A DNA stretch of 64,000 bases, from IMG/VR virus record IMGVR_UViG_3300046615_000208, positions 107,753-171,752 of that record. The stretch is one strand, 5' to 3'. The stretch comes from a virus (Duplodnaviria; Caudoviricetes). Of this stretch, positions 1 through 64,000 are shown piece after piece (position 1 is the stretch's first letter; every line of letters begins with the position of its first letter). The notes under the pieces are model-generated. The model had not been told where the DNA came from. It was given only the letters and a program-made list of their open reading frames with translations, and ran no database searches. The translations under genes were made by a program, and so were the position numbers.

Positions 1-192
1 GAACTGAGTATCCATAGCAGCCTTTAGGCTTTCCATCTGATCAGGCGACCCCTTGGCCCTTTCGATATCCCTCTTCGCCTTGAAGTGCGAAAGCGAATCT
101 CGGCGGTACGCTTCGTGATCCATCATGCAGTCCACCGTAACGACATGCCTCACCACGATCTTCTTCCCATCAGGTGTCGATAGCAGCTTCAT
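1..192 (-). CDS. hypothetical protein, truncated by window edge
   Basis: Manual translation MKLLSTPDGKKIVVRHVVTVD... open to base 1; ATG overlaps the upstream stop (ATGA); AAGGAG RBS. Confidence 0.7.
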   Translation of the reverse strand, partial: MKLLSTPDGKKIVVRHVVTVDCMMDHEAYRRDSLSHFKAKRDIERAKGSPDQMESLKAAMDTQF

Positions 193-434
193 TTGCTCTC
201 CTTCGGTTTCTTGATCGCTACCTTCTTAATCGCACACGGCCCGTAGTGCCCCTTCCATAATCCACAAGTCCCTTCAGCACACGGACCTTGCCGATCCATC
301 AACTCCTGCTCACGCATAGCCAAGATGCGCTCCAGAACCTGAACACGCACCCCCACACTCTCCCGGAGCCTCTTGTCGATCTTCTTCTCCGCAGCATCGA
401 AGCTCGGAATCCCGAACGATTTCCCGTCTGCCAA
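189..434 (-). CDS. hypothetical protein with C-terminal Cys/His cluster
   Basis: ORF 189..461; TTG at 434 follows GGAGG; C-x4-C-x5-H-x3-C near the C-terminus. Confidence 0.55.
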   Translation of the reverse strand: MADGKSFGIPSFDAAEKKIDKRLRESVGVRVQVLERILAMREQELMDRQGPCAEGTCGLWKGHYGPCAIKKVAIKKPKESK

Positions 435-505
435 AACACCCTCCCTTTTTCCAAATCCCAAAAATAAAATAGAAAAAATTCTACATAACCATACACACTT
501 ACGTG

Positions 506-751
506 TTAACTTCCATCCGCGAGTCCAGCAGCTAGCTCATCGGCTGACAGGATATCCACTGTCACACCGACCTCAGCCAGTATCGCCTTTAGGTCTGCAA
601 TGTTCAGGCCGTCACCACTCCGGAGGTTTGCTGGCGCTGTACACGTCTTGCATTCCTCCACTAGCGGAATCGAATAGCTGTCAGAGTAGTCCACAGTCAC
701 TACGTCCTCCCAGCGTCGGAATCTGCCGCAGATATTACACTTGGCTGTCAT
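506..751 (-). CDS. small zinc-ribbon hypothetical protein
   Basis: MTAKCNIC...ECKTC; start overlaps the thg1 stop (ATGA). Confidence 0.65.
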   Translation of the reverse strand: MTAKCNICGRFRRWEDVVTVDYSDSYSIPLVEECKTCTAPANLRSGDGLNIADLKAILAEVGVTVDILSADELAAGLADGS

Positions 752-1485
752 ACGTTCACCACACCCAGAAGATCGGCTTCCATGAACCTCGGAGCAGGCT
801 CCAGAATCCACTTCTTCCGTGTGAACTTCACCGTTTCCGTCACGCCGTTCTTGCGCGTGAAGGAGGTACTCCCCTGTGTAAGAGCGCGTCGGACCAAGGT
901 TCCTTCCCGCACCCACGGAGCAACATGCTGGTAGTTCACCCCGATCTCGTCCAGCTTACGGATGCGCCCGTACGTGGACACCCCGTCCAGTTCCTTGTGC
1001 GAGAAGTGGTGCGAAGCCAGCATGCTCACGCTGTTCTTGATCGCATCCCCCTGCCGCCAGTCGAGGTAGGCCCTCACATCCCCAAGAGTATGCAAGTGAT
1101 GGACTCGGGCGTCAAACAACGCCACATCCCCACTAGGCCGCAGGGAATTGAACTTCGCAGTCGCCATGGCCGCAGTGATCGAGACGATCTTCTGGGTCTG
1201 ACCGCCGAACCACCAGTCCGTGTTCTCACCAGCAAGATCGGAGAACACCACGGAGATTTCATCCGACTGGGTGTATGCCAGCACAGCCCCGTCAATATTC
1301 TCACACAGGTACCGTGCAGTCTCCTGCATGTCCTGAGTGAATTCCGCGTCGAACGGTTTCTTCAGCTTCTTCGTGTACTTGGAGAAGCCCTTCCCGTCCA
1401 CGCGCACCACGGCGTAGCTCTTCTTGGGGAGGTACAGCCTGTACTCCTTCTCCAAATCCTTCATTACGGTGTTCTCGTTATTCAT
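748..1485 (-). CDS. thg1: tRNA(His) guanylyltransferase, Thg1-like
   Basis: VRVDGKGFSKYT, AYTQSDEIS, FDAR and WRQGDAIKNS are Thg1-family motifs. Confidence 0.93.
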   Translation of the reverse strand: MNNENTVMKDLEKEYRLYLPKKSYAVVRVDGKGFSKYTKKLKKPFDAEFTQDMQETARYLCENIDGAVLAYTQSDEISVVFSDLAGENTDWWFGGQTQKIVSITAAMATAKFNSLRPSGDVALFDARVHHLHTLGDVRAYLDWRQGDAIKNSVSMLASHHFSHKELDGVSTYGRIRKLDEIGVNYQHVAPWVREGTLVRRALTQGSTSFTRKNGVTETVKFTRKKWILEPAPRFMEADLLGVVNV

Positions 1486-1491
1486 GCTTCT

Positions 1492-1520
1492 ACTCTACAC
1501 CTCTTCCCCATTATATGCAA
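1492..1520 (-). promoter_or_regulatory. sigma-A promoter, leaderless, for thg1
   Basis: TTGCAT-17-TAGAGT-6 nt-ATG(1485). Confidence 0.65.
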
Positions 1521-1728
1521 GTCCAGCAGCCACCAATACCGACTTTAGAAGAAAAATCTCGTCTTCCATCTTCTCAATCTGACGCGCAGCGAACTTCGTC
1601 ACACGTAGCAAAGCCTCCGGATCACCCTTGTACAACTCAATCGAATCCTCGATCTCGCTCAGGTAGTACTCGATGGATTCCTTGCGTGCCTCTATCATCT
1701 TCCGAACAGCGTCTTCAACGTTACCCAT
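1495..1728 (-). CDS. hypothetical protein
   Basis: ORF in tightly packed minus-strand run; start MGNVEDAV chosen from overlap with the upstream stop. Confidence 0.6.
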   Translation of the reverse strand: MGNVEDAVRKMIEARKESIEYYLSEIEDSIELYKGDPEALLRVTKFAARQIEKMEDEIFLLKSVLVAAGLAYNGEEV

Positions 1729-2101
1729 CCAGTAGTAGTCCCGCCAAAGAGTCAAGCTCATCCAGTTCGTAGAGGTTCGCCCACACGGCATGGTTCTTGC
1801 CCAGCACAGTCTCTACCTGAATCTGCTTGTAGTAGTCGTCGGCCCTCGTGATGTTTGCCATCACGTCCTTGAACGCAGCATCCTTGTTGTACCCAATTCC
1901 AACCGTAGATACATACTCCGGATTCACCCACACATCCCTTGACAGTCTGAACAGTTCATGTGCAACGGGGTAAACGTCTTCCAATCCCACGGTACTGCCC
2001 GACACCAGCCGTGCAATCTGGTAGTCTTCCTTTCGCTCTACCGTCACGATGTGGTCGAAGTTGACCGAACACCCGTCATCATCCAGCTTTACGCGCCTCA
2101 T
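1721..2101 (-). CDS. hypothetical protein
   Basis: MRRVKL start overlaps the upstream TAA; internal VNxxx(I/V)xTV repeat. Confidence 0.65.
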   Translation of the reverse strand: MRRVKLDDDGCSVNFDHIVTVERKEDYQIARLVSGSTVGLEDVYPVAHELFRLSRDVWVNPEYVSTVGIGYNKDAAFKDVMANITRADDYYKQIQVETVLGKNHAVWANLYELDELDSLAGLLLDG

Positions 2102-2370
2102 TATGCCCTTTCCAGCCAAATCTCTACTTCGGTACGGGTATCTCCCGCGACCCACGACACCTTGATCCGATCTCCGTCCCATTCCTTCATCATCTCCAGA
2201 CCAGACCCGCGTTCCCACCAGTCATCAGCCAGAGCCAGAAACTTCCATCTAGCCACGTCATACGTGTCCCGGAACAACTCGTTCTCCTGCTCGGAGATCA
2301 CGTTGCCCTTCTTCACACCCACACAGCGCATGGTGCCCTTGATGTACCCTCCATTGTCAGGTACCGTCAC
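2101..2370 (-). CDS. hypothetical protein
   Basis: ORF, start/stop coupled to neighbours. Confidence 0.65.
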   Translation of the reverse strand: MTVPDNGGYIKGTMRCVGVKKGNVISEQENELFRDTYDVARWKFLALADDWWERGSGLEMMKEWDGDRIKVSWVAGDTRTEVEIWLERA

Positions 2371-2729
2371 TCGGACACCCTGTACTTAGCTTCAGTCCGC
2401 ACACGCAAAGCAGCGTACTCTGCCGCAACCGCATTTACCTGCATTGCCGCGTCCAAGTAGTGTAACCGCTCCGGAGAGTCATGCCGTTCTTTGTTAGCAG
2501 CCTCAACAAAGTGGTCCCACACTTCATGCAATACCTTCGAACGGAGCCTCATCGTTGCCAGTTCATCTGCTTTTCTATCTACTGAATCCATCTTTTTCCT
2601 CTCATCTTTATCACATCTGTGATAGCCTTTAGCAATCAGCGTGTCTGTAATCAGTCCCATTTTCGAGGGAGCCTTAGAAAACAGGCACTCCTGTACCAAG
2701 GCCATCATGTCAATGCGGTCATCCCACAT
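2367..2729 (-). CDS. hypothetical protein
   Basis: ORF with GAGG RBS, coupled to neighbours. Confidence 0.65.
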   Translation of the reverse strand: MWDDRIDMMALVQECLFSKAPSKMGLITDTLIAKGYHRCDKDERKKMDSVDRKADELATMRLRSKVLHEVWDHFVEAANKERHDSPERLHYLDAAMQVNAVAAEYAALRVRTEAKYRVSE

Positions 2730-2997
2730 CGTAGCCGCCTCTCAGGCCAGTAACCACGTATCCGACCAAGCTGTTTACTTCCTTGCCTCGCGGAACCATC
2801 CCACGGCGCTTCAAAAAGCTGTAGACAAACGGATAGGACCGAGACACGCTCTCATCTGAGAACATCACGGCGTCCGCAGCAGCCAGAACCCTTTCCATGC
2901 GGATTGTCGCAGAAGCGACGAGGTCCTGATCCTCCCATTCATCGATCTTCGGGTGCCCAGCTAAAAGAGCAGCCCTTAGTCTCGCTTCATCGTTCAA
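2719..2997 (-). CDS. hypothetical protein
   Basis: ORF, AAGGAG RBS, TTG start overlapping the upstream stop. Confidence 0.65.
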   Translation of the reverse strand: MNDEARLRAALLAGHPKIDEWEDQDLVASATIRMERVLAAADAVMFSDESVSRSYPFVYSFLKRRGMVPRGKEVNSLVGYVVTGLRGGYDVG

Positions 2998-3347
2998 ATC
3001 TTATCTCCTTCTAGAGTTGGTGCAAGCCAGCAGTTGCAGTTACGGCGTACGCTTACGGGACGCCCCCGGTAGAGTTCCCGGATTGGGAAGTAGACAGCGC
3101 ATCGGTGGTCGTGCACGTCCCACTGCCGTTCGAAGGTGAGGATGATGGCTCGCTGGGTTTCAAAGTCCTCCGGAAACGGCTCGGAGAGCCAGCAGTCACA
3201 CTGCGGGAAGATGTACACGTCGTACGTTTCGCCGGTTAGTTCGTTCGTGGGCGGGATGTAACGCTTCCGGGTGTTGCAGGAGGACTGGTGGAAGCCTTTG
3301 GCGTTGAATTCTAGTAGCAGTAGCTCAGCGCGTTCCTCAGGACTCAC
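2994..3347 (-). CDS. protein with two H-x3-C...C-x-C-W-L metal-binding repeats
   Basis: HQSSC...CDCWL and HDHRC...CNCWL. Confidence 0.65.
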   Translation of the reverse strand: MSPEERAELLLLEFNAKGFHQSSCNTRKRYIPPTNELTGETYDVYIFPQCDCWLSEPFPEDFETQRAIILTFERQWDVHDHRCAVYFPIRELYRGRPVSVRRNCNCWLAPTLEGDKI

Positions 3348-3514
3348 CTAAGCCCCGCCAAAAACTTATCCACCCTAGCCAGTCGCTTTCGGGAATTCCT
3401 GATCTCAGCCAGTGCCCGAAGCTCGCCAACAGAGCACTTTGCAAGATGTTTGTCGAAGAACTCCCGGCTCAGCACCATAAGCTCTTCATCGTAATCGGAC
3501 CTGTAATCAGCCAT
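3344..3514 (-). CDS. 56-aa hypothetical protein (not in the ORF track)
   Basis: Manual translation MADYRSDYDEELMVLSREFFDKHL...LAGLR*; fills the gap; stop overlaps the next GTG. Confidence 0.6.
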   Translation of the reverse strand: MADYRSDYDEELMVLSREFFDKHLAKCSVGELRALAEIRNSRKRLARVDKFLAGLR

Positions 3515-3752
3515 TCTCTCTCGCTTTCTTCTTCAAATCAAAATGATACCAGCGCACCTTGCGCCAGAAGATAGACCAGACCGGTCTGGAACCACCGGGT
3601 TGAGTCGCAACATCGGCGTACCAAAGCTGCCCACACGTTTTACACTCGATGACAGCCCCGTGAGCTAGGCTAGGAGGCTCGAATGAGACGTAGAGGCCCG
3701 CATCACACTTGTGTGGCGGCTGGGGCTTCTCAGGGGCATACAGCGTGATCAT
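3507..3752 (-). CDS. WYH-family Zn-binding microprotein, copy 1
   Basis: HKC...IECKTC...W...WRKVRWYH; start MITLYAP after GGAG. Confidence 0.75.
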   Translation of the reverse strand: MITLYAPEKPQPPHKCDAGLYVSFEPPSLAHGAVIECKTCGQLWYADVATQPGGSRPVWSIFWRKVRWYHFDLKKKARENG

Positions 3753-3753
3753 G

Positions 3754-3999
3754 TCAGGCAATTTTACTCCTAAGAACCCAGTGATACCAGCGCAGCTTTC
3801 GCCATTTATTCTTTCTACAGTCTCCGTAATCCACATGTGCCCACCAGCGCTGTGCACACTGGTCACACTCCATGATGGTGTACGGTTCTACCGGGAGATA
3901 CTGGTTCAGCACGTTTAGTTTCGGCAGCTTGCACCGATGCTCGGCTGCCGGGTTGTACAGCAGTACCATTTCGTTCTGGTCAAATTCTCTCGATTCCAT
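3754..3999 (-). CDS. WYH-family Zn-binding microprotein, copy 2
   Basis: HRC...MECDQC...WW...WRKLRWYH; AAGGAGG RBS. Confidence 0.8.
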   Translation of the reverse strand: MESREFDQNEMVLLYNPAAEHRCKLPKLNVLNQYLPVEPYTIMECDQCAQRWWAHVDYGDCRKNKWRKLRWYHWVLRSKIA

Positions 4000-4029
4000 T
4001 ACTTCCTCCTTTTCTTTAGTCCACCCTCC

Positions 4030-4058
4030 ATACTACCTGATTTTAACGACAAAAGCAA
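4030..4058 (-). promoter_or_regulatory. sigma-A promoter for the first WYH pair
   Basis: TTGCTT-17-TAGTAT. Confidence 0.6.
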
Positions 4059-4065
4059 GCCCACC

Positions 4066-4257
4066 CTAGAGGGGCCAGCGCTTGAGGAATTCCTCGTCTG
4101 AGACGATTTCCCACTCCGGTTCCCCTGCCCTGCAAGCCTCACAGTAGTCATTGGGTTGAGGCCCAACTACCACAGTCTCTCCGGATACGTAAACGTCGAA
4201 TTCGTTGCACTCGGTGCAGATCGACCGGGAGCCATCTGCTGTTCGTATGTGTGTCAT
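4066..4257 (-). CDS. small zinc-ribbon protein
   Basis: CTEC...CEAC; AAGGAGG RBS before MTHIRT. Confidence 0.65.
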   Translation of the reverse strand: MTHIRTADGSRSICTECNEFDVYVSGETVVVGPQPNDYCEACRAGEPEWEIVSDEEFLKRWPL

Positions 4258-4270
4258 CTTTCCTCCTTCC

Positions 4271-4642
4271 TTACAGGTCTTTGGCGATGCCACGGAGACG
4301 GTATGAAACATCCCGCATAGTCATCCGCAGTCGCAACATGTTCGTTTCCGTATTGGCGTCAGTCTCAAGCCTATCGGCAAGCTTGACAAGCTCAGCAGCA
4401 AGGCCCGGTTCTACATGTTCGGCGTTGATGTCCGTGTAGATGGCCTCATTGATCTGAGCGGTAAGAACCGCTTCATGTTCTGCATCGGCAATGAGTTCCA
4501 GCGTGTCGTACGTCACCAACACAACCTTATTCTTCTCCCGGTCGAAGACCACATCCACCTTGGACGGGTCAAACTGGTCGGAGATTACGGTACCGAACTT
4601 CTGCCGGTTGTAGAGGACCCGGTCGCCCTTCTTGAACCTCAT
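4271..4642 (-). CDS. hypothetical protein with N-terminal SH3/KOW-like barrel
   Basis: FKKGDRV...FGTV...VDVVFD pattern. Confidence 0.65.
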   Translation of the reverse strand: MRFKKGDRVLYNRQKFGTVISDQFDPSKVDVVFDREKNKVVLVTYDTLELIADAEHEAVLTAQINEAIYTDINAEHVEPGLAAELVKLADRLETDANTETNMLRLRMTMRDVSYRLRGIAKDL

Positions 4643-4818
4643 GAGCCTAGGCTTTCTGAGCACTTGGTGCAGGTTACCTCGGTGACCTTGTGTTCCACGG
4701 CAGTAGGGTCCGGGACCTGCTTGCCACACAGGGTGGCCCACTTGTCCGTCTTGTAGTCCATGACGAACGCGGCATGGACCCTTCCGTGAAGGTGTACCGG
4801 GAAGATTGTTGTAGGCAT
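4639..4818 (-). CDS. small Cys/His metal-binding protein
   Basis: VHAA...TLCG...VTCTKC; AAGGAG RBS. Confidence 0.65.
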   Translation of the reverse strand: MPTTIFPVHLHGRVHAAFVMDYKTDKWATLCGKQVPDPTAVEHKVTEVTCTKCSESLGS

Positions 4819-4858
4819 CTCTCTTTCTCCTTTTCTATAGGCTTGATTGATGCCCCCT

Positions 4859-4887
4859 AGCATAGATGCACGGCCACCGTATGTCAA
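4859..4887 (-). promoter_or_regulatory. sigma-A promoter
   Basis: TTGACA-17-TATGCT; -35 overlaps the upstream TGA stop. Confidence 0.7.
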
Positions 4888-5138
4888 GCGCCCCGCACCG
4901 CATCGATTGCTACGCCGTAGAGTCTCCGCAACTCGCGAGCCTCAGCGGCTTCCTGTTTGGCGAGATCGCGGCTGGCTTTAATGGTGGGCAGACTCGGCAG
5001 GTCGTGTTCCTGATTAAAGATCATGTCTGCGTCGTACCGGTTCACCGTGGTGTCCCAGCGTTTTACCTCGGCGTTGGCTTGCTTCTCATCCGCTTCGAGG
5101 GCTATCAGCAGCTTCTCTTTGGGTGTTCGCTTTGACAC
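4884..5138 (-). CDS. hypothetical protein
   Basis: ORF, AAGGAG RBS, GTG start. Confidence 0.7.
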   Translation of the reverse strand: MSKRTPKEKLLIALEADEKQANAEVKRWDTTVNRYDADMIFNQEHDLPSLPTIKASRDLAKQEAAEARELRRLYGVAIDAVRGA

Positions 5139-5227
5139 GGTGACTCCTTTCGGACCAATAGGGATCAGAAGACCCTTCCCGGAGGAAGGGCCTTCTGTGG
5201 CGGATACCGCCTACCTGATACAGTATA

Positions 5228-5257
5228 ATCCTACCGCACTGACCCGGCATCTGTCAA
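5228..5257 (-). promoter_or_regulatory. sigma-A promoter
   Basis: TTGACA-18-TAGGAT. Confidence 0.6.
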
Positions 5258-5258
5258 C

Positions 5259-5609
5259 TCACCGGATCGGCATGATCCTTACCGGGTACGCCCCGGCAGG
5301 CCGTACAAATACTGCCTGCCTGTTCCCGTACCGTACCTGCTGAAGCTCCACAGAGTATACAGCAATCTTGTACCCGAGGTCCGCAAGCGAATCGTCATAC
5401 CCGGCAAACCATTCCTCCAGAGCGCAAAGAGTAGGGAACCCGCACACCTCGTCCGGGTAGATTCCATCCAGCATGGGGTCGTCAAAGGGGTCCGGGTGTT
5501 CCTCATCCCCATGGACGGCAAACATGTGTGCCAGTTCTTCGTTGTCTTCGTTACCTGCATACGGCCCCGCACCGTGTGCAGACTCTACCCTAAACATAGA
5601 GACCTTCAT
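5259..5609 (-). CDS. hypothetical protein
   Basis: FRVE...GPY...P.P..D...CGF...L..WF pattern; start MKVSMF. Confidence 0.7.
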   Translation of the reverse strand: MKVSMFRVESAHGAGPYAGNEDNEELAHMFAVHGDEEHPDPFDDPMLDGIYPDEVCGFPTLCALEEWFAGYDDSLADLGYKIAVYSVELQQVRYGNRQAVFVRPAGAYPVRIMPIR

Positions 5610-5763
5610 TTTCCCTGCCAATCCATAATTACAGCCTTGCTATTTATGCCGGGACAAAAATATGGGCGCACCACTGGGGCACGCCTTCAACCCGCACCGT
5701 GTGTCCCGCACGGTGCATGTCTATGTAGTTGTCCGACCGGCAAGCTGCTTTACCGGATCAGGG

Positions 5764-5979
5764 TTACTTCTTCTTCAGGAGGGCCTTGCCGTGGCTGCTG
5801 CGTGTCGGCTCGGAGAGCCGTACCGCATCACCTATAAAACAGTAGGCCGCACCTTCATTCGTACTGACCCGCACCGTATCGCAGTTCAGTTGCCTGTCCT
5901 CTACCACGCCTTCAAGCCCCTTATAGGGTCCAGCCGTGATCCGTACCGCATCTCCAACATCAATAATGGCTTGGTTCAT
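5764..5979 (-). CDS. KOW-motif protein
   Basis: GDAVRITAGPYKGLEGVVE is a NusG/L24-type KOW motif; leaderless promoter upstream. Confidence 0.75.
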   Translation of the reverse strand: MNQAIIDVGDAVRITAGPYKGLEGVVEDRQLNCDTVRVSTNEGAAYCFIGDAVRLSEPTRSSHGKALLKKK

Positions 5980-5985
5980 ACCTAG

Positions 5986-6014
5986 AGCTTACCCGGCACT
6001 ACTTGGTTTATCAA
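5986..6014 (-). promoter_or_regulatory. sigma-A promoter, leaderless
   Basis: TTGATA-17-TAAGCT-6 nt-ATG(5979). Confidence 0.7.
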
Positions 6015-6060
6015 ATCGATACGCATTATGACTACTTGACTTGACTTTTGGCACTACTTG
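5998..6060. repeat. three direct repeats of ACTACTTG
   Basis: Copies start at 5998, 6031 and 6053; two extend to GGCACTACTTG. Confidence 0.7.
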
Positions 6061-6132
6061 TGTTTAGGATCAAAAACCCCGGAATCTAGCGGTTTTTAGG
6101 GTGCCACCACAGACGATTTCAAAAATAGGGGG

Positions 6133-6161
6133 TTGCATAGTGTTGCGTGTCGGCGTAGTGT
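6133..6161 (+). promoter_or_regulatory. sigma-A promoter for the DGQHR gene
   Basis: TTGCAT-17-TAGTGT. Confidence 0.65.
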
Positions 6162-6245
6162 TTGAGTCATGGAAAGCAGCCGACCAAGGAGGCCTACCAG
6201 ACAACAAACAAATCAATCAAACACCAACCGAAAGGAAATCATATC

Positions 6246-7667
6246 ATGACTACCAAGACCCTCACTCGCGGACAGAAGGCAGCAGCAACCCGTCGAAGCA
6301 ACATCGAGAAGGCCGAGGCCATGGCAGCAGCGGTAAAGGAAGACGCGGCAGCAGCCCTCGCGGCGGAAAATCTTCCGAAGGGTTCAGCCGCTCCCAAGGT
6401 CGATCCGATGTTCTCGGACGAAATCGACCCCAACGAGAACATCGACACCGAAGGTCTTCCCGAGGAAGTCGAGGACGAACTGGACGAGGAAGACACGCCG
6501 GAAGTGCAGAAGGAATTCCGGATGCAAATCCTGACGGAGTTCGTCCCCGGTAAGGCGGCACTCGCCACACTGACACCGCAGGCTCTGAAGTCTCTGGCGT
6601 TCGTCTCCACCTACAACACCATCGATGACCAGTCCTCCAGCCCACGCCAGCACGGCTACCAGCGCGATCCGCTGGACGCACGGTTCCCCGCCATCGGTCG
6701 GTACTTCGCCCAGCAGGAGGGTGACGGGGTCCACACCCACGCACACCTGATCACGCCGATCATCGCGTCGGTGCGCGTCTACTCCGACAAGGAGCGGGAA
6801 GAGTTCGTCAAGCTCTTCAACGAGGGCGACATCCACGCGATCCACGAACGCTTCGGTCGCTCGGTGGTCTCCATCGTGGACGGCCAGCACCGAACCGGAG
6901 GCCTGTTCTGGGCTTGGGAGAAGGAACACGACTTCAACCCGGACGTGCCGGTGATGCTGTACTTCGGACTCCGCTACGCCGATGAGGCCACGCTGTTCGA
7001 TGACATCAACACCAACCAGCGCAAGCTCCCCAAGGCGCTCATCGAGGCCACCAAGGTCCACATGGAGGCAGGCGAGAAGTCCCACGCCCAGACCATCCGT
7101 GAGGTTGCGTTCGACCTCGCACAGGACGGCGACTCTCCGTGGTACGGCCAGATCAACATGACCGGTGCACGCGACCCGGAGAAGCCCATCTCCTACGAGG
7201 GCCTGCGCCGTGCTACTGGCAACATGCTTCAGGAGAAGCTGATTGCCCGTCTGGAGCGGCAGGGGATGGCTCTGGACACGGTCGCCAAGAAGTACTGGGA
7301 GATGGTCGCTCGGGCCTGTGCCCCGGCATGGCAGGAGCGTCCGCGCATCGTCCGCACCGACGAGGGGACCGAAGAGGAACAGGTCAAGTACCGCCTGAAG
7401 GATTTGGCTGGCGTGGCATCCGTGTCGCGTGTCGGCTTCGACATCCTGAACACGGCACTGGATCAGTCCAAGACCGACGAGGACTTCTGGAGCGCTGTGG
7501 CCTCCATGGTCTCCAAGCTCGGCGTCATCGACTGGGAGAAGCGTCCGGGCAACCCTTGGACCGCTGCCGGGGCCGGTTTCGCAGGAATGACCGGCCTCTA
7601 CAAGATGCTCTACGAACTGGTGTACTTGGACAAGTCGCCCGGTGTCTCTGCCGAAGCTGAAGAGTAG
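6246..7667 (+). CDS. DGQHR-domain protein (DndB/ParB-like superfamily)
   Basis: GYQR, IVDGQHR and LFDDINTNQRKL motifs; GAAAGGA RBS before MTTKT; strong C/G third-position bias. Confidence 0.85.
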   Translation: MTTKTLTRGQKAAATRRSNIEKAEAMAAAVKEDAAAALAAENLPKGSAAPKVDPMFSDEIDPNENIDTEGLPEEVEDELDEEDTPEVQKEFRMQILTEFVPGKAALATLTPQALKSLAFVSTYNTIDDQSSSPRQHGYQRDPLDARFPAIGRYFAQQEGDGVHTHAHLITPIIASVRVYSDKEREEFVKLFNEGDIHAIHERFGRSVVSIVDGQHRTGGLFWAWEKEHDFNPDVPVMLYFGLRYADEATLFDDINTNQRKLPKALIEATKVHMEAGEKSHAQTIREVAFDLAQDGDSPWYGQINMTGARDPEKPISYEGLRRATGNMLQEKLIARLERQGMALDTVAKKYWEMVARACAPAWQERPRIVRTDEGTEEEQVKYRLKDLAGVASVSRVGFDILNTALDQSKTDEDFWSAVASMVSKLGVIDWEKRPGNPWTAAGAGFAGMTGLYKMLYELVYLDKSPGVSAEAEE

Positions 7668-7673
7668 CCCAGT

Positions 7674-7714
7674 AGGAAAGGCCCCGGTCCCCCCAAAGGA
7701 CCGGGGTCTTTCTC
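7674..7714 (+). terminator. intrinsic terminator, possibly bidirectional
   Basis: GAAAGGCCCCGGTCC / GGACCGGGGTCTTTC stem right after the stop codon. Confidence 0.8.
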
Positions 7715-7719
7715 TGGCC

Positions 7720-7835
7720 AAAAGAAGAGGCCACCCGGCCCGCACGTTGGGGGACTAGTCAAACCGGGTGACCTCATCAATCGGGGGGTTCCGACACCCA
7801 CCTACCGCAACAAAGCCGTTCGCTCCTGTGTTGGT
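7720..7835 (-). ncRNA. candidate ~115-nt small RNA with two C-rich loops
   Basis: Own promoter TTGTGA-17-TAGAAT (7870-7842), hairpin with a CCCCCC run, 14-bp stem with a CCCCC loop, then TTCTTTT; no credible ORF. Confidence 0.5.
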
Positions 7836-7902
7836 GATAAGATTCTAGCAAGAGGTGAGTCACCTCACAATAGGTGTACGGAAGTTAATAGGAGGTTGAC
7901 AA

Positions 7903-8127
7903 ATGGCAAGGCGTCAGGTAGTACACAGCACATGCGACAGGTGCCACAAGGAAGTGACCACTCCGATGACCCCGAACAGACGGGGAGACGAGTTTCAGGT
8001 TCCGGATGGCTGGATACACATCTCGGCCAACGGTAGGAACACTACCCTCTTCGAGATGGACCTGTGCGACGACTGCAAGGGCATCGTAATCGAGGCGGCA
8101 GGACTGGCAGACCGGGTTCACTCCTAG
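7903..8127 (+). CDS. zinc-finger protein CDxC...GW...DLCxxC, paralog 1
   Basis: CDRC, VPDGWIH, DLCDDC; GGAGG RBS. Confidence 0.75.
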   Translation: MARRQVVHSTCDRCHKEVTTPMTPNRRGDEFQVPDGWIHISANGRNTTLFEMDLCDDCKGIVIEAAGLADRVHS

Positions 8128-8133
8128 AGGGAA

Positions 8134-8182
8134 GAAGACCCCCACAAGATAACCGGGGAAGGTTGATTGAGTGGGGGTCTTC
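8134..8182. terminator. long hairpin between the paralogous zinc-finger genes
   Basis: GAAGACCCCCAC / GTGGGGGTCTTC stem with inner AACC/GGTT stem. Confidence 0.55.
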
Positions 8183-8195
8183 CTGTGGGTAAGCT
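8167..8195 (+). promoter_or_regulatory. sigma-A promoter
   Basis: TTGAGT-17-TAAGCT. Confidence 0.55.
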
Positions 8196-8231
8196 TACGC
8201 TGTCACTACCGGGCACGGAAGGGGTTGAGTT

Positions 8232-8456
8232 ATGTACCAGCAGGTGGTACGATATGAATGCGATAGTTGTCACAAGATCGTGGAAGAGCCTATGGCTACC
8301 GGCTTCAAGTGGCGGGGCAGGGTTCCCAAGGACTGGCTACACGTGGATGGCTTCACAAACAGCCATAGTGTGTTTAAGCTAGACCTCTGCGATGAGTGCA
8401 AAAAGGAAGTACTGGAGTTCACCCAGAGCGACCAGAGCAAGAACGTCGAGGAATAG
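8232..8456 (+). CDS. zinc-finger protein, paralog 2
   Basis: CDSC, VPKDWLH, DLCDEC; same length (74 aa) as paralog 1. Confidence 0.75.
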   Translation: MYQQVVRYECDSCHKIVEEPMATGFKWRGRVPKDWLHVDGFTNSHSVFKLDLCDECKKEVLEFTQSDQSKNVEE

Positions 8457-8464
8457 GAGGATAC

Positions 8465-8707
8465 ATGTTTGTTGTAGCACGTGTCAAAGCAGATCGGGTC
8501 CATGAGGTAGAGGCATACCTGTACAACGGCCAGAATATTGTCTCTGAGCCGGTGCTGAATGAGTTCGGTTCGGCCATGGTCATTGTGGAGTCCGCCCACG
8601 GTCTGGCGGGTAAGATGCTGGCTGACAGGCTGGCATCAGGCCTCATGGGAGCGAGTCAGTTCCAGACCCGCGAAGAGGCAGACGCATATATCCAGTCGGA
8701 GATGTGA
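8465..8707 (+). CDS. hypothetical protein
   Basis: AGGAGG RBS before MFVVAR. Confidence 0.7.
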   Translation: MFVVARVKADRVHEVEAYLYNGQNIVSEPVLNEFGSAMVIVESAHGLAGKMLADRLASGLMGASQFQTREEADAYIQSEM

Positions 8708-8748
8708 CGGGTAGGGGCCGGGAAGTCCGACCCCTACCGGTTACCCGA
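8708..8748. terminator. hairpin between convergent operons
   Basis: GGTAGGGG / CCCCTACC inverted repeat. Confidence 0.55.
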
Positions 8749-8768
8749 TGAGACCGTCTCGTATCCGT

Positions 8769-9029
8769 TCATCGCACGTACTTCCTCAGCCTGAAGTGGT
8801 ACCAGCGTACCTTTGACCAGTGTACATGGTACTCCTTTGGGTCTAGGTATTTGTCCTTACCTCCGGTGGTAAACACCGAGACCCACCAGAAGATGCCGCA
8901 GTCATTGCACTCGATGATCGTGCGGTCCTTGTAGCTTGGCATAGTACCGCCTGCATAGTTTTTAGGGCGACACTGGTGTGGCGGGATTGGGTCATCCGGA
9001 ATGTGAACTGTCCTGTAGCGCTCGCTCAT
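8769..9029 (-). CDS. WYH-family microprotein, copy 3
   Basis: HQC...IECNDC...WW...WSKVRWYH; ATGA overlap. Confidence 0.8.
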   Translation of the reverse strand: MSERYRTVHIPDDPIPPHQCRPKNYAGGTMPSYKDRTIIECNDCGIFWWVSVFTTGGKDKYLDPKEYHVHWSKVRWYHFRLRKYVR

Positions 9030-9268
9030 CGGTGCAGGTTCCTTTGCCACTTGAAGTGGTACCACCTGAGCGGAATCCACTTGTTGCTGTAAGAGGCGTC
9101 TTTGTAGGTCATAGCAACCCACTTTTGCGCACATTCCTCACACTCGATGATTGTTTGCCACCAGATTTTGTTGTCATCGTGGCGGTTGCGGGTGAGGTCC
9201 GGGAGATCGCACTTGTGTTCCTTTGCTGCGACTTCTCGCGGGTCATATAGTACTACATACTTAGCCAT
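9026..9268 (-). CDS. WYH-family microprotein, copy 4
   Basis: HKC...IECEEC...W...WIPLRWYH; TAATG overlap. Confidence 0.8.
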   Translation of the reverse strand: MAKYVVLYDPREVAAKEHKCDLPDLTRNRHDDNKIWWQTIIECEECAQKWVAMTYKDASYSNKWIPLRWYHFKWQRNLHR

Positions 9269-9531
9269 TATCTTCCTTTCCTTGTCGCTACGATGAACTG
9301 GAGCCGCATGTGGTACCACTTGAGGGGCTTCCACTCGTTCTTGTGGTCGTAATCTTCTCTGGCCCAGATAATGGCGTACCACTTCTTGGCACACTGTTCG
9401 CATTCGATCACAGCGCGGTACTCAAACTCTCCACCATCGTTCCCACTGATCTTAGGCGGGTCGCACTTGTGCTTTGCTGCCATCTCCGTCTTGGGGTTGT
9501 AGAGTGTCACATAGCTCTTGCTATTTTCCAA
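9268..9531 (-). CDS. WYH-family microprotein, copy 5
   Basis: HKC...IECEQC...WY...WKPLKWYH. Confidence 0.8.
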   Translation of the reverse strand: MENSKSYVTLYNPKTEMAAKHKCDPPKISGNDGGEFEYRAVIECEQCAKKWYAIIWAREDYDHKNEWKPLKWYHMRLQFIVATRKGR

Positions 9532-9760
9532 CGATGGCCTTCCTCATCCTGTAATGGTACCAGCGTACCCGCGTCCAAATTCGTGTGTCATCGATCCACT
9601 TTATCCTCACGTACCAGTGCCTGCCGCAGTCTTTGCAGCACACGATACGGCCCTCTACGGAGTTCCCTGCCCCTCTTCGGCCCTTATCGAAACACCGGTG
9701 CTTGTCGAAGACCTCCTTACGATCTACGACAATCTCAAAGTCATCTAGGGTTCTAGCCAT
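9521..9760 (-). CDS. WYH-family microprotein, copy 6
   Basis: HRC...VCCKDC...WY...WTRVRWYH. Confidence 0.8.
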   Translation of the reverse strand: MARTLDDFEIVVDRKEVFDKHRCFDKGRRGAGNSVEGRIVCCKDCGRHWYVRIKWIDDTRIWTRVRWYHYRMRKAIVGK

Positions 9761-10088
9761 TGGATTCCTCCGCAGCTACAACTGCACGGCCATAGGAAAT
9801 TGCGTTGTTCATGATCTCCATGATATTCGAGAAGTCAACTTCTGTCAACTCACAGAAAAACTCTACAGTGTCGATCCCGCCAGCAGACATAGGCGCACGC
9901 AGAGTCATCGCGAAAAGCTGCATCTCCATCGCCAATCCTGCGGCTCCGTATCCGCCGTCTTCGATGTCAAAGGTCTCGCGCCACAGTGCGGTCTCTCCAC
10001 GCACGAGCGAGCGGGCAATCTCGACAGCCTTCAGGTGTCGATCCCATTGTTCCTGTTCATTCTCCATGTATTTCCCTTCCTTGTTCAT
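9753..10088 (-). CDS. hypothetical protein heading the WYH operon
   Basis: ORF directly after a leaderless promoter. Confidence 0.7.
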   Translation of the reverse strand: MNKEGKYMENEQEQWDRHLKAVEIARSLVRGETALWRETFDIEDGGYGAAGLAMEMQLFAMTLRAPMSAGGIDTVEFFCELTEVDFSNIMEIMNNAISYGRAVVAAEESNG

Positions 10089-10094
10089 AACACA

Positions 10095-10122
10095 AGCCTA
10101 CCCTGACCTAACCAAATGTCAA
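10095..10122 (-). promoter_or_regulatory. sigma-A promoter, leaderless, overlapped by an inverted repeat
   Basis: TTGACA-16-TAGGCT-6 nt-ATG(10088); CTACCCTGA/TCAGGGTAG arms at 10098-10132. Confidence 0.7.
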
Positions 10123-10135
10123 ATCAGGGTAGACG

Positions 10136-10423
10136 CTAACTCTCTCCGCGTTCCAAAGCAATCATCGAGACCGCCATTTTATGCATGTCAAACGAACTTA
10201 CTCCTGCAAAGTCACAGTACCGATCCGCCATGAGGAATGCTGCACCCCAGTATCCGCGCTTCATAGCGTATGCCGTCACGTAAAGCTGGAGGGCAATACC
10301 AGTCACAGACACACCGTCTTCGTCAGATTCCAGATTTTCTTCTTTCAGAATCTCCTGTATGTCCTTCAGCACTGCCGCACACGCCTTCTGCCTTGCCAGC
10401 AGTTCTTCTCCCGACTCACTCAT
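10136..10423 (-). CDS. hypothetical protein
   Basis: ORF, ATGA overlap. Confidence 0.65.
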   Translation of the reverse strand: MSESGEELLARQKACAAVLKDIQEILKEENLESDEDGVSVTGIALQLYVTAYAMKRGYWGAAFLMADRYCDFAGVSSFDMHKMAVSMIALERGES

Positions 10424-10743
10424 TGTCTACCCACTCGCTCGTTGTTATTGCCCGACTCTGTCTCTTCCTCGGCCACAGGCGTAAACTTCTTCGCCCGTTC
10501 GATCTCGAACTCGCGCAGAGTCATCTTGGTCTCAACCAAGTGAATCTTCCCACTGCGTAGCGTGATCTTCAGTCCTCGGTCGTAAGGGTGAGGGCCAGCA
10601 TTCATGTAAATCTGGGGACGACGATCAAACCGCGTCACAGATTCAATCTCATCTACATTCAAGAGTACATTGTTTTCCTCCGAACTCACGCTCTCCAGAA
10701 GGACCATCCGGTCTGCTGGTAGTTTAATGTCCGGCGTACTCAT
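10420..10743 (-). CDS. hypothetical protein
   Basis: AAGGAG RBS before MSTPDIK; LLNVDEIESV motif. Confidence 0.65.
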   Translation of the reverse strand: MSTPDIKLPADRMVLLESVSSEENNVLLNVDEIESVTRFDRRPQIYMNAGPHPYDRGLKITLRSGKIHLVETKMTLREFEIERAKKFTPVAEEETESGNNNERVGRQ

Positions 10744-10876
10744 CAGGCTCCTTGTGCCATGAGGTCCGCTCGGAACCCAATACCTCCAGAATCGCCGCCC
10801 GACGATAGTCAAACGAACTCCAGAACCCCGGATGCATCAGTTCCTCGATCTTGGCAAGCTTCTCTTCTGCCGTCAT
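10724..10876 (-). CDS. small hypothetical protein
   Basis: MTAEEKL start overlaps the upstream stop. Confidence 0.5.
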   Translation of the reverse strand: MTAEEKLAKIEELMHPGFWSSFDYRRAAILEVLGSERTSWHKEPDEYAGH

Positions 10877-11271
10877 TTTGTCCTTGCCCTTTCCCTTGCC
10901 GCCAGTATCCAACGTGCCGCTGTATACCGGGATTCCTTTTGTAGTTTAGCTGCCAGATGACTGGGCGGTTTGGGGTCCTCATATTTCCGTCGATCCCAGC
11001 CGAACTTGATCTCTAGACGCTTATACAGAGGTGCCCAAGCCCATCCGGCCCATGCAATGTTGTCATGGGTAGAGTACCATTTACGGGCGCACTCCGGGCA
11101 AACAAAGGTTGAACCAAACGGAGTGTACGACCTTGGTGTGGGGCAGTCGCACCCCCATTCCTCGTCGCGCAGTGTCTCCCGTCTAAAGTACCACAGGTCG
11201 TAGAAAAAAGCAACCGCCTGTAGAATACTAAGACCTACAAAGCCCCAGAGTGCTAGGTTTGCGATGACCAT
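10873..11271 (-). CDS. membrane-anchored Zn-binding protein, likely divergent WYH relative
   Basis: N-terminal hydrophobic helix, then CDC..P...FVCPECARKWY...WAPL. Confidence 0.65.
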   Translation of the reverse strand: MVIANLALWGFVGLSILQAVAFFYDLWYFRRETLRDEEWGCDCPTPRSYTPFGSTFVCPECARKWYSTHDNIAWAGWAWAPLYKRLEIKFGWDRRKYEDPKPPSHLAAKLQKESRYTAARWILAARERARTK

Positions 11272-11364
11272 TCCTTCTCCTTCCACATGTCGTCAAGCAG
11301 TTCGCAGTCTGCGGTGCTAGCTCTCCCGTAGAAGTCAAAGAACTCCCCCGAATAAATTAGTTCT

Positions 11365-11562
11365 TCAGTCTTCCAGTCCGTGGACAATGATGTATTCCCA
11401 TTCTGCTAGGCTAATATCTGAATCTTTGAAAAGCTCTTCTTCCTCGATGGAAGTCAGCCGGAATTCATCCCAGTCCTGCGAGCAAATGGCGCACAGGTCA
11501 TACAGTCCATCCGAATATCCGGGATCAGCAGGTCCGCCACACTTACAGCACTCTAGGTCCAC
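11365..11562 (-). CDS. small zinc-finger protein
   Basis: CCKC...LCAIC. Confidence 0.6.
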   Translation of the reverse strand: MDLECCKCGGPADPGYSDGLYDLCAICSQDWDEFRLTSIEEEELFKDSDISLAEWEYIIVHGLED

Positions 11563-12033
11563 TTAGAAATCCACTGGAAAAATCGCCGTAACCTTCAACT
11601 GCACGCCAAATCGCAGGCCATCCGGAGTCTCACCGTAGATTTCTACCGTGTCATCTTCTGTAATCTCCGACTCATCGAACTCAAAGTCCGAGAATCCTCC
11701 GAGGAAGTCCAGTTCTTTGAGGATTGTACGGGCATCAGGGAGCTTACGGTCCCGAAGCTGCTGCGGGGTCTTCACTAGGCGGACATTGTCCTTGCGTGCT
11801 GCAACCCAGCTATCCTGAGTGGTGTACCCGGAATAGACCTCGGAGTAATACTCCGGATCGTCGTTGAACGGGGCGTAATCATCCACGATGAACTTCTGAC
11901 CGCTATAAACCCGGTCTCCGCTGTCCTCCAAGGCCTCTGACTCGATGACCTCAACCAGTGAGCCAATAGGGATGATGTTTTCTTTAGTCATTTCTTTGCC
12001 CTTCCTGTTAGAATGAACCAAAAGGTCACCCAT
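11563..12033 (-). CDS. hypothetical protein
   Basis: ORF in minus-strand run; start may be 11991. Confidence 0.7.
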   Translation of the reverse strand: MGDLLVHSNRKGKEMTKENIIPIGSLVEVIESEALEDSGDRVYSGQKFIVDDYAPFNDDPEYYSEVYSGYTTQDSWVAARKDNVRLVKTPQQLRDRKLPDARTILKELDFLGGFSDFEFDESEITEDDTVEIYGETPDGLRFGVQLKVTAIFPVDF

Positions 12034-12049
12034 TTATCCTTTTTTCTTC

Positions 12050-12319
12050 TCAATTTTTCCCAACCAATGCCTCGATTGGGATGTCGATGCCGCTTTTTGT
12101 GGCTTCAATCATCAGGTCGCGAAGCTCTGTGTTCTGTTTTTGAAGCTTCGCGGCTCTGGCAGTCGCATATTCAAGCTCCGAAATGGCAGTAGCAAGGATC
12201 GAGTCGTCAGACTGCTTCAGCTTCTCCATCGTTTCGATCTGATCCACTAATGCTCGGATGAGGTCTCCATCACTGCTGAATTCAGCCCTGACACGTGCCT
12301 CATGTAGGTTTACTGCCAT
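12050..12319 (-). CDS. coiled-coil hypothetical protein
   Basis: ORF with GAAAGG RBS. Confidence 0.7.
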   Translation of the reverse strand: MAVNLHEARVRAEFSSDGDLIRALVDQIETMEKLKQSDDSILATAISELEYATARAAKLQKQNTELRDLMIEATKSGIDIPIEALVGKN

Positions 12320-12387
12320 TTTGTAGCCTTTCTTTACTTATATTTCGTCTTTATCCCACGTTGGAATGCTCGCCTAGAACGATCCTA

Positions 12388-12669
12388 TCACTTTTCCTCC
12401 GGTTCGTCAACCCCCCGAGCCGAAAGTAGCTCAGAAGTCCACTTGATCTGGCTTTCAACGTATGCAACCTGACCTCTCAGATGCTCAATACCATGGTTCA
12501 GGCCGTGGATGTACCCCGACTGGTATGGGTCCTCTGTCTGGACATCCTTTAGAATGGCCTCGTGGTGCTCTTCAAGCTGGAGAATCCAGAGTCTAAGATG
12601 GTTGAGAACACTGGAACTCGCTGAATGCGACATTCGTAGGTATTCCTGTACCTTTTTGTCATCTGTCAT
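12388..12669 (-). CDS. hypothetical protein
   Basis: ORF, ATGA overlap. Confidence 0.7.
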   Translation of the reverse strand: MTDDKKVQEYLRMSHSASSSVLNHLRLWILQLEEHHEAILKDVQTEDPYQSGYIHGLNHGIEHLRGQVAYVESQIKWTSELLSARGVDEPEEK

Positions 12670-13199
12670 TTCTTGTGTTCCATTCCTGCTCGGTACCCTC
12701 TGCTAAAGGCAGCGGAGTACTCGTCTATGTTTTCATCGAGACCGGCATTGTTCAGGTACGAACTTTCGGCTAACCCCCGGATGTGTTTAGTCAAAGCAGC
12801 TTCCGCAGCAGCAAGCTCCCGGTCCACCTTCTCGATGTTAGCAGCAAGCTCGCCCTTCTTCCATGGAAGCTCGACATCGCCTCTCTTAATAGTATACAGC
12901 AGCGACCAAGCACCGTCAACCAACTCGTAGATTTCCATCTCACAGCCGGTGTGCTTGAAGTCGTAGTCCCGCTCATCAAATCCGGTAACGTACTTTCCCC
13001 ATCCCATCCCGCCGTGTCCCTCGTGGTACAGGTCTTCGCCCTTATACCCGATGAAGTAGTTGTTCACGGCGCTCTTGGCATGGTTCACCTGTTTGTGGAT
13101 TTTGTCCATAGGGTGCCGAGATGGTATCCTGCTTAGAAACTGCTTGGTTGCAGCAATCGGCAGAGGCTTGGGATAGAGATCGCTCTCACTCATTGTCAT
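12666..13199 (-). CDS. hypothetical protein
   Basis: ORF, GGAAGG RBS. Confidence 0.7.
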   Translation of the reverse strand: MTMSESDLYPKPLPIAATKQFLSRIPSRHPMDKIHKQVNHAKSAVNNYFIGYKGEDLYHEGHGGMGWGKYVTGFDERDYDFKHTGCEMEIYELVDGAWSLLYTIKRGDVELPWKKGELAANIEKVDRELAAAEAALTKHIRGLAESSYLNNAGLDENIDEYSAAFSRGYRAGMEHKK

Positions 13200-13497
13200 T
13201 GTCTTCCTTCCAGAGGTCATCCAGACGCGCAGAAACCAAAAGAGCTTTGGCCGCGTCGTAGTCCATCATTGTCTTTTCCATTACAGACTCTACCATAGAA
13301 TCGGTGATTTCCGCAATCGCCTCTGCTTCCATCTGCTTCTGCATATCGAGGATAACATCGAAGTTGGTGGACTCGATGACTCGGGCCATTGCGTCGATCT
13401 GCACAGCCAACAGACCCATACCCTTGCCTACCCGCCGAAGGGCCTTGTGGTGTTTACGGGATTCAGCACTGATTGTGCTATGATTGGTGTTATTCAT
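13186..13497 (-). CDS. hypothetical protein (leaderless)
   Basis: MNNTNHS start lies 6 nt after a -10 box. Confidence 0.7.
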   Translation of the reverse strand: MNNTNHSTISAESRKHHKALRRVGKGMGLLAVQIDAMARVIESTNFDVILDMQKQMEAEAIAEITDSMVESVMEKTMMDYDAAKALLVSARLDDLWKEDNDNE

Positions 13498-13503
13498 CCG
13501 TCC

Positions 13504-13579
13504 ATCGTACCTACGCAGGCCCTGTTTGTCAACAGGAGGTGTGCATGCGTTTGCAATCGGCGGCAGAATCTGGTAGGAT
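13504..13579. promoter_or_regulatory. back-to-back divergent leaderless promoters
   Basis: Minus: TTGACA-17-TACGAT-6-ATG(13497); plus: TTGCAA-17-TAGGAT-7-ATG(13587). Confidence 0.75.
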
Positions 13580-13586
13580 AGAGGGC

Positions 13587-13985
13587 ATGTGGAAAAAGAA
13601 GACAACACGTAAGTGGGACGAGACAATCGTACCCGACAATTTCTCTGTGGTACGTGTCGAAGAGTACGCCGATGATGGGCGGTCCTATGGTTCGCACATA
13701 GAGCCACCTCTGTCCTCCTTTGAGGGTGCGAATGATCTTGACCGGCTCCGCTGGAATGCAGCGGTAGTGAGTCATGATTCTGGTATCAAAGTCAAAGTAG
13801 GCCCTGCAAAAGAGTGGGTCAACGGTAAATCGGTTACAGGTGTCTATGACATCTATACCAAGAATAGTACACTGGGCGCAGGAGATTTTAATTCCTCGTG
13901 GAGTGTGCTTATAGGCATCTCGTTAGGCGCTGACGCTGCTAGAGAAGAACTTCAAGGACAGGAATCAAATGGCTATCAGCCCTAA
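13587..13985 (+). CDS. hypothetical protein (leaderless)
   Basis: MWKKKTT start fixed by the promoter. Confidence 0.7.
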   Translation: MWKKKTTRKWDETIVPDNFSVVRVEEYADDGRSYGSHIEPPLSSFEGANDLDRLRWNAAVVSHDSGIKVKVGPAKEWVNGKSVTGVYDIYTKNSTLGAGDFNSSWSVLIGISLGADAAREELQGQESNGYQP

Positions 13986-14154
13986 GCAATTCGTAGCAAC
14001 AACCGAGTTTCACCAGAAGAACCTCAATGCTCTACTGGAACAGTACATCGACCTGCCAGAAGCCCCCGGTATTCTTGCAGCAATGCTCTACCTCCAGCGC
14101 TCTATTCAGGCCGCAAAGACGGCAGACTCCGAAATAGAAAAGGACAAAAAGTGA
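13969..14154 (+). CDS. hypothetical protein
   Basis: ORF coupled to neighbours. Confidence 0.6.
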   Translation: MAISPKQFVATTEFHQKNLNALLEQYIDLPEAPGILAAMLYLQRSIQAAKTADSEIEKDKK

Positions 14155-14471
14155 AGAACCTCATTACAAACGCGCAGGCCGGATTCGACTCCCTCTCCGA
14201 TGTGGACAAAGAGGCCCTACAGGTGGCCGCACGTCTTCTCGGGCAGTCCCTCCTGTTCTCCCTCACGAAGGTCACCATCGTGCACGTCATGGGCCGTAAA
14301 ATCGCGCCTAACGTCTTCAAAAACTGGGGACGTACATTCGCCGTGGTTTCTCTCATTGAGGCCGCTACGGGCCGCTACAAGGTCTCTGAAGAGGACAAGA
14401 AGACCGTCGCCAACATCAAGGAACGTCAGGCAGAGCAGAAGCTTGCCGAAATCCGGAAGTTCGGCGCATGA
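14151..14471 (+). CDS. hypothetical protein
   Basis: ORF, AAGGA RBS, GTGA overlap. Confidence 0.7.
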   Translation: MKNLITNAQAGFDSLSDVDKEALQVAARLLGQSLLFSLTKVTIVHVMGRKIAPNVFKNWGRTFAVVSLIEAATGRYKVSEEDKKTVANIKERQAEQKLAEIRKFGA

Positions 14472-14683
14472 GTGCCCTTCCGGTCCTGAAATCCTCTGCC
14501 GACTGGCAAGAGATGGTGCAGGACAGGTACATCGTACGAGACCCGGATGGCTGGGACCGGGCAAACTTTAGTATGTCGTGGGCAGAACTAATCACCTTCG
14601 AAGAGTTCGAGGAACGCGCCCACATGTCTACTATCCAGTTTACCCCCGAGTACATGCAAAAGCTACTCGAAGCACAAAAATAA
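14468..14683 (+). CDS. hypothetical protein
   Basis: DPDGWDR...ITFEEF..R motif; ATGA overlap. Confidence 0.7.
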   Translation: MSALPVLKSSADWQEMVQDRYIVRDPDGWDRANFSMSWAELITFEEFEERAHMSTIQFTPEYMQKLLEAQK

Positions 14684-14751
14684 CCCTTTACCTAGACTAT
14701 TCACATATTCGCGTGATAGAATAGAAAAACCCTATCAAAGGATGCAACAAA

Positions 14752-15012
14752 ATGGCTACACCTACAGAAATCGCTAACCTTATCGCACAGGCATGGGAGC
14801 TTGACCCGGAGGAAAACTTCTTCGAGTTCCTGTACGACGTGCTCCAAACAAACCAGACCCTGTTCGCACTGGGTGAAGTGACCAATGACCAGCTTCAGCA
14901 GACGCTGAACGCGTACATCGCGGCTGGGGGGAACACAGATGACGGGGATACAAGCAGCGACTCTACAGGAGATTCGGGAAATCCGGAAGGGGATTCTACT
15001 AGCACACCATGA
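14752..15012 (+). CDS. hypothetical protein
   Basis: AAGGA RBS; TGA-TAGAAT extended -10 upstream. Confidence 0.65.
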   Translation: MATPTEIANLIAQAWELDPEENFFEFLYDVLQTNQTLFALGEVTNDQLQQTLNAYIAAGGNTDDGDTSSDSTGDSGNPEGDSTSTP

Positions 15013-15181
15013 CCACATGGTAGAATCCTTCAAGGCGAAGCACGAGAACGAACCCTACGAGTTTATCCACGGCTGGCTCGAAATACAGGAGCATGCGGAA
15101 AAACTTATCACAGGTGGAGAAGTTCTCTCGGGCTTGACAATGAAGGCGTACTGGCGTACAAAGGATGCACTGAAGGGCTAA
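14939..15181 (+). CDS. hypothetical protein
   Basis: ORF overlapping the previous gene by 74 nt. Confidence 0.6.
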   Translation: MTGIQAATLQEIREIRKGILLAHHDHMVESFKAKHENEPYEFIHGWLEIQEHAEKLITGGEVLSGLTMKAYWRTKDALKG

Positions 15182-15205
15182 GACTAGCCCACCTACTACC
15201 AAGAA

Positions 15206-15463
15206 ATGACAAAGTTGCCTAAGAAGCAAAAGAAGTACATTGATATCCGTCTCCATCTCTCTTCAGAGATTGAAGACTTCGGCCCCGACGACACCTACGA
15301 ACACTTCGAGATTGATGGCGTAGAGCGTATCAAGATCAAGGGTATCGAAGAGGACCAGCTTGACAACCTTGCAGAGACAGTGGCGCAGAGTGACCACTAC
15401 CAGATTTATCTGTTTGGTGCCGTAACCACGGCCCTCGATACGGAGGGCGTCCATGAGCTTTGA
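15206..15463 (+). CDS. hypothetical protein
   Basis: ORF in plus-strand run. Confidence 0.65.
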   Translation: MTKLPKKQKKYIDIRLHLSSEIEDFGPDDTYEHFEIDGVERIKIKGIEEDQLDNLAETVAQSDHYQIYLFGAVTTALDTEGVHEL

Positions 15464-15905
15464 GATCGTGAAGGGTGATCTTTTCCACCCTGTCTTCGAG
15501 TTTGACGGCATCTGTCAGGGAGTGAATACTCTGGGTGTAATGGGTGCAGGGATCGCTGTACCGTTCCGTGAGACGTGGCCTTCGATGTATAATGAGTACA
15601 GGCGTAACTGTAAGAGGTTCGGTGCGTCCCTAGCAGGGTCACTCCATACGTGGTACGACCGGGAATCTGACCTCGTCATTTTCAACCTGTTCTCGCAGAT
15701 CGAACCGGGCCGAAATGGTGACTACATTCTGCTCCGCAGGGCTGCTGTACAGCTTGTCCTCGAAGCCGAATCGCGAAACCACGCACGTGTCGGACTGCCG
15801 TGGATTGGTTGCGGTATTGCTGGTCTTGCCAAGCACAATGTGGAAGAGATTCTACATGAAGTGTTTGACGACTCTCCGGTGCATTTTGTACTAGTGGAGC
15901 AGTAG
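15453..15905 (+). CDS. macrodomain protein (Poa1p/DarG-like ADP-ribose hydrolase)
   Basis: KGDLF, VNTLGVMGAGIA, IFNLFSQ, LPWIGCGIAGL. Confidence 0.9.
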   Translation: MSFEIVKGDLFHPVFEFDGICQGVNTLGVMGAGIAVPFRETWPSMYNEYRRNCKRFGASLAGSLHTWYDRESDLVIFNLFSQIEPGRNGDYILLRRAAVQLVLEAESRNHARVGLPWIGCGIAGLAKHNVEEILHEVFDDSPVHFVLVEQ

Positions 15906-15965
15906 TCTGACATTTCTCAAGATTCTGTCGAGTAATCACATTACTTATTAACTTCATGTTAACCT

Positions 15966-15999
15966 CAGAAGCCGGTACCTAAGCAGGTACCGGCCTCTG
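15966..15999 (+). terminator. hairpin terminator
   Basis: GCCGGTACCT / AGGTACCGGC stem. Confidence 0.65.
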
Positions 16000-16077
16000 T
16001 GCTGCCCAATTACTTTTTAACACTACATATTCTCATAAATGCTATACTGGGTTGACCATCTATCAGAGGAAACCAGC

Positions 16078-16551
16078 ATGAGAAACAACCTAAAGCGTGT
16101 TCTGGGGGATACTCGGAAGGTGATATCTACGCGTTGGTCTGCTTCAAACCTACATGTTCCGTCATGGGCAATCAACGCGGTTATCTATATAACTCTCATT
16201 CGATCCTTCTCGTACGGTGTTGAACTGTTTATCTTGGGTAACTCCGCCGCTGTATCCCCTCTGGCTGTCTACACAGCTATATTGGGAATCCATATTTGGG
16301 GGGCATTGATTCTTGTCGGTGTACTTGTACTGTCTACCGGTCTCCTGCTACGTAATTCCATAGTTGTCACTGTGGGTGTACTGCTGTGTGTCGCTGTGTG
16401 GGCTTCCCTCGGGATAACCCTCACTTTCGGGGCACTAGTAGTCGGCACCGGACTCCGGTTTGCGATTGCTGCACTGGCAACTGCTGCGACATGGGCAGTA
16501 TTCTTTGGCCTACAGCTAAAGACGATTCGCAGAAATGGGGTTGAATCGTAA
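16078..16551 (+). CDS. multi-pass membrane protein
   Basis: About four hydrophobic helices; GAGGA RBS. Confidence 0.75.
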   Translation: MRNNLKRVLGDTRKVISTRWSASNLHVPSWAINAVIYITLIRSFSYGVELFILGNSAAVSPLAVYTAILGIHIWGALILVGVLVLSTGLLLRNSIVVTVGVLLCVAVWASLGITLTFGALVVGTGLRFAIAALATAATWAVFFGLQLKTIRRNGVES

Positions 16552-17258
16552 TGAAGTTTTACAGGTACCTTTCGTGGGTTATTATCGGCTTCACAGTCGT
16601 TGTCGCCCTGTTAGGTACAGTATCTGCGGCTGAGGCGTCGGTAACCCCGACAACGTCCGTTTCACAGGTACTCGTACCCACCCCGGCCCCTACGCCTAAT
16701 ACGGCAAAAGACCCGTCCACTGTGGCACAGCCTAGCTCACCGGGAGTACTGGAGCAATTCGGTCCTCCGGGCGTTATCATTACTACTGTGTTGACAGGTG
16801 TCCTCATGATTATTAAGTCAATCAATGAAGGTAAGAAGATTGACGTAACTACATATAAGGAACGAGCGGCTGATGCAGAAGCCCGTTCCAATGAGGAAAT
16901 CGGTAAGGTCCACAAGAAGCTCGGGGAGCTTGAAAAGAAGCTTGACGAAGTTATTGCAGACCGAGATGAATACAGGGACACACTAGAAGAGCGCAAGGCA
17001 CACTTCACACGGCAAATTCTGGATATGGAACGTCGTCACCAGAGGGAACTCGAAGATATGCACTCTGCTCTAATGGTAGAAGTTCACACCCGTCACAGGC
17101 TCGAAAGAATCTTGGCGGAGAATGGAATAGCGGTACCACAAACACCGCCTCCATATACCCAATCCATGAAGGCAGAGGTCACAGTCCAAGACCGTGTAGA
17201 GGCTACAGCCTCCACAGCCTCCATGAGGGTACTACGAGAATCCGAAGAATCAGAATAA
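16551..17258 (+). CDS. membrane protein with coiled coil, probably lysis-associated
   Basis: Signal/TM segment, P/T linker, second TM, long coiled coil. Confidence 0.7.
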   Translation: MKFYRYLSWVIIGFTVVVALLGTVSAAEASVTPTTSVSQVLVPTPAPTPNTAKDPSTVAQPSSPGVLEQFGPPGVIITTVLTGVLMIIKSINEGKKIDVTTYKERAADAEARSNEEIGKVHKKLGELEKKLDEVIADRDEYRDTLEERKAHFTRQILDMERRHQRELEDMHSALMVEVHTRHRLERILAENGIAVPQTPPPYTQSMKAEVTVQDRVEATASTASMRVLRESEESE

Positions 17259-17277
17259 CATCCCCTAAGGAGTAAAC

Positions 17278-17712
17278 ATGGATGCAGCACTACTTATTTT
17301 CCTAGGCCTTTTGGCCCCGTTCCTCACAGCGGCACTTAACCGTGTAGGCTGGACAGCTAAGACCAAGCACCTCGTTGCGTTTGGTGTGTCCATTGTTCTT
17401 GCAGTGTTCTGGTTGGTAGTTACAGGCGGCTTTGCCGTCTTCGACGTACCAGCTATTATTGCTGCAATGCCTGCAATTTACACCATCTCGCAGGCCGTAT
17501 ACGCATTCTTTGTCAAGAATATCGCTTCAAAACTGGAAGCAGCCACCGACAAGAATGCTGTTGTCATTTCACCGGCTGAGGAACCTGACAAAGTGATCGT
17601 GACATCCAACGACACCATTGAGGTCTCCAACGAAACTGGCGCACCCGCCAACGTTGAGACTTCTGCCCCTGTCAGGGTAGACACCGTTGAAGAGAACGAA
17701 CCACGAGGCTAA
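17278..17712 (+). CDS. putative holin
   Basis: Two to three TM helices with P..TA.L...W..K.K pattern and acidic tail; AAGGAG RBS. Confidence 0.6.
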   Translation: MDAALLIFLGLLAPFLTAALNRVGWTAKTKHLVAFGVSIVLAVFWLVVTGGFAVFDVPAIIAAMPAIYTISQAVYAFFVKNIASKLEAATDKNAVVISPAEEPDKVIVTSNDTIEVSNETGAPANVETSAPVRVDTVEENEPRG

Positions 17713-17722
17713 CACTAAGTGA

Positions 17723-17756
17723 ACACAGGGGGCATCCTACGGGGTGCCCTTTGTGT
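17723..17756 (+). terminator. intrinsic terminator
   Basis: ACACAGGGGGCATCC / GGGTGCCCTTTGTGT. Confidence 0.75.
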
Positions 17757-17785
17757 TTGACTGGACCTGTAAAATCGGGTATACT
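17757..17785 (+). promoter_or_regulatory. sigma-A promoter, leaderless, heading the SLOG/NARP operon
   Basis: TTGACT-17-TATACT-6 nt-ATG(17792). Confidence 0.8.
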
Positions 17786-17791
17786 TATAGC

Positions 17792-18085
17792 ATGATGCAC
17801 ATTCGAACTGAAGAGGGGGTATACAGGATTGACCGATACCCTCACGACACAACAAAAATCATCGTTGTCTCGCGTAGCCGTGAGGCTCTGCTCTCTATGG
17901 TCGATAGCATCGAACTAGCGGGTACGGCTGAAGACGAAGACTTTGACGACCTCTACATCTATTCACTCATGGATGATCAACTGCGTTTGTGGTACGAACT
18001 GGTCCTCGACCGTAGCACCTTGAAACTGTGGTTCAACTTTGAACTCGAACACTATCAACATCTTGACGGGATTTTCAATGTTTAA
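17792..18085 (+). CDS. hypothetical protein
   Basis: Start fixed by the leaderless promoter. Confidence 0.7.
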   Translation: MMHIRTEEGVYRIDRYPHDTTKIIVVSRSREALLSMVDSIELAGTAEDEDFDDLYIYSLMDDQLRLWYELVLDRSTLKLWFNFELEHYQHLDGIFNV

Positions 18086-18299
18086 AAAAGCTCTTGACTA
18101 CCTTAGCGGCCTGTCATGGTTCCTGATTCTGGCCTTTGCACTCATGGCAGTATCCGTAGGCTACATGCTCTTCGGTTTACTTGGTTTTGCATTCTACTGG
18201 TTGCTGCTGGCCCTGTTCATGCTCGGTGCCTCGTTCCGCGAGCCGCCTAGAGTCATTACCAAAACCGCACAGGGCGTGAAGGTTACCACTAAGAAGTGA
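18078..18299 (+). CDS. small membrane protein
   Basis: Two hydrophobic helices. Confidence 0.65.
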   Translation: MFKKALDYLSGLSWFLILAFALMAVSVGYMLFGLLGFAFYWLLLALFMLGASFREPPRVITKTAQGVKVTTKK

Positions 18300-18661
18300 G
18301 AATACTGATTACTGGCTCCCGGACTTGGACAGATGTGTCCTGTATCATCGAAGCAATCACCGATGTAGTCCGGGAGTCCGGTGTCTCCAAGGAAGACACC
18401 GTGATCGTACACGGAGCCTGCCCTCGCGGGGCAGACGCAATCGCGGATGCACTGGCCGTCCAGTGGGGAGTTGCAGTAGAAAGACACGCCGCTAACTGGC
18501 GAGAACACGGGCGCAGAGCAGGTTTTGTCCGCAACGCCGAGATGGCCGAGCTTGGCGCTGACGTTTGCCTCGCTTTCAACCACAACAACTCAAACGGCAC
18601 AAAGATGATGGCAGACCTGACTCAGAAAGCAGGCATCCCTACTAAAATTTACAGGAGATAG
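18296..18661 (+). CDS. SLOG-family protein (YspA/DUF2493-like)
   Basis: RILITGSR, VHGACPRGAD, AGFVRNAEM, SNGT motifs. Confidence 0.88.
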   Translation: MRILITGSRTWTDVSCIIEAITDVVRESGVSKEDTVIVHGACPRGADAIADALAVQWGVAVERHAANWREHGRRAGFVRNAEMAELGADVCLAFNHNNSNGTKMMADLTQKAGIPTKIYRR

Positions 18662-18662
18662 A

Positions 18663-19118
18663 ATGGACCCACTAATAGCTCTCACGATACTGGGAAGTGT
18701 CGTGGTGGCAATAATGCAGCACTATGCTTCGTGGAGTCGCGCGAAGACGGAGCAGATCGAACAGGCACAGGTACAAGAAGAACCCATCGAGGATATCCTA
18801 GACCGGTATCGCAGGTCTCGCAGGCAGCGTAGGGTTGACCAGAAAACCGCATGGGACGAATGGTACTTTCTTTCCCTGCCTATAGAGGAACACCCTGAGT
18901 ATTTCGAGTTGAACCTAGCAACAGACAATGTCGATTCCTTCACCCAGAAGAGTGCCGATGGTATGATCTGCGCACAGTTTGAATTCAGGTCGAACAGCCG
19001 AGGACAGGCATATAATCTGGAGATCGACCACGTAACCCAGATGGCAAAGGTAAGCACAGGAAAAATCTCTTGGGAAGTTCCGCTCCATCGAGTTGACAAC
19101 TGGAGACAACTCACGTAG
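18663..19118 (+). CDS. membrane-anchored hypothetical protein
   Basis: N-terminal TM helix; AGGAG RBS. Confidence 0.7.
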   Translation: MDPLIALTILGSVVVAIMQHYASWSRAKTEQIEQAQVQEEPIEDILDRYRRSRRQRRVDQKTAWDEWYFLSLPIEEHPEYFELNLATDNVDSFTQKSADGMICAQFEFRSNSRGQAYNLEIDHVTQMAKVSTGKISWEVPLHRVDNWRQLT

Positions 19119-19127
19119 ACTATAGTC

Positions 19128-20036
19128 ATGATCACATACAAGGCAAAGACAAGTAACGGAGAGATCATCAAGTCCGCTCTCTCCCCTTTCACCTTCCCAG
19201 CAGGGGAAGCGCACACAAAGCGCGAAGAGCGCCGCGAACTGGAACCCACCGAGATCGCAATCCTCCAGTTCTCTCCCGAATCGATCCACGATGACCTGTT
19301 CCAGCTTGCCATGTGGAGCAATACGGTCTTCAGTGAATCCGGTAAGATCAAGCGTGTTGCAATCATCCCTTACTTCCCCGGTGCACGTGCCGACCGTGGT
19401 ACTCCTTTCGGCGCTGAAGTCTACGTGGAGTTCGTCTACTCCCTGATGCTCGATCAGGTCATCACCTACGACCCACACTCTGAGGTCTACGTTAAGCTTC
19501 TCCAGAATGATCCGGCCCTGACGGTCACTCCCGTCTACCCGCACGAGACTCTGGGGACCATGACTGCACAGATCACTATGCCCAACGTCTATGACGGTGT
19601 CATTGCACCCGACAAGGGTGCAAAGGTGCGTGCAGGCGCTGTGGCTCGTGAACTAAATCTGCCTCTGTACACTGCCACCAAGACTCGTGACTTCGAGACA
19701 GGCAAGCTCAACGGTTTCGGTATGGAGCAGACTCTTCCCAATGATGGTCTTTACCTTATCGTGGACGACATCTGCGACGGTGGTGGTACCTTCGTCGGAC
19801 TGGCTAACCACCTTCAGGAGACCACAGAGAACATCCGACTTGACTTGTACGTCTCTCACGGTGTATTCTCTAAGAGTGCCCTAGAGAACCTCGAAAAGGC
19901 ATTCTCCAAAATCTTCACCACAGACTCCTATGACCCGCATCGGAGCCTGACCACCCGAGTTTCCGAATTCCAAGATGACTCTACGTGTTTCCACCGTATT
20001 GACATCATTCGGCCCCTACTTCAGAAAGTGAACTAA
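19128..20036 (+). CDS. prs: ribose-phosphate pyrophosphokinase-like protein (probable NARP1 ADPR-PP synthetase, Adps)
   Basis: FPAGE, PYFPGARADR, DPHS, APDKGA, IVDDICDGGGTF, VSHG. Confidence 0.9.
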   Translation: MITYKAKTSNGEIIKSALSPFTFPAGEAHTKREERRELEPTEIAILQFSPESIHDDLFQLAMWSNTVFSESGKIKRVAIIPYFPGARADRGTPFGAEVYVEFVYSLMLDQVITYDPHSEVYVKLLQNDPALTVTPVYPHETLGTMTAQITMPNVYDGVIAPDKGAKVRAGAVARELNLPLYTATKTRDFETGKLNGFGMEQTLPNDGLYLIVDDICDGGGTFVGLANHLQETTENIRLDLYVSHGVFSKSALENLEKAFSKIFTTDSYDPHRSLTTRVSEFQDDSTCFHRIDIIRPLLQKVN

Positions 20037-20039
20037 GAC

Positions 20040-21551
20040 ATGTTTCTCCTTAACCCGCTTCTCGCAACCGACTCCTACAAGCTCTCCCACATCTTCATGT
20101 ACCCGGATGGTCTGGAACATGTAGAGTCCAACTACACCAACCGCAAGTCCCGCGTCGAGGGAATCAACCATGTCGTCCAGTTCGGGCTTCAGGCGTGGCT
20201 GAAGGACCTGACCGAGTCCTACGAGCGCTTTTTCGCTGCGGACAAGGACAAGGTCATCAACGAATACAAGGACAATGTGGCCACCTTCGTCTCCCCCGGC
20301 TTCACGCTGGCACACGTCGAGGCCCTGCATGACCTTGGCTACCTCCCGATCCAGTTCTCCGCAGCCCCGGAAGGCTCCCTTGTTCCGATTGGCGTTCCGT
20401 CAATCCTGATCAAGTCCACGCACAAGGACTTCGCATGGCTGGTAAACTACCTCGAATCCGACCTCTCGGCAGGTGTGTGGCACCCGTCCACCGTTGCCAC
20501 CCTTGCGTGGAGCCTTCGTCGCGTCTTCGAGAAGGCCGCACGAGACACTGGCGGAGCCATGGAAGCTGTTGACTTCCAAGTCCACGACTTCTCCTACCGT
20601 GGGCAGGTCAACCGTGAAGCTGCCATGGCCTCCGGTGCCGCACACCTTCTCTCCTTCAAGGGTTCAGACGGTGTTCCGGTTGTGCCTTGGGTTAATTACT
20701 ACTACCCCGGAGAAGACAACGGCGACATCGCGTACTCTGTTCCGGCAACGGAACACTCTGTGATGTGCCTTGGTGGCGAAGAGGACGAACTCGAAACGTT
20801 CCGCCGCCTGCTGAAGCAGTTCCCGACCGGTATCCTCTCCATCGTGTCCGACACGTGGGACTTCTTCAAGGTTCTCACCGAGTACCTTCCGGCACTCAAG
20901 GACGAAATCCTTGCTCGTGACGGCAAGCTCGTCATTCGCCCGGACTCCGGCGATCCCGCAGATATCATTTGCGGTACGGTAGGTATGCGTTTCCCGCGTC
21001 TCTCAAAGGATGCGACAGACTCCGCAAAGGAAGCTAAGGGTGCCATGGAAATCCTTGCAGACCTGTTCGGTACCACGACCAACGAGGCCGGATTTGAAGA
21101 ACTCGACTCCCACATCGGCCTGATTTACGGCGACGGCATGTACAAGGAGCGCATCGAGGACATCAACGCCCGCCTCAAGGCCAAGGGCTTCGTCTCCACC
21201 GTCTGGGTTTCCGGTATCGGCTCCTTTCAGTACCAGATGAACACCCGTGACACCTTCGGCTCGGCTGTCAAGGCTACCTTCGGCATCGTCAACGGAGAAG
21301 GCCGCAACGTCCAGAAGAACCCGAAGACTGACGATGGCACCAAGAAGTCCGCCAAGGGCCGACTGGCTGTCCTGCATCAGGCCAACGGCAACCTCTACCT
21401 CGTACAGGATGCCACGGATGAGCAGATTGCGAACTCCGTCCTCAAGCCCGTATGGGAAGACGGCAAGTTCCTGAAGGAGTACTCCTTCAACGAATCCCGC
21501 GAAAACCTGAAGCGCACCACCGGAATCCTCGAAAGGAATGGCAGCATTTAA
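20040..21551 (+). CDS. nadV: nicotinamide phosphoribosyltransferase-like protein (probable NARP1 Namat)
   Basis: TDSYKLSH, HDFSYRG, SVPATEHS, VSDTWD, IRPDSGDP, IYGDG, KNPKTDDGTKKSAKG. Confidence 0.93.
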   Translation: MFLLNPLLATDSYKLSHIFMYPDGLEHVESNYTNRKSRVEGINHVVQFGLQAWLKDLTESYERFFAADKDKVINEYKDNVATFVSPGFTLAHVEALHDLGYLPIQFSAAPEGSLVPIGVPSILIKSTHKDFAWLVNYLESDLSAGVWHPSTVATLAWSLRRVFEKAARDTGGAMEAVDFQVHDFSYRGQVNREAAMASGAAHLLSFKGSDGVPVVPWVNYYYPGEDNGDIAYSVPATEHSVMCLGGEEDELETFRRLLKQFPTGILSIVSDTWDFFKVLTEYLPALKDEILARDGKLVIRPDSGDPADIICGTVGMRFPRLSKDATDSAKEAKGAMEILADLFGTTTNEAGFEELDSHIGLIYGDGMYKERIEDINARLKAKGFVSTVWVSGIGSFQYQMNTRDTFGSAVKATFGIVNGEGRNVQKNPKTDDGTKKSAKGRLAVLHQANGNLYLVQDATDEQIANSVLKPVWEDGKFLKEYSFNESRENLKRTTGILERNGSI

Positions 21552-21745
21552 TGGAATGGCTCAAAACCCTACTCTACGGCAAGAAGCTGACACACAACAG
21601 AGTCTTCTACATGTCCAAAGCCCCTAACCCCAAGAAGGGGTGGCTGAAAAAATCAGCCCTCATGGTCGGTGACCTTTGGTTCGACACTTCCCATACGCCG
21701 CATGTGTGGGCAGACGGACGCTGGAAGAAACTGGGCACTGACTAA
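21551..21745 (+). CDS. small Trp-rich protein (GDLWFDT motif)
   Basis: TAATG coupling to the NAMPT-like gene. Confidence 0.6.
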   Translation: MEWLKTLLYGKKLTHNRVFYMSKAPNPKKGWLKKSALMVGDLWFDTSHTPHVWADGRWKKLGTD

Positions 21746-21930
21746 TGGCAGAACTATGGCTTGACAGCTTCCCACCACCTAGGAAAGAATCATGGTGGCG
21801 AAAAGTTTTTGTCCTCAGACCCGGAGATGTATGGGAGCAACGGGTCAATGAGTGGGGAGTGTGGGACGAAGACGCTCTAAGCCGTTGGGTATGGGACGGT
21901 AAAAAGTGGGACGAACTTGATACCGACTAG
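21745..21930 (+). CDS. small Trp-rich protein (GDVW...WDGKKW)
   Basis: TAATG coupling. Confidence 0.6.
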   Translation: MAELWLDSFPPPRKESWWRKVFVLRPGDVWEQRVNEWGVWDEDALSRWVWDGKKWDELDTD

Positions 21931-21964
21931 TTAACGCTGCCCTACAAGGTGGTATAATAGGAAA

Positions 21965-22477
21965 ATGAATAATCTATCCTCCCCACCTAGCACAGGACTG
22001 CCCTCGCTGTCTGCTGCCACCGTAGAGACCCTAAAAAGCCTACGAGCAACAGACGCGAGGGCTTTCTTGCAGTATGTCCGATCTCTTCGAGCCAATAAAT
22101 GGCCCCACAGAGCCATTGCAGAGGCCCTAGGAGTCTCCAGAACTGCCTCCCTGAACTGGGAGAAGGCTGCGTCAGTTTCAGACCCTCTCGTGGACACTGA
22201 GCGCTTCCCTGCGTCCCCTCCCAAGCGTGTACGCACCCCCAGACATAAGTACACCTTCACAGATAAGCAGATCAAGGAGCTTAGGCATCTCGCCCACGAG
22301 GCTTCCAAGGTTCGTAGGTTTACTGATGCGGATGCTGACTCCCGCAAATCAGCCACTAAGCTTGAGAATCTACTACAACACTACGCTAAGGCAGGGGCAT
22401 CGCTCGGTCAACTAGCGGCCCACTGCGAGGTTTCCCGCTCATCTATCGCTCAAAGACTGAGGAAGTATCAAGATTGA
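21965..22477 (+). CDS. helix-turn-helix DNA-binding protein (two HTH motifs)
   Basis: HRAIAEALGVSRTAS and SLGQLAAHCEVSRSSIAQRL; leaderless TGG-TATAAT promoter. Confidence 0.8.
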   Translation: MNNLSSPPSTGLPSLSAATVETLKSLRATDARAFLQYVRSLRANKWPHRAIAEALGVSRTASLNWEKAASVSDPLVDTERFPASPPKRVRTPRHKYTFTDKQIKELRHLAHEASKVRRFTDADADSRKSATKLENLLQHYAKAGASLGQLAAHCEVSRSSIAQRLRKYQD

Positions 22478-22836
22478 ACGTAACACTAGACTTTGCCCCA
22501 TCAACTAAGTACATCAAACTTGATTTATTCCCTGCTAGCGTGTATACTGGTAGTATTGGTGCGACAGACAATGAGAGAATCTTCTCTGAAGTTCGAGCTA
22601 TCGTGACCAATGACTATATCTACTTCGTTGCGATGGGTCCTGAAGGCCCGTATTTTGCAGTCAAAGAAGAATTAGTCCAATATGACCTTAATTCCACCGG
22701 CATCTCGCTGGCGACCGGAATTAACGGGACATACATTATCGAAAGAGACGGCAACTGCGGATGCGGAACCCGTCTACGGGGTATGCGTCTGCTTCCCGGT
22801 GTGCCAATTACGGCAAGAATCGTAACACTAGAGTAA
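22474..22836 (+). CDS. hypothetical protein (CGCG motif)
   Basis: ORF coupled by TTGA overlap. Confidence 0.7.
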   Translation: MNVTLDFAPSTKYIKLDLFPASVYTGSIGATDNERIFSEVRAIVTNDYIYFVAMGPEGPYFAVKEELVQYDLNSTGISLATGINGTYIIERDGNCGCGTRLRGMRLLPGVPITARIVTLE

Positions 22837-22846
22837 AGGCAAAGAC

Positions 22847-23074
22847 ATGTCATCAAGAATCCCTGATTACAGCAGCTTGGTACAAGGTTCTGTACATCTA
22901 CCCGGCCACGACACCCAGTTTGGATGTGTCTGGTGCGTCAGGGACGACAGTATAGACGGACCCGCGAAAGGCGGAGTCATCTATATGTACGCAGGAACAA
23001 CAACTTGTGCCACCCATTTGAAATCTATATTAGAACAGCAGGCAATAAATGTCACTAATCAACCTACTAGTTGA
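22847..23074 (+). CDS. small Cys/His metal-binding protein
   Basis: CVWC...GTTTCATH. Confidence 0.65.
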   Translation: MSSRIPDYSSLVQGSVHLPGHDTQFGCVWCVRDDSIDGPAKGGVIYMYAGTTTCATHLKSILEQQAINVTNQPTS

Positions 23075-23333
23075 TATCGCAGCAGTCTATCGGCTGACTA
23101 AACTTGTAATTGAGGATGAAATCCTAGCGGACATCCGTGAAAAGGTGTGGGAGAAGTTCCCGCCAGAGAGTACCAAGATTGGGTATCTCACAACTTGTCC
23201 ATGGTGTGTATCAATTTGGATGGCTGGACTGGTATTCGCATTACGCAAGCTAAACCCAGAACTTGCCACCTACATATCGTCTACACTGGCTGCATCAGCC
23301 GCTACCGGAATAGCCTACACCCGAGGCCTCTAG
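23049..23333 (+). CDS. DUF1360-like membrane protein
   Basis: AVYRLTKLV..D.I...R and YLTTCPWCVSIW. Confidence 0.8.
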   Translation: MSLINLLVDIAAVYRLTKLVIEDEILADIREKVWEKFPPESTKIGYLTTCPWCVSIWMAGLVFALRKLNPELATYISSTLAASAATGIAYTRGL

Positions 23334-23382
23334 CTAGCATGGTAGAATTAGACTCATACCATTTTATATTTCCGGAGATGTC

Positions 23383-25041
23383 ATGCCCAATATTTTCCAA
23401 AGAGCTACTGTCGAGGAACCAAATGACAGAAGACAAGCTCTCCCCGCGAATACTCCGAGACCAATCACAGCATCGGCTGTTCGAATCAATCTCAAAGAAA
23501 AGAAAGAAGTCGAAGCTGTTGCCCTTAGGCGACTAGTTGACAAGTGGCAGGAAGAGGCGTGGGACTACTACGACTACATTCCTGAGGTAGCATCCTCAGC
23601 AAATCTTGTTGCCAATGTTCTTTCCAGAATTAACCTTTACGTTGGTTTTGTTTCCGACACATCACAGGCACCCTCCGACATTTCTAAGGTCGAAGGACTG
23701 GACCCCGATCTCGTTGACACAGCCAAAGAGGTACTCTACCTTCTTGAATCTGGAAATGGCGGAACATCTGGTGTCCTCCGAGATGCGGCACTGAACTTCT
23801 TCATTGCGGGCGAGTGCTACTTGGTGCGCGAGCCTGCCCGTTTCTCCAACGGGATGCAGGAGAAGTACCAGATTCGGTCCATCAATGAGATCGTTACAAT
23901 CGAAGCCAACCGTAAGCTCACAGTGGCTATTAAGCCGCGTAGAGACTCAAAGCCTGAAGACTTCATCAAGATTCCTGCAAACGGCGGATACTGTGCACGT
24001 ATGTGGAAGTCTCACCCGCGTTACGGAGATGAAGCGGATTCATCGCTCCGTCCGTTGCTCGAAACCTGTGATTCGTTGCTTCTACTTGAGCGTACCATAA
24101 ACGCGCAGGCAAAGGCAATGCTTCCAGCCGGTATTTTGTTTATTCCGGATGGTCTGTCTAACGGTTACCAGTCTGACGGAGACCTAGAGCCAGAGTTCGA
24201 TGAGAACGGTGACGAGATCGCGCCACTCTCCGACGATGAATCTGAGTCCTTTGAAGAGGCCCTACAGCGTGCGCTCATGTCTCCTTTGACAGATGAAGCC
24301 AACGGTGGTAGTGTTGTACCGTTGATTCTTCGCGGCGCTCCTGAGCTTGGCGAAAAGATCAAGCACATTAACTTGTCCCGTCCGTTCGACCCGTCCCACA
24401 ACAACATGGCTCAGGCTAAGCTTGACCGTATCCTCGGTGGTCTGGATATTCCGAAGGATGTTGCCGCTGGTTTCGCCAGTGTCAAGTACTCCAACGCTAT
24501 CCTCATCGAAGAGCAGTTGTTCAAGGCACACATCGAACCGCTCATCCTGTCTATCTCGGATATGCTTACAACGGCATTTCTACGACAGGCACTGCGTGAG
24601 CAGGGACGCTTTGACGAGAAGGACATCAACAAGGTTGTCGTATGGTATGATCCGTCTGCCATCACAGCTAAGCCTTCTCGCGCAGAGGCAGCTACCACCG
24701 GTTACGAGATCGGTGCAGTGTCTCTGGACGCATGGCGACGTGCAAATGGGTTCTCTGCTACAGATGCACCTACCGAACTTGAGCGTCTACAGCGATTTGG
24801 TATGGAGAAGGGTATGCTCAATGAGGCTACAACCGAAATGGTCATCAACTCTCTCATTCCAGAAGAAATGCAGCAGAAGCTCCGCCAGAGTCAGCTTGCA
24901 AACTCTGACCCAGCCGCTGTAGAATCCCTCGGAAATGCGCTTGGAGATGAAGAAATGCAACCGGTGGAGCCTTCACCAACACCAGCAGCGGATTCCCCTA
25001 CTCCGGTAGAGGCTCCGCCTAACACACTATTGGAGCCATAG
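23383..25041 (+). CDS. portal protein
   Basis: 552 aa; WQEEAWDYYD, GECYL and AGILFIP motifs typical of actinophage portals; first gene of the head module. Confidence 0.85.
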   Translation: MPNIFQRATVEEPNDRRQALPANTPRPITASAVRINLKEKKEVEAVALRRLVDKWQEEAWDYYDYIPEVASSANLVANVLSRINLYVGFVSDTSQAPSDISKVEGLDPDLVDTAKEVLYLLESGNGGTSGVLRDAALNFFIAGECYLVREPARFSNGMQEKYQIRSINEIVTIEANRKLTVAIKPRRDSKPEDFIKIPANGGYCARMWKSHPRYGDEADSSLRPLLETCDSLLLLERTINAQAKAMLPAGILFIPDGLSNGYQSDGDLEPEFDENGDEIAPLSDDESESFEEALQRALMSPLTDEANGGSVVPLILRGAPELGEKIKHINLSRPFDPSHNNMAQAKLDRILGGLDIPKDVAAGFASVKYSNAILIEEQLFKAHIEPLILSISDMLTTAFLRQALREQGRFDEKDINKVVVWYDPSAITAKPSRAEAATTGYEIGAVSLDAWRRANGFSATDAPTELERLQRFGMEKGMLNEATTEMVINSLIPEEMQQKLRQSQLANSDPAAVESLGNALGDEEMQPVEPSPTPAADSPTPVEAPPNTLLEP

Positions 25042-25079
25042 GATTGATGAACATTAGAACAGAAACAAAGGAGTCCTAG

Positions 25080-28000
25080 ATGGCTTGGGGTAAGAATCAA
25101 AACTGGAAGTGGCAGCTTCGCGATAGCAAGGGCCGCTGGATTGAAATGGGCCGTGGGGTAAAGTGGTACTCCCCGTCATTGGGCCGCGAGGTCTCCGGAA
25201 CAGTCGTAGGGCAGAAGGGTAAGAACGCAATTGTCAATCTTACCTCTGAGCCTGCCAATGCTAAAACCGGTAAGCCACAGCAGGTATCCGTTAAGGGTAG
25301 TGACATTGAGGTCATTCAGAACAAGGCTACCCTGAACCCAACAGCCGACAAGGCCATTAGTGCCACCGATGCGATGCTGAAGCAGGGCCAGCGCACGGCT
25401 GGTCCTAAGGCCTCAGTACCTACTGAGGTAGAGAACGCGCCTGCGCCTGTTGCTAACAAGAAGTACAACGAAGCAGGCCTGACTCCTGATGAGCAGAAGG
25501 CTGTTGACTTCCAAGAGAAGAAGGCAAAGCAGGCGGCAGACAAGGGCGACCTTGACGCTGCTGACCGCTATGAAACTGCCGCTGCCAAGACCCGTAAGAT
25601 CGGTGAAGACCGCATCAAGAACGGTGAAGGCGACACTCCTGCCGAGGATACACCCGCCGCTGGAGAAACACAAGGGCCAGCTACGTCTACCAAGGCACCT
25701 ACACGTAACGCCGACATTGAGCGCGACCTCGGTCTTCTGGAGCAGGAAGCAGAAGACATCAACAACCTCGCGGACGAAGATGAGAAGGCTTCTGCCCTCG
25801 AAGCTGCACAGTACGACCTAGTCAACGACGCTGGCGACGATGTCACCATGCGCCTAGCTGAGGGTGACGACGAAGGCAGCTATGATGTAGCTGTGGAGGA
25901 CGCAGACGGCAAGGAACTAGGTCGCGTACCTATGTCAGAGAGCGCTGGCGAGCGTATCGACACGGCTAAGGCTGTGCGAGAGCTTGCCAACGGTCGTACC
26001 CCTGCCAAGGCCACCATCAGCGACGAACCCGTAGACGAGTCTCCAGAGGCTTCGGAAGCTCCCAAGGCCAACGTACCGCTGGCCGAACTTGAGAAGCAGG
26101 CCAAGGCTGATGGGGACACTGTCCTCTACCACGGTGGTCTACCTGAGGGCACGACCCTCGATGGCATCGACCTCAACCGCAATGGAACCCAGCAGAACAA
26201 GCGTGGGCAGTCCTTCGGAGGTTTCTATCTCACTGACGAGTCCTCCAAGAGTTGGTCTGACAAATACGCCATGGAGCGTAACGGTGTCATGCACGGCTTC
26301 GCTATCGACAAGAACGCCCGAATCGATGACCGTGGAAAAGAGCAGATCGACCGCATCTCCGCAGAGGACCGTGCCAAAGCTGCCGAGACCTCCGATATCA
26401 TCAAGGGTAGGGACCTTCTCGGGCGTACCCAGTATGTCATCCTCAACAAGGATGTCATCAAGGGTGTTGGTGAAACCAACCTCAAGACGGACAAGGCCCC
26501 TGAGGCAACTCCTGAGGTCCCTGAGGTGGCACCAGAGGCCCCTGATGCGGCTCCTGCCGACTCCGGACTGCCCGAGTTTGATCCTGTCACCATTGCTCTG
26601 CCTAGGGACGCGTTCAAGACAGCCGACAAGATTGCAGTCGGTGACCGTCTTTTGACCACTGCCCATGCTAATAACGGCAAGGAAATGCCTGTCAGCAGGA
26701 CCGATACCAATATTGCCAACGGCGAGACGGTTGACCTGACCGGTAAATCTGCTACAGTTACTGGTGTGCAGAAGATCATGGGACAGAACAAGACCTCGCA
26801 GGGTAAGGTTGTCGGCAGCAGGGTTGCCCTACAGTACTCCGATGGCCGAACCGAATCTATGGACCTCTACGCGAACCGTGGCGGTAGTAACTCTAAGGGT
26901 GGTGTCTTCATTGACTCCCCTGAGTTCCGTGCTGCCCACATCGATAAGGCACCTGAAGAAGCGCCAAAGGATGAAGCACCGGTCGATGGTGGCAATGCTG
27001 GAAGCCCTGTTGCCAAGCCTGAACCTGTTGTGGCAGAGAGTGTTGAAGATAAGCTCAAGGCTGCTGGAGTTGCCCGCACCGAACCTGTCGCCCTTCCGGG
27101 TGAGAAGTTCGCTCCGACGCGCCAGCAGCAGGACATCATCGACTCGGTCATGGCTGGGAAGAACACCGCAGTACAGGCTCTCGCCGGTTCCGGTAAGACC
27201 TCCACACTGGAAGCACTTGCCAAGCGTATTCAGGCACAGTACCCGGACAAGAAGATTGCGTACATCGCATTCAACCGTTCGGTTAAGCTTGAAGCTGAAG
27301 GCCGCATGCCGTCCAACGTTGAGTCCAAGACTCAGCACGGTCTGGCATATGGTTGGGCACCGAAGTGGATGAAGGACCGCTCCAATGATACCGGCTCGCT
27401 TCGTCGTGGTGATGATGTTGCAGGGTTCTTGGGCATCCGCGAGACCATCCGTCCAAAGGATGGAGAGCCTATGTCTGTCAAGGAACAGGCACTCGCCGCC
27501 ATGCGTACGGTTGACACCTTCGCAAACAGCGCTGAGGATGTTCCGGATGCCTCCCACATGCCTGAGAAGATCAAGGCTATGGGTCCTGAGGTTGAAGCTG
27601 CCGTTCTCGCGTCTGCTGCTAAGATTTGGGAGGACCTCCAGAAGCCTGATGGTAAGATGCGCTTCTCCCTTGACCACATGCGTAAGCAGTGGGCGCTGAC
27701 CAAGCCCGACCTGTCCAAGGCCGGTACGGGTCTGTCCCGTCCTGCTGATATCATCTTCATGGATGAGGCTCAGGATACACCTAAGGTCATGGCTGCGCTC
27801 ATGGACCACCAGACAGCCCAGAAGGTTGTCGTTGGTGACTCCAACCAGAACATCTACTCGTCCTTTACTGGGTCCATCGACTACATGTCGCAGGTCCAGA
27901 AGGACATCGAACTGCCGCTGACCAAATCATGGCGTTTCGGACCGGCTGTTGCTGACATCGGTAACCGTTTCCTCCAGCTTGCAGAGTCGCCTCACCGTGT

Positions 28001-31000
28001 AGAAGGCGGCGGCGAGTCCTCTATTGTGGAAGGTATGCAAGAGCCTGACGCTATCCTCGTACGCTCCAACGCAGGTATGCTCGGAGAAATCCTCGGAGAA
28101 CTTGAAAAGGGCCGCACGGTTGGTGTACCATCGGGTACTAAGAAGGACATGATGTCTCTTGTGGACTCAGCCGCTTTCCTAAAGGGACAGGGTGACGCTC
28201 CTTCCAAGATGCACGATGACCTAGCAGCTTACCGCTCTTGGGATGAAGTTGTTGCTGAGGCTGAAGCGGGTAACGCGACCATGGCTAAGGTTGCTAACAT
28301 GGTCAACACCCACGGTATCGGTGGACTCCGCAACATCCTGAATCAGGTCGTTGAAAAGGGCGGCGATGGTCTGGCTGGTATGGTACTCAAGGGTACCTCC
28401 AACCCTAACATCTCTGTTGCCGATGGTAAGACTTTCGGTAACAACAACGCTGATTACCTGAAGCAGGCTGGGTTCAAGTTCGGTGAGATTCCGGGCGCTG
28501 AGCCGATGAAGTCCGGTAAGAATAAGGGCAAGCCGCGTAAGGGTTGGATCGCCACTGGTGATGAAGACGCACGTCGCGCTATGTTCAAGAAGGCACAAGA
28601 GCTTGCATCCGGTGAAGCTGTTGACGTTACGATTTCGACTGCCCACAAGTCCAAGGGTCTTGAGTGGGATAAGGTCAAGATTGGCGATGACTTCCGTGGT
28701 CCGAAGCTCAATGAGGAAACCGGCGAAACAGAGATGCCATCTCCGGAAGAGTTGCGTGTAGCTTACGTAGCTGTTACTCGTGCGGCTAAGGAACTCGATC
28801 CGGGTTCTCTCGGTTATGTCTTTGATCATACCGATGAAAATGGTGGAATCCCTAAGCCTGCTGAAACTGGCGAACAGGATAACGCTAAGGAAGACGAGCG
28901 TCCGCTTCCGGGAACTCCCGACGATCCGGAAGCACCTTCTGATGAGGATGTCAATGAGCCTGCTCCTGAAGCTGGGGAGCCTGCTCCTGTAGAGGAACCG
29001 ACTCCATCACCCGAGGCAGAGGAACCGACTCCAGCACCTGAAGGTGGAGCACCTGAGGGTGGGGCACCTGTAGCCGTAGAGGAACCAGTCCCTGACGACG
29101 AGCAGGAGCCAGAACCAGAACCTGATGAGGTTGTAGATGCAGGCGAGCCTTTGCCTGACCCTGCACCTTTGCCGGTGAAGGAAGAGGAACCAGCGCCTAC
29201 GCCGGAACCTGAGCCGACTCCTGCGCCTGTGGATGAAGAGACACCGGGACCTGCTCCTGCACCATCTCCGGAGCCGACTCCAGCGCCTACGCCGGAACCG
29301 GAGCCTGCCCCAGAGCCGACTCCTGCACCTGTGGACGGAGAAACACCGGAACCAGAGCCAGCAGGGCCTACAGGGGGCCGTACAGAGCTTCCTACACCTG
29401 ACCCACGCCCTGTGCACCCGGTCAAGCTGAAGGCCGCACAGTACCCTGACGGTACTGTTGTACGTAGCGCTCGTAGTGGCGAAGCGTACGAGAAGACCAA
29501 TGGGCAGTGGCACGTACAGGGTGATGAGGCTACTACTGTCGATCCTATGGACTGGGAGACCCCGTTCGTATACGATATGCCGAAGCAGGACGCTGATAGC
29601 TTTGACGCCTTCGACGGAATTGACTCTGCCGAGATTGGTGATATCATCATTACTCGTAAGGGAACACAGGCCTCTGTTGTGGGCAAGCGTGACGGCAAGC
29701 TTATTGTTGCCGCACACAACCAGAGTGAAGAGCAGCGTCGTCTTCGTCCAGCACTTGTCGCGATTGATCCGGTAACGGTCAAGGGTATCAACAAGTTCGC
29801 TGGCGCTCCTGCCGCACAAGGACCTACTCGTCCGCCGAGGACTCGTACACCGTTCTCTGGCAACCGTGGTAACTCCAATGTTACTATCAAGGACGTTGGC
29901 GGAAACGAGATCAAGATTGGCGACACAGTCCGTACCGACATGGGTACGGGTAAGGTTGTCCGTGTTCGTCCTTCTGATGGTCCTAGTGGTTCTGCATTCA
30001 TTGAGTTCCCAGACGGCACCATCAAGAGCTTCCGTTCAAACAAGATGCGTAACACTGCATTTGCTGAGGAACAGGCTACTGGCGGTGACGATCCATCCAA
30101 GATGGAAATCGGCTCCATGGGCGAGGCTGGAGACGGTCGAGCATTCATGGTCGGTAAGGGCAACAAGCCTATCTTCAAGGGAGACGTAGTCGAACTTGCA
30201 GACGGTACCACAGGTAAGATTTCCGGTTTTGCGAAGGGCGTTCAGTCTGTCAACATCCGTGTTGAAGGACGTGCGAGCGACCTCCGCAAGAAGGCTTCGG
30301 TTGTGGATGTTCCCGGATACAACGCTCCTGCTACTGATGCTGCCACTCCTGCTCCTGAAGAGTCGGGATCGGGCACAGCTTCTGATGGAGAAACAGCAGT
30401 CAGCGGTTTCGTGGTTGGGAGCAACGCAGCGGCTCGTGCATTCGTCCGAGAGATTGAGGACTCGGGGTGGACTGTTGACCAATTCGCTAAAACAGCGGAA
30501 AAGTCACTTGGGAACATGGGCCGTATTGACGGTAATGACCCACTGACCGCTATCTTGTCTGATGATGTTACGGACAAGCAGAGGGCCAGAGCCTCTAGTC
30601 TGCTCCGTATGATCGCAGGTTCGCACAAGATCATGGCGGACTACAACCCGGCTACCACGCCGGAAGAGAAAAAACGCCTTGAAGACCTAGACACTGCATT
30701 GTGGTTCTTCCACGAGAAGATGGAGAGAGTATGGAAGTCTCAACTCAAGAAGCTCAGGACCACAGAGGAAGCAACCCCGCTCTCCAAAGAGCAGTTGGCA
30801 TCTTACGATGGTAAGGCAGATTTCTCTGGCTTCAACTACGACACTTCCCGCTTCAACCCCCTTTCCCCTGAGGGCCGTAATACGAATGATCCGGAAGATA
30901 TTCTTCCCGGTACTGACATTCGTCCGGGTGTTCGTGTAGCTGACAAGAACGGCAACGTTCTTGGTATCGTCCTCGGGTCGGCTGCGGCTCAGTACCAAGG

Positions 31001-32600
31001 AAGTGACAAGGTTTCTGTTCTAAAGGCGGACTCCAATATTGTCAAGTCTCGCGGTGTTCAGTCTCAGGATTACGAATGGAAGGACTTGGTAGCAGTTGCT
31101 CCGAAGTGGGACACATCTACCGACTTGGACTTCTCTGAAGAGGCCACACCACAGCGTGTGGCTAACAAGTTGGAAGCGTCCTACCCCGGTGTAGCCTTTG
31201 GGTTCGAAGGACTTGACATTGAGACTTCTAGGGCGTATGCTCGAAGTGTATCAAAGATGTTCAACAAGTACCCAATGCTTCAGCAGGCACTTGCAAGCGT
31301 TTCCTCCGGTAAGAGTAAAGATGAAGGCTACCAGCCACCGTCAGGGTCTAAGCCCGTGTCAGACGACTGGTACGCCTACGCATCATTCCCCGGTGGAACT
31401 CTTGACACAACGTACAATGGTGTTAGGATGGTATTCAACTCCGGTGGACCTAACATTCGTGGGTACAACGGAACCGTCAGGTCGGTAAAGAATGATATCG
31501 ACGCTAAGTTCCACCACCCGTCACCGGAGGGTCAAGAAATTGACTCGATTGTGATCCACGAGTTCGGACATGTTCTGGACTTCATGACCGGTAAGTTGGC
31601 TGAGGAAGACTTGTTCGATGTTTTTGCGACGGTCTGGGGTTCGGATGGGGAGACCAATCCGAACGTTGGTAAGTACCTACAGAATAAGGGAGAAATTTCG
31701 GGTTACTCGCAGATTGACGGTAAGATCAACATTACTGAATTGGTTGCAGAAGCATTCGAAGATGTGGAAATGAATGGAGTGAAAGCTACAGACCTCTCCA
31801 AGCAGATTCACGCAGAACTAATTAGAAGACTAGCTGAGCCAGATGCACTAGCCCCAAGGGCTAATGTAGCTGCCCCTGCGGTTTTCGCTCTGGCGGATGA
31901 AATGCAAGCGTCTTTTTCCAAAGGGGGGTTCACCCTCAAGGGTGAACTCCCCGGAGGAAACTCAGGTGCGTCGATTATGCTTGGAACTCTGTCGGATGGA
32001 AAGGAAGTTGTCATGAAGACTCATGGTGGAGGGAATGCGGATAAGGAGCACCTTGCCTCCCGTGTCCTGAACACTCTCGGAGTTGACAACATCGGCACGG
32101 TGAAGGTTGATGACACGACGACCATTACCAACTTTGTTCACGGAAGGTCCGGTCTTGAGTGGATGAATGAGTCTGAGTTCAATACCCCCGTTGAGATGCG
32201 GGACGCTATGACTAAGCTGAAGAACTCGCGTGAAGTCGGCTTGTTTGATTTCATTACCTCCAATCAGGATAGGCACGCCGGGAACTGGCTGCTTTCCGAG
32301 GACGGAACTGTTGCCCCTATTGACCATGGAGGGACATACTACAAGGCGTGGAGTCCACAGAAGGATGGGCGCTACCTGTTTGCTGAAGGCAAGTTTGCAC
32401 AAAGCACTCTAGGTGTTAATATGGATAAAGAAACCTATATCACTTCGGTGGACGCATCGGTCTCTTGGACACGTGCCGAGCTTGAAGGAATCCGGGCGAA
32501 GATCGAGGGCCTTGCCCCCGACTACGCGGATCACCCCGAGTGGCATAAATTCATGCTGGATCGGCTAGACTATCTAATGGAGGGAACCCCATGGCAGTAA
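25080..32600 (+). CDS. 2506-aa polyvalent head-module protein: ART-like, UvrD-like SF1 helicase, SH3/KOW repeats, zincin, PI3/4-kinase-like
   Basis: LYHG...GFYLT; AGSGKT, DEAQD, GDSNQ, STAHKSKGLE, YVAVTRA; HEFGH...ELVAEAF; VMK, NQDRHAGN, IDHG. Confidence 0.85.
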   Translation: MAWGKNQNWKWQLRDSKGRWIEMGRGVKWYSPSLGREVSGTVVGQKGKNAIVNLTSEPANAKTGKPQQVSVKGSDIEVIQNKATLNPTADKAISATDAMLKQGQRTAGPKASVPTEVENAPAPVANKKYNEAGLTPDEQKAVDFQEKKAKQAADKGDLDAADRYETAAAKTRKIGEDRIKNGEGDTPAEDTPAAGETQGPATSTKAPTRNADIERDLGLLEQEAEDINNLADEDEKASALEAAQYDLVNDAGDDVTMRLAEGDDEGSYDVAVEDADGKELGRVPMSESAGERIDTAKAVRELANGRTPAKATISDEPVDESPEASEAPKANVPLAELEKQAKADGDTVLYHGGLPEGTTLDGIDLNRNGTQQNKRGQSFGGFYLTDESSKSWSDKYAMERNGVMHGFAIDKNARIDDRGKEQIDRISAEDRAKAAETSDIIKGRDLLGRTQYVILNKDVIKGVGETNLKTDKAPEATPEVPEVAPEAPDAAPADSGLPEFDPVTIALPRDAFKTADKIAVGDRLLTTAHANNGKEMPVSRTDTNIANGETVDLTGKSATVTGVQKIMGQNKTSQGKVVGSRVALQYSDGRTESMDLYANRGGSNSKGGVFIDSPEFRAAHIDKAPEEAPKDEAPVDGGNAGSPVAKPEPVVAESVEDKLKAAGVARTEPVALPGEKFAPTRQQQDIIDSVMAGKNTAVQALAGSGKTSTLEALAKRIQAQYPDKKIAYIAFNRSVKLEAEGRMPSNVESKTQHGLAYGWAPKWMKDRSNDTGSLRRGDDVAGFLGIRETIRPKDGEPMSVKEQALAAMRTVDTFANSAEDVPDASHMPEKIKAMGPEVEAAVLASAAKIWEDLQKPDGKMRFSLDHMRKQWALTKPDLSKAGTGLSRPADIIFMDEAQDTPKVMAALMDHQTAQKVVVGDSNQNIYSSFTGSIDYMSQVQKDIELPLTKSWRFGPAVADIGNRFLQLAESPHRVEGGGESSIVEGMQEPDAILVRSNAGMLGEILGELEKGRTVGVPSGTKKDMMSLVDSAAFLKGQGDAPSKMHDDLAAYRSWDEVVAEAEAGNATMAKVANMVNTHGIGGLRNILNQVVEKGGDGLAGMVLKGTSNPNISVADGKTFGNNNADYLKQAGFKFGEIPGAEPMKSGKNKGKPRKGWIATGDEDARRAMFKKAQELASGEAVDVTISTAHKSKGLEWDKVKIGDDFRGPKLNEETGETEMPSPEELRVAYVAVTRAAKELDPGSLGYVFDHTDENGGIPKPAETGEQDNAKEDERPLPGTPDDPEAPSDEDVNEPAPEAGEPAPVEEPTPSPEAEEPTPAPEGGAPEGGAPVAVEEPVPDDEQEPEPEPDEVVDAGEPLPDPAPLPVKEEEPAPTPEPEPTPAPVDEETPGPAPAPSPEPTPAPTPEPEPAPEPTPAPVDGETPEPEPAGPTGGRTELPTPDPRPVHPVKLKAAQYPDGTVVRSARSGEAYEKTNGQWHVQGDEATTVDPMDWETPFVYDMPKQDADSFDAFDGIDSAEIGDIIITRKGTQASVVGKRDGKLIVAAHNQSEEQRRLRPALVAIDPVTVKGINKFAGAPAAQGPTRPPRTRTPFSGNRGNSNVTIKDVGGNEIKIGDTVRTDMGTGKVVRVRPSDGPSGSAFIEFPDGTIKSFRSNKMRNTAFAEEQATGGDDPSKMEIGSMGEAGDGRAFMVGKGNKPIFKGDVVELADGTTGKISGFAKGVQSVNIRVEGRASDLRKKASVVDVPGYNAPATDAATPAPEESGSGTASDGETAVSGFVVGSNAAARAFVREIEDSGWTVDQFAKTAEKSLGNMGRIDGNDPLTAILSDDVTDKQRARASSLLRMIAGSHKIMADYNPATTPEEKKRLEDLDTALWFFHEKMERVWKSQLKKLRTTEEATPLSKEQLASYDGKADFSGFNYDTSRFNPLSPEGRNTNDPEDILPGTDIRPGVRVADKNGNVLGIVLGSAAAQYQGSDKVSVLKADSNIVKSRGVQSQDYEWKDLVAVAPKWDTSTDLDFSEEATPQRVANKLEASYPGVAFGFEGLDIETSRAYARSVSKMFNKYPMLQQALASVSSGKSKDEGYQPPSGSKPVSDDWYAYASFPGGTLDTTYNGVRMVFNSGGPNIRGYNGTVRSVKNDIDAKFHHPSPEGQEIDSIVIHEFGHVLDFMTGKLAEEDLFDVFATVWGSDGETNPNVGKYLQNKGEISGYSQIDGKINITELVAEAFEDVEMNGVKATDLSKQIHAELIRRLAEPDALAPRANVAAPAVFALADEMQASFSKGGFTLKGELPGGNSGASIMLGTLSDGKEVVMKTHGGGNADKEHLASRVLNTLGVDNIGTVKVDDTTTITNFVHGRSGLEWMNESEFNTPVEMRDAMTKLKNSREVGLFDFITSNQDRHAGNWLLSEDGTVAPIDHGGTYYKAWSPQKDGRYLFAEGKFAQSTLGVNMDKETYITSVDASVSWTRAELEGIRAKIEGLAPDYADHPEWHKFMLDRLDYLMEGTPWQ
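29191..29350 (+). repeat. imperfect tandem duplication in the Pro/Glu linker
   Basis: CAGCGCCTACGCCGGAACC at 29191 and 29281, each followed by GAGCCGACTCCTGCnCCTGTGGA. Confidence 0.75.
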
Positions 32601-32803
32601 TAAAGTTCTACACCGCAAAGGACGACAGGCTCCTAGGCACCGTGACGGCGACTGAGAGCACGCTCACAGGAGACACCAACGGGGTCCGCGAGATGGTGGA
32701 CGCGTGGGGGAAGTCCGCCGCCGAGTTCATCGCCGCCTATGCGGACTGGGGCAACGGCTATCTCTACTCACGAGAAGAAGTTGACGGATCGGATGAATCG
32801 TGA
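32591..32803 (+). CDS. 70-aa protein, candidate inhibitor/partner of the kinase domain
   Basis: GGAGG RBS; overlaps the giant gene by 10 nt. Confidence 0.7.
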   Translation: MAVIKFYTAKDDRLLGTVTATESTLTGDTNGVREMVDAWGKSAAEFIAAYADWGNGYLYSREEVDGSDES

Positions 32804-32809
32804 TAAAGT
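32781..32809 (+). promoter_or_regulatory. sigma-A promoter
   Basis: TTGACG-17-TAAAGT with TGn extension. Confidence 0.6.
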
Positions 32810-32853
32810 GGATCAACTAGATAACGTAGGAACCTCTAACAGAAAGGACGAAC

Positions 32854-33351
32854 ATGCTACTACCTAACACCACATGGGGACAACTCCGCGAAGAGTATCT
32901 TGCGGATGTTGAGCAAGGGGTTGTCTCATCTGAGAACCCGCTCCATGACATCAAATTCCGTCAACTGTCATCGGATAAGAAAAACGAGGACTTTGTCTGG
33001 CCTGAAGAGGCTAAGCTCTTTAATGAGACAATCGAACAGGACCCAGAGGCTGTCACAGCCTCTGGGGAACCTGAGGGAGAGCCTGAAGCCGAATGGGAAC
33101 CGCCTTCCCCGCTATATTTCACTGTAGCAGAGGATGGCTCGGTACTCGAACTGGTGAAGATGGAAGACGATGGACTCTTCATCCGCATCGAGTCGAAGTG
33201 GGTTGACATTTCCGACGAGGAAGAGTTCCCCACAGTCTACGAGCAAGACATGCACTTCGCTAACGACGAGTCGGTGGGGGCATGGGACGCCGAGCTTGAA
33301 GATAATGACGAACTAAAACTCGAAGATATCCAAGACTACCTAATCAAATAG
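32854..33351 (+). CDS. acidic head-module protein
   Basis: GAAAGGA RBS; contains VTASG motif and an LYF domain shared with the next gene. Confidence 0.75.
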   Translation: MLLPNTTWGQLREEYLADVEQGVVSSENPLHDIKFRQLSSDKKNEDFVWPEEAKLFNETIEQDPEAVTASGEPEGEPEAEWEPPSPLYFTVAEDGSVLELVKMEDDGLFIRIESKWVDISDEEEFPTVYEQDMHFANDESVGAWDAELEDNDELKLEDIQDYLIK

Positions 33352-33499
33352 CGGCTAACACGGAAGACCAGCCATTATGGTATACTAGTACAAACACACT
33401 AACTTTGTACTTTATCCTGTGGCTGGTCTTCTCTGTGTTGCCACCAATAACGGAAAAATATTATGCTTGACAATAACTTTGTATCCGAAAGGCAAAAAA

Positions 33500-35857
33500 T
33501 TGGCTACTAGAGCAAAGAACAGCGTCGAAAACCAGCCAAGGGACCGATTTGGACGCTGGGTCGCGCAGGGCGCAAACATCAAATGGCGTGCCGATGGCCG
33601 AAACAAGATCGGTATCGTAAAGAGCGCTCTCGACGGGATTGCCAAGGTAGAAGAAAGAAACCCAGACGGTACATCATCTGGGAATACCTATGACGTTCCA
33701 CTTAAGGAAGTACAGGTTCTCGCCTCCAAGGCTCGCATTCCAGTTGCTGGAGAAGAGTTTACCGGAAAGTCAGACAATCTGCAAGATAACCTTGACGATC
33801 CTGCCTTCCAAGATGAACTAAAGAAAAAGGGTCGCAAGTATCTCACCATGCCTTCAGGCTACGCGCTTGAGGTCAAGGACGAGGATGACACCAACCCTCT
33901 CACCTACCAGCTATACGCACCAAATGGTCAGAGCCTAGGTATCTTCTCCAAGGAAGCACTGGCGGTTCTTCAGGAAATGATCGATATGGCAGAGAAGCCG
34001 GAAGATTCGGCTCCGGAGGATGATCAGTCAACTGAAGAGACCGTGGCCCCTGAGCAGGCAGCTTCTCTACAGACCCGTGAAGTACGGAACTTCCGCGTCC
34101 CGCCTAAGGTCAAGGAAGAGATTTCCGCCGTACTGGAGGCTGGAGCCACAAGCTTTTCGGCTGAGGACTTGACAAGGGCTAAGGCCCTCGCGTACGATGA
34201 CACTGTGTCGCTCTCCGACATCAAGTGGATCGGGGCTTACTTCTCTGAAATTGAGGCAGCAGAACGGCTGCGTGGCGGCTACAATGGCCGTAAATGGGCC
34301 TCTAAGGTCCTAGCGCCTGTCGAGAGCGACCCCTTTGCCCCCCAGTCGTCGGGCATCGAGTACGGGCGTTATGACTTTGATGACGCGGTGTTTGATTACT
34401 TCGCCATCAGCGGTGAGGAAGGCTCGCTTGATTCCTTCGCCCTTATTGCTGTAGACTATGAGACAGGTGCGGTGTACGTCTGGAGGGATGAAGGCTTCGA
34501 GTTTGAAGAAGACATCGACATCTCCACGTTTGACGCACCAAATATCACACCTATCGATGTTGATACAGCACTGGAGCTAGCCAAGTACATCGACACCAAT
34601 GTCGATGTTGACGGATACGATATCCGCGATTCCGATGAAGAAGAGCGAAATCTATTCCTCATGGCCGAGGCAGAGCTAGATGATGATGAAATGTACCGTG
34701 TGTACACAATTATCGCTGATGCTACAGGGTACACCCCACAGGAGCGTTCTGTCAACGCACAGCGCCAGAAGCGTGGACCGGGTGGTAAGTTCGGCGGCGG
34801 ACAGGCTACGGGTGCTGCCCCGGCAGGCCAGCTAACGCCTCAGTTCCCTAAGGCCAAGCTTTCCTCCGAGCTTCCTCTTGTTGCAGACATCTCTGCACGA
34901 ATCGAAGAGTGGATCGCATCTGCACCAGAAGCCACAGAAGGCGCTCTAACGGCCTCTGCTGAGTTTGCTGGGGAAACACCCGCACCTGTTGCAGGAGAGG
35001 CCCCAGCAGCCGACGCAGCCCCTGTAGGAGAGGCACCAGCCGAAGCGGCACCAGCCGCTGAAGGGTCAGCCCTCTACTTTGCCATAGTGGACGAGGTTGA
35101 CAAGACTGCTGTGCTGAACGCGTTCGCTATCCTGAAGCAGGACAACGGGCCAAAGGCATACCTACGCGAAAACGCAAAATGGGCAGAGTCTCCGGATGTC
35201 CTTGCAGACATTCAAGGAACAACTCCGCCGCCTGTTGTTGAATTGGCCGTCCCGGAGCCAGCTAAGTCAGTCCTTTCGCAGATCGACCAGCACGACTCTA
35301 CACAGACACAGCAGACTACAGACAGCGAGAACCAGCCAGCCGTAGTAACTGCCAGTGCCTTTGACGATGCGGGTGTTCGAGGGTACGCGCTACCTAATGG
35401 CAGCTACCCGATCTTCGATGCAACCGATCTGGCTGTCTGTGTGGCAGAGTTCTCCGCCAAGGGCGATCCGGAAAACTTCGAAGTAAAGCGCCATATCCGT
35501 AAGAGGGCGTTTGCGCTCAACCGCATGGACCTTGTCCCGGCTGAATGGCGTACCCCAACTACAGTCGAACGCGGCATCGAACTAGAGTCCGCTCCAAATC
35601 TCTACGGAGAATTTGGGGAAGTCATCCTAGCTGCTGGCGGACATCGAGGACACCGTGGCGGCAACGCTGCGGCACTGAAGCGTTACTGGACCGTTGGTCG
35701 AGGCGCAGCAAAGATTCGCTGGGGCACCAAGGGAGACCTTACACGTGCACACCGACACCTAGCAAAATACGTTGGCTCAGAACGCGCTTGGGGCTTGGTA
35801 CAGAACTACCACCAGTCCCTGTTCGGAGTTTCAAACTACAAGAGAGATCACGGGTAA
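33500..35857 (+). CDS. modular minor head protein
   Basis: TTG start after GAAAGG; QPRDRFGRW, ALPNGSYPI and LKRYW...KIRWGTKGD modules. Confidence 0.75.
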   Translation: MATRAKNSVENQPRDRFGRWVAQGANIKWRADGRNKIGIVKSALDGIAKVEERNPDGTSSGNTYDVPLKEVQVLASKARIPVAGEEFTGKSDNLQDNLDDPAFQDELKKKGRKYLTMPSGYALEVKDEDDTNPLTYQLYAPNGQSLGIFSKEALAVLQEMIDMAEKPEDSAPEDDQSTEETVAPEQAASLQTREVRNFRVPPKVKEEISAVLEAGATSFSAEDLTRAKALAYDDTVSLSDIKWIGAYFSEIEAAERLRGGYNGRKWASKVLAPVESDPFAPQSSGIEYGRYDFDDAVFDYFAISGEEGSLDSFALIAVDYETGAVYVWRDEGFEFEEDIDISTFDAPNITPIDVDTALELAKYIDTNVDVDGYDIRDSDEEERNLFLMAEAELDDDEMYRVYTIIADATGYTPQERSVNAQRQKRGPGGKFGGGQATGAAPAGQLTPQFPKAKLSSELPLVADISARIEEWIASAPEATEGALTASAEFAGETPAPVAGEAPAADAAPVGEAPAEAAPAAEGSALYFAIVDEVDKTAVLNAFAILKQDNGPKAYLRENAKWAESPDVLADIQGTTPPPVVELAVPEPAKSVLSQIDQHDSTQTQQTTDSENQPAVVTASAFDDAGVRGYALPNGSYPIFDATDLAVCVAEFSAKGDPENFEVKRHIRKRAFALNRMDLVPAEWRTPTTVERGIELESAPNLYGEFGEVILAAGGHRGHRGGNAAALKRYWTVGRGAAKIRWGTKGDLTRAHRHLAKYVGSERAWGLVQNYHQSLFGVSNYKRDHG

Positions 35858-35862
35858 CACGG

Positions 35863-37377
35863 ATGAAGATTCCACCAAAGTTTGATGAAGACATCATCAA
35901 GAACTTCAACCTCATCGACCCTGTCATTGAAACTGCACTAGTAGCAGCAGCGACATCGGTTCGTGAACTACAAGAAACTATACCAGAGACGGTAGAGGAT
36001 GTCCAGTCATCCGGAGCTAAATTCTTCATCCCTCTCGCGGTACCCGAAGGTGTATCGTCCGGTGACGAACGCATCTTCGATGAAAACTCTATCACCATCC
36101 GCGACCTACCGCTACCCCTACGCTGGCAAATCATTTCTGATGAGGGCCACAAGGGGTCTGTGGTGGTCGGACGCATTGACTCCATCGAAAGAGTTGAGGG
36201 CGGTCTTGGAAATGTGCGAGGCGTATTCGATGTCGGCGCATATGGCCGAGAATGTGAACGTCTTGTGCGGGGTAAGTTTATCCGTGGTGTATCGGTAGAT
36301 GTTGACAAGTTCGAAGCGTCTCAGGCTCCTGAAGAAGGCGAAGAGCGTCAATTTGCAGACAAGGACGAAATTAAGAATCAAAAGATTCGAATTAAGTCCG
36401 CAAGGCTAATGGGCATAACAGTTGTCCCAATGCCTGCCTTCCAAGAGGCAATTATTATGATCGAAGAAGAGCCTTCACTATCGAATGGAGATGATGTTGT
36501 GGAAGACGGCATCTACACAGAACAGCTAGAGGGTGAAGACATGGAGTACGCAGCAATTCTTGCTTCCGCTGCCCCAGTAGTACCACCGCGTAGCTGGTTC
36601 AATAACCCCAAGCTAAACGAACCTACACCCCTGAAGGTCACAGATGAGGGGCAGGTCTTCGGACACATTGCCCTCTGGAACGCCACCCACATCGGTATGC
36701 CGAGTGCAACGAAACCTCCGCACTCTTCATCCAAGTACGCCTATTTCCGGACCGGAGAACTGCGTACAGACGATGGCGACGTACAGGTAGGCCAGCTAAC
36801 ACTCGTGGGTGGACACGCAGATTACAATGCGAGCGCATTTGCCGCTGTCAAGCACTACGATGACACCAAGAGCGCTGTAGTGGACGTTGTGGCTGGCGAA
36901 GACCAGTTCGGCATCTTCGTAGCTGGCGCTTTGCGTCCGGGAGTCTCACCTGAGCAGGTACGTGTCCTGAGGGCGTCATCGTTCTCGGGCGACTGGCGAC
37001 CAATCAACGGCAGGCTTGAGCTTGTTGCTGTCTGTGCCGTCAACGTTCCGGGTTTCATGACCCCACGTGCAATTCTTGCTTCCGCAGGCGGAAAGGTTAC
37101 AGCGCTTATTGCGGCTGGAGCATCCCCACTGGCTGACCTAAAGGAAAACCAGAGGTTCCGCGAAATGGAAGAGCGACTTTCGCGCATGGAGTTTACCATC
37201 AACTCCAAGCGAGCAGCCGAGCTTCTGTCCCGCTTCTCTGATCTTGAGGCGCAGGAAGAGGCTAGCCTGTCCGCGAGGGCAGCAGCCGCGTTCAGCAGAT
37301 TTGAGCCGGAAATCCCATCTGAGGAATCCGAGCTATCTACTAAAATTGAACAACTAATGAGCCGATTTAACGATTAA
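35863..37377 (+). CDS. capsid maturation protease
   Basis: SGDER, LPLPL, GH.GSVVVGRI, RGVSVD, VPMPAF and C-terminal SGDWR..LEL..VNVPGF; precedes the capsid gene. Confidence 0.8.
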   Translation: MKIPPKFDEDIIKNFNLIDPVIETALVAAATSVRELQETIPETVEDVQSSGAKFFIPLAVPEGVSSGDERIFDENSITIRDLPLPLRWQIISDEGHKGSVVVGRIDSIERVEGGLGNVRGVFDVGAYGRECERLVRGKFIRGVSVDVDKFEASQAPEEGEERQFADKDEIKNQKIRIKSARLMGITVVPMPAFQEAIIMIEEEPSLSNGDDVVEDGIYTEQLEGEDMEYAAILASAAPVVPPRSWFNNPKLNEPTPLKVTDEGQVFGHIALWNATHIGMPSATKPPHSSSKYAYFRTGELRTDDGDVQVGQLTLVGGHADYNASAFAAVKHYDDTKSAVVDVVAGEDQFGIFVAGALRPGVSPEQVRVLRASSFSGDWRPINGRLELVAVCAVNVPGFMTPRAILASAGGKVTALIAAGASPLADLKENQRFREMEERLSRMEFTINSKRAAELLSRFSDLEAQEEASLSARAAAAFSRFEPEIPSEESELSTKIEQLMSRFND

Positions 37378-37380
37378 CAG

Positions 37381-37413
37381 GAAAGGCCACCTATTCACTT
37401 AGGTGGCCTTTTC
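37381..37413 (+). terminator. intrinsic terminator
   Basis: AAAGGCCACCTA / TAGGTGGCCTTTT. Confidence 0.85.
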
Positions 37414-37579
37414 GTGTGTCTACGAAAAACTAAACACACACACGGTAAAAATTGATGTGCTACAATAGATATTATTAACGAGCGAAGAGCCACCTACGAG
37501 CTACTTTCCCTCCGTTTCACAAATGACGTGCCTCCATGAGTATCTAAACTCATTTACCAAAACTTTGAAGGAGGGAACC

Positions 37580-39568
37580 ATGGATAATATCCTATCAAGC
37601 CTAGAGCGCATCTCAGAACTTTCTGAGGACGAGCTAAAGAGCCTACAGGAATCCGTGTTTACCGAATACAAGTCGGTTAAGCCGAAAGACGAGACCGCCT
37701 ACACCGCAGACACAGTAGCAGCCCTAGAACAGCTTGCAGATGCCAAGGACGCGATTACCGCAGAACTGGCAACACGCGCAGAGCAGGCTTCACAGCTTGC
37801 AGCAGCCGCAGAAGCAGCAACTTCCCGCCTAGACGCAGCAGAGCCAGACTCCGGGTCTGACGATGCCGTAGAGGGCGATCCAGCAGCAGAGGAAGCTCCA
37901 GCAGAGGAAGCTCCTGTAGAAGAAGCCCCAGCCGCTGATGAGGAAGAGAAGAAGAAGGAGGAAGACGACAAGAAGATTGGCGAGTTTGCAGCCGAAGAGC
38001 CTGTCGTTGAAGCTCCAGCAGAGGAAGCTCCTGTAGCAGCCGAAGCTGAGGTCACTACCGATTCCGAAGCCGAAGCAACCGGCAATGTCACTGAGGAAGA
38101 GAAGGCAGAGGAAACTCCAGCCGTCGAAGCCGAAGAAGTTGCAACAGAAGAAACCCCAGAATCCACTGAAGAGGACAAAGATTCCGCTTCAGATGCTACC
38201 ACAGAAGAAAGCTCGGAGGAAACAGTGACTAACTCAAACCTCAACTCATTCTCTGCTCCAGAGGAAAACGCCCCGGTTGTTGAAGTTGCAAAGGCAACCA
38301 CAACCATTACCGCCAGCGCTGATTTTGACCGTATCACATCCGGTACTCAGCTAACAAGCCTGCGTCAGGTTGCACAGGGTATCGTTACCAAGCGTAACGC
38401 CATCAAGAATGGCATGGGCGCTGACAACGAATACATCAACGTTGCTACCATCAACACCGAATTCTCCGCTGATCGCGTTCTTGAGCGCAATGACGCCGAG
38501 GGCAACAAGGCCATCATCGACGCAGTCGTCTCCCCTGAGGCACTCGTTGCTGCCGGTGGTCTGACCGCACCTGTTGAGACCAGCTACGATATCTTCGAGC
38601 TTGGCGAGACCGATGCACGTCCAGTACGTGACTCCCTCCCGAAGTTCAACGCTGAGCGTGGCGGTATCCGCTTCCTCACCGCTCCGATCATCGATGACCT
38701 TGACGGTGCCGTATCCGTATGGACCCTTCAGGACGACATCGATGCCGCATCGGCTGGCGCTCCTAACCCGGTCAAGCCTTGCCTCCGCGTTCTTGCAGGA
38801 GAGGAAGTCACCGTTCACGTTGACGCCATCCCTCTCTGCTTGACCTTCGGTAACCTCCAGACTCGTGCATACCCTGAGCTTGTAGAGCGTCACATCAAGC
38901 TTGGTATGGTTTGGCACGCACGTTTCGCTGAGCAGAAGCTGCTCACCGAGATCGGTCGTCTGTCCACTAACATTGCAGTTGGTGCAACTCTGGGTGCCGC
39001 TCGCGACATCTTCTCCCAGATCGAAGTTGCTGCCGCAGCTTACCGTAACCGTTACCGTATCGCTTCCAACGCGAAGCTCCGCGTAATGTTCCCAGAGTGG
39101 TTCCGTAACGCTCTGCGCTCTGACCTCATGAAGCAGCTTCCGGGCGACGGTCGTGACGGTACATTCAACCTTGGCGAAGCCGAGATCAACTCATGGTTCG
39201 CTTCTCGCGACATTGCAGTTACTTGGTTCATCGATGGCGAAGAGGGCCAGATTTTCGGCGCTCAGGTAGATGCAACAACTGACGGCGGCACTGGCGTTGT
39301 CACTCCTGCTGCACTGCTTGCCTTCCCTGATACTCTGGTATGGTACCTCTTCGCAGAGGGCACCTTCATCTTCCTTGACGCTGGTACACTTGACCTCGGT
39401 CTTGTCCGCGACTCCGCCCTCAACGGCACCAACGACTACAAGATTTTCTTGGAGACATTCGAAGGTGTTGCCAAGGTCGGTCAGGAATCCCTCCGTATCA
39501 AGTCTGACCTCTCCATCCGTGGTGCCTCTTCAGGTACCGTTGATGTTCCGGTGACAAACAGCATCTAA
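37580..39568 (+). CDS. major capsid protein with N-terminal acidic scaffold region
   Basis: AAGGAGG RBS; E/A-rich N-terminus, then ALVAAGG, RPVRDSLP, RGG, LDLGLVRDS.LN..ND..F.ETFEG. Confidence 0.88.
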   Translation: MDNILSSLERISELSEDELKSLQESVFTEYKSVKPKDETAYTADTVAALEQLADAKDAITAELATRAEQASQLAAAAEAATSRLDAAEPDSGSDDAVEGDPAAEEAPAEEAPVEEAPAADEEEKKKEEDDKKIGEFAAEEPVVEAPAEEAPVAAEAEVTTDSEAEATGNVTEEEKAEETPAVEAEEVATEETPESTEEDKDSASDATTEESSEETVTNSNLNSFSAPEENAPVVEVAKATTTITASADFDRITSGTQLTSLRQVAQGIVTKRNAIKNGMGADNEYINVATINTEFSADRVLERNDAEGNKAIIDAVVSPEALVAAGGLTAPVETSYDIFELGETDARPVRDSLPKFNAERGGIRFLTAPIIDDLDGAVSVWTLQDDIDAASAGAPNPVKPCLRVLAGEEVTVHVDAIPLCLTFGNLQTRAYPELVERHIKLGMVWHARFAEQKLLTEIGRLSTNIAVGATLGAARDIFSQIEVAAAAYRNRYRIASNAKLRVMFPEWFRNALRSDLMKQLPGDGRDGTFNLGEAEINSWFASRDIAVTWFIDGEEGQIFGAQVDATTDGGTGVVTPAALLAFPDTLVWYLFAEGTFIFLDAGTLDLGLVRDSALNGTNDYKIFLETFEGVAKVGQESLRIKSDLSIRGASSGTVDVPVTNSI

Positions 39569-39622
39569 TCTAGCTTGAACAACGAATACGTAGCTGGACT
39601 CAATTTACCCTAAGGATACCAC

Positions 39623-40486
39623 ATGGTACGCAGTAACACAACCATAGTAGCGACAGAAATGCCGTCAATGGCTCCTTTCGGTATTTTGAGTCCAGCTACT
39701 ACTCTTAAAGAACTTGATGACTCTTCAACAGCGGGTCTGACATACATCATATCTGACGCTGGGCTTCTTGTCAACAACCGCACCATCAATGGTGGCGGCA
39801 CTGAGACTGAGACAGTTGTCGATAACACTGAGAACAAGCAGACTCACGGATTCTACTACCCATTCGAGATCGAAGCGTCTTTGACATCTTCGACCATGGG
39901 TCGTCGTCCTGAGTCCCTGTATGAGGCCGCGTCAAACGCTCTGGACCTCGTAGCTCAAAAGGCTATCGAGTCTGAGTTCTGGCACGGCACTATCGCTAAG
40001 TCTCTGACCAAGGAAAACGACAACCGTTACCTTTCTCAGGACCATGCTCTCGATGTTACACCAACTGCTGGTACAGCGGTCAAGGTGCGTTACGGTCAGG
40101 CCCTCCTAGAAGAAGCTCTGGCTGAAACACCCCTAAGCGCTGTAGGCACCATCCATGCCCCGAAGCTTATTGCCAGTGTTCTCCAGACAGCAAATGACAA
40201 CGGCGCTCTAAGGACTAACTTGGGCACCTACGTAGTTGCAGGATCAGGCTATTCGCACATTGGCCCAGACGGAGTACTTGCTCCGACAGGTCGCGCATGG
40301 ATGTATGCGACAGGGCCAGTCACTGTACACCTTGGCAGTATCAATGTGGTTCCTGAAAAGATGAACCAGTCTATTGATACAGCTACAAACACCATCACGT
40401 ACTACGTGAACCGACCAGCCGCTGTTACATGGTCCACCACACATCTTTACGCAGTACTCGTTGATCTAACACTAGATTACGCCTAG
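39623..40486 (+). CDS. second capsid-fold protein (probable pentamer/vertex capsid protein)
   Basis: Follows the MCP; E.EFW.G, GTIH, T.LG..VV.G.GY and WMYATGPV motifs. Confidence 0.65.
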   Translation: MVRSNTTIVATEMPSMAPFGILSPATTLKELDDSSTAGLTYIISDAGLLVNNRTINGGGTETETVVDNTENKQTHGFYYPFEIEASLTSSTMGRRPESLYEAASNALDLVAQKAIESEFWHGTIAKSLTKENDNRYLSQDHALDVTPTAGTAVKVRYGQALLEEALAETPLSAVGTIHAPKLIASVLQTANDNGALRTNLGTYVVAGSGYSHIGPDGVLAPTGRAWMYATGPVTVHLGSINVVPEKMNQSIDTATNTITYYVNRPAAVTWSTTHLYAVLVDLTLDYA

Positions 40487-40503
40487 ACTAGGAGAATAAC
40501 CCA

Positions 40504-41187
40504 ATGGCACAAGATTACGCATCTTCCATCATGGGTGTTGCGATTAGGGTCAGCCGACTCACTCCATCCGGAGCTATCGCAACAGGAGCAAACGCTTCAT
40601 ACGTCACTTCAAAGTTCGTATCCCTTTCTTTCACACCTGAATTTGAAGCCGGTGACGAGTTCACCCAGAAGGCAGCAGACGGTAGCGTTTGCTCGTCCCT
40701 CAAGGCTCCTGATACACTAAAGCGCGTCAACATCTCCATTGCTCTCTGTGACCCGGACCCCGAGTTTACAGAAATCATTGCCGGTGGTACCCTACTTACC
40801 GAGGTAGATGGCGCAGACACCAAGACCGTTGGTTGGAAGGCCCCTCTCGTAGGTGTCGATGCTACTCCTAACGGTGTCGCTATCGAGGTTTGGTCCAAGG
40901 CTGTTGCAGGCGGTAAGGTTTCTGGCATTAACCGCTACTTCCACTGGATTTTCCCTTACGCACAGATGCACATCTCCGGTGACCGAGTAATCGAAAACGG
41001 TATGATGGCAACTAACTTCGAAGGCTGGGCTGTCGGTAACGCCACATTCAGCACTTCCGTCACTGCTCTGACAGGCACCAAGCCTTCACCGGCATGGGCG
41101 TACACCACTGAATCCCCGATTGCCTACGCCCGAGTAGATGCAGCCCCAGCGGTTCAGGGTTACAACCTCGTTGGCACAGCGGTCTAA
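40504..41187 (+). CDS. major tail protein
   Basis: GDEFTQKAADGSVC, CDPDP, AIEVWS, YFHWIFPY; followed by a terminator. Confidence 0.8.
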   Translation: MAQDYASSIMGVAIRVSRLTPSGAIATGANASYVTSKFVSLSFTPEFEAGDEFTQKAADGSVCSSLKAPDTLKRVNISIALCDPDPEFTEIIAGGTLLTEVDGADTKTVGWKAPLVGVDATPNGVAIEVWSKAVAGGKVSGINRYFHWIFPYAQMHISGDRVIENGMMATNFEGWAVGNATFSTSVTALTGTKPSPAWAYTTESPIAYARVDAAPAVQGYNLVGTAV

Positions 41188-41210
41188 TAGTAGCTCGTAG
41201 CTAAATAAGT

Positions 41211-41247
41211 TCTGGTCGATCCCTTAGGGGGTCGGCCAGACCTGTTT
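41211..41247 (+). terminator. intrinsic terminator
   Basis: TCTGGTCGATCCC / GGGGTCGGCCAGA. Confidence 0.7.
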
Positions 41248-41291
41248 ATGGGCATGATATAATTGAACCACACCTAAGTAACGGAGACAAA

Positions 41292-41981
41292 ATGGCAAAA
41301 CTGTGGATAAGCCCTTCGGACACCATTGATCCTACCGGTATGTACACGGACGAAGCAATTCAAACTGCCAGCACCGTTCTTTACAAATTGACCGGTGAGA
41401 AATACCCCGGTATTTCCACTTCAACCGATGCAATTACCTCCACCGCATACACAAACATGATGACTACCCCGCAGGTTATCCGTGGCCAGATGTACAATCT
41501 ACCACGAGCAACCATGGGCGGTCAACGTGAACTGAATCTCAGGCAAAAACCTGTACTTGCAGTGGAATCCGTGTATGCCAATGGTGTATTGCTCGATCCT
41601 TCCCAATATTCCTTGCGGAACAACGCTTACATTGTCAGGACCGCACCGTACCAATGGATTCTAAGCCCGACATCCGAGATTATAGTGACCTATAAGCACG
41701 GTGCAAGGCCTCCTGTAGCCGGAAAAGCGGCTGCAACAAGGCTTGCTAATGAGATTATCCTGTGGTACCTCGGTGACAACCGATGCGCCCTTCCGGAGCG
41801 TATCACGTCTGTGGCCCGTCAGGGTATCTCGTATACCATTCTAGACCCTCAGGACTTCATTAGTCAAGGCAAGACCGGAATCTACTCCGTGGACTCCTTC
41901 ATTGCAGCCGTAAACCCTGACAAACAGCGTAAGAAGCCAGCAATATTCCATCCCGGAACCAGAATAGAGAGAATCAACTAA
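41292..41981 (+). CDS. head-to-tail adaptor
   Basis: CALPERITSVARQGIS and KTGIYSVD.FI..VNP motifs. Confidence 0.75.
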   Translation: MAKLWISPSDTIDPTGMYTDEAIQTASTVLYKLTGEKYPGISTSTDAITSTAYTNMMTTPQVIRGQMYNLPRATMGGQRELNLRQKPVLAVESVYANGVLLDPSQYSLRNNAYIVRTAPYQWILSPTSEIIVTYKHGARPPVAGKAAATRLANEIILWYLGDNRCALPERITSVARQGISYTILDPQDFISQGKTGIYSVDSFIAAVNPDKQRKKPAIFHPGTRIERIN

Positions 41982-41982
41982 T

Positions 41983-42237
41983 ATGTCTACTTCACACAAC
42001 CCGTACGCACCGCGTGTAAAGGCCCCAGAAGCCGCTGTAGAAGCCGAAAAGACCGAAGAGGTCCAAGAGTCCGTCGAGACCGCCCCAGAGCCTCAGGGAG
42101 TACCTGACGGCCCTGCCGCAGAAGTTCTAGAATGGGTTGGCGACGACAAGGACCGCGCCAAGAAGGCACTTGAAGCTGAGGAAGCAGGCCAGCAGCGTGT
42201 AGGCCTCACCAAGAAGCTCAAGGAACTAGCAGAATAA
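41983..42237 (+). CDS. small virion-associated protein
   Basis: VPDG..AEVLEWVG.D..RA..AL.AE motif. Confidence 0.7.
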   Translation: MSTSHNPYAPRVKAPEAAVEAEKTEEVQESVETAPEPQGVPDGPAAEVLEWVGDDKDRAKKALEAEEAGQQRVGLTKKLKELAE

Positions 42238-42244
42238 GGTCACC

Positions 42245-42820
42245 ATGCCTGAACTAAATGACATAATTGACATGGCCCAACACTTGTTGGACACAATCAA
42301 TCGCGTCTACGCAGATGCAGGCCTTGAAGCCCCTGACCGCCAGTACTATGTTATTGGCGGTCAGGGACAGACAGTGCATGATTGTGAACAAGTAACAGTA
42401 TCTTGGGACCAAGCATATTCGGGAATCCCAGCTAATGAAGCGGCAGTACCTGTCGTCTGCGATACCATGCACACAGCAAGCTTTATTGTGGAGGTTGTTA
42501 GAAGGGTAAATACCGCTCGAACACCGGAAGACCCGATGGCATTGCCAAATCAGCAGACTACAAAAAATCTCCCCGGAAGATACGCAGGCGGAACGCTTGG
42601 ACAGGCCGAAGTACCTACGCCTGAAGACTTTATTAGGGAAGCGCGAGTACAAATGCAGGACGCGATCCTGCTTTTGAGGGCTGGGCTTTTGGCTGGAGAG
42701 TCTACAACTCTTGGTACCTCCATTGTTGATGTCTCCGCAGGCTCTCCAAGTGGCGGCTATCAGGCCACCATCATGAATTACACAGCAGCATTCGGCTTCG
42801 ACCCGATGATGATGCTGTAA
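42245..42820 (+). CDS. tail completion/terminator-like protein
   Basis: Position in the neck module; GG near the C-terminus. Confidence 0.55.
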   Translation: MPELNDIIDMAQHLLDTINRVYADAGLEAPDRQYYVIGGQGQTVHDCEQVTVSWDQAYSGIPANEAAVPVVCDTMHTASFIVEVVRRVNTARTPEDPMALPNQQTTKNLPGRYAGGTLGQAEVPTPEDFIREARVQMQDAILLLRAGLLAGESTTLGTSIVDVSAGSPSGGYQATIMNYTAAFGFDPMMML

Positions 42821-42823
42821 ATC

Positions 42824-43207
42824 ATGGCCACATTTCATCCTGACCGCACAGCGATGCGGCACATGCTACGTGGTCCGGGTGGGCTGGTATACAACGAGAT
42901 ACACAAGCGCACCCGACGCGCTAATACCTTTGCAAAGGCACAGGTAGGTAAGGATACAAGAGAACTTTACCGTTCCATCAGTTACAGAATTACCGCTGGA
43001 TCAGGGAATGTTCTAGGCGTGGTAAGTGCAAATAACAAAATTGCGCTCATGCACCACAATGGTACGCGTCCGCACATCATTGCGGCTCGTAATGCACAAA
43101 CACTGCGCTTTAAATCTCGTGGTAAAATAGTATATGCAAAGGTTGTTCGTCACCCCGGAACTCGTCCAAACCGATTCCTCACCGACAGCCTTCACAAAGT
43201 AGTTTAA
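42824..43207 (+). CDS. neck protein (HK97 gp10-like)
   Basis: Basic; HNGTRPHII, V.HPGT.PN.FL. Confidence 0.7.
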   Translation: MATFHPDRTAMRHMLRGPGGLVYNEIHKRTRRANTFAKAQVGKDTRELYRSISYRITAGSGNVLGVVSANNKIALMHHNGTRPHIIAARNAQTLRFKSRGKIVYAKVVRHPGTRPNRFLTDSLHKVV

Positions 43208-43229
43208 TTGACGCTAATTAAGGAATGAC

Positions 43230-43562
43230 ATGGCAGCACGCAGAACAGTAAAGTCTTTTACCTCTTCTAAGGAAAAGGCAGTTGTAGCACCGATTGAGTT
43301 CGAGCTTGAGGGTGAAACCTTTGAAGCTTACGGACAGGTTCCCGGTGCGGTACTCTTGGAGTTTATCGCCGCATCCGCAGGAGAGGACTCCAACGGAACA
43401 GCAGGCGCAATTCTCGCCTATCTGAAGAGTTCCATGAATAAAGAGAATCACAAGCGATTCGACACGCTAATCCATGATCCTGAGAAGGCCATCGAGCTAC
43501 AGGTCCTTGCCGATATCGTCGCCCACCTTGTAGAAGAGCGTTCTTCGCGCCCTACCGAGTAG
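43230..43562 (+). CDS. tail assembly chaperone
   Basis: FEL.GETF; ends ...RPTE; two genes upstream of the tape measure. Confidence 0.75.
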   Translation: MAARRTVKSFTSSKEKAVVAPIEFELEGETFEAYGQVPGAVLLEFIAASAGEDSNGTAGAILAYLKSSMNKENHKRFDTLIHDPEKAIELQVLADIVAHLVEERSSRPTE

Positions 43563-43927
43563 TCATAGGCGTTGGTCAAGATTTCTTGAGGTGGTGGCCG
43601 TATCATTACGGCCACTATCTTCTTGAAAAAGGTATTGACCTCTTGGAACTGTTCAACACACATGATACCCAGCAGGTATTCGATATGATCGATAGCCTGC
43701 TCATTACGGACAGTGTCTATGACGATGCAAATGAGGGTAGAGTTGTTAAGCGCCGTGCACAGCTAAACAAAGAATATGGTAGAATAGGTACTGCCATAGA
43801 TGACGATTTCGCTGCAAAGAACGGCGCAACCGGGGCACTTGATGAACTTGAACCTAACGAAGACGGCTCCCTTCCGGGACTCGAAGGTATCCCCATGATG
43901 GGCGAGTTCTCTCCCCACCCCGAATAA
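43550..43927 (+). CDS. tail assembly chaperone C-terminal extension (probably by -1 frameshift)
   Basis: -1 frame is open across the chaperone stop; only a TTG without an obvious RBS as independent start. Confidence 0.55.
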   Translation, partial: PYRVVIGVGQDFLRWWPYHYGHYLLEKGIDLLELFNTHDTQQVFDMIDSLLITDSVYDDANEGRVVKRRAQLNKEYGRIGTAIDDDFAAKNGATGALDELEPNEDGSLPGLEGIPMMGEFSPHPE

Positions 43928-43945
43928 GTCTATGATGAAAGTGAA

Positions 43946-46900
43946 GTGGTTTGGTTGGCCATTATCGGTAGTGCGTCTATCCAAATCCGCGCAGACGACA
44001 AGTTTTTTGAAGCGGATGTACAACGCGCAGTCAAGCGCATCAAAAATGTTGCTATCCAGCTAAAAGCTGACGTAGACCTCACAAAAGCCTCGAAGAAAAT
44101 CCGTGATCTTAGGTACCGCATCACTTCCAAGGATGCGGTACTTAAGATTGACGCAAACGTAGCCAAGGCAGAAGAAAAGCTGGCACGTCTTCTCGCTAAG
44201 TTCATCGACAAAGACTTGAACTTCAATGTGGTCGCAAACACACAAGGCGCAAACACTGCCTTGCGCCAACTTGACGAACGCTATAGAAATAGAAGAATCC
44301 CCTTCACCGCGCAAGCTGACACTGCCGCTGCGCGTGCGCAACTAGCATGGGCCGCTCGTAACCGCAGTGTGGGATTCACGGCGCACCTTGACCCGTCCAC
44401 ACGCAGGGCACTCCAAGGTATGTTCAATACCTTGACAGGAACTCTTCCGTTTGAGAAGATCAAGGGTGCCATTACGGGTATGGCTGCTAACTTTGAAGGC
44501 CTTGCCGTCAAGGGTTCCGCAGCAGTCGCCGTGATCGGTAACCTCGCTGCTGAGGTTCTGACCTTGGGTGCCAACATCCTGAGTATCGGTGGTGACGTAA
44601 CCCAGCTTGTGGGACTCGCCGCCCTGCTCCCTGCTGCCTTCGGGTCGATGGCCTCTATGATGGTCGTCAACAAGATGGCATGGAATGACTTTGGTGATGC
44701 CCTCACAGGGACCGGTAAGAAAGCCTCCCAAGCACTAGCTAAGCTCAACCCTATCGCAAAAGAAGCTGTACTGGGACTCAAGGGAACATGGACCGCGATC
44801 CAGAAGCCTGTCCAGAATGCCTTCTGGACCAAGATGGGCACCTCCCTTCAGGACACCGTTCATAAGCTCCTGCCGTCCCTAAAGACTGGTCTCTCCGGAA
44901 TTGCAAGCTCCATGGGTGGGCTTACAAGGGAGACCCTTCTAGCATTCGGTAAGCTCTCTGACGGAACCCTCAACAAAATGATGGGGAACCTTGCCAAGGG
45001 TCTTTCCAATCTCCAGCCAGCAGTCCAGCCGTTTATAGGCGCACTGAACACGCTCGGAGAAGTCGGTACCACTTACCTCCCTCAGTTCGGTACATACCTT
45101 GCGGACGCCTCAAAGCACTTCGCCAGCTTCATCGACAACGCTGAGAAGACCGGACAAATCAACGTCTGGATTGAAACCGGTGTTAAGAGACTACAGGAAC
45201 TTGGCTCAATTGCCAAATCGACTGCCGGATTCTTCACAGGTCTGACCAATGCTGCCCGAATGTCAGGGGCACCGGGACTCACCGAAATGGCAGCGGGTAT
45301 GGAGAACCTTGCCGCCGTCGCCAACGACGAGCCTTTCCGTTCCCGTCTTGTTGCCATCCTTGAGGGTGCCCGTGAGGGTGCCGAAAAGCTGGGTGCAGGC
45401 TTCAGGACGCTGACCGATTTTGTCTCGAAGTCGGCACCGGCTATTGGGCTGTTCCTTTCTGCTGCCGGTAGGGTCGGCCAGCTTACTTTCGAGAACATCA
45501 CCGGACTGTTTGACGGCACCGGCCTAGGCAGTGGCCTCATGGACGCTGTTGGTGGTCTTGGGGATGCCATGGAGTTGATGAAGCCCGGATTCAAGGACTT
45601 GGGGTCGCTTCTTGGTGACCTCGGAGAAATCGCGGGTGAAGTCCTCCGCAACATGGCTCCCGGCCTAAACCAGCTTTTCTCTACACTTGGTGGCGTAATT
45701 GCTGGTTTCAAGGACGGCGTCATGAACGCCATGCCTGTCTTCAACGAGTTCATTCAGGCTATGATGGGTCTGGCTTCTGGTCCAATTGTAGCCCTCGCAG
45801 AGACACTTGGCAACCTCCTTACTGGCTTCTCACAGCTTCCCGGAGGAATCCAGACTGTCATCATGTCCATCGGGCTATTCCTGCTCCTGAAGCCTAAGCT
45901 CATGAACATGTTCACCGGCTTCGCGGCATCAGCTTCCTCAGCATTCAAAGGACTCGCTACCACTGTGGATTCCGAAGGCAACCGCACTTCTACCGCCTTC
46001 GGTAAAAACATGGACAAGATTAAAACCGCGTGGGGGTCTGTAAGCACGGCCTTTAACAACCCTAGTGTAGGTAACGGTCCCGTCCGACAAATGGACAGGA
46101 TTGCGGCAGGCGCGGGGCAGGTTAGGAGTGCCCTAGGGACCACAGCTAACCAAGGACTCCGTGGTGCCGCGAACGGTGCCATAGGTCTGCTTGGTGGCCC
46201 ATGGGGTGCCGCGCTTGCTGTTGCCGCTGTCGGTATCGGTATCTTTGCCGAACATCAGGCAAATGCCAAGGCTGAAGTTGACGCCCTTGCTGGTGCTTTG
46301 AACCAGCAGACCGGAGCCTTTACCTCTGCTGGTAAGGGTCTGGTAATGGACAAGGTAATGGATGTCAAGGCGAACTGGTGGGACGACTTCAACCGTCTTG
46401 GTCAGAAGAACATGAAGGAGTTGGTGGCAGCAACTCACATGAATATGACTGATGTCGCCAACACGCTGGGTGATCCGAAGGGTAGGGACGAATATCTCAA
46501 GAACTGGGACGCGCTCGTAAATGCCGCCGGTGAGGGAAATGATGTCACCGACCAAATGGCAGCTTCTGTCCATATGACGAAGGAGCAGTTCGCAGGTCTC
46601 TCCGAGATAAACCTTCAAGACATCAACGGCCAGATGAAGAAGGGTGCCGAGCTTGCAAAGCAGGCCGAAGAGAAGGTCAAGGGTGTCGCTGATGCAATGC
46701 AGGTCAACACCATCGTTGCAGGCCAGTTGTCCAAGAACTATGACATCCTCTCTGACTCAACGTCAAGTGCGGATGCAAAGTTTGGTGCCCTAAAACAGAA
46801 CCTCGACCTACTCAACGGTAGCCAACTCACCGCACGTGCGTCCAGCCGAGATTACCAGCAGAGTTTGGCGAACACTGGCGACGAAATCAAGCGCCTTGTC

Positions 46901-49771
46901 ACCGAGAACCATGGAGTCATCGACTCCACTGGTAAGATCGATGCTGCCTTCCGTAACACTCTTGTGAACGCGAAGGGCCAGTTCTCTGACGCCACCCAAG
47001 GCTCACGAGACTTCTCCATTGCCATGGAAAGCTCCGCTGACGCTATCCTGAAGCAGGGTACCAACGCACTCCAGCTAGCCCTACAGGCAGGCGACAGCCT
47101 TCCAGACGCACAGGCCAAGGCGCTTGCCGCCATGGACGCTCCTATGGGTGCAATGCGTGCAAACCTCTCCAAGCTTGGCTTTGACACCGAGCAGGTCAAT
47201 GGTATCATGAAGTCGCTGGGTCTTGACCCGGACAAGCTTAAGGGTGCCCTTTCAGTCGATACAGCCAAGGCTCAAATTGACATTGCCCGTACAGCACTGG
47301 CCGCTGACGCATTCTCCAAGGGTAACTACACCGCTGTACTGGCCGCTCTCCCTGACGAAGCCAAGAAGAAGATCGGTGAAGCTACCGGAACGGCTGAACT
47401 GTTTGCCAAAGGTGACTACGAAGGTATTCTTAAGGTTCTTGACGAGACTCCGGGTAAGCGAGAAGCTGCTTTGGCGGCATTCCTCAGCTATGATGGAACA
47501 GAGTGGTGGTCCTACCTAAAGGCCCACAACCTCATCCCGGATGAAGTCCTAAAGGCTAACAAGGACGTTGAAGGGCTTATCCCTGAGAAGACCCTTCAAC
47601 TCAAGGCCCAAGACAACGCAAAACCTATCTTGGATGGCCTTAATGCCTACATTCTCGGTGACAAGAATTCCAAGCTCACCGTGGACGATCAGATTACTGC
47701 TGTCCTCGCAAGGGTGAACGGCTCGCCGCTTACGGATAAGGACAGCCAGCTAACCACTCGGGACCTTGTTTCAGGGGTTGTTGATCAGGTCAACAGCAAG
47801 GAAATGAAGGGTAAGCTCAACACGCTTCAGACTTCGGACCTTGTTTCCCATGTGATGGATATTGTAAACGCGAAGACCCTTAATGGTAAGTCGAACACGC
47901 TTACCACTAAGGACCTTGCAAGCATCGTTGTTCACGCCGCTAATGAGGTTGTTCTCAAGAACAAAGAGAACACCCTCAGCACTACTGTCCGAACCATCTT
48001 CCAGACATTGGGGCAACCACCATCGGGCATAGCTAGAGCCGCTGGTCCACAGGCAGCCGAACAGGCTAATGGTGGTGTTTGGAGCGGTGGCGGTATCCAG
48101 AGATTCGCCAATGGTGGATTCAGTCAAGCAGTAAAGGCGTTTGCAAGGGGCGGACGCGAAAATCACGTTGCCCAAATTGCAAGAGGCGCATGGCCTGCAC
48201 GTGTGTGGGCCGAACCGGAGACTGGGGGAGAGGCCTACATACCTCTCAGCAAGGCAAAGCGCCCCCGCTCTTTGAAGATTCTTGAAGAGGTCGCCAAGAC
48301 GTTTGGCATGTCTCTCTTCAAGATGTCTTTCGCTAACGGTGGAACAACTGGTGGAAGCCCAGCCTCATCGGCTGGATCATCCTTCAGTGCTGCCTCCAAT
48401 GGTAAGGTACCTGCTGCCCTTCTGTCAAGCATCTCTCACAGCCTGCTAAACAATGGCGGCGGACTGAACAACATTGGTCAGAACATTGTAGATGGTATAA
48501 TTGGTGGTGTCAATAACAGGCGCGGTGATGCTGTTGTTGCCATGGAAAACCTCAGTGACGACCTTGAGAACACCGTACGAACCAAACTCGACATCCACTC
48601 TCCGTCCAAGGCATTCCTTGCACTCGGAAGGTACATCGTTGATGGTCTTGCTGTTGGTATCAAAACCAACGCTGGCATTGTCTACAAGAACATGGATACG
48701 CTGATCAACCGAATCTACATGGCTAGTTCGGACGTTGCCAAGGCAACGGGACGAAGCACGGCCAGTTCTCTAGCCCTGCTCAGGTCCCAGAGGACGCTCA
48801 GTGCAGAGTGGTCAAAGATAGCTCCGAAAACGTTCACGGACGCTATCGTAGACTACTACCAGAAGACTGGAAGCACCGGAAACCGCACACTAGCTGATAT
48901 TGTCCGCGCTCGTGATGACGTTACCTTCCGTCTCGGTCAGGCTAACGAGCGTCTGAAGACTCAGAACGCGGACTACGCCAACACCGTCAAGGATGTCTCA
49001 TCCAAGATGAACAGCGAGTTCAAGCTGGGAACGAATATCCTCTCGGACAGCCAGCCGTACGTCCCTAAAATGAAGTTCGAAGATGTCAAGACGTACGCCA
49101 CTGGTGTGCTAGGCCGTCTCCGCTCCTTCAACTCCAAGCTCCAGAAGCTTCGCAAGGCCGGGGTCGCTCCGGCCCTCATTAACGAGGTCGCTCAGCTAGG
49201 GTCCGCAGAAGGCAGCGCCATGGCTGACGCTCTGCTCGACGGTAGCAGCAAGGACATCCAAGGTCTGAACGCGGATGTAGCGGCCATAGCAGGCATTTCG
49301 AACCAGATTGGCGTCTCTACCGCAGACGGCATGTATAAGGCCGGTCTGGACGCCACCAAGGGTCTTGTAGCGGGTCTTCTGAAGGACCAGTCCTCCTTGA
49401 CTCAGGCGGCTACCCAGATCAGCAACAGGCTCATCAACACGGTCAAGAGTACCCTCGGTATCCGTTCTCCATCCCGTGTGTTCGCTCAGCTTGGGCGATA
49501 CACTACAGAGGGCTACATTGTCGGTCTAGACCAGATGCAGCCGGTTCTCGACCAACGTGTGTCGGCGCTTGTCAATCCTTCACCGCGCAGGAGTAGCTTC
49601 AACGGATTCAAGGGTGCCACAGGTACCACACCCGCTGTGGCCCCCACAGCACAATCCGCAGCGGCTCCGACCATTGTCACCAATGTTTACCCTTCTCAGG
49701 GTCTGAACGAGACGCAGGTAGCCAACTCCGTTTCGGAGAACATCTACTGGCGACTATCTACCAAAATTTAG
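43946..49771 (+). CDS. tape measure protein
   Basis: 1941 aa, Ala/Gly/Leu-rich helical; GGPWG, FANGG repeats, AEPETGGEAYIPL, two I.SPS repeats; start may be TTG 43955. Confidence 0.93.
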   Translation: MVWLAIIGSASIQIRADDKFFEADVQRAVKRIKNVAIQLKADVDLTKASKKIRDLRYRITSKDAVLKIDANVAKAEEKLARLLAKFIDKDLNFNVVANTQGANTALRQLDERYRNRRIPFTAQADTAAARAQLAWAARNRSVGFTAHLDPSTRRALQGMFNTLTGTLPFEKIKGAITGMAANFEGLAVKGSAAVAVIGNLAAEVLTLGANILSIGGDVTQLVGLAALLPAAFGSMASMMVVNKMAWNDFGDALTGTGKKASQALAKLNPIAKEAVLGLKGTWTAIQKPVQNAFWTKMGTSLQDTVHKLLPSLKTGLSGIASSMGGLTRETLLAFGKLSDGTLNKMMGNLAKGLSNLQPAVQPFIGALNTLGEVGTTYLPQFGTYLADASKHFASFIDNAEKTGQINVWIETGVKRLQELGSIAKSTAGFFTGLTNAARMSGAPGLTEMAAGMENLAAVANDEPFRSRLVAILEGAREGAEKLGAGFRTLTDFVSKSAPAIGLFLSAAGRVGQLTFENITGLFDGTGLGSGLMDAVGGLGDAMELMKPGFKDLGSLLGDLGEIAGEVLRNMAPGLNQLFSTLGGVIAGFKDGVMNAMPVFNEFIQAMMGLASGPIVALAETLGNLLTGFSQLPGGIQTVIMSIGLFLLLKPKLMNMFTGFAASASSAFKGLATTVDSEGNRTSTAFGKNMDKIKTAWGSVSTAFNNPSVGNGPVRQMDRIAAGAGQVRSALGTTANQGLRGAANGAIGLLGGPWGAALAVAAVGIGIFAEHQANAKAEVDALAGALNQQTGAFTSAGKGLVMDKVMDVKANWWDDFNRLGQKNMKELVAATHMNMTDVANTLGDPKGRDEYLKNWDALVNAAGEGNDVTDQMAASVHMTKEQFAGLSEINLQDINGQMKKGAELAKQAEEKVKGVADAMQVNTIVAGQLSKNYDILSDSTSSADAKFGALKQNLDLLNGSQLTARASSRDYQQSLANTGDEIKRLVTENHGVIDSTGKIDAAFRNTLVNAKGQFSDATQGSRDFSIAMESSADAILKQGTNALQLALQAGDSLPDAQAKALAAMDAPMGAMRANLSKLGFDTEQVNGIMKSLGLDPDKLKGALSVDTAKAQIDIARTALAADAFSKGNYTAVLAALPDEAKKKIGEATGTAELFAKGDYEGILKVLDETPGKREAALAAFLSYDGTEWWSYLKAHNLIPDEVLKANKDVEGLIPEKTLQLKAQDNAKPILDGLNAYILGDKNSKLTVDDQITAVLARVNGSPLTDKDSQLTTRDLVSGVVDQVNSKEMKGKLNTLQTSDLVSHVMDIVNAKTLNGKSNTLTTKDLASIVVHAANEVVLKNKENTLSTTVRTIFQTLGQPPSGIARAAGPQAAEQANGGVWSGGGIQRFANGGFSQAVKAFARGGRENHVAQIARGAWPARVWAEPETGGEAYIPLSKAKRPRSLKILEEVAKTFGMSLFKMSFANGGTTGGSPASSAGSSFSAASNGKVPAALLSSISHSLLNNGGGLNNIGQNIVDGIIGGVNNRRGDAVVAMENLSDDLENTVRTKLDIHSPSKAFLALGRYIVDGLAVGIKTNAGIVYKNMDTLINRIYMASSDVAKATGRSTASSLALLRSQRTLSAEWSKIAPKTFTDAIVDYYQKTGSTGNRTLADIVRARDDVTFRLGQANERLKTQNADYANTVKDVSSKMNSEFKLGTNILSDSQPYVPKMKFEDVKTYATGVLGRLRSFNSKLQKLRKAGVAPALINEVAQLGSAEGSAMADALLDGSSKDIQGLNADVAAIAGISNQIGVSTADGMYKAGLDATKGLVAGLLKDQSSLTQAATQISNRLINTVKSTLGIRSPSRVFAQLGRYTTEGYIVGLDQMQPVLDQRVSALVNPSPRRSSFNGFKGATGTTPAVAPTAQSAAAPTIVTNVYPSQGLNETQVANSVSENIYWRLSTKI

Positions 49772-49777
49772 GAAATT

Positions 49778-50638
49778 ATGTACCTCAAAACTGACAGAAT
49801 CATAGTGACGCTGAAGGGCATCAATTTCCGTTCCTACCGTTTGGGCGGTACGGGCGAGTATGTACTCGACCCTACCGCCCTTACGGGGTGGGACGACGGA
49901 GTGAATGTCCGCAGAAATGCAACTGTACGCCCCGTCTCAAATGGTGACTTCAAGGAGCCATACACTTTTTCGTCCCGACTTATTGGTATCTCGGGTACTG
50001 CAATTGCCGCAAGCCGTGGAGAGCTTCAGAGAATGCGCGATGCTCTGGCTGGAATCCTAGCTGACGGCGAATATGCAGATATCAGCGTAGAGACCAGCGA
50101 CTCAACTCGGTACGCTGTTGTGGGCCTTGAAAAGTCGCTGGAGTGGACACAGCAGCACGATAGGGTTGCGGTGTTTCGTCTGGAGCTTTATGCTCCGGAC
50201 CCGCATATCTATGGTTCGGAGAGGACTGTAACACTCGGCGCTACAAATGACGTGGGAGGCGGTCTGATCTACCCTATCTCGTACCCGATAAGCTACAATC
50301 CGCAAGGCCTACTGGAGTTCTCTCCTGCATTGCGTAATACGGGTAACGCTTTTGCGTGGCCTAAATTTAAGGTTACGGGGGATTACTACTCTGGGTTTAC
50401 TCTCACCGATGGTGGGGACAACAAAGTCACCTACAGTGGCATGGTCAGTAGCGCTGCTCCGGTGGAGATAGATATGGGTAGGGGAACTGCAATTCAAAAC
50501 GGTACTGACAAAACGGTACTGATCTCTGAACGGGACTGGTTCGGTATCCCACCGGGAGAAACAATCAAACCACAATTCAATCCGCTTCAGAGCGGTGTTG
50601 GCTGGTGTGATATAATCATTAGAGATACTTTTATCTAG
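49778..50638 (+). CDS. minor tail protein (Dit-like)
   Basis: Follows the TMP; LYAPDP.IYG, NTGNA.AWP. Confidence 0.8.
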   Translation: MYLKTDRIIVTLKGINFRSYRLGGTGEYVLDPTALTGWDDGVNVRRNATVRPVSNGDFKEPYTFSSRLIGISGTAIAASRGELQRMRDALAGILADGEYADISVETSDSTRYAVVGLEKSLEWTQQHDRVAVFRLELYAPDPHIYGSERTVTLGATNDVGGGLIYPISYPISYNPQGLLEFSPALRNTGNAFAWPKFKVTGDYYSGFTLTDGGDNKVTYSGMVSSAAPVEIDMGRGTAIQNGTDKTVLISERDWFGIPPGETIKPQFNPLQSGVGWCDIIIRDTFI

Positions 50639-50654
50639 TAGAAGGAACGACAAA

Positions 50655-51578
50655 ATGACTTCAGGTTGGGGCGTAGATGCCACTGTCTCAGGCGGTGTAG
50701 CGACATCTGGAACAACAGCATCGGATGTTCGCAAGGTATGGGGTGCTCTTTATTCGAAGGGTATCGTCAGCGGGTGCAAAATCACACGAAGCGGCTCGGC
50801 TATGACTTATACAGTCAGCAGCGGGGTAATAGCTATTTCGACATCAAGTGGGCAAGTGGTCATGGCCCCCGTCCAAGGCGTATCGGTGACCGCGAGTAGT
50901 CCGCCCGCATCAGGTACCCGCGTGGATGTGGTATTTGTTACTCAGAACCAACCGGGTGACGGTGACTCCGATGTTTCTGTACGTGTTTTGTCCTTTGCGA
51001 CCACAGGGGCAGTTGTCCTGCCGGATTGGTCTCAAGAAATAGGACGTTTCACGGTGTCTGCGGGGCAGTCAGGCTCTAACGCAGCCACACAAATTGGAGA
51101 TGTTATCTACTCCATCCCATACGGTGGCACTCTAGGTCGTCTCCATTACTGGCAGAACAAGTATGATGGGGTGCTTACCAATCCGCTGAAGCGAGAGGGC
51201 TACGGAACTTTTGATCTGCCTACAGATAGACTTGTCAGGTTTACCTACCGTGCAGTTCTGAGTGCCCAAAATGCGGCTGGGTTTGATAACAGTAAATACT
51301 GCGAGTATGGGTACATCTTCAACTCCGACCGCATCGGCGGCTCTGGAGACTTTATTATTCATACCACTCCGGGTCTACACCAAGCTTGGGGAACATATGA
51401 GTTCAACTCTACCATTATTCTCCCTGCCGGTAAGAACACAGTGTCCATGGCAGGGGTTAGGACCGTTGGTCCGGGTACTGTGGTACAGCATTATGGTACG
51501 GACGCTATGGGATATGGCCGTAATGGTGGCGAGTTTTCCGTGGTAGACCTCGGCCCTGCCAACTACGTTGGTCTCTAA
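50655..51578 (+). CDS. minor tail protein
   Basis: TRVDVV, V.D.G terminal motif; position. Confidence 0.7.
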   Translation: MTSGWGVDATVSGGVATSGTTASDVRKVWGALYSKGIVSGCKITRSGSAMTYTVSSGVIAISTSSGQVVMAPVQGVSVTASSPPASGTRVDVVFVTQNQPGDGDSDVSVRVLSFATTGAVVLPDWSQEIGRFTVSAGQSGSNAATQIGDVIYSIPYGGTLGRLHYWQNKYDGVLTNPLKREGYGTFDLPTDRLVRFTYRAVLSAQNAAGFDNSKYCEYGYIFNSDRIGGSGDFIIHTTPGLHQAWGTYEFNSTIILPAGKNTVSMAGVRTVGPGTVVQHYGTDAMGYGRNGGEFSVVDLGPANYVGL

Positions 51579-52688
51579 ATGTGGAGTGCATATCTTTTCC
51601 AAACGACAACAGGGCGGATAGGGCCAAGACTTAATTATGAGACAGTGGACTGGTCTATCGATCTAAATGATGTTGAAGGTATCAACCTAAGGCTCCGTAA
51701 GAGTGAACTACCGGACATTAACCTAAAAAAGTGGCTCTCTCCGTGGTGGGCTGGTGTGGTGCTTCTATGGAACAGAACGCCCGTTGTGGCGGGACCACTT
51801 ATCAGTAGGCCATATGAGAATACTGATTTCATTACTATAGGCTGCGGAGGAATCCGTTCTGTACTGACCAAGAGGTTTGTAGTCGAAGAATTCTCCAACT
51901 GGGACGATCTACCAAGGAAGGGGCATCTTGGCTGGAAAGATTACAGTCTAGGTACCATCGCAAAGAAGGTAGTACAGGCTGCACAGGACAAACCGGGTGG
52001 TAAACTTCCTATTACATATGCCCTCCCAGATATTGCAGGAATCCACGAAAGAAACTATGAAGGTTTCAATGTAGCTAACCTCACTGCCGATGGCGTTCTG
52101 TCGAATTTGTCAGACGTTACTGGCGGACCTGATATAATGTTTAAACCAAGACTTTTGCAAGACAGTGTTTTGACATTTGATATGTGGACAGGCACTGACA
52201 CCCAGCCGAGGATTTACCAGAAGCACACTCCTGTATGGGACGTGACCCCTGTTAGGGGTTCTGTCGTTGACATGAACCTTATTACAACTGGAACATACCA
52301 GACAGGTAGAGTGTACGCAGTCGGTACCGGTCAGGACAGAGGTACCGTAATCAAGGTAGAAACTGATCCTACCATGATTCAGCAGGAATATCCACTTCTT
52401 GAGTCCTATATTAGCTACTCAAACAGTGAAGACCCGCAGGTCGTTCAAGGACACGCCAAGGCGAGTCTGGAGGCCAACATCGGCCCACTGGTTGAGATAC
52501 AGATGACCGTAAGAGGTGACGGAGATATTCCCTTCGGGGAATTCTGGCCGGGAGACCTCGTGAATGTAGCGACTAAGGGATGGTTGGCTATCCCTGATGG
52601 TATGACCCAGATGCGCCTTTTGAGCATGTCTGGAGACAGCAGCAACAACGTGAAGGTCAGCCTCCAAAGGGATGACCGTTACACGTAA
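51579..52688 (+). CDS. minor tail protein (baseplate hub-like)
   Basis: VVAGP, GGPD..F.P, YPLLE, PGD.V motifs. Confidence 0.75.
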   Translation: MWSAYLFQTTTGRIGPRLNYETVDWSIDLNDVEGINLRLRKSELPDINLKKWLSPWWAGVVLLWNRTPVVAGPLISRPYENTDFITIGCGGIRSVLTKRFVVEEFSNWDDLPRKGHLGWKDYSLGTIAKKVVQAAQDKPGGKLPITYALPDIAGIHERNYEGFNVANLTADGVLSNLSDVTGGPDIMFKPRLLQDSVLTFDMWTGTDTQPRIYQKHTPVWDVTPVRGSVVDMNLITTGTYQTGRVYAVGTGQDRGTVIKVETDPTMIQQEYPLLESYISYSNSEDPQVVQGHAKASLEANIGPLVEIQMTVRGDGDIPFGEFWPGDLVNVATKGWLAIPDGMTQMRLLSMSGDSSNNVKVSLQRDDRYT

Positions 52689-52709
52689 GAGACAAACGAT
52701 GAGGCAGTA

Positions 52710-55700
52710 ATGGAAGTAAGACGAATTAACCCTGAAGCGGGAGTTGTCCGAGAGATCATTGACCTTCGAAGGAGGGTCAGGTCTCAGGAAACTAGAGCAT
52801 CCGGTAATATTGTCGTCCGCGAAACACTAACGGCTGTAGACCCCGATACCGGTGTAGAAACCATCATCGGACTCCTTCCAGACGGCACGTACGGCTTCCA
52901 GCCGTTCGTAGGGGACATTATCCCACCTCCGGTGGCTACAGCCCCTACAGCGACCGCACAGCCCGGTTTGATGACCGTCCGCTGGGACGGTAAGTTCGTT
53001 GCCGATGCTGCCAAGCCACGAGACTTTGAACAGGTCAACGTCATCGGCCACAAGATCGTGGACGGCGTGACTGTATCCAGCGCGACCATCGGCCTGATCC
53101 GTAACAAGGATGCCGCTTCCTACATCAACGAAGAGGTCATTGCCGAGGATGAGACATGGCAGTTCTCCCTTGAATCTGAGGACTACAACGGCAACAAGGC
53201 TGCTCTGAGTGCACGCAGCCCCATAATCACCATGATCGGCATCATGTCCCCTGCCCTTGTCGAGGACAAGCTTCAGGAGCTACGCGACGAGGACACTGCT
53301 CTTAGTGATCGCGCCGACCAGACACAGGACGCCCTAGCAGACGCTCAGGCGCTTGCTGACGCCCTGCTTGCGAAGGGGCAGAACCTTGCCATCAACGGTG
53401 ACTTTGACGTGCCTCTGGTGGCAGGAAAGCCTGTTACCGGCTGGCCTAGCTTTACGCTGTCGTCCATTGGGACCACTGCATCTGTTGCCCGTACAGGAAC
53501 ACAGTACCTTAGGGCTGCACCGCTGTCAACTCCAGCCTACGCCTACACCAACGATGTGTCTTCCGCCAGCGGACGCATCTACCGTGCCGAGTACTGGGCC
53601 AAGCTTGCACAGACCGCAACGGTCACCGATGGCACTACAGGCCTTGGGTTCCTCTTTACCACTACCGACCTTGATGGCACTGTAACCGCCAACGCGGTTA
53701 CCGATACAACTGTTCCAGTCGCATCTCTTACCACTAGCACATGGGTAAAGGTAACCAAGGATTATACTGTAACATCTCCGGCCAACAAAATCAAGTTTGG
53801 GCCGAGAGTCACCGGTAACGGAAACGTTTATTACATCGACAGCTTCAAGGTTACCGATGTCACAGAAGCCCTCGCGGCCCAGCAAAAGGCTGACTCAGCC
53901 TTCGCCAACGCTCAACAGGCCGCTACTGCTGCCGGAACAGCGCAGACTTCAGCCGACACCAAAAACAGGAACTGGTATCAGGCAACTGCCCCGGCAGGTG
54001 TCTCCCACAAAGACGGCGACACTTGGTTCGATACTGACGATGATAACAGAATCTACATCTGGAATGCAACTGCTGGACCGCTTGGCACAGGTGCTTGGAT
54101 CGACATGCGCGACAAGGCCATTGAAGCCGCAAATACCATTGCAACCGGCGCTCAGGCAACTGCGGACGGCAAGAACAAAAACTATTACAACGCCACCAAG
54201 CCTACAGGTGGCACCTATAAGGACGGCGACCAGTGGTTTGACACAGGCAACGGAAACAAGCTCTACCTGTGGAAGACAGCCAGCAATGACTGGATCGCAT
54301 TCCAAGATGCAGCTATTGCTTCTCTGAACGTCGCTGTTACTGCGGCCAAGGCGTCCGCTGACGGTAAGACAACTACATACTACCAGACAACACAGCCCTC
54401 CGGTGGAACCTACATCAAGGGGGACATCTGGATCGACACGGATGACAACTACAAGATGTACATGTACCCCGGAACGGGGACCACATGGACTTCTGTACAG
54501 GACTCCAACGGTGCTCTTCTTGCTGCCAACGGTAAGAACAAATCTACCATGGCGGGTACGGCCCCGTCAAGCCCTGCAACAGGCGACATCTGGATCGACA
54601 CCGCAAACGGTAACCAGATCAAGACTTGGAACGGTGCTGTCTGGTCCGACGCACGAGACACCTCTATAGCCGCTGCTGCTGCTGCTGCTACGGCTGCTCA
54701 AACATCTGCCAACGGTAAGAATAAAAACTACTACCAGACATCTATGCCAACTGGTGGAACCTACATTCTCGGTGACACATGGTTTGATACTGACGACGGG
54801 AATAAGGTTTACATCCACAATGGGTCAACCTTTATCGCTGCACCTTTTGGCACTAACGCTATTGCGAACCAAGCCATCACGAATGCCCAAATCTTTGATG
54901 CCACAATTCAGGCCGCAAAGATTGGGTCTGTAGACGCTGGAACCATCACCGTGGGTACTCTCAGTGCTAACCGCATTGGTGCTGGAACCGTTACAGCAGA
55001 GAAACTTACAATTGGTGTTGGACCTAACATCCTACTGGACCCTGCCTTGCAGGACGCTACACTCAACGCTGCCCGACTAGCTGTGTCAAATGCTAGCGTA
55101 ACTGAAGGTGTGTGGAGCATTGTGGCAGGTGAGGCGGTTCTTACTTACACAGCAGGTACCCATACATCTGCCCAATCCGTATTCAATATGCGCTCAGCTA
55201 GCTCCGGGTCCGTTGCGGCACAAATACCTGTCACTCCCGGAGCGGAATACCGACTAACCACGGAAGCATTTCGTGCAACCGGAACTACCCCGCAGGTACG
55301 TTACGCGATCTACTACAAGAAAACGGACGGATCATTCGTATACGTAGGGGATAGTTCGGGAGCCGCGTACACGTCTCTGACTGTAGACGGCTGGCAGACA
55401 GTGACCCGTAAGTGGGTAGCCCCTGCTGATGCTGTCTTTGCGGGATTCGATTTGCAGACAAACCTTTCGGGAAACGCGAATGGCCTGAAATTCCGTAACC
55501 CTTCGGTGTCTATGAAGGTTGACGGTTCTCTAATCGTGGATGGTTCCATTGTTGCTGGGTCTGCCATTATTGCGGACGGTGCAATTGGAAATGCACAGAT
55601 CACAAATGCCACCATCACTAGCGCAAAGATCAGTGAAATCGACGCTGGGAAGATTCAGTCCGGGTTCATCGATGCTCAGCGAATTGACGCAGGCTCAATC

Positions 55701-58700
55701 TCTGCAAACAAGCTGGCTGTCGGGGACTTCGCCAACCTGCTCGATGACCCGTCATTTGAAGCTGGCCCGGTCAAGTCACCATGGGTTGTTTCCGGTGGAG
55801 CAACGATCCAGACGGATTCGGGACGAAACAACACAATGGTTCTGCGCTCAAATGCTGGACGAACCGCTACCATCGTTGGTACACAAAACGGTGTACGACT
55901 CGCTACAAACGACTCCTTTGTTTTCCGTATGTGGCTATACATTAACGTTACAACAACGTCTGCTGGTCAAATTAAGGTTCTTGGGCAATACAAGAACAAG
56001 GCGGGAACTGTTGTCAATACGGTAACCCTTTATAGCATTCAGTCCGGAACAACTTCCGGCTGGAAGATGTATGAGTCCACTCCAATCAAGATTACTGACG
56101 CGTCCATTGAGACAATGACCGTTCAGCTTTCTGTAGATACCGCCTTCACTGGCCTAGCCATCTTCGATGATCTTGAGGTTCGTCGTCAGACCGGTGCCAC
56201 CCTGATTGAACAGGGAGCCATCACCACTAACCATATCACATCCTCTGGGCTAGACGCTGGTGCGATTACCGCTGGGACGCTCACTGCACTACAGATTCAG
56301 TCCGGTGCAATTACTGCCGATAAGATGCTTCTGACCAGTTTCGACAACCTTGTGGAAAATGGTAGTTTTGAGTACGGCATGGCTAACTGGCCCACTACCA
56401 CTAGCTGGAGCTTGGATACAGTTAATGGTAGAGTTACTCCGAACTGCTTAAAGGTTACTGGTATCACTGTAAGAGCCTTTGGCCCTACCTCAAGTGCGTA
56501 CATTCCTATTGAGGCTGGCGATCAGGATGCTTACCGTCTTTCAGGGTGGGTGAAAACCACAGCCACCTCCGGAGATGTAGCAGAGCTTTGCATGTACTAC
56601 TATGATGGAACCAAGACATTCGTCTCCAACTCTAACCTCTACATCCCAACAGCGTCCACAGACAGCACATGGAGATTCTTCTCCAAGCTGTTCTACCCAC
56701 CGGCAGGTGTCGCCTACTTCAGAGTCCGCCCTAACGCTACAATGACCAACGCCGCTGATATCATGTACTTCGATGATATCTCGGTGAACAAGGCTGTAGG
56801 CGCTGACCTCATCGTTGACGGCGCTATCACAACCCAGCACATGACTTCCGGCACTATTGATGCCAGTGTCCTCACCGCTGGGTCTGTCAAGGCTGTCCAG
56901 TTGGGTGCCAAGTCGATCACAACAGACAAGCTGATCGTTTCCTCCAGCAATAACCTGCTTATTGAACCTGATTTCAGCCTCAACGGTATTTCATGGACCA
57001 CTAGTGCGAACATATCAATCAATGCTACTGCCGGTCGTGGGTCAACGCCCGCACTCCGATTCACTGGAACAACTTCGGCCCTGAACAGCTACAACCTGAT
57101 CGGTAAGGGTCCGGATGTCACCAATAAGATTGCAGTGGATTCTGACAACCGCTTTAGAGCATCGTTCTGGGTGAAATCCACTGAGGCACTTCCTGTAAAT
57201 GCGGTCAAGCTTGCTATGCGCCGCTACACAACAGGCTCAGCACAGACTGCCACCACAATGGTTGGTAATGATGCTGTACTGGTTCCGAACGTTTGGACGC
57301 AATTCGAAGCGGTCTCACCTGCACTAGCTGCGGGCACTAATGGCGTTGGTTCCATTATTGCTCTGGATTTCTACCTGATTGTGGACAACCTCACAACAGG
57401 TGGTATCACCGATATTGACGCAGTTTCGGTGACTCGTGCCGCAGATGGTAAGCTTGTCGTGGACGGCTCCATCACATCCACCAAGCTGGAGACCAACTTG
57501 GTTCTCGCCACCAAGATCATTGCCGGTTCTGAGACAGGGACTCACGCGGCCATGGAGCCTACCGGCTTCAAGGTTTACGCTGCTGATCCGGGTGGTGGGG
57601 CACCTGTGGAAGTTGTCCGTCTGGGTGTTGCTGCCACCGATGACTACTTTGCCATCACGAAGTCCAATGGTGACTTGGCGGCTTCCATCTCACAGGATGG
57701 TGTCATGTCGGCTCTGGACGTGAACGCCTCACGCGCCCTATTCTACAAGGGAAACGAGATGCAGTCCCTGCTGGATGACATGCCTCGCGGTGTCATTGCA
57801 GCAGCATACCGCGATACTAACTCTGCGGTCAACGGTGGTACCACTAACGGTAACATCCCGTTCCTCCGTCTAGAGGCATATCTAGAGGCAGGACGAATCT
57901 ACAGGATTTCAACCTCCCCTCTAAGAATCTCCCGTGACGCGGGAGCATCGGTTACCGTTGGAATCAAATACAACAGCACAGGAACCGCAACAACTCCTAA
58001 CTTGGCGACAGTTACATCACCTGACCTTGCACAATCAATTGTGTGGGATGAGGCCAACTCCCCTGTGGTATCAGAACTGTTTGCACTCACTAGTGGTTCG
58101 TCCAAATGGGTGTCGTTCCTGATCTGGCTGGGAGCGCTCAGTGGCAATGCTGGGTTCCGCCCTTCCGGTGCATCTCCCGCACGCCTTATCGTGGAGGATG
58201 TAGGCCCGAACAGGAATACAATCGGTAGCGGTGTATCCGTTGATGGAAACGCGACCCCACCGGCTGCTAAGAACACCTACACCAAGCAGTACAACGCACT
58301 GGGAAGCTCCAGCTACCAAGGAAACGGTACAGTCTACAGCTTCGATGCTGGTAGAATGTACCAAGGGCTGTCCCCTGCCGGTTACGGCAACATGAAGTCA
58401 CTTGCGTACTTCCCAAGCTTTACGGGAGACCTCAGTGGTGCTATCGTAAATAACATCCGAGTATACTTCATGTTTGACCACTGGTACTACAACTCCGGTG
58501 GTACCGCACGAATCACCCTGCACGGTCAGTCCGGACTACCGGCCACGTTCCCGACCACATATGGAACGCCTGCCGTATCCTCCGGTGGATGGCCGAAGCC
58601 GGGTGACCGTTGGGTGACCATCCCCTCCAGCTACTACGGAGGGTTCGTCAACGGGACCTACAAGGGTGTTGCTCTTGAAGGTGACAGCACTTATGGTACG

Positions 58701-58748
58701 TACGGTATCGCCCAGCGTCCAGTCATTGAAATCAGCTACACGAAGTAA
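52710..58748 (+). CDS. large tail fibre/receptor-binding protein
   Basis: Five GDxW(F/I)DT repeats, five NLL.N..FE-type CBM-like domains, ITA.K(I/L) spacers. Confidence 0.85.
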   Translation: MEVRRINPEAGVVREIIDLRRRVRSQETRASGNIVVRETLTAVDPDTGVETIIGLLPDGTYGFQPFVGDIIPPPVATAPTATAQPGLMTVRWDGKFVADAAKPRDFEQVNVIGHKIVDGVTVSSATIGLIRNKDAASYINEEVIAEDETWQFSLESEDYNGNKAALSARSPIITMIGIMSPALVEDKLQELRDEDTALSDRADQTQDALADAQALADALLAKGQNLAINGDFDVPLVAGKPVTGWPSFTLSSIGTTASVARTGTQYLRAAPLSTPAYAYTNDVSSASGRIYRAEYWAKLAQTATVTDGTTGLGFLFTTTDLDGTVTANAVTDTTVPVASLTTSTWVKVTKDYTVTSPANKIKFGPRVTGNGNVYYIDSFKVTDVTEALAAQQKADSAFANAQQAATAAGTAQTSADTKNRNWYQATAPAGVSHKDGDTWFDTDDDNRIYIWNATAGPLGTGAWIDMRDKAIEAANTIATGAQATADGKNKNYYNATKPTGGTYKDGDQWFDTGNGNKLYLWKTASNDWIAFQDAAIASLNVAVTAAKASADGKTTTYYQTTQPSGGTYIKGDIWIDTDDNYKMYMYPGTGTTWTSVQDSNGALLAANGKNKSTMAGTAPSSPATGDIWIDTANGNQIKTWNGAVWSDARDTSIAAAAAAATAAQTSANGKNKNYYQTSMPTGGTYILGDTWFDTDDGNKVYIHNGSTFIAAPFGTNAIANQAITNAQIFDATIQAAKIGSVDAGTITVGTLSANRIGAGTVTAEKLTIGVGPNILLDPALQDATLNAARLAVSNASVTEGVWSIVAGEAVLTYTAGTHTSAQSVFNMRSASSGSVAAQIPVTPGAEYRLTTEAFRATGTTPQVRYAIYYKKTDGSFVYVGDSSGAAYTSLTVDGWQTVTRKWVAPADAVFAGFDLQTNLSGNANGLKFRNPSVSMKVDGSLIVDGSIVAGSAIIADGAIGNAQITNATITSAKISEIDAGKIQSGFIDAQRIDAGSISANKLAVGDFANLLDDPSFEAGPVKSPWVVSGGATIQTDSGRNNTMVLRSNAGRTATIVGTQNGVRLATNDSFVFRMWLYINVTTTSAGQIKVLGQYKNKAGTVVNTVTLYSIQSGTTSGWKMYESTPIKITDASIETMTVQLSVDTAFTGLAIFDDLEVRRQTGATLIEQGAITTNHITSSGLDAGAITAGTLTALQIQSGAITADKMLLTSFDNLVENGSFEYGMANWPTTTSWSLDTVNGRVTPNCLKVTGITVRAFGPTSSAYIPIEAGDQDAYRLSGWVKTTATSGDVAELCMYYYDGTKTFVSNSNLYIPTASTDSTWRFFSKLFYPPAGVAYFRVRPNATMTNAADIMYFDDISVNKAVGADLIVDGAITTQHMTSGTIDASVLTAGSVKAVQLGAKSITTDKLIVSSSNNLLIEPDFSLNGISWTTSANISINATAGRGSTPALRFTGTTSALNSYNLIGKGPDVTNKIAVDSDNRFRASFWVKSTEALPVNAVKLAMRRYTTGSAQTATTMVGNDAVLVPNVWTQFEAVSPALAAGTNGVGSIIALDFYLIVDNLTTGGITDIDAVSVTRAADGKLVVDGSITSTKLETNLVLATKIIAGSETGTHAAMEPTGFKVYAADPGGGAPVEVVRLGVAATDDYFAITKSNGDLAASISQDGVMSALDVNASRALFYKGNEMQSLLDDMPRGVIAAAYRDTNSAVNGGTTNGNIPFLRLEAYLEAGRIYRISTSPLRISRDAGASVTVGIKYNSTGTATTPNLATVTSPDLAQSIVWDEANSPVVSELFALTSGSSKWVSFLIWLGALSGNAGFRPSGASPARLIVEDVGPNRNTIGSGVSVDGNATPPAAKNTYTKQYNALGSSSYQGNGTVYSFDAGRMYQGLSPAGYGNMKSLAYFPSFTGDLSGAIVNNIRVYFMFDHWYYNSGGTARITLHGQSGLPATFPTTYGTPAVSSGGWPKPGDRWVTIPSSYYGGFVNGTYKGVALEGDSTYGTYGIAQRPVIEISYTK

Positions 58749-58756
58749 GGAATCAG

Positions 58757-59074
58757 ATGTCTAATCTACTGAAATATGCCCGAGCGCGAGATGACCAGAA
58801 TTTCATCTGGCGAATCGCCGCAGCCATGATGGTCCACGCGCAGGAAATCGAACACTGGGAGTTGTCTAACCAGCAGCGAGCATTGGTCACATGGGTGTTG
58901 GCTAATCCGATGGTAGCACACCAGACGATGGTGAACCATGTCTCCACCAACACAGCCATTGCGGCCAACGTCGTCGTGGAGAACGGGGCCGTCACCACCG
59001 ATGGCGTCCCCGATGACGACATCCAGTATGTTGTCAATACGGCTTGGGAGGCCGTAGCACTTAGCGCATTTTAG
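58757..59074 (+). CDS. small tail-associated protein
   Basis: AAGGA RBS; D.DIQY.V...W motif; last gene before a terminator. Confidence 0.65.
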   Translation: MSNLLKYARARDDQNFIWRIAAAMMVHAQEIEHWELSNQQRALVTWVLANPMVAHQTMVNHVSTNTAIAANVVVENGAVTTDGVPDDDIQYVVNTAWEAVALSAF

Positions 59075-59079
59075 AGAAT

Positions 59080-59119
59080 AGAAGGAGTGCTGTCAACTTG
59101 TGGCAGCACTTCTTCTTTC
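59080..59119 (+). terminator. intrinsic terminator
   Basis: AGAAGGAGTGCTGTCA / TGGCAGCACTTCTTCT then TT. Confidence 0.8.
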
Positions 59120-59169
59120 CTACGGTATAATAGAAGTATTACGAAATGACATCGACGAATAGGATACCT

Positions 59170-59397
59170 ATGTCAGATTACCCAGAAATTGACTACTCAA
59201 CCGTGGCTAGGTCCATGGCGACAGAATATTCCAATGAGGTTTTCATAAAGAAGCAGTATGAGAATATCATTGAAACGCTTAAGGCGCAACGTGACGCCCT
59301 CCAGAACCAACTAAATGACGCCAATGCGAGGCTTTCGGCCATCCCCAACGATGAGCCAATCTCCGGTGAGATCGTGGAAACAGATGAACCAGTATAG
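59170..59397 (+). CDS. coiled-coil hypothetical protein
   Basis: AGGA RBS before MSDYPE; TATAAT upstream at 59125. Confidence 0.65.
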   Translation: MSDYPEIDYSTVARSMATEYSNEVFIKKQYENIIETLKAQRDALQNQLNDANARLSAIPNDEPISGEIVETDEPV

Positions 59398-59863
59398 AGT
59401 AAAGGCTAGGGGAACTTCCCTTACTTTCGAGGGCATCAAGATTGCTACGGCTTCAAGCCGTGGAGATGGGCCACGTTGGATCGAATTTACCCTGTACAGG
59501 GCCGCAACCGGACAGTACGTGGTGGAGCGGATCGGAAAAACCACTGTTTTCCACCGATACGACTGCGAAATTACCCAGAAAAACGGCCTAGATGCAGTAG
59601 AGTATGACGAAATCCCCCGAGGATTTGCCCCCTGTTTCAAGTGCAAGCCTTCCCGTATCGATCCTGAAGGTCTGTTCCCCGAGAAGGACCGACCTTTCTT
59701 CCAGACTTGCGATAAGCCAGAAGGTGTGGTAAAGTTCTTGGAAAGAAAGGGCAAGTACGACGACCTTATGTACCTGACGAATGTAGCTCGCGACCTTCTA
59801 TCGGAGGCCTCGGAACATGACGCAGGCATCTACAACGTCTACATCGACCAAAGGCTCGAATAG
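59384..59863 (+). CDS. hypothetical protein with CxxCxP motif
   Basis: RWIEFTLYR, H...C, PCFKCKP. Confidence 0.7.
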   Translation: MNQYRVKARGTSLTFEGIKIATASSRGDGPRWIEFTLYRAATGQYVVERIGKTTVFHRYDCEITQKNGLDAVEYDEIPRGFAPCFKCKPSRIDPEGLFPEKDRPFFQTCDKPEGVVKFLERKGKYDDLMYLTNVARDLLSEASEHDAGIYNVYIDQRLE

Positions 59864-59889
59864 ACAAACAGGCTGGTTCGTGGTAAGAT
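59861..59889 (+). promoter_or_regulatory. sigma-A promoter, leaderless
   Basis: TAGACA-17-TAAGAT (TGn extension)-6 nt-ATG(59896). Confidence 0.7.
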
Positions 59890-59895
59890 TGGTGT

Positions 59896-60579
59896 ATGAA
59901 ACTTATCCTTGACGAAGCCCCCATCGAACTGATTGAGTACATCTATACTCATTTGCCTGAATCTCTTCAGGCCAAGGTAGAGATCGTTTCGCTCGATGGG
60001 ATTGAATACAATGATTCCGCTCTCGGGCGCTGGACCCAGCTAGTACTGGCTGGAGAAGGTGCCCGTTTGTGGTCTAACACGGCAAACAAGAACTCCCCGA
60101 TCTACGCAGGACCACTACCCTCAACGGGGCGAGAGGCTGACCTTGTCATTGCCGATCTGGTCTACACTAAGCAGCAACTTGACTTCTTCAAGAGCTTTGG
60201 TGTAGTATATATCGGACGTGTTGAGGTTGACCCTCGAAACCTTCTGGTCATTGACCACAAGAAGGCCAAGGAGCGCCATGACGTACATCTCTCAGAGCCT
60301 CTGGGTGCCCTTCTAAGCGCCTCTCCTGCCGACTGGTGGGGATCGCTCGGTGTCGTGTCTGCTGGCTCTGTAGACAAGCTTCAGGCCTTTGTGGAGGCCA
60401 TGCCAGATGTCGTACCGCTTGTGTATTCCACAGGTGCAGCAGCAAAGCTGAAGTTCTTTGGGCTGGAGTATGTCCACTTAGATGAACCCAAGCTTCTGGA
60501 AGACGGAAACCCTAACCTCAGGTATGGCCGAGATATGCGCGGACGAGCGAACAGTCTGTTCATGCAGCCTACAAAATAA
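59896..60579 (+). CDS. hypothetical protein
   Basis: 227-aa ORF directly upstream of polA. Confidence 0.75.
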   Translation: MKLILDEAPIELIEYIYTHLPESLQAKVEIVSLDGIEYNDSALGRWTQLVLAGEGARLWSNTANKNSPIYAGPLPSTGREADLVIADLVYTKQQLDFFKSFGVVYIGRVEVDPRNLLVIDHKKAKERHDVHLSEPLGALLSASPADWWGSLGVVSAGSVDKLQAFVEAMPDVVPLVYSTGAAAKLKFFGLEYVHLDEPKLLEDGNPNLRYGRDMRGRANSLFMQPTK

Positions 60580-60619
60580 CACAAAGCAGTACCAAATGCA
60601 AATCAAATAAAGGAAAACT

Positions 60620-62425
60620 ATGCCGCAACTACCGGGCGATATCAATATGTATCTCGTGAACAACATCGAGACCGCTTGGGCAATGAAAAGATGGCTGGGT
60701 GAGCGGAGAGAGTTCAATGTCATGGGTCTTGACACCGAAACATCGGGTCTTGACGCTTGGGCACCTGACGCAAGGCTCCGACTTATCCAGATCGGAGACC
60801 ACAAAACCGGCTGGGCCATCCCGTGGGAAGGCTGGGGCGGTGTCGCGATTGAATGTATGAACGCATGGGAGGGTCAGTGGACCCTCCACAACGCAGCATT
60901 CGACTACAAGTGGCTCAAGAAGCACGCAGGCTGGGAAATGCCGTGGCACAGGACTCATGACACAATGATCATGGGCCAGATTGAGCGTCCCGGAGACCGT
61001 AACGACCTGAAATACCTCTCTACACAATTCATCGACCCGCGTGCAGACGCAGGACAGAAGGATTTGAAGGATGCCATGGCCAAAAACGGCTGGGGCTGGG
61101 GAGATATTCCGGTTGATCTGGAATCGTACTGGGTGTATTCTGCCCTTGACCCGATTCTTGCCGCCCACATGTACACTCATTTCCAGACCGAGAAGAAATT
61201 CCCGGAGACTTACGACCTTGAAATGGCCGTACGCCGTATCTGTACCAATATGGAACTTGATGGCATGCGTGTGAACCTCGAATACTCCCAAAAGAAGTTC
61301 GATGAACTCAACGCTTACGTCGAAAACTCCAAGAAATGGGCACAGGACACCTTTGGTTTCTCCATCGGCTCCAATGTCCAGCTTGCGGACTACTTTGCTA
61401 ACACGCTGCATGCCAAGTTTGATGTCTTTACCACGACAAATAACCCTTCGGTAAACAAACAGCAACTGGACATCTTCCAGCATTCTGATGACCCGAGGGT
61501 TCAGGAGATGGCTAAGTTCGTTCTTGGTGTGCGAAACTATGATAAAATCTCAAACTCGTACTTCAAGAACTTCCTGTCCATGCAGCGCGACGGAATTCTT
61601 CACCCGTCCATCAAGACTATGGGCGCACGTACCGGACGTATGTCCGTGACCGACCCTGCTTTGCAGACTATTCCATCCAAGGACTCCCTTGTTCGAGGTG
61701 CGTTCATTCCGTCTAATCCCGATGAGTCTATCGTATCTTGTGACTACTCGCAAGTGGAATTGCGCCTTATGGCACACTTTTCTCAGGACAAGGCACTGAT
61801 TCAGGCGTTCAAGGATGCTGACCGTACCGGAGAAGACTTCTTCTCCAACTTGGGCAAGCAGATTTACAACAACCCTGATTTCGGTAAGAAGGACCCACGC
61901 CGTAAGCTCGTGAAGTCCACCATGTACGGCTTGATCTATGGTGCTGGTCCTGAGAAGATGGCCGAAACTGCGGGTATCCCTGTTCGGGAAATGCAGGAAG
62001 TCGTGGACGCTGTTCACGCCACATTCCCCGGAATCCGAAACTTCATGATGGAGATCGAAAATACCGGCAACAAGCGGGAGCGTGAAGAGGGCGTAGCCTA
62101 CATCACGACCGGCACTGGCCGTAAAATCCCTGCGGACAAGGGTCGAGTGTACTCCCTACTGAATTACACCCTTCAGGGTAATGCGGCGGAGATCATGAAG
62201 AAGGCTGTTGTGCGTCTCGATGCAGCGGGTTACGGCCCGTACATGAAAATGGTCATCCACGACGAGGTCGTATTCAGTATTCCTAACCACATGATCGAGA
62301 AAGCTCTTCCGGAGATTTCCGAAATCATGTCCGTCACCGATGGCTCTTTCGCGGTCGATTTGTTGGCTGAGGCCGAGGGTCCATATTCGGACAACTGGGG
62401 AGAGAAATATGCCCAAGCAGCCTGA
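60620..62425 (+). CDS. polA: DNA polymerase I (3'-5' exonuclease + family A polymerase)
   Basis: LDTET, HNAAFD, RTGRMS, DYSQVELR, K..MYGLIYG, NYTLQG, IHDE. Confidence 0.95.
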   Translation: MPQLPGDINMYLVNNIETAWAMKRWLGERREFNVMGLDTETSGLDAWAPDARLRLIQIGDHKTGWAIPWEGWGGVAIECMNAWEGQWTLHNAAFDYKWLKKHAGWEMPWHRTHDTMIMGQIERPGDRNDLKYLSTQFIDPRADAGQKDLKDAMAKNGWGWGDIPVDLESYWVYSALDPILAAHMYTHFQTEKKFPETYDLEMAVRRICTNMELDGMRVNLEYSQKKFDELNAYVENSKKWAQDTFGFSIGSNVQLADYFANTLHAKFDVFTTTNNPSVNKQQLDIFQHSDDPRVQEMAKFVLGVRNYDKISNSYFKNFLSMQRDGILHPSIKTMGARTGRMSVTDPALQTIPSKDSLVRGAFIPSNPDESIVSCDYSQVELRLMAHFSQDKALIQAFKDADRTGEDFFSNLGKQIYNNPDFGKKDPRRKLVKSTMYGLIYGAGPEKMAETAGIPVREMQEVVDAVHATFPGIRNFMMEIENTGNKREREEGVAYITTGTGRKIPADKGRVYSLLNYTLQGNAAEIMKKAVVRLDAAGYGPYMKMVIHDEVVFSIPNHMIEKALPEISEIMSVTDGSFAVDLLAEAEGPYSDNWGEKYAQAA

Positions 62426-62876
62426 TTATCTATTATCAGTCGATCCCGGTTTAGCGACCGGAGCCGTATTGATTGACATGCATGACCCTGAAAACCCTGT
62501 TCCGGTATGGGATGCTGAATTGACTATTCAGGAGTTCTATGCTATGATAGAACATACTATTGAGAACTACGGAACAGAACTCGCCATTGTATGGGAGGAT
62601 TTCCATATTACCGTAGAAACGGCAAAGAAAACTCCCCAGCCATGGAGCCTGCACCTTATCGGTGTGATGCTCTACTTCTGCTGGAAACATGACATCCCGT
62701 TTGCCGTACAGTCGCCAGTCCGTAAAGGATTTGCATCCAATGACAAACTACGCCATGTCGGATTCTGGCATAAGGGAGATAACGGCCACGCAAATGATGC
62801 GTTCCGCCACGCAATGATTTATCTCGTAGACAACCACCCAAATTGGGCGCGGAAGTTGATTCTTCCTACAAAATAA
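62409..62876 (+). CDS. RuvC-like Holliday junction resolvase
   Basis: SVDPG.ATG, VWEDF, HANDA.RH. Confidence 0.75.
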   Translation: MPKQPDYLLSVDPGLATGAVLIDMHDPENPVPVWDAELTIQEFYAMIEHTIENYGTELAIVWEDFHITVETAKKTPQPWSLHLIGVMLYFCWKHDIPFAVQSPVRKGFASNDKLRHVGFWHKGDNGHANDAFRHAMIYLVDNHPNWARKLILPTK

Positions 62877-62888
62877 GGACAACGCTGA

Positions 62889-64000
62889 ATGCTAGCAGAT
62901 ATTGATCTAAATGATCCATCCAAAATTGTCATCGATAAGTTTGAATGGAGATTTCAAGAACTGCTGAAGAGCCTTCCATCTGCCAAATACAAGGACCAGA
63001 AGTATTACTTCAACCTGTCGTGGCAGATGTGTCTGGCACTTCGGTACACACTCAAAGAACACCTCCAGATCGGCCCGAACCTCTCAGCTTGGGCCGAAAA
63101 TGAATACCAGACAGTAATTCTTCCGGCCTTCAACCTGCGTAATGCGCCAGATGCTGAAGGTTACCCGCGTCTATTCCCTCACCAGAGAGCAGACGTGAAG
63201 TTCCTGTCAACCGCAAAACGTGCTATCCTTGCTAATGGCATGGGTAGTGGTAAATCCCAGTCAGCGTTCTCCACCGTTCGCGCCCTGTTCGAAAAGGGCG
63301 TGGACGTGTTCCCGGTTCTCGTGGTTGCCCCTAACTCCACCAAGGGCTCGTGGGCACGTGAGATCGAGGAAGTCTGGCCGGGACTGACAGTTGCTGTCAT
63401 CGACGGAAGCGCTGTAAAGCGCCGTAAGCTCTTCGAACAGCCAGCACACGTCTATGTGATCAACTGGGAATCCGTGCGCTCTCACAGCCGTCTACAGCCG
63501 TTTGGCAGTACAGCGCTGAAGAAGTGCACGGAGCATGGCGGTCTCGATAAGAACGTCAAGCCTACCGCCTGTGAGGCCCACGACAAGGAATTGAACAACA
63601 TCGATTTCAAGGTCGTGATTGGTGATGAAATCCACCGCATCAAGGACCCATCCTCGAAGGTGTCTCGTTCATTCAAGGCAGCTACGGGGGATGCGGAGTA
63701 CCGCTTTGCCATGTCTGGTACCCCGATTGCGTCCTCTCCGGAAGACTTGTTCTCGGTATTGAACTGGCTCTACCCACAGGCCTACCCGTCCAAGACGAAA
63801 TTCTTGGATAGATTCTGTGAAACCCACTTCAACTCCTTCGGTGCCCGTATTGTTATCGGCATCAAGAAAGATATGGAACAGGAATTCTTCGCAGGTCTTG
63901 ATCCATTCCTCAGGCGTATGCCTAAGGAAGCTATTCTCCCATTCTTGCCGCCGATTATTCGGGAGCGAAGAGATGTGGAAATGGGGGCCAAGCAGAAGAA
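62889..64000 (+). CDS. SNF2-family helicase, truncated by window edge
   Basis: Manual translation: LFPHQ, ANGMGSGKS, VVAP, INWES, GDEIH, AMSGTP. Confidence 0.88.
   Translation, partial: MLADIDLNDPSKIVIDKFEWRFQELLKSLPSAKYKDQKYYFNLSWQMCLALRYTLKEHLQIGPNLSAWAENEYQTVILPAFNLRNAPDAEGYPRLFPHQRADVKFLSTAKRAILANGMGSGKSQSAFSTVRALFEKGVDVFPVLVVAPNSTKGSWAREIEEVWPGLTVAVIDGSAVKRRKLFEQPAHVYVINWESVRSHSRLQPFGSTALKKCTEHGGLDKNVKPTACEAHDKELNNIDFKVVIGDEIHRIKDPSSKVSRSFKAATGDAEYRFAMSGTPIASSPEDLFSVLNWLYPQAYPSKTKFLDRFCETHFNSFGARIVIGIKKDMEQEFFAGLDPFLRRMPKEAILPFLPPIIRERRDVEMGAKQK

Follow-up and report, generated by a model that had tools for sequence, protein, structure and literature searches.

Six genes in a 64,000-nucleotide stretch of viral DNA (the window, positions 107,753 to 171,752 of IMG/VR record IMGVR_UViG_3300046615_000208) encode the WYH proteins, which on sequence grounds constitute a previously undescribed family of actinophage zinc-ribbon microproteins of about 80 residues. 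The phage is large, uncultured, and related to Arthrobacter phages. The genes are real and under purifying selection, and each paralog is retained as its own orthogroup in a clade of large relatives of Arthrobacter phages. As a new phage microprotein family, they probably serve as host-takeover binders; the best explanation, to which we assign a probability of roughly 0.45, is that these zinc ribbons bind host macromolecules as part of an early takeover set.

Six paralogs of one family

All six WYH ORFs lie on the minus strand. Copies A (3507..3761; 84 aa from a TTG, or 81 aa if the ATG at 3752 is used) and B (3754..3999; 81 aa) form an array of two that begins with B, and copies C (8769..9029; 86 aa), D (9026..9268; 80 aa), E (9268..9531; 87 aa, TTG start), and F (9521..9760; 79 aa) form an array of four that begins with F and ends with C. 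Their alignment, at pairwise identities of 23-39%, leaves H13, C15, C36, C39, W43, W62, and W67-Y68-H69 invariant. The six-copy profile, run against the whole 171,752-bp virus genome, returned exactly these six at E-values of 1e-27 to 2e-33 (the family HMM matches copy A at 4e-30), and no further protein in that genome improved on E 0.01. Alignment and genome-wide search thus agree with the original prediction of six ORFs of about 80 aa with a common H-x-C / C-x2-C / W-Y-H pattern, and by these comparisons the six genes are true paralogs of one family built on a His-Cys3 scaffold that is predicted to bind zinc. The alignment also bears out the 'LY.P' near the N-terminus of four copies (3507, 3754, 9026, and 9268), as well as a constant scaffold with two loops and an N-terminus that vary from copy to copy. 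The family tree, built on too few columns and for the most part unresolved, separates copy F from copies A-E at weak support; a single expansion is not claimed.

A reading of these genes as chance ORFs, or as decaying remnants of genes without function, is refuted and deserves next to no credence, given HMM E-values as low as 1e-33, 78 homologous clusters that sort into six orthogroups, dN/dS of 0.19-0.29 at dS of 0.4-1.1, and a fold that is predicted with confidence.

A seventh, divergent, and membrane-anchored copy had also been proposed. The ORF concerned (10873..11286, minus strand, 137 aa) carries an N-terminal hydrophobic helix and matches the zinc half of the family only, with an hhalign probability of 87% over 37 columns and HMM E-values of 0.005-0.02 in a small search space. 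It reads W-x-P-L-Y-K-R where the family has W-x-P-L-K-W-Y-H; its central C-x-C...C-x2-C...W-x-P-L block is identical in three phages. The AlphaFold model, made from three sequences, was uninformative (pLDDT 56), and scans of Pfam, PHROGs, and NCBIfam gave no family match. Judged by these alignments, the ORF is at best a remote, marginal relative of the zinc half.

Coupled arrays and predicted promoters

The start and stop codons overlap throughout both arrays, in line with the predicted translational coupling in groups of two and four. An upstream ORF in the same orientation (9753..10088, minus strand, 111 aa; 81% identical to its ortholog in the related contig L009; no match in Pfam and PHROG searches) extends 8 nt into the start of copy F (ATGGCTAG), as read from the sequence. 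F and E overlap by 11 nt, E and D share TAATG, and D and C share ATGA. In the shorter array, an 8-nt overlap joins B to the TTG start of A, and one of equal length joins A to the gene that follows. The starts have Shine-Dalgarno-like GGAGG/AAGGA runs in front of them, and copy B has a strong ribosome-binding site (AAGGAGGA). Both arrays are segments of longer runs of coupled genes rather than free-standing operons.

These overlaps would also suit subunits of a hetero-oligomer, in which coupling equalizes the amounts and the conserved C-terminal end forms the contact between paralogs, and the C-terminal block is indeed the part most conserved between them. However, such overlaps are typical of all small genes in the region, relatives manage with different sets of copies, and distant phages have a single copy, which makes an assembly of this kind quite improbable. 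A homodimer prediction with zinc scored 0.00 and returned no verdict, which is evidence neither way.

A promoter had been predicted before each array. For the array of four, a sigma-70/sigma-A-like site, TTGACA-17-TATCAT (9820..9848, minus strand), matches 11 of 12 positions, is conserved in L009, and lies some 60 nt ahead of copy F, within the ORF at 9753-10088. The array of two is preceded by a 66-nt gap (4000..4065, minus strand) containing a hairpin followed by a promoter-like TTGCTT-17-TAGTAT, which was read by eye and scores under the threshold of the promoter scan, though about 60 nt of this gap are identical in L009 despite diverged flanking genes. The TTGACA-17-TATCAT site is part of a genome-wide excess: 100 such sites were found where 6.4 would be expected, and they agree with the strand of the genes. 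Together with the sites upstream of both arrays, this enrichment suggests that the genes would be transcribed by the host RNA polymerase from sigma-A-type promoters. Promoter-like sequences and gene neighborhood point to expression that may be early, in the host-takeover phase.

Predicted fold, zinc site, and C-terminal end

Copy E was used for folding, and AlphaFold yielded a confident small fold (pLDDT 85.2, pTM 0.66) that combines a zinc ribbon with a basic C-terminal helix. The model comprises three strands (41-43, 50-54, and 66-69) and one helix (75-84), with a small antiparallel sheet standing on the knuckle hairpins, as in zinc ribbons. One zinc ion would be held by one His and three Cys, provided by H-x-C and C-x2-C. 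These two motifs are invariant in all 79 close members; among the 94 broad members, both Cys of C-x2-C are invariant, and the His and the first Cys are at least 90% conserved, while the first ligand is His in each of the 143 proteins with the full motif. Copies A, C, D, and E contain exactly three Cys. On the three-stranded sheet, three conserved Trp and one Tyr are predicted to form a mini-core, and an Arg/Lys-rich C-terminal helix would follow directly after W-Y-H.

The WYH end had been suggested as a shared docking end, which the results do not support. In the model, the W, Y, and H lie between strand 3 and the C-terminal helix, and 26 of the 143 full-motif members have N, D, Q, M, or S at the position of the His; an aromatic mini-core and helix cap fit this better than a dedicated docking motif. 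Judging from the model, this end resembles an aromatic core together with the beginning of the basic helix rather than a proven docking site. Over the 12 residues beyond the motif, the tail averages a net charge of +3.2 (143 members), and the family has a pI of 8.7-9.9, with an overall net charge that is modestly positive only.

A zinc ribbon with a conserved Arg/Lys helix and a basic pI could also belong to sequence- or structure-specific DNA- or RNA-binding factors that regulate the phage's own program by switching its promoters or transcripts, with one paralog per regulon. The unusually many promoter cassettes in the genome are consistent with this, as are other small Cys-rich proteins near the WYH genes. 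Nevertheless, the proteins show neither a helix-turn-helix nor any other known motif for reading DNA, a conserved DNA repeat to accompany them was not found, and the family persists as a single copy in distant phages with quite different genome organization, so that we consider self-regulation unlikely.

Orthologs, copy number, and selection

Related metagenomic phages carry separate orthologs of each copy, at identities of 64-75%. Copies A and B have 15 orthologs each, C has 8, D has 19, and F has 11, with dN/dS of 0.29 (A, against L009), 0.22 (B), 0.27 (C), 0.20 (D), 0.19 (E), and 0.21 (F). Copy number is six here, seven in L009 (5+2), and four in the portion of L021 that was read, where the composition of the array of four differs from that in the window. 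Since array content varies between relatives, the family evolves by gain and loss of copies. A locus search seeded with the single protein P0001 retrieved the L009 contig only.

The dN of the WYH copies is 0.10-0.22 versus 0.02-0.12 in neighboring genes, i.e., about twice the amino-acid change. The loops are the least conserved segments inside each orthogroup, which disposes of the case that they are invariant between orthologs; in the comparison of the window with L009, identity falls to 55% in loop 2, while the core stays at 88%. The dN/dS of the loops is 0.21-0.31, and no positive selection was detected in them by this measure. Relaxed constraint accounts for the variation as well as diversifying selection does, and it may simply mirror weak constraint.

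The same observations bear on an anti-defence repertoire, in which each paralog blocks a different host immune protein and the arrays grow and shrink in an arms race. Copy content varies among close relatives, amino-acid change outpaces that of the neighbors and is concentrated in the loops, and the genome carries other genes of counter-defence type (NAMPT with a phosphoribosyltransferase, a macro domain, and Thg1). Against this, dN/dS is well under 1 with the loops included, six stable orthogroups at 64-75% identity resemble six fixed functions more than fast turnover, one copy suffices in distant phages, and Pfam, PHROGs, NCBIfam, and PDB reveal no similarity to known anti-defence proteins; we accordingly see little prospect for this explanation. 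Also doubtful is a bolder proposal of a modular binder scaffold, in which a rigid His-Cys3 ribbon with two evolvable loops would supply each phage, through duplication, loss, and replacement of copies, with a tailored set of binders against different host proteins, defence proteins included, and the shared basic helix would tether every copy to one common partner, a host machine or nucleic acid.

Wider family and hosts

An exhaustive profile search led to about 100 cluster representatives, none of which is annotated. The members with readable context are few and single-copy, in actinophage or prophage settings such as Gordonia phage Sixama gp13 and Rhodococcus sp. B10; the distant relatives sit in non-structural small-gene regions and are single-copy in the loci read. 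When six distant loci were compared, the WYH gene was the sole gene common to all, and no conserved phage neighbor of the distant genes was found in the loci read.

Among 50,697 cultured phage records, the family is represented solely by Sixama gp13 (QGF20192.1; a hypothetical protein of 238 aa), which is also the top structural match in BFVD. Its whole motif lies within the C-terminal ~75 residues. Unlike the ~80-aa window copies, it is single-copy and annotated as a fusion to an orphan N-terminal part of 158 residues, for which library searches gave no family; the fusion could be spurious, produced by the annotation of a long open frame. No longer fused forms of the family were found at E <= 0.001, which is weak evidence, since Sixama gp13 is itself such a form. 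Additionally, tblastn with copy E and P0154 as queries against the 50,697 phage records gave no match, and a word-based search with alignment A3 gained little. The Sixama and Rhodococcus sp. B10 members, the PE-PPE and DUF732 neighbors of the L016 WYH locus, and the NAMPT of the window phage, which is 70-76% identical to Arthrobacter phage NAMPTs, support an actinobacterial host range.

Proposed role

In the preferred reading, host-macromolecule binding, each small protein would work alone and bind a host macromolecule common to Actinomycetota; such autonomous action is suggested by the WYH gene being the only one shared by the six distant loci. The conserved basic helix would touch a polyanionic partner, either a nucleic acid or a nucleic-acid-handling machine, while the two variable loops and the N-terminus may set paralog-specific targets.

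Phages draw their host-takeover and counter-defence activities mainly from a reservoir of small uncharacterized proteins, of which very few actinophage families are understood. Several traits make the WYH family tractable: its sequence signature is sharp, its fold is predicted with confidence, and Sixama gp13 offers a cultured member, in a phage of Gordonia terrae, that is open to knockout. With six to seven naturally occurring paralogs that differ mainly in two loops, specificity experiments are straightforward. Should the copies prove to have distinct targets in the host, the scaffold would also merit attention as a metal-stabilized binder of very small size, whereas ordinary nucleic-acid-binding accessory proteins would add merely one more annotated family.

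Comparison with known systems

As the original prediction had it, the family is unrecognized: no curated library (Pfam, NCBIfam, PHROGs, PDB profiles) names it. Scans of the six copies and of distant members against Pfam, PHROGs, and NCBIfam gave no family match, no homology to any characterized protein was found, and the literature search yielded nothing relevant. Pfam ribbons score 12-16 bits against cut-offs of 24-31, so that no threshold is reached, and the PDB profile search returned generic ribbons only (2nb9 at E 6e-4, eL43 at E 0.04). Foldseek (PDB, BFVD), wide VIA-align, and the ESM Atlas gave no significant structural neighbor; the best Foldseek E-value against PDB was 0.57, the best VIA-align Z was 3.6 (LysW, 2.6), and the ESM Atlas shape search reached LysW clusters at TM 0.35-0.43. 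Chromodomain rows in the structure searches were weak (E > 0.5). Protein-atlas feature searches led to unnamed viral and actinobacterial clusters.

Several named candidates were rejected. The LysW/ArgW carrier (NF041070, PF21344) scores 15.3 bits against a cut-off of 75, in copy F only. For EcdD/BsdD decarboxylase subunit D (PF26358), the sole support was a language-model feature match of 0.92 with 125 shared features, fewer than the 170 usual for genuine members, and Pfam is silent. Mimicry of RbpA (PF13397), an actinobacterial RNA-polymerase-binding zinc protein, finds no match in the six copies at E <= 1 or among PDB profile matches at E <= 10; its profile matched nothing in the genome, and a control genome did score.

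The only recurrent library family is phrog_12343, matched by 21 of the 94 members at E <= 0.01 (best 5.4e-6) and, in the window, by D (E 0.007) and A (E 0.045), with no match for the other four. The matches on this 120-position profile cover the zinc half and leave the WYH end mostly outside; phrog_12343 is itself without known function and thus explains nothing about the WYH family. The nearest cultured relatives, Arthrobacter phages Atuin and Racecar, encode single zinc-ribbon ORFs of similar size (70-88 aa) that share H-x-C...G-T-i-x-C-x2-C-x3-W. However, these have neither the R-W-Y-H nor the basic helix, align to the profile at positions 7-67 of 101 only, and occur once or twice per genome without arrays.

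The closest known systems are generic zinc ribbons, namely LysW/ArgW, eL43 (L37Ae), RPABC4/Rpb12, TFIIS, and MJ0042-type fingers, with their rubredoxin-knuckle. The zinc half has weak sequence similarity to the nucleic-acid-associated ribbons eL43, RPABC4, and TFIIS, which is generic and below significance. Like these, the WYH proteins are predicted to have two knuckles, four zinc ligands, and a small three-stranded sheet, and the 'x-x-C-x-x-C-G-x-x-W' hairpin is common to both. The first knuckle, in contrast, is H-x-C rather than C-x2-C, and the WYH family adds a conserved 'h-h-Y-x-P' strand at the N-terminus, three invariant Trp, and a W-x3-R-W-Y-H block that runs into the basic helix.

The paralogs and their arrays

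Six minus-strand ORFs, with starts set by their orthologs, form a 2-array of copies B (3754-3999) and A (3507-3761) and a 4-array of copies F (9521-9760), E (9268-9531), D (9026-9268) and C (8769-9029). In the alignment of the six, pairwise identity is 23-39%, and nine residues never vary (one H, three C, two W and the W-Y-H triplet); L-Y-x-P occurs near the N-terminus of four. A profile of the six copies searched against the whole virus genome recovered the same six at E values of 1e-27 to 2e-33, with no further member better than E 0.01. The ORF list, the alignment and this search thus bear out both the shared signature and the L-Y-x-P start in four copies, as originally predicted.

The original prediction also described translational coupling in arrays of two and four, and reading the DNA revealed an overlap at every junction. 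These comprise 8 nt between the upstream ORF and F, 11 nt between F and E, TAATG between E and D, ATGA between D and C, 8 nt between B and A, and 8 nt between A and the next gene. The starts are preceded by purine-rich ribosome-binding sites, and both arrays are parts of longer runs of coupled small genes. The analysis confirms the observation and partly supports the interpretation attached to it.

The ORF at 10873-11286, listed as a seventh, membrane-anchored copy ending at 11271, is not to be counted, as it matches only the zinc half of the family profile and does not contain W-Y-H. It has a hydrophobic N-terminal helix and a central block (C-x-C, C-x2-C-x3-W-Y, W-x-P-L) that is identical in three phages; its structure model is too poor for comparison, and it may be a remote relative.

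Cys-rich microproteins are abundant in this region, including 2994-3347, 4066-4311 and 11365-11562. A second paralog pair, 7903-8127 (+) and 8232-8456 (+), consists of two 74-aa products (41% identity, E 4e-16) with C-x2-C...C-x2-C, the former matching phrog_22311, a family without an assigned function.

Predicted fold and proposed role

Based on a 79-sequence alignment, AlphaFold modeled copy E with a pLDDT of 85.2 and a pTM of 0.66. The model contains a short helix (13-18), three strands (41-43, 50-54 and 66-69) and a C-terminal helix (75-84). H21 and C23 precede loop 1, and the first hairpin carries C44 and C47. Strands 2 and 3 contain W51 and W67, respectively, and W72-Y73-H74 is located between strand 3 and the C-terminal helix. 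The prediction for copy E is thus a zinc ribbon of the His-Cys3 type that includes an aromatic mini-core and a basic helix.

We propose, with a probability of roughly 0.45, that the host polymerase would transcribe the copies as part of an early set and that each copy would be a small protein that binds a host macromolecule, in which the basic helix common to all copies would be the anchor and the loops the specificity elements. Assembly of the paralogs into a hetero-oligomer is improbable.

Orthologs, selection and copy turnover

A word-based profile search retrieved 78 homologous clusters, all unannotated and metagenomic, which sort into six groups of 8-19 members, each group corresponding to one copy and averaging 64-75% identity. 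Each of the six copies was paired with its ortholog in L009, a syntenic 95-kb metagenomic phage contig, with 15 neighboring genes for comparison. The pairs have dN/dS values of 0.19-0.29 and dS values of 0.43-1.09; their dN (0.10-0.22) is about twice that of the neighboring genes (0.02-0.12).

When the pairs were pooled by region, the zinc core showed 88% amino-acid identity and a dN/dS of 0.08, the C-terminal block 88% and 0.21, loop 1 69% and 0.21, and loop 2 55% and 0.31. By these regional values, the loops are the parts under least constraint, and at the resolution of pooled pairwise dN/dS against L009 no sign of positive selection was seen, loops included. The loops accordingly vary between orthologs, as the idea of a diversified repertoire on one zinc scaffold had it; that this repertoire serves anti-defence is rather unlikely, and host-macromolecule binding remains our preferred reading.

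L009 carries seven copies, namely F-E-D-C with an extra type, and B-A. In the 81.6-kb contig L021, a 4-array consists of F, E, a copy resembling C and one more type, and a D copy is absent. These differing copy contents show that the family gains and loses members among close relatives.

Promoters

The original prediction placed a promoter upstream of each array. Before the 4-array, this is supported by a near-consensus TTGACA-17-TATCAT at 9848-9820 (-), about 60 nt upstream of copy F and within the preceding ORF; the site is also present in L009, where coding constraint is a possible cause of its retention. Before the 2-array, there is only a promoter-like site, TTGCTT-17-TAGTAT, which lies with a hairpin in the 66-nt gap (4000-4065) upstream of copy B. 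About 60 of these 66 nt are identical in L009 while the flanking genes have dS values of 0.3-0.5, and the gap is therefore likely to be a conserved, functional regulatory element. That the copies regulate the phage's own transcripts or promoters is unlikely, though the foremost alternative to binding a host macromolecule.

Genome-wide, TTGAC[AT]-16/18-TANNNT occurs at 100 sites versus 6.4 in shuffled sequence, and its strand matches that of the genes, being plus over 0-100 kb and minus in the block holding copies A-F (4887, 5257, 8487, 9848, 10122 and 13532 in the window, all minus). This excess of strand-matched sites suggests that the phage relies heavily on very many host-type promoters.

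Source genome and neighboring genes

The window (107,753-171,752) is the final 64 kb of a 171,752-bp IMG/VR record rated 99% complete. Its NAMPT shares 70-76% protein identity with the counterparts in four Arthrobacter globiformis phages of ~194 kb (Racecar, Mimi, Talia1610 and Atuin), and at the DNA level the region matches nothing but Atuin's DndB-like gene; from these two matches, the host is most likely a member of Actinomycetota. Between the two arrays, the opposite strand codes for a 501-aa DndB/DGQHR-type protein (6162-7667, +), which shares 90% identity with its L009 counterpart; this is the one stretch whose DNA resembles that of a cultured phage (Atuin gp4).

A phosphoribosyltransferase-domain gene (19128-20036, +) precedes the NAMPT/NAPRTase gene (20040-21551, +), and the ORF at 15453-15905 (+) shares 95% identity with a gene of L009 that has a weak Macro-domain match. 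Together these resemble a set for NAD salvage and ADP-ribose handling such as phages use against NAD-depleting defences. A Thg1-like tRNA-His guanylyltransferase gene (748-1485, -; Pfam E 1.7e-27) lies downstream of the 2-array at a distance of about 2 kb and is kept in L009 and L021. Three giant plus-strand ORFs are located at 25080-32600 (2506 aa), 43946-49771 (1941 aa) and 52710-58748 (2012 aa).

The wider family and its relation to known families

An exhaustive profile search of 1.84 billion representatives returned 100 proteins at E <= 0.001 (16 at E <= 1e-10), nearly all of 65-100 aa with the same signature. The full motif is matched by 143 of 168 proteins, in every one of which the first ligand is His; in 26 of these 143, the W-Y-H motif has N, D, Q, M or S instead of its His, and the 12 residues after the motif have a mean net charge of +3.2. 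Loop lengths in the family are 13-38 residues for loop 1 and 8-23 for loop 2.

Named or context-assigned members belong to phages and prophages of Actinomycetota. Two are named: Gordonia phage Sixama gp13, annotated as a 238-aa protein whose C-terminal third is the domain, and a hypothetical protein of Rhodococcus sp. B10, encoded on a 72.6-kb contig that resembles a phage. On that contig, the single WYH gene is followed 2 kb downstream by an RNA-repair cassette (8184-12240; TROVE/Ro-like, RlaP, T4-type RNA ligase 1 and a PNKP-like kinase/phosphatase), a pairing absent from the other loci seen. In each of five metagenome or genome loci, the family profile detects a single copy, among small genes of unknown function in the non-structural part. 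Since the WYH gene is the sole gene common to these loci and Sixama, they have no conserved phage-encoded partner for it.

The family, which the original prediction did not recognise, matches no characterised one in the libraries searched: Pfam, NCBIfam and PDB sequences gave nothing over threshold, and no structure library searched yielded a significant neighbor of copy E. PHROGs returned a recurrent weak link to phrog_12343 in 21 of 94 members, a family that itself has no assigned function. The WYH family is real, conserved and expanded, is marked by a zinc-ligand signature and a basic tail, and stands alone; its interest lies mainly in providing a tractable natural paralog series. Weak structural matches were to LysW-type ribbons, chromodomain-like three-strand-plus-helix folds and Sixama gp13; the family is new and is built on a known fold class. 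Unlike the phage studied here, its cultured Arthrobacter relatives have only one or two ribbon ORFs, and theirs are without R-W-Y-H.

Follow-up and report, generated by a model that had tools for sequence, protein, structure and literature searches.

Very large phage proteins that combine many domains have a precedent in the phage polyvalent proteins (Iyer et al. 2017, PMC5512222), and the layout of a kinase followed by a small gene has one in the MuF toxin-immunity pairs (Jamet et al. 2017, PMC5576092). The polyvalent proteins are thought to be injected with phage DNA, and the giant protein P0001 considered here, together with its candidate kinase-inhibitor tail, extends them. It is fairly probable that this giant is a phage polyvalent protein of the late head operon, which bears a C-terminal kinase with a cognate inhibitor and enters the next host.

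The window, i.e. the whole stretch of 64,000 nucleotides that was analysed, comes from a phage genome of about 172 kb, and its relevant features are listed in Table 1. The giant gene has an ATG start with a ribosome-binding site upstream and begins 38 nt behind the portal gene, in agreement with the original prediction of one giant frame directly after the portal. It is located between the portal and protease genes, all on the same strand, and no convincing plus-strand terminator was found between these two. The orthologues of the protease gene in Racecar and Atuin carry the annotation 'protease', and the head protein of about 812 aa encoded in front of it probably starts downstream of 33419. 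The order portal-giant-protease is kept in these two Arthrobacter phages and in three metagenomic contigs, with syntenic giants of 2709-3557 aa; Racecar, Atuin and the metagenomic giants served as the relatives for comparison. The NARP1 and macrodomain genes expected nearby are both real (a Pribosyltran and NAPRTase/NAMPT_N pair and a Macro domain, upstream); they are conserved neighbours of the giant, and no functional tie to it was found.

Table 1. Coordinates of the giant gene, its parts and its neighbours in the window.
Feature	Position	Strand	Basis
Portal protein gene (context)	23383..25041	+	phrog_776 6e-80
Giant polyvalent protein gene, 2506 aa (P0001)	25080..32600	+	single open frame, AAGGAG site, syntenic giants
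N-terminal KOW-like module, aa 10-90, QLRDxxGRW...KW...KAxL	25107..25349	+	conserved in all giants
ART-PolyVal-related ADP-ribosyltransferase-fold domain, aa 345-470; H351, Y383, Q451	26112..26489	+	HMMER relatives, AF2 model
Domain of unknown function, aa 497-617	26568..26930	+	BLASTP to P0012, P0156
UvrD/FBH1-like SF1 helicase, aa 665-1250	27072..28829	+	phrog_1967 4.6e-78; Pfam UvrD-helicase, UvrD_C
Pro/Glu-rich linker, aa 1255-1445	28842..29414	+	31% Pro, 20% Glu
Conserved ~40-aa beta-rich unit, aa 1608-1647	29901..30020	+	HMM match 8e-19
KOW/SH3-like beta-barrel before zincin, aa 1943-2007	30906..31100	+	VIA-align fold match
Zincin metallopeptidase domain, aa 2019-2256; HEFGH 2160-2164, ELVAEAF 2220	31134..31847	+	phrog_7153 3e-6
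PI3/4-kinase-like atypical kinase, aa 2263-2506; K2313, D2397-R-H-x-x-N2402, D2415-H-G	31866..32600	+	PF00454
70-aa partner gene (P0002)	32591..32803	+	10-nt overlap, GGAGG site, orthologues, complex model
~812-aa head-module protein with the giant's N-terminal module (context)	33419..35857	+	shared-module alignments
Capsid maturation protease (context)	35863..37377	+	phrog_18402, phrog_859

The original prediction was partly confirmed: the gene layout and the domains stood, whereas the several SH3/KOW-like repeats placed at about 29420-30320 did not. Units picked there by eye resemble one another no more than controls do, and statistics and conservation back only a single unit of about 40 aa, which falls inside the beta-rich region 29418-30329 and is found in all giants compared (top shuffled score 3.9 bits). 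Fold support for a KOW-like barrel is limited to the segment in front of the zincin, outside the predicted stretch, where the VIA-align matches include several Spt5 KOW domains as well as NusG KOW (Z 6.0 at rmsd 2.5 over 53-54 aa). The Pro/Glu linker was recognised correctly, as was the SF1/UvrD helicase with its motifs all intact (GSGKT, DEAQD, GDSNQNI, TAHKSKGLE, VAVTRA); this is the best-conserved part of the giant among the relatives and matches FBH1 in the PDB at 5.7e-28. The N-terminal module is weakly matched by an Spt5 KOW profile (E 0.002) and occurs in exactly two copies in the genome, in the giant and in the head protein of about 812 aa. In the relatives aligned it is likewise restricted to the giant and to the N-terminus of the corresponding head protein of about 800 aa, and we infer a candidate capsid- or portal-targeting module.

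The ART-like domain, predicted at about 26120-26470, gives no direct Pfam match, and neither PF18760 nor PF18818 matches the giant directly. Exhaustive HMMER searching yielded 142 relatives (cluster representatives), 65 of them in proteins of at least 1000 aa and 42 in proteins of at least 2000 aa, and PF18760 (ART-PolyVal) is reached by 13 of 69 relatives of the block. The structural neighbours of the AF2 model (pLDDT 93) were described as all ART toxins or PARPs; a cyanophage pre-ejectosome chain, 9k3a_B (Z 6.8), also appears among them. The block is a divergent ART-PolyVal-type ADP-ribosyltransferase fold of the H-Y-E structural class, its transferase activity being uncertain because the third catalytic position is Gln451 and not Glu; judged by this residue, classical activity may be weak or different. 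The following domain, aa 497-617, is common to the relatives P0012 and P0156 only (BLASTP 3e-27 and 3e-32), and a family search with it gave no match.

The HExxH...E zincin expected at about 31150-31830 has anthrax lethal factor (Z 8.2 over 171 aa), PPEP-3 (6.4) and PPEP-2 (6.2) as fold neighbours, and no match to Pfam MPTase-PolyVal was obtained anywhere in the genome. With its HEFGH motif it is lethal-factor-like and belongs to a family that also forms the C-terminus of MuF-like minor capsid proteins in mycobacteriophages. One of these is gp12 of Mycobacterium phage Rope, which carries a MuF domain and whose C-terminal module is homologous to the zincin (BLASTP 2e-9). For the last domain, foreseen at about 31900-32600 as PI3/4-kinase/HipA-like, the PI3/4-kinase likeness was borne out. 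PF00454 scores 27.4 bits against a cutoff of 27.1, the top Foldseek matches are all VPS34 or PI3K-gamma (E 1.7e-4), and the catalytic motifs are all present and invariant in 6 sequences. VIA-align lists MavQ (5.8), PI4KII-alpha (5.5), actin-fragmin kinase (5.5) and also Fam20, with Z-scores of 5-6 that are middling by the tool's own scale, on a part of the C-terminal model whose confidence is low to moderate (pLDDT about 50-78). HipA is not among the VIA-align neighbours listed; an atlas lead points to HipA_2.

The giant has long low-complexity stretches that are acidic or rich in Pro/Glu, and it could be argued that its main role is structural, as an 'inner body'-type protein inside the head or as an ejection protein. 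What counts would then be its bulk and its linkers, with the enzyme-like domains as passengers in decay. The Gln in place of the canonical Glu of the ART and the pre-ejectosome chain near its model would fit, nevertheless we hold this for very improbable. The catalytic motifs of the helicase, zincin and kinase are intact and invariant among the relatives, and position 451 of the ART is strictly Glu or Gln in 69 sequences (33 Glu, 36 Gln), with the His, the Tyr and G-F-Y invariant, which speaks for a constrained site and not for decay.

Domain content, whose comparison across relatives had been proposed as a check, varies. The N-terminal module and the helicase are constant, whereas the ART, aa 497-617, the zincin and the kinase come and go; an extra R-S-E ART (PF03496), absent from this giant, is present in Atuin, P0012 and P0156. 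The predicted interpretation is thereby partly supported, as regards a polyvalent conflict protein of the head module; its toxin-immunity-like tail, with an overlapping 70-aa gene, is supported by co-occurrence and by a complex model. The small gene, which has its own ribosome-binding site, is present at 4/4 kinase-bearing loci, each time with the 10-nt overlap of the giant's stop, and at 0/4 kinase-less loci. Its orthologues, found after kinase-bearing giants, show 79% and 61% identity and are better conserved than the C-terminal region of the giant (50% and 42%). The model of the kinase with the 70-aa protein reaches an ipSAE of 0.71 against 0.00 for the best control (controls passed), a score that is the model's own confidence and comes from shallow alignments (6 and 3 rows); the mark of the tool is reached by 58/80 solved complexes and 2/110 mismatched pairs. 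Between runs, 74% or more of the contacts recur, and the partner has a pLDDT of at least 83. Contacts involve H2399-N2402, I2414-D2415 and V2311 beside the lysine on the kinase, and invariant F6, G16, N30, V32, E34, D37, W39 and N55-L58 on the small protein, whose conserved GNGYLYS loop brings Tyr57 into the interface, close to the catalytic loop.

The 70-aa protein is thus predicted by the model to sit on the kinase catalytic loop and is a candidate kinase inhibitor or immunity protein. Co-occurrence and predicted binding are compatible with more than one effect of binding, and Tyr57 could be a phospho-acceptor; the small protein might instead be a substrate, activating subunit, chaperone or packaging adaptor of a kinase which serves assembly, e.g. 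by phosphorylating head proteins. We regard this as unlikely, since the contacts fall on the catalytic loop, the DHG aspartate and the strand by the ATP-binding lysine, as for an occluding inhibitor, since a variable C-terminal enzyme with a small overlapping gene is the layout of polymorphic toxins and MuF toxin-immunity pairs (PMC5576092), and since HipS neutralises the HipT kinase through direct binding (PMC10627512).

Capsid packaging and injection of the giant are suggested by where its gene lies, by an N-terminal module that one further head protein also has and by a zincin from a MuF-linked family. The Pfam MuF domain (PF04233) was not detected in the giant or in the whole genome. The prohead-protease-like motif [LIV][TVLI]A[SA][AG] is over-represented in two neighbouring head proteins, the protease and the one of 812 aa, and would suit a maturation-cleavage site; in the giant it is not enriched (1 observed, 0.36 expected), and that one site is not kept in Racecar. 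The lack of enrichment and of a MuF domain, the GenBank name 'DNA helicase' of the orthologues and the conservation of the helicase above all other parts would suit an enzyme of replication, repair or anti-defence that stays inside the cell, outside the virion, and is encoded in the head operon; its helicase would work on phage DNA under replication, and its remaining domains would act late in the producing cell. The chances of such an enzyme appear low: the portal-protease position is kept in every relative, the N-terminal module is otherwise seen only in another head-module protein, the zincin family elsewhere ends MuF-like minor capsid proteins, and swappable effector domains typify injected polyvalent proteins (PMC5512222).

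For the preferred injected polyvalent protein, the following course may be proposed. The conserved core consists of the N-terminal module, the helicase and the small beta-rich unit, and the N-terminal module would load both proteins that carry it, the giant and the head protein of about 812 aa, into the procapsid. Effector modules would be swapped onto this core, here the ART-PolyVal-type domain, the lethal-factor-like zincin and the PI3/4-kinase-like kinase, the last presumably acquired jointly with the translationally coupled 70-aa protein, which would bind over the catalytic cleft and silence the kinase in the producing cell. The giant would go into the next host along with DNA, where the helicase could translocate on the incoming genome, stripping off or outrunning host proteins, the zincin could cleave the giant's own chain or host targets, and the ART and kinase could modify host components.

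The closest known counterparts are the polyvalent proteins of Iyer, Burroughs, Anand, de Souza and Aravind (2017, PMC5512222), likewise giant, multidomain and encoded among virion genes, with unrelated enzymes (ART, zincin MPTase, helicase, kinase), mosaic content and predicted packaging and injection. They differ in having a SWI2/SNF2-methylase dyad as core, UvrD-like helicases being reported only for actinomycete plasmid proteins, a truncated Ser/Thr/Tyr-type kinase instead of a PI3/4K-like one, and H-Y-D in the ART prototype instead of H-Y-[E/Q]. The MuF polymorphic toxins (PMC5576092) are likewise encoded in the head module behind the portal, with an enzyme domain that varies at the C-terminus and a small downstream gene changing along with it, and the zincin family is also the one at the end of Rope gp12; in contrast to both, the giant is 3-10 times larger and has no detectable PF04233. 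A further possible difference from MuF toxins is that the phage gave no sign of a temperate life style in the data examined. DarB of the P1 Dar antirestriction system (via PMC5512222) is likewise very large, capsid-associated (packaging of the giant is predicted), helicase-containing and thought to act on incoming DNA; DarB has a methyltransferase and an SF2-type helicase, whereas the giant has an SF1 UvrD-like helicase without a methylase, and no sequence relationship between the two was found. The HipBST, HipA and HipT kinase toxins (PMC10627512, PMC9325769) share the PI3/4K-like structural class and a small, directly binding neutraliser (here predicted), with no detectable sequence homology of the kinase or its partner to HipA, HipT or HipS; HipA and HipT are free toxins, whereas the kinase here makes up the C-terminal end of a protein of 2506 aa and has no HipB-like DNA-binding partner. 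Lastly, T4 Alt (via PMC5512222, PMC9503650) is a head-packaged and injected ART, and the ART described here is likewise made late with head proteins and proposed to act at entry; Alt is a single-domain effector of the R-S-E type, whereas the ART block here, of the H-Y-E structural class, is part of a multidomain giant.

The giant gene lies between the portal and the capsid maturation protease genes, here and in all relatives examined, which gives it a virion and packaging gene context. The record of 171,752 bp is rated as 99% complete (CheckV), and the window is its final 64 kb. The portal gene is separated from the start of the giant by 38 nt, and downstream of the 70-aa frame there follow a 165-aa gene, a gene for a head protein of about 812 aa and the protease gene. 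Terminator-like sites occur here at chance level, and from portal to protease no convincing separating terminator was found on the + strand. A single giant ORF directly after the portal and an overlapping 70-aa gene had been claimed from the sequence, and both were confirmed (see the table for the coordinates, the portal family and the ribosome-binding sites). At least two unrelated catalytic or effector domains are carried by one polypeptide, as an ART fold, an SF1 helicase, a zincin and a kinase are found within 2506 aa. The protein is therefore multi-domain, encoded in a virion-gene context and mosaic in architecture, and the polyvalent reading of the original prediction is supported by four unrelated domains, by the head-gene context and by domain swaps in the relatives.

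Coordinates of the features of the giant and of its neighbourhood (nucleotide positions in the window, or residues (aa) of the giant)
Feature	Position	Strand	Remarks
Macro domain gene	15453-15905		PF01661; upstream of the portal
Pribosyltran gene	19128-20036		PRS-like; adjoins the NAMPT-like gene
NAPRTase/NAMPT_N gene	20040-21551		NAMPT-like; adjoins the Pribosyltran gene
Portal gene	23383-25041	+	phrog_776, E 6e-80
Giant polyvalent gene (P0001)	25080-32600	+	single open frame, 2506 aa; AAGGAG ribosome-binding site
N-module, about 80 aa, two copies	25107-25349 and 33530-33790		likewise in the orthologues of loci L001-L005
Helical element, about 50 aa	25461-25619 (aa 128-180)		starts [NE]-x-G-L-T-x-[DE]-E, ends K/R-G-[EQ]-x-R
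ART fold	aa 345-470
UvrD-type SF1 helicase	aa 665-1250		phrog_1967, 4.6e-78
Linker	aa 1255-1445		31% Pro, 20% Glu
KOW-like barrel	aa 1943-2007		VIA-align: NusG KOW Z 6.0, rmsd 2.5
Zincin	aa 2019-2256		VIA-align: anthrax lethal-factor protease domain Z 8.2 (171 aa), PPEP-3 Z 6.4, PPEP-2 Z 6.2
Atypical kinase	aa 2263-2506		VIA-align: Legionella MavQ lipid kinase Z 5.8 (183 aa), Fam20C 5.6, PI4KII-alpha 5.5, actin-fragmin kinase 5.5
70-aa frame (P0002)	32591-32803	+	10-nt overlap with the giant's stop (ATGGCAGTAA); GGAGG site within the giant's last codons

The C-terminal part of the giant (aa 1900-2506) was modelled from an eight-row alignment with a mean pLDDT of 63 (the zincin part in the 80s, the kinase part 50-78), and VIA-align divides this model into three domains, namely a KOW-like barrel, a zincin and an atypical kinase. 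In Foldseek the C-terminal model had only catalytic domains of VPS34 or PI3K-gamma as its top matches (E from 1.7e-4). A Gly-rich loop (LPGGNSGA), an ATP-binding Lys (VVMK2313), a DRHxxN catalytic loop (DRHAGN2397-2402) and a DxG metal-binding motif (IDHG2414-2417) are all placed on the kinase fold of this only moderately confident model, and they are invariant in the six known sequences. PF00454 was reached with 27.4 bits (cutoff 27.1) for the domain alone and with 23.6 in the whole protein, the match covering only the catalytic loop; the same family is listed as weak in the precomputed Pfam results of a relative, the metagenomic giant P0012. The PI3/4-kinase-like domain that had been proposed is borne out by motifs and fold, on a model of moderate confidence and with a marginal PF00454 match. 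Single-sequence and profile searches for kinase relatives that stand alone or are more distant returned only three short metagenomic proteins; the gene of one of these, P0010, begins at a contig edge.

The kinase is accompanied by the 70-aa partner. Wherever the kinase is present (four loci: the window, L003, L004 and the P0010 contig), the giant is followed by the small gene with the same 10-nt overlap; this gene is missing in all four kinase-less loci (Racecar, P0016, P0156 and Atuin), where a gene of 147-165 aa comes next. This is the layout of a toxin-immunity pair, in which the C-terminal enzyme varies and the small gene directly after it varies along with it. The partner is 79% (L003) and 61% (L004) identical, versus 50% and 42% for the C-terminal region of the giant. 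The 70-aa protein had no usable match in Pfam, PHROG or PDB sequence searches, and no further loci encoding it were found in the viral-contig search. The complex model of kinase and partner reached an ipSAE of 0.71 (three runs), and the best of three controls scored 0.00; in the calibration of the tool 58 of 80 solved complexes and 2 of 110 mismatched pairs reached the mark that this complex passed. At least 74% of the contacts agreed between the runs and the pLDDT of the partner was at least 83. On the kinase side the confidently predicted contacts involve the catalytic loop (H2399-A-G-N2402), the DHG motif (I2414-D2415) and V2311, which lies two positions ahead of the Lys, and on the partner side the invariant residues F6, G16, N30, V32, E34, D37, W39 and N55-G-Y-L58. 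Since we know of no solved complex of these families, it is unlikely that the pass reproduces a known structure; the score expresses the confidence of a model and is no measurement. Co-occurrence in four of four loci versus none of four, together with a complex model which passed its controls, supports the toxin-immunity-like tail of the original prediction, i.e. a kinase tail arranged like a polymorphic-toxin or MuF toxin-immunity pair, in which the partner is predicted to bind the kinase and may neutralise it.

A different ending was observed in Arthrobacter phage Atuin (L002), whose giant (8001-17342) is devoid of zincin and kinase and has another C-terminal region of about 250 aa. The next gene, gp72 (17344-17658), encodes 104 aa with a weak RMF-like match (E 0.006). 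This C-terminal region and gp72 may be a second effector-partner cassette of the same logic.

The zincin was predicted as an HExxH...E domain and was found as such, with both motifs on a lethal-factor-like fold: the HExxH helix (HEFGH2160) and a downstream Glu-bearing helix (ELVAEAF2220) are conserved in five sequences. PPEP-2 and PPEP-3, which are among its structural neighbours, are Pro-Pro endopeptidases. No part of the genome matched MPTase-PolyVal (PF18818) with E up to 10. A MuF identity of this region was considered too, and minor capsid proteins of the MuF-like type, together with typical fusion partners of MuF, are among the BFVD neighbours of the C-terminal model. The zincin at the C-terminus of gp12 of Mycobacterium phage Rope (aa 715-846) matches that of the giant motif for motif (BLASTP 2e-9), and the giants of Racecar, P0016 and P0156 terminate in a zincin exactly like Rope gp12. 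The MuF domain of gp12 is separate from it (aa 167-275; PF04233, 24.5 bits, under the 29.6-bit cutoff), and Phage_Mu_F (PF04233) gave no match at E up to 10 in the giant, in the 812-aa protein or in the whole genome. The MuF identity was therefore rejected, and the zincin module is the only part in common with a MuF-bearing protein. In Rope (L009) a 74-aa gene (4426-4650) comes after gp12 (1859-4429) and has a 4-nt overlap with the stop of gp12. A related zincin-like “hypothetical protein” is also located near the left end of about 30 cluster-A-type mycobacteriophages (E about 1e-5).

An N-terminal module (aa 10-90; QLRDxxGRW-x3-G-x2-[VI]-[KR]-[WF]...KAxL) is common to the giant and to the head protein of ~800 aa, in which it is likewise N-terminal, both in this phage and in the aligned relatives. 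Across the six frames of the window its core motif appears just twice, and in the whole 172-kb genome its profile matched only the giant and the ~812-aa gene. The module ends in a conserved K-A-x-L, directly followed by divergent linkers, and the best PDB match of its profile is marginal (KOW region of Spt5, E 0.002). Because two different head-operon proteins have one N-terminal tag, a common docking or loading step is suggested, and the module may serve as a tag for capsid loading or portal docking. The motif [LIV][TVLI]A[SA][AG], which may mark maturation-protease cleavage sites, was observed three times in the 812-aa protein (0.17 expected) and four times in the protease (0.08 expected). 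The giant has it once (0.36 expected), which is no enrichment, and was not retained as a protease substrate on this basis. The same motif is found at aa 28 of the portal and at aa 67 of the 165-aa protein. As for the 812-aa protein, its C-terminus (aa 747-804, RYWTVGRGAAKIRWGTKGDL...) matches phrog_6439 (7.5e-16) and also part of phrog_21406, a profile covering the protease too, and the GTG start of its gene at 33419 is probably too far upstream. No report on a virion proteome of the group of these Arthrobacter-phage giants was found in the literature searched. Taken from the position, the shared N-module and the MuF-linked zincin, a head-internal role of the giant is likely; the missing MuF and MPTase-PolyVal matches and the unenriched motif speak against it. 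Its packaging, its injection and all of its enzymatic activities are what we infer.

The ART-like domain that had been expected was recovered as an ART fold in an AF2 model based on the family alignment (pLDDT 93). All of the top 50 Foldseek neighbours are ARTs of the H-Y-E class (ExoA, cholix, PARP including PARP2, and tankyrase; E from 2.3e-3, probability up to 1.0), and VIA-align, which is independent of Foldseek, gave diphtheria toxin (Z 7.9 over 119 aa, rmsd 4.1), cholix (7.7), ExoA (7.4) and ParT (7.0). Nothing usable was obtained for this block directly from Pfam, PHROG or PDB sequence searches; PF18760 had no direct match to aa 335-480 up to E 10, with an atlas lead of 0.92 and the family present on 20% of the cluster members. 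When 1.84 billion cluster representatives were searched exhaustively with HMMER, 142 relatives were obtained; 65 occur in proteins that have at least 1000 aa, 42 in proteins with at least 2000 aa (maximum 5192 aa), and 41 stand alone (up to 260 aa). Among 69 aligned members, 13 reach ART-PolyVal PF18760 (best E 4.3e-6), five DUF3990 and one Exotox-A_cataly. In the family H351 and G381-F-Y383 are invariant, and the third catalytic position, with which the strand aa 450-454 begins, is strictly Glu (33) or Gln (36); judged from the alignment, it would be Gln451 here and a Gln in all close relatives. Neighbours of the ART fold also include a solved pre-ejectosome chain of cyanophage A4 (9k3a_B, Z 6.8) and an anti-CRISPR protein (6kyf_A, Z 6.3), both of which, by structural likeness, would be precedents for phage ART-fold proteins at work at or before entry.

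The SF1/UvrD helicase with intact motifs and the Pro/Glu linker were likewise verified. Pfam UvrD-helicase (42 bits, cutoff 23), AAA_19 and UvrD_C (36.4 bits, cutoff 25.6) are above cutoff; Walker A and motifs II, III, V and VI are all present (GSGKT703, DEAQD895, GDSNQNI919, TAHKSKGLE1187 and VAVTRA1230), and the nearest solved relative is human FBH1 (E 5.7e-28). The several SH3/KOW-like repeats placed after the linker were overstated: iterative HMM analysis of aa 1447-1750 recovered one unit (aa 1608-1647), which is kept in every giant compared, sometimes twice, and the pairwise z-scores of the units chosen by eye were no better than those of control segments. The domain at aa 497-617 is common only to this giant and to the metagenomic giants P0012 and P0156 (local BLASTP). 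A match of aa 527-589 to the N-terminus of the P22 tailspike (E 0.026, 13 bits) was treated as noise. For aa 1-130, 1460-1900 and 1880-2130 no usable match came from Pfam, PHROG or PDB sequence searches. Between domains there is a helical element, once here, repeated in P0004, P0005, P0155 and P0156 and by eye present several times in Racecar and Atuin, which looks like a modular spacer or junction element.

Among deposited genomes, the nearest come from the Arthrobacter globiformis phages Racecar, Mimi, Talia1610 and Atuin (192-194 kb), where the post-portal genes are annotated just as “DNA helicase”; in the two regions inspected these are Racecar gp78 (2709 aa) and Atuin gp71 (3113 aa). The same synteny is found in the metagenomic giants P0012, P0016, P0155 and P0156 (2775-3557 aa). 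In local BLASTP comparisons the constant core consists of the N-module and the helicase, the ART-PolyVal block occurs in Atuin, P0012-P0016 and P0155, and the zincin region in Racecar, P0016, P0156, P0012 and P0155. The ART block is 86% identical to that of Atuin at the DNA level, the remainder of the gene being far more diverged. Among the relatives the kinase is limited to P0012 and P0155 and to short metagenomic proteins, and an additional classical R-S-E ART (PF03496), absent from this giant, is present in Atuin, P0012 and P0156. Domains invariant across relatives had been named as speaking against the original prediction; domain content varies, and therefore a conflict role is favoured.

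Upstream of the portal, the Pribosyltran and NAPRTase/NAMPT_N genes, a conserved pair that also precedes the portal in Racecar, in Atuin and in the P0016 contig, fit the NARP1 Adps-Namat pathway (10.1101/2024.02.11.579819; PMC12774641). NARP1 and a macrodomain had been proposed to support the giant. The genes are indeed present; their tie to it is shared NAD+/ADP-ribose chemistry only.

Several of these features can be joined in one reading, which as a whole we consider rather unlikely. The capsid-delivered PI3/4-kinase-like enzyme would be a new family of very small size, with six members among billions of sequences, kept inactive until injection by the 70-aa active-site binder; it would then phosphorylate a host target at DNA entry, possibly a phosphoinositide of the actinobacterial membrane rather than a protein, because MavQ and PI4KII-alpha are its structural neighbours. 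Meanwhile the UvrD/FBH1-type translocase would ride the incoming genome and clear host proteins from it. If true, actinophages would thereby provide the first injected cassette of a kinase and its inhibitor and the first injected effector family with a helicase at its centre. The concept of polyvalent proteins has come largely from computation and very few of them have been tested, and the isolated relatives Racecar, Mimi, Talia1610 and Atuin provide a cultured model which makes every inference testable. They belong to a natural domain-swap series, with ART, zincin, kinase and R-S-E ART modules present or absent among relatives, and the kinase with its partner is a clean two-gene cassette whose toxicity and neutralisation are testable in days. 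Confirmation of packaging would show a UvrD-type helicase and a PI3/4K-like kinase as delivered with phage DNA, the shared N-module would become a candidate capsid-loading tag for cargo, and the kinase target would point to a host process of importance within seconds of the start of infection.

Injected polyvalent proteins with ART, zincin, helicase and kinase domains are a published prediction (PMC5512222), and head-packaged ARTs (PMC9503650) and MuF toxin-immunity pairs (PMC5576092) have been published as well. In the literature searched there was no description of a phage polyvalent family with a UvrD/FBH1-like helicase as its basis, of a PI3/4K-like kinase in a polyvalent protein, of a kinase and a cognate small binding protein as a swappable C-terminal cassette or of an N-terminal module common to two head-operon proteins, and no mention of these Arthrobacter-phage giants. 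The kinase-partner pair, for which no sequence homology to either system was found, is comparable to the MuF and polymorphic toxin-immunity pairs (PMC5576092) and to HipS, which neutralises HipT (PMC10627512). Iyer et al. (PMC5512222) reported UvrD-like helicases only in actinomycete plasmid giants, whereas here a UvrD/FBH1-like helicase belongs to the core of a phage polyvalent protein, and in contrast to the truncated kinases of the Ser/Thr/Tyr type which they described, the kinase of this giant is PI3/4K-like.
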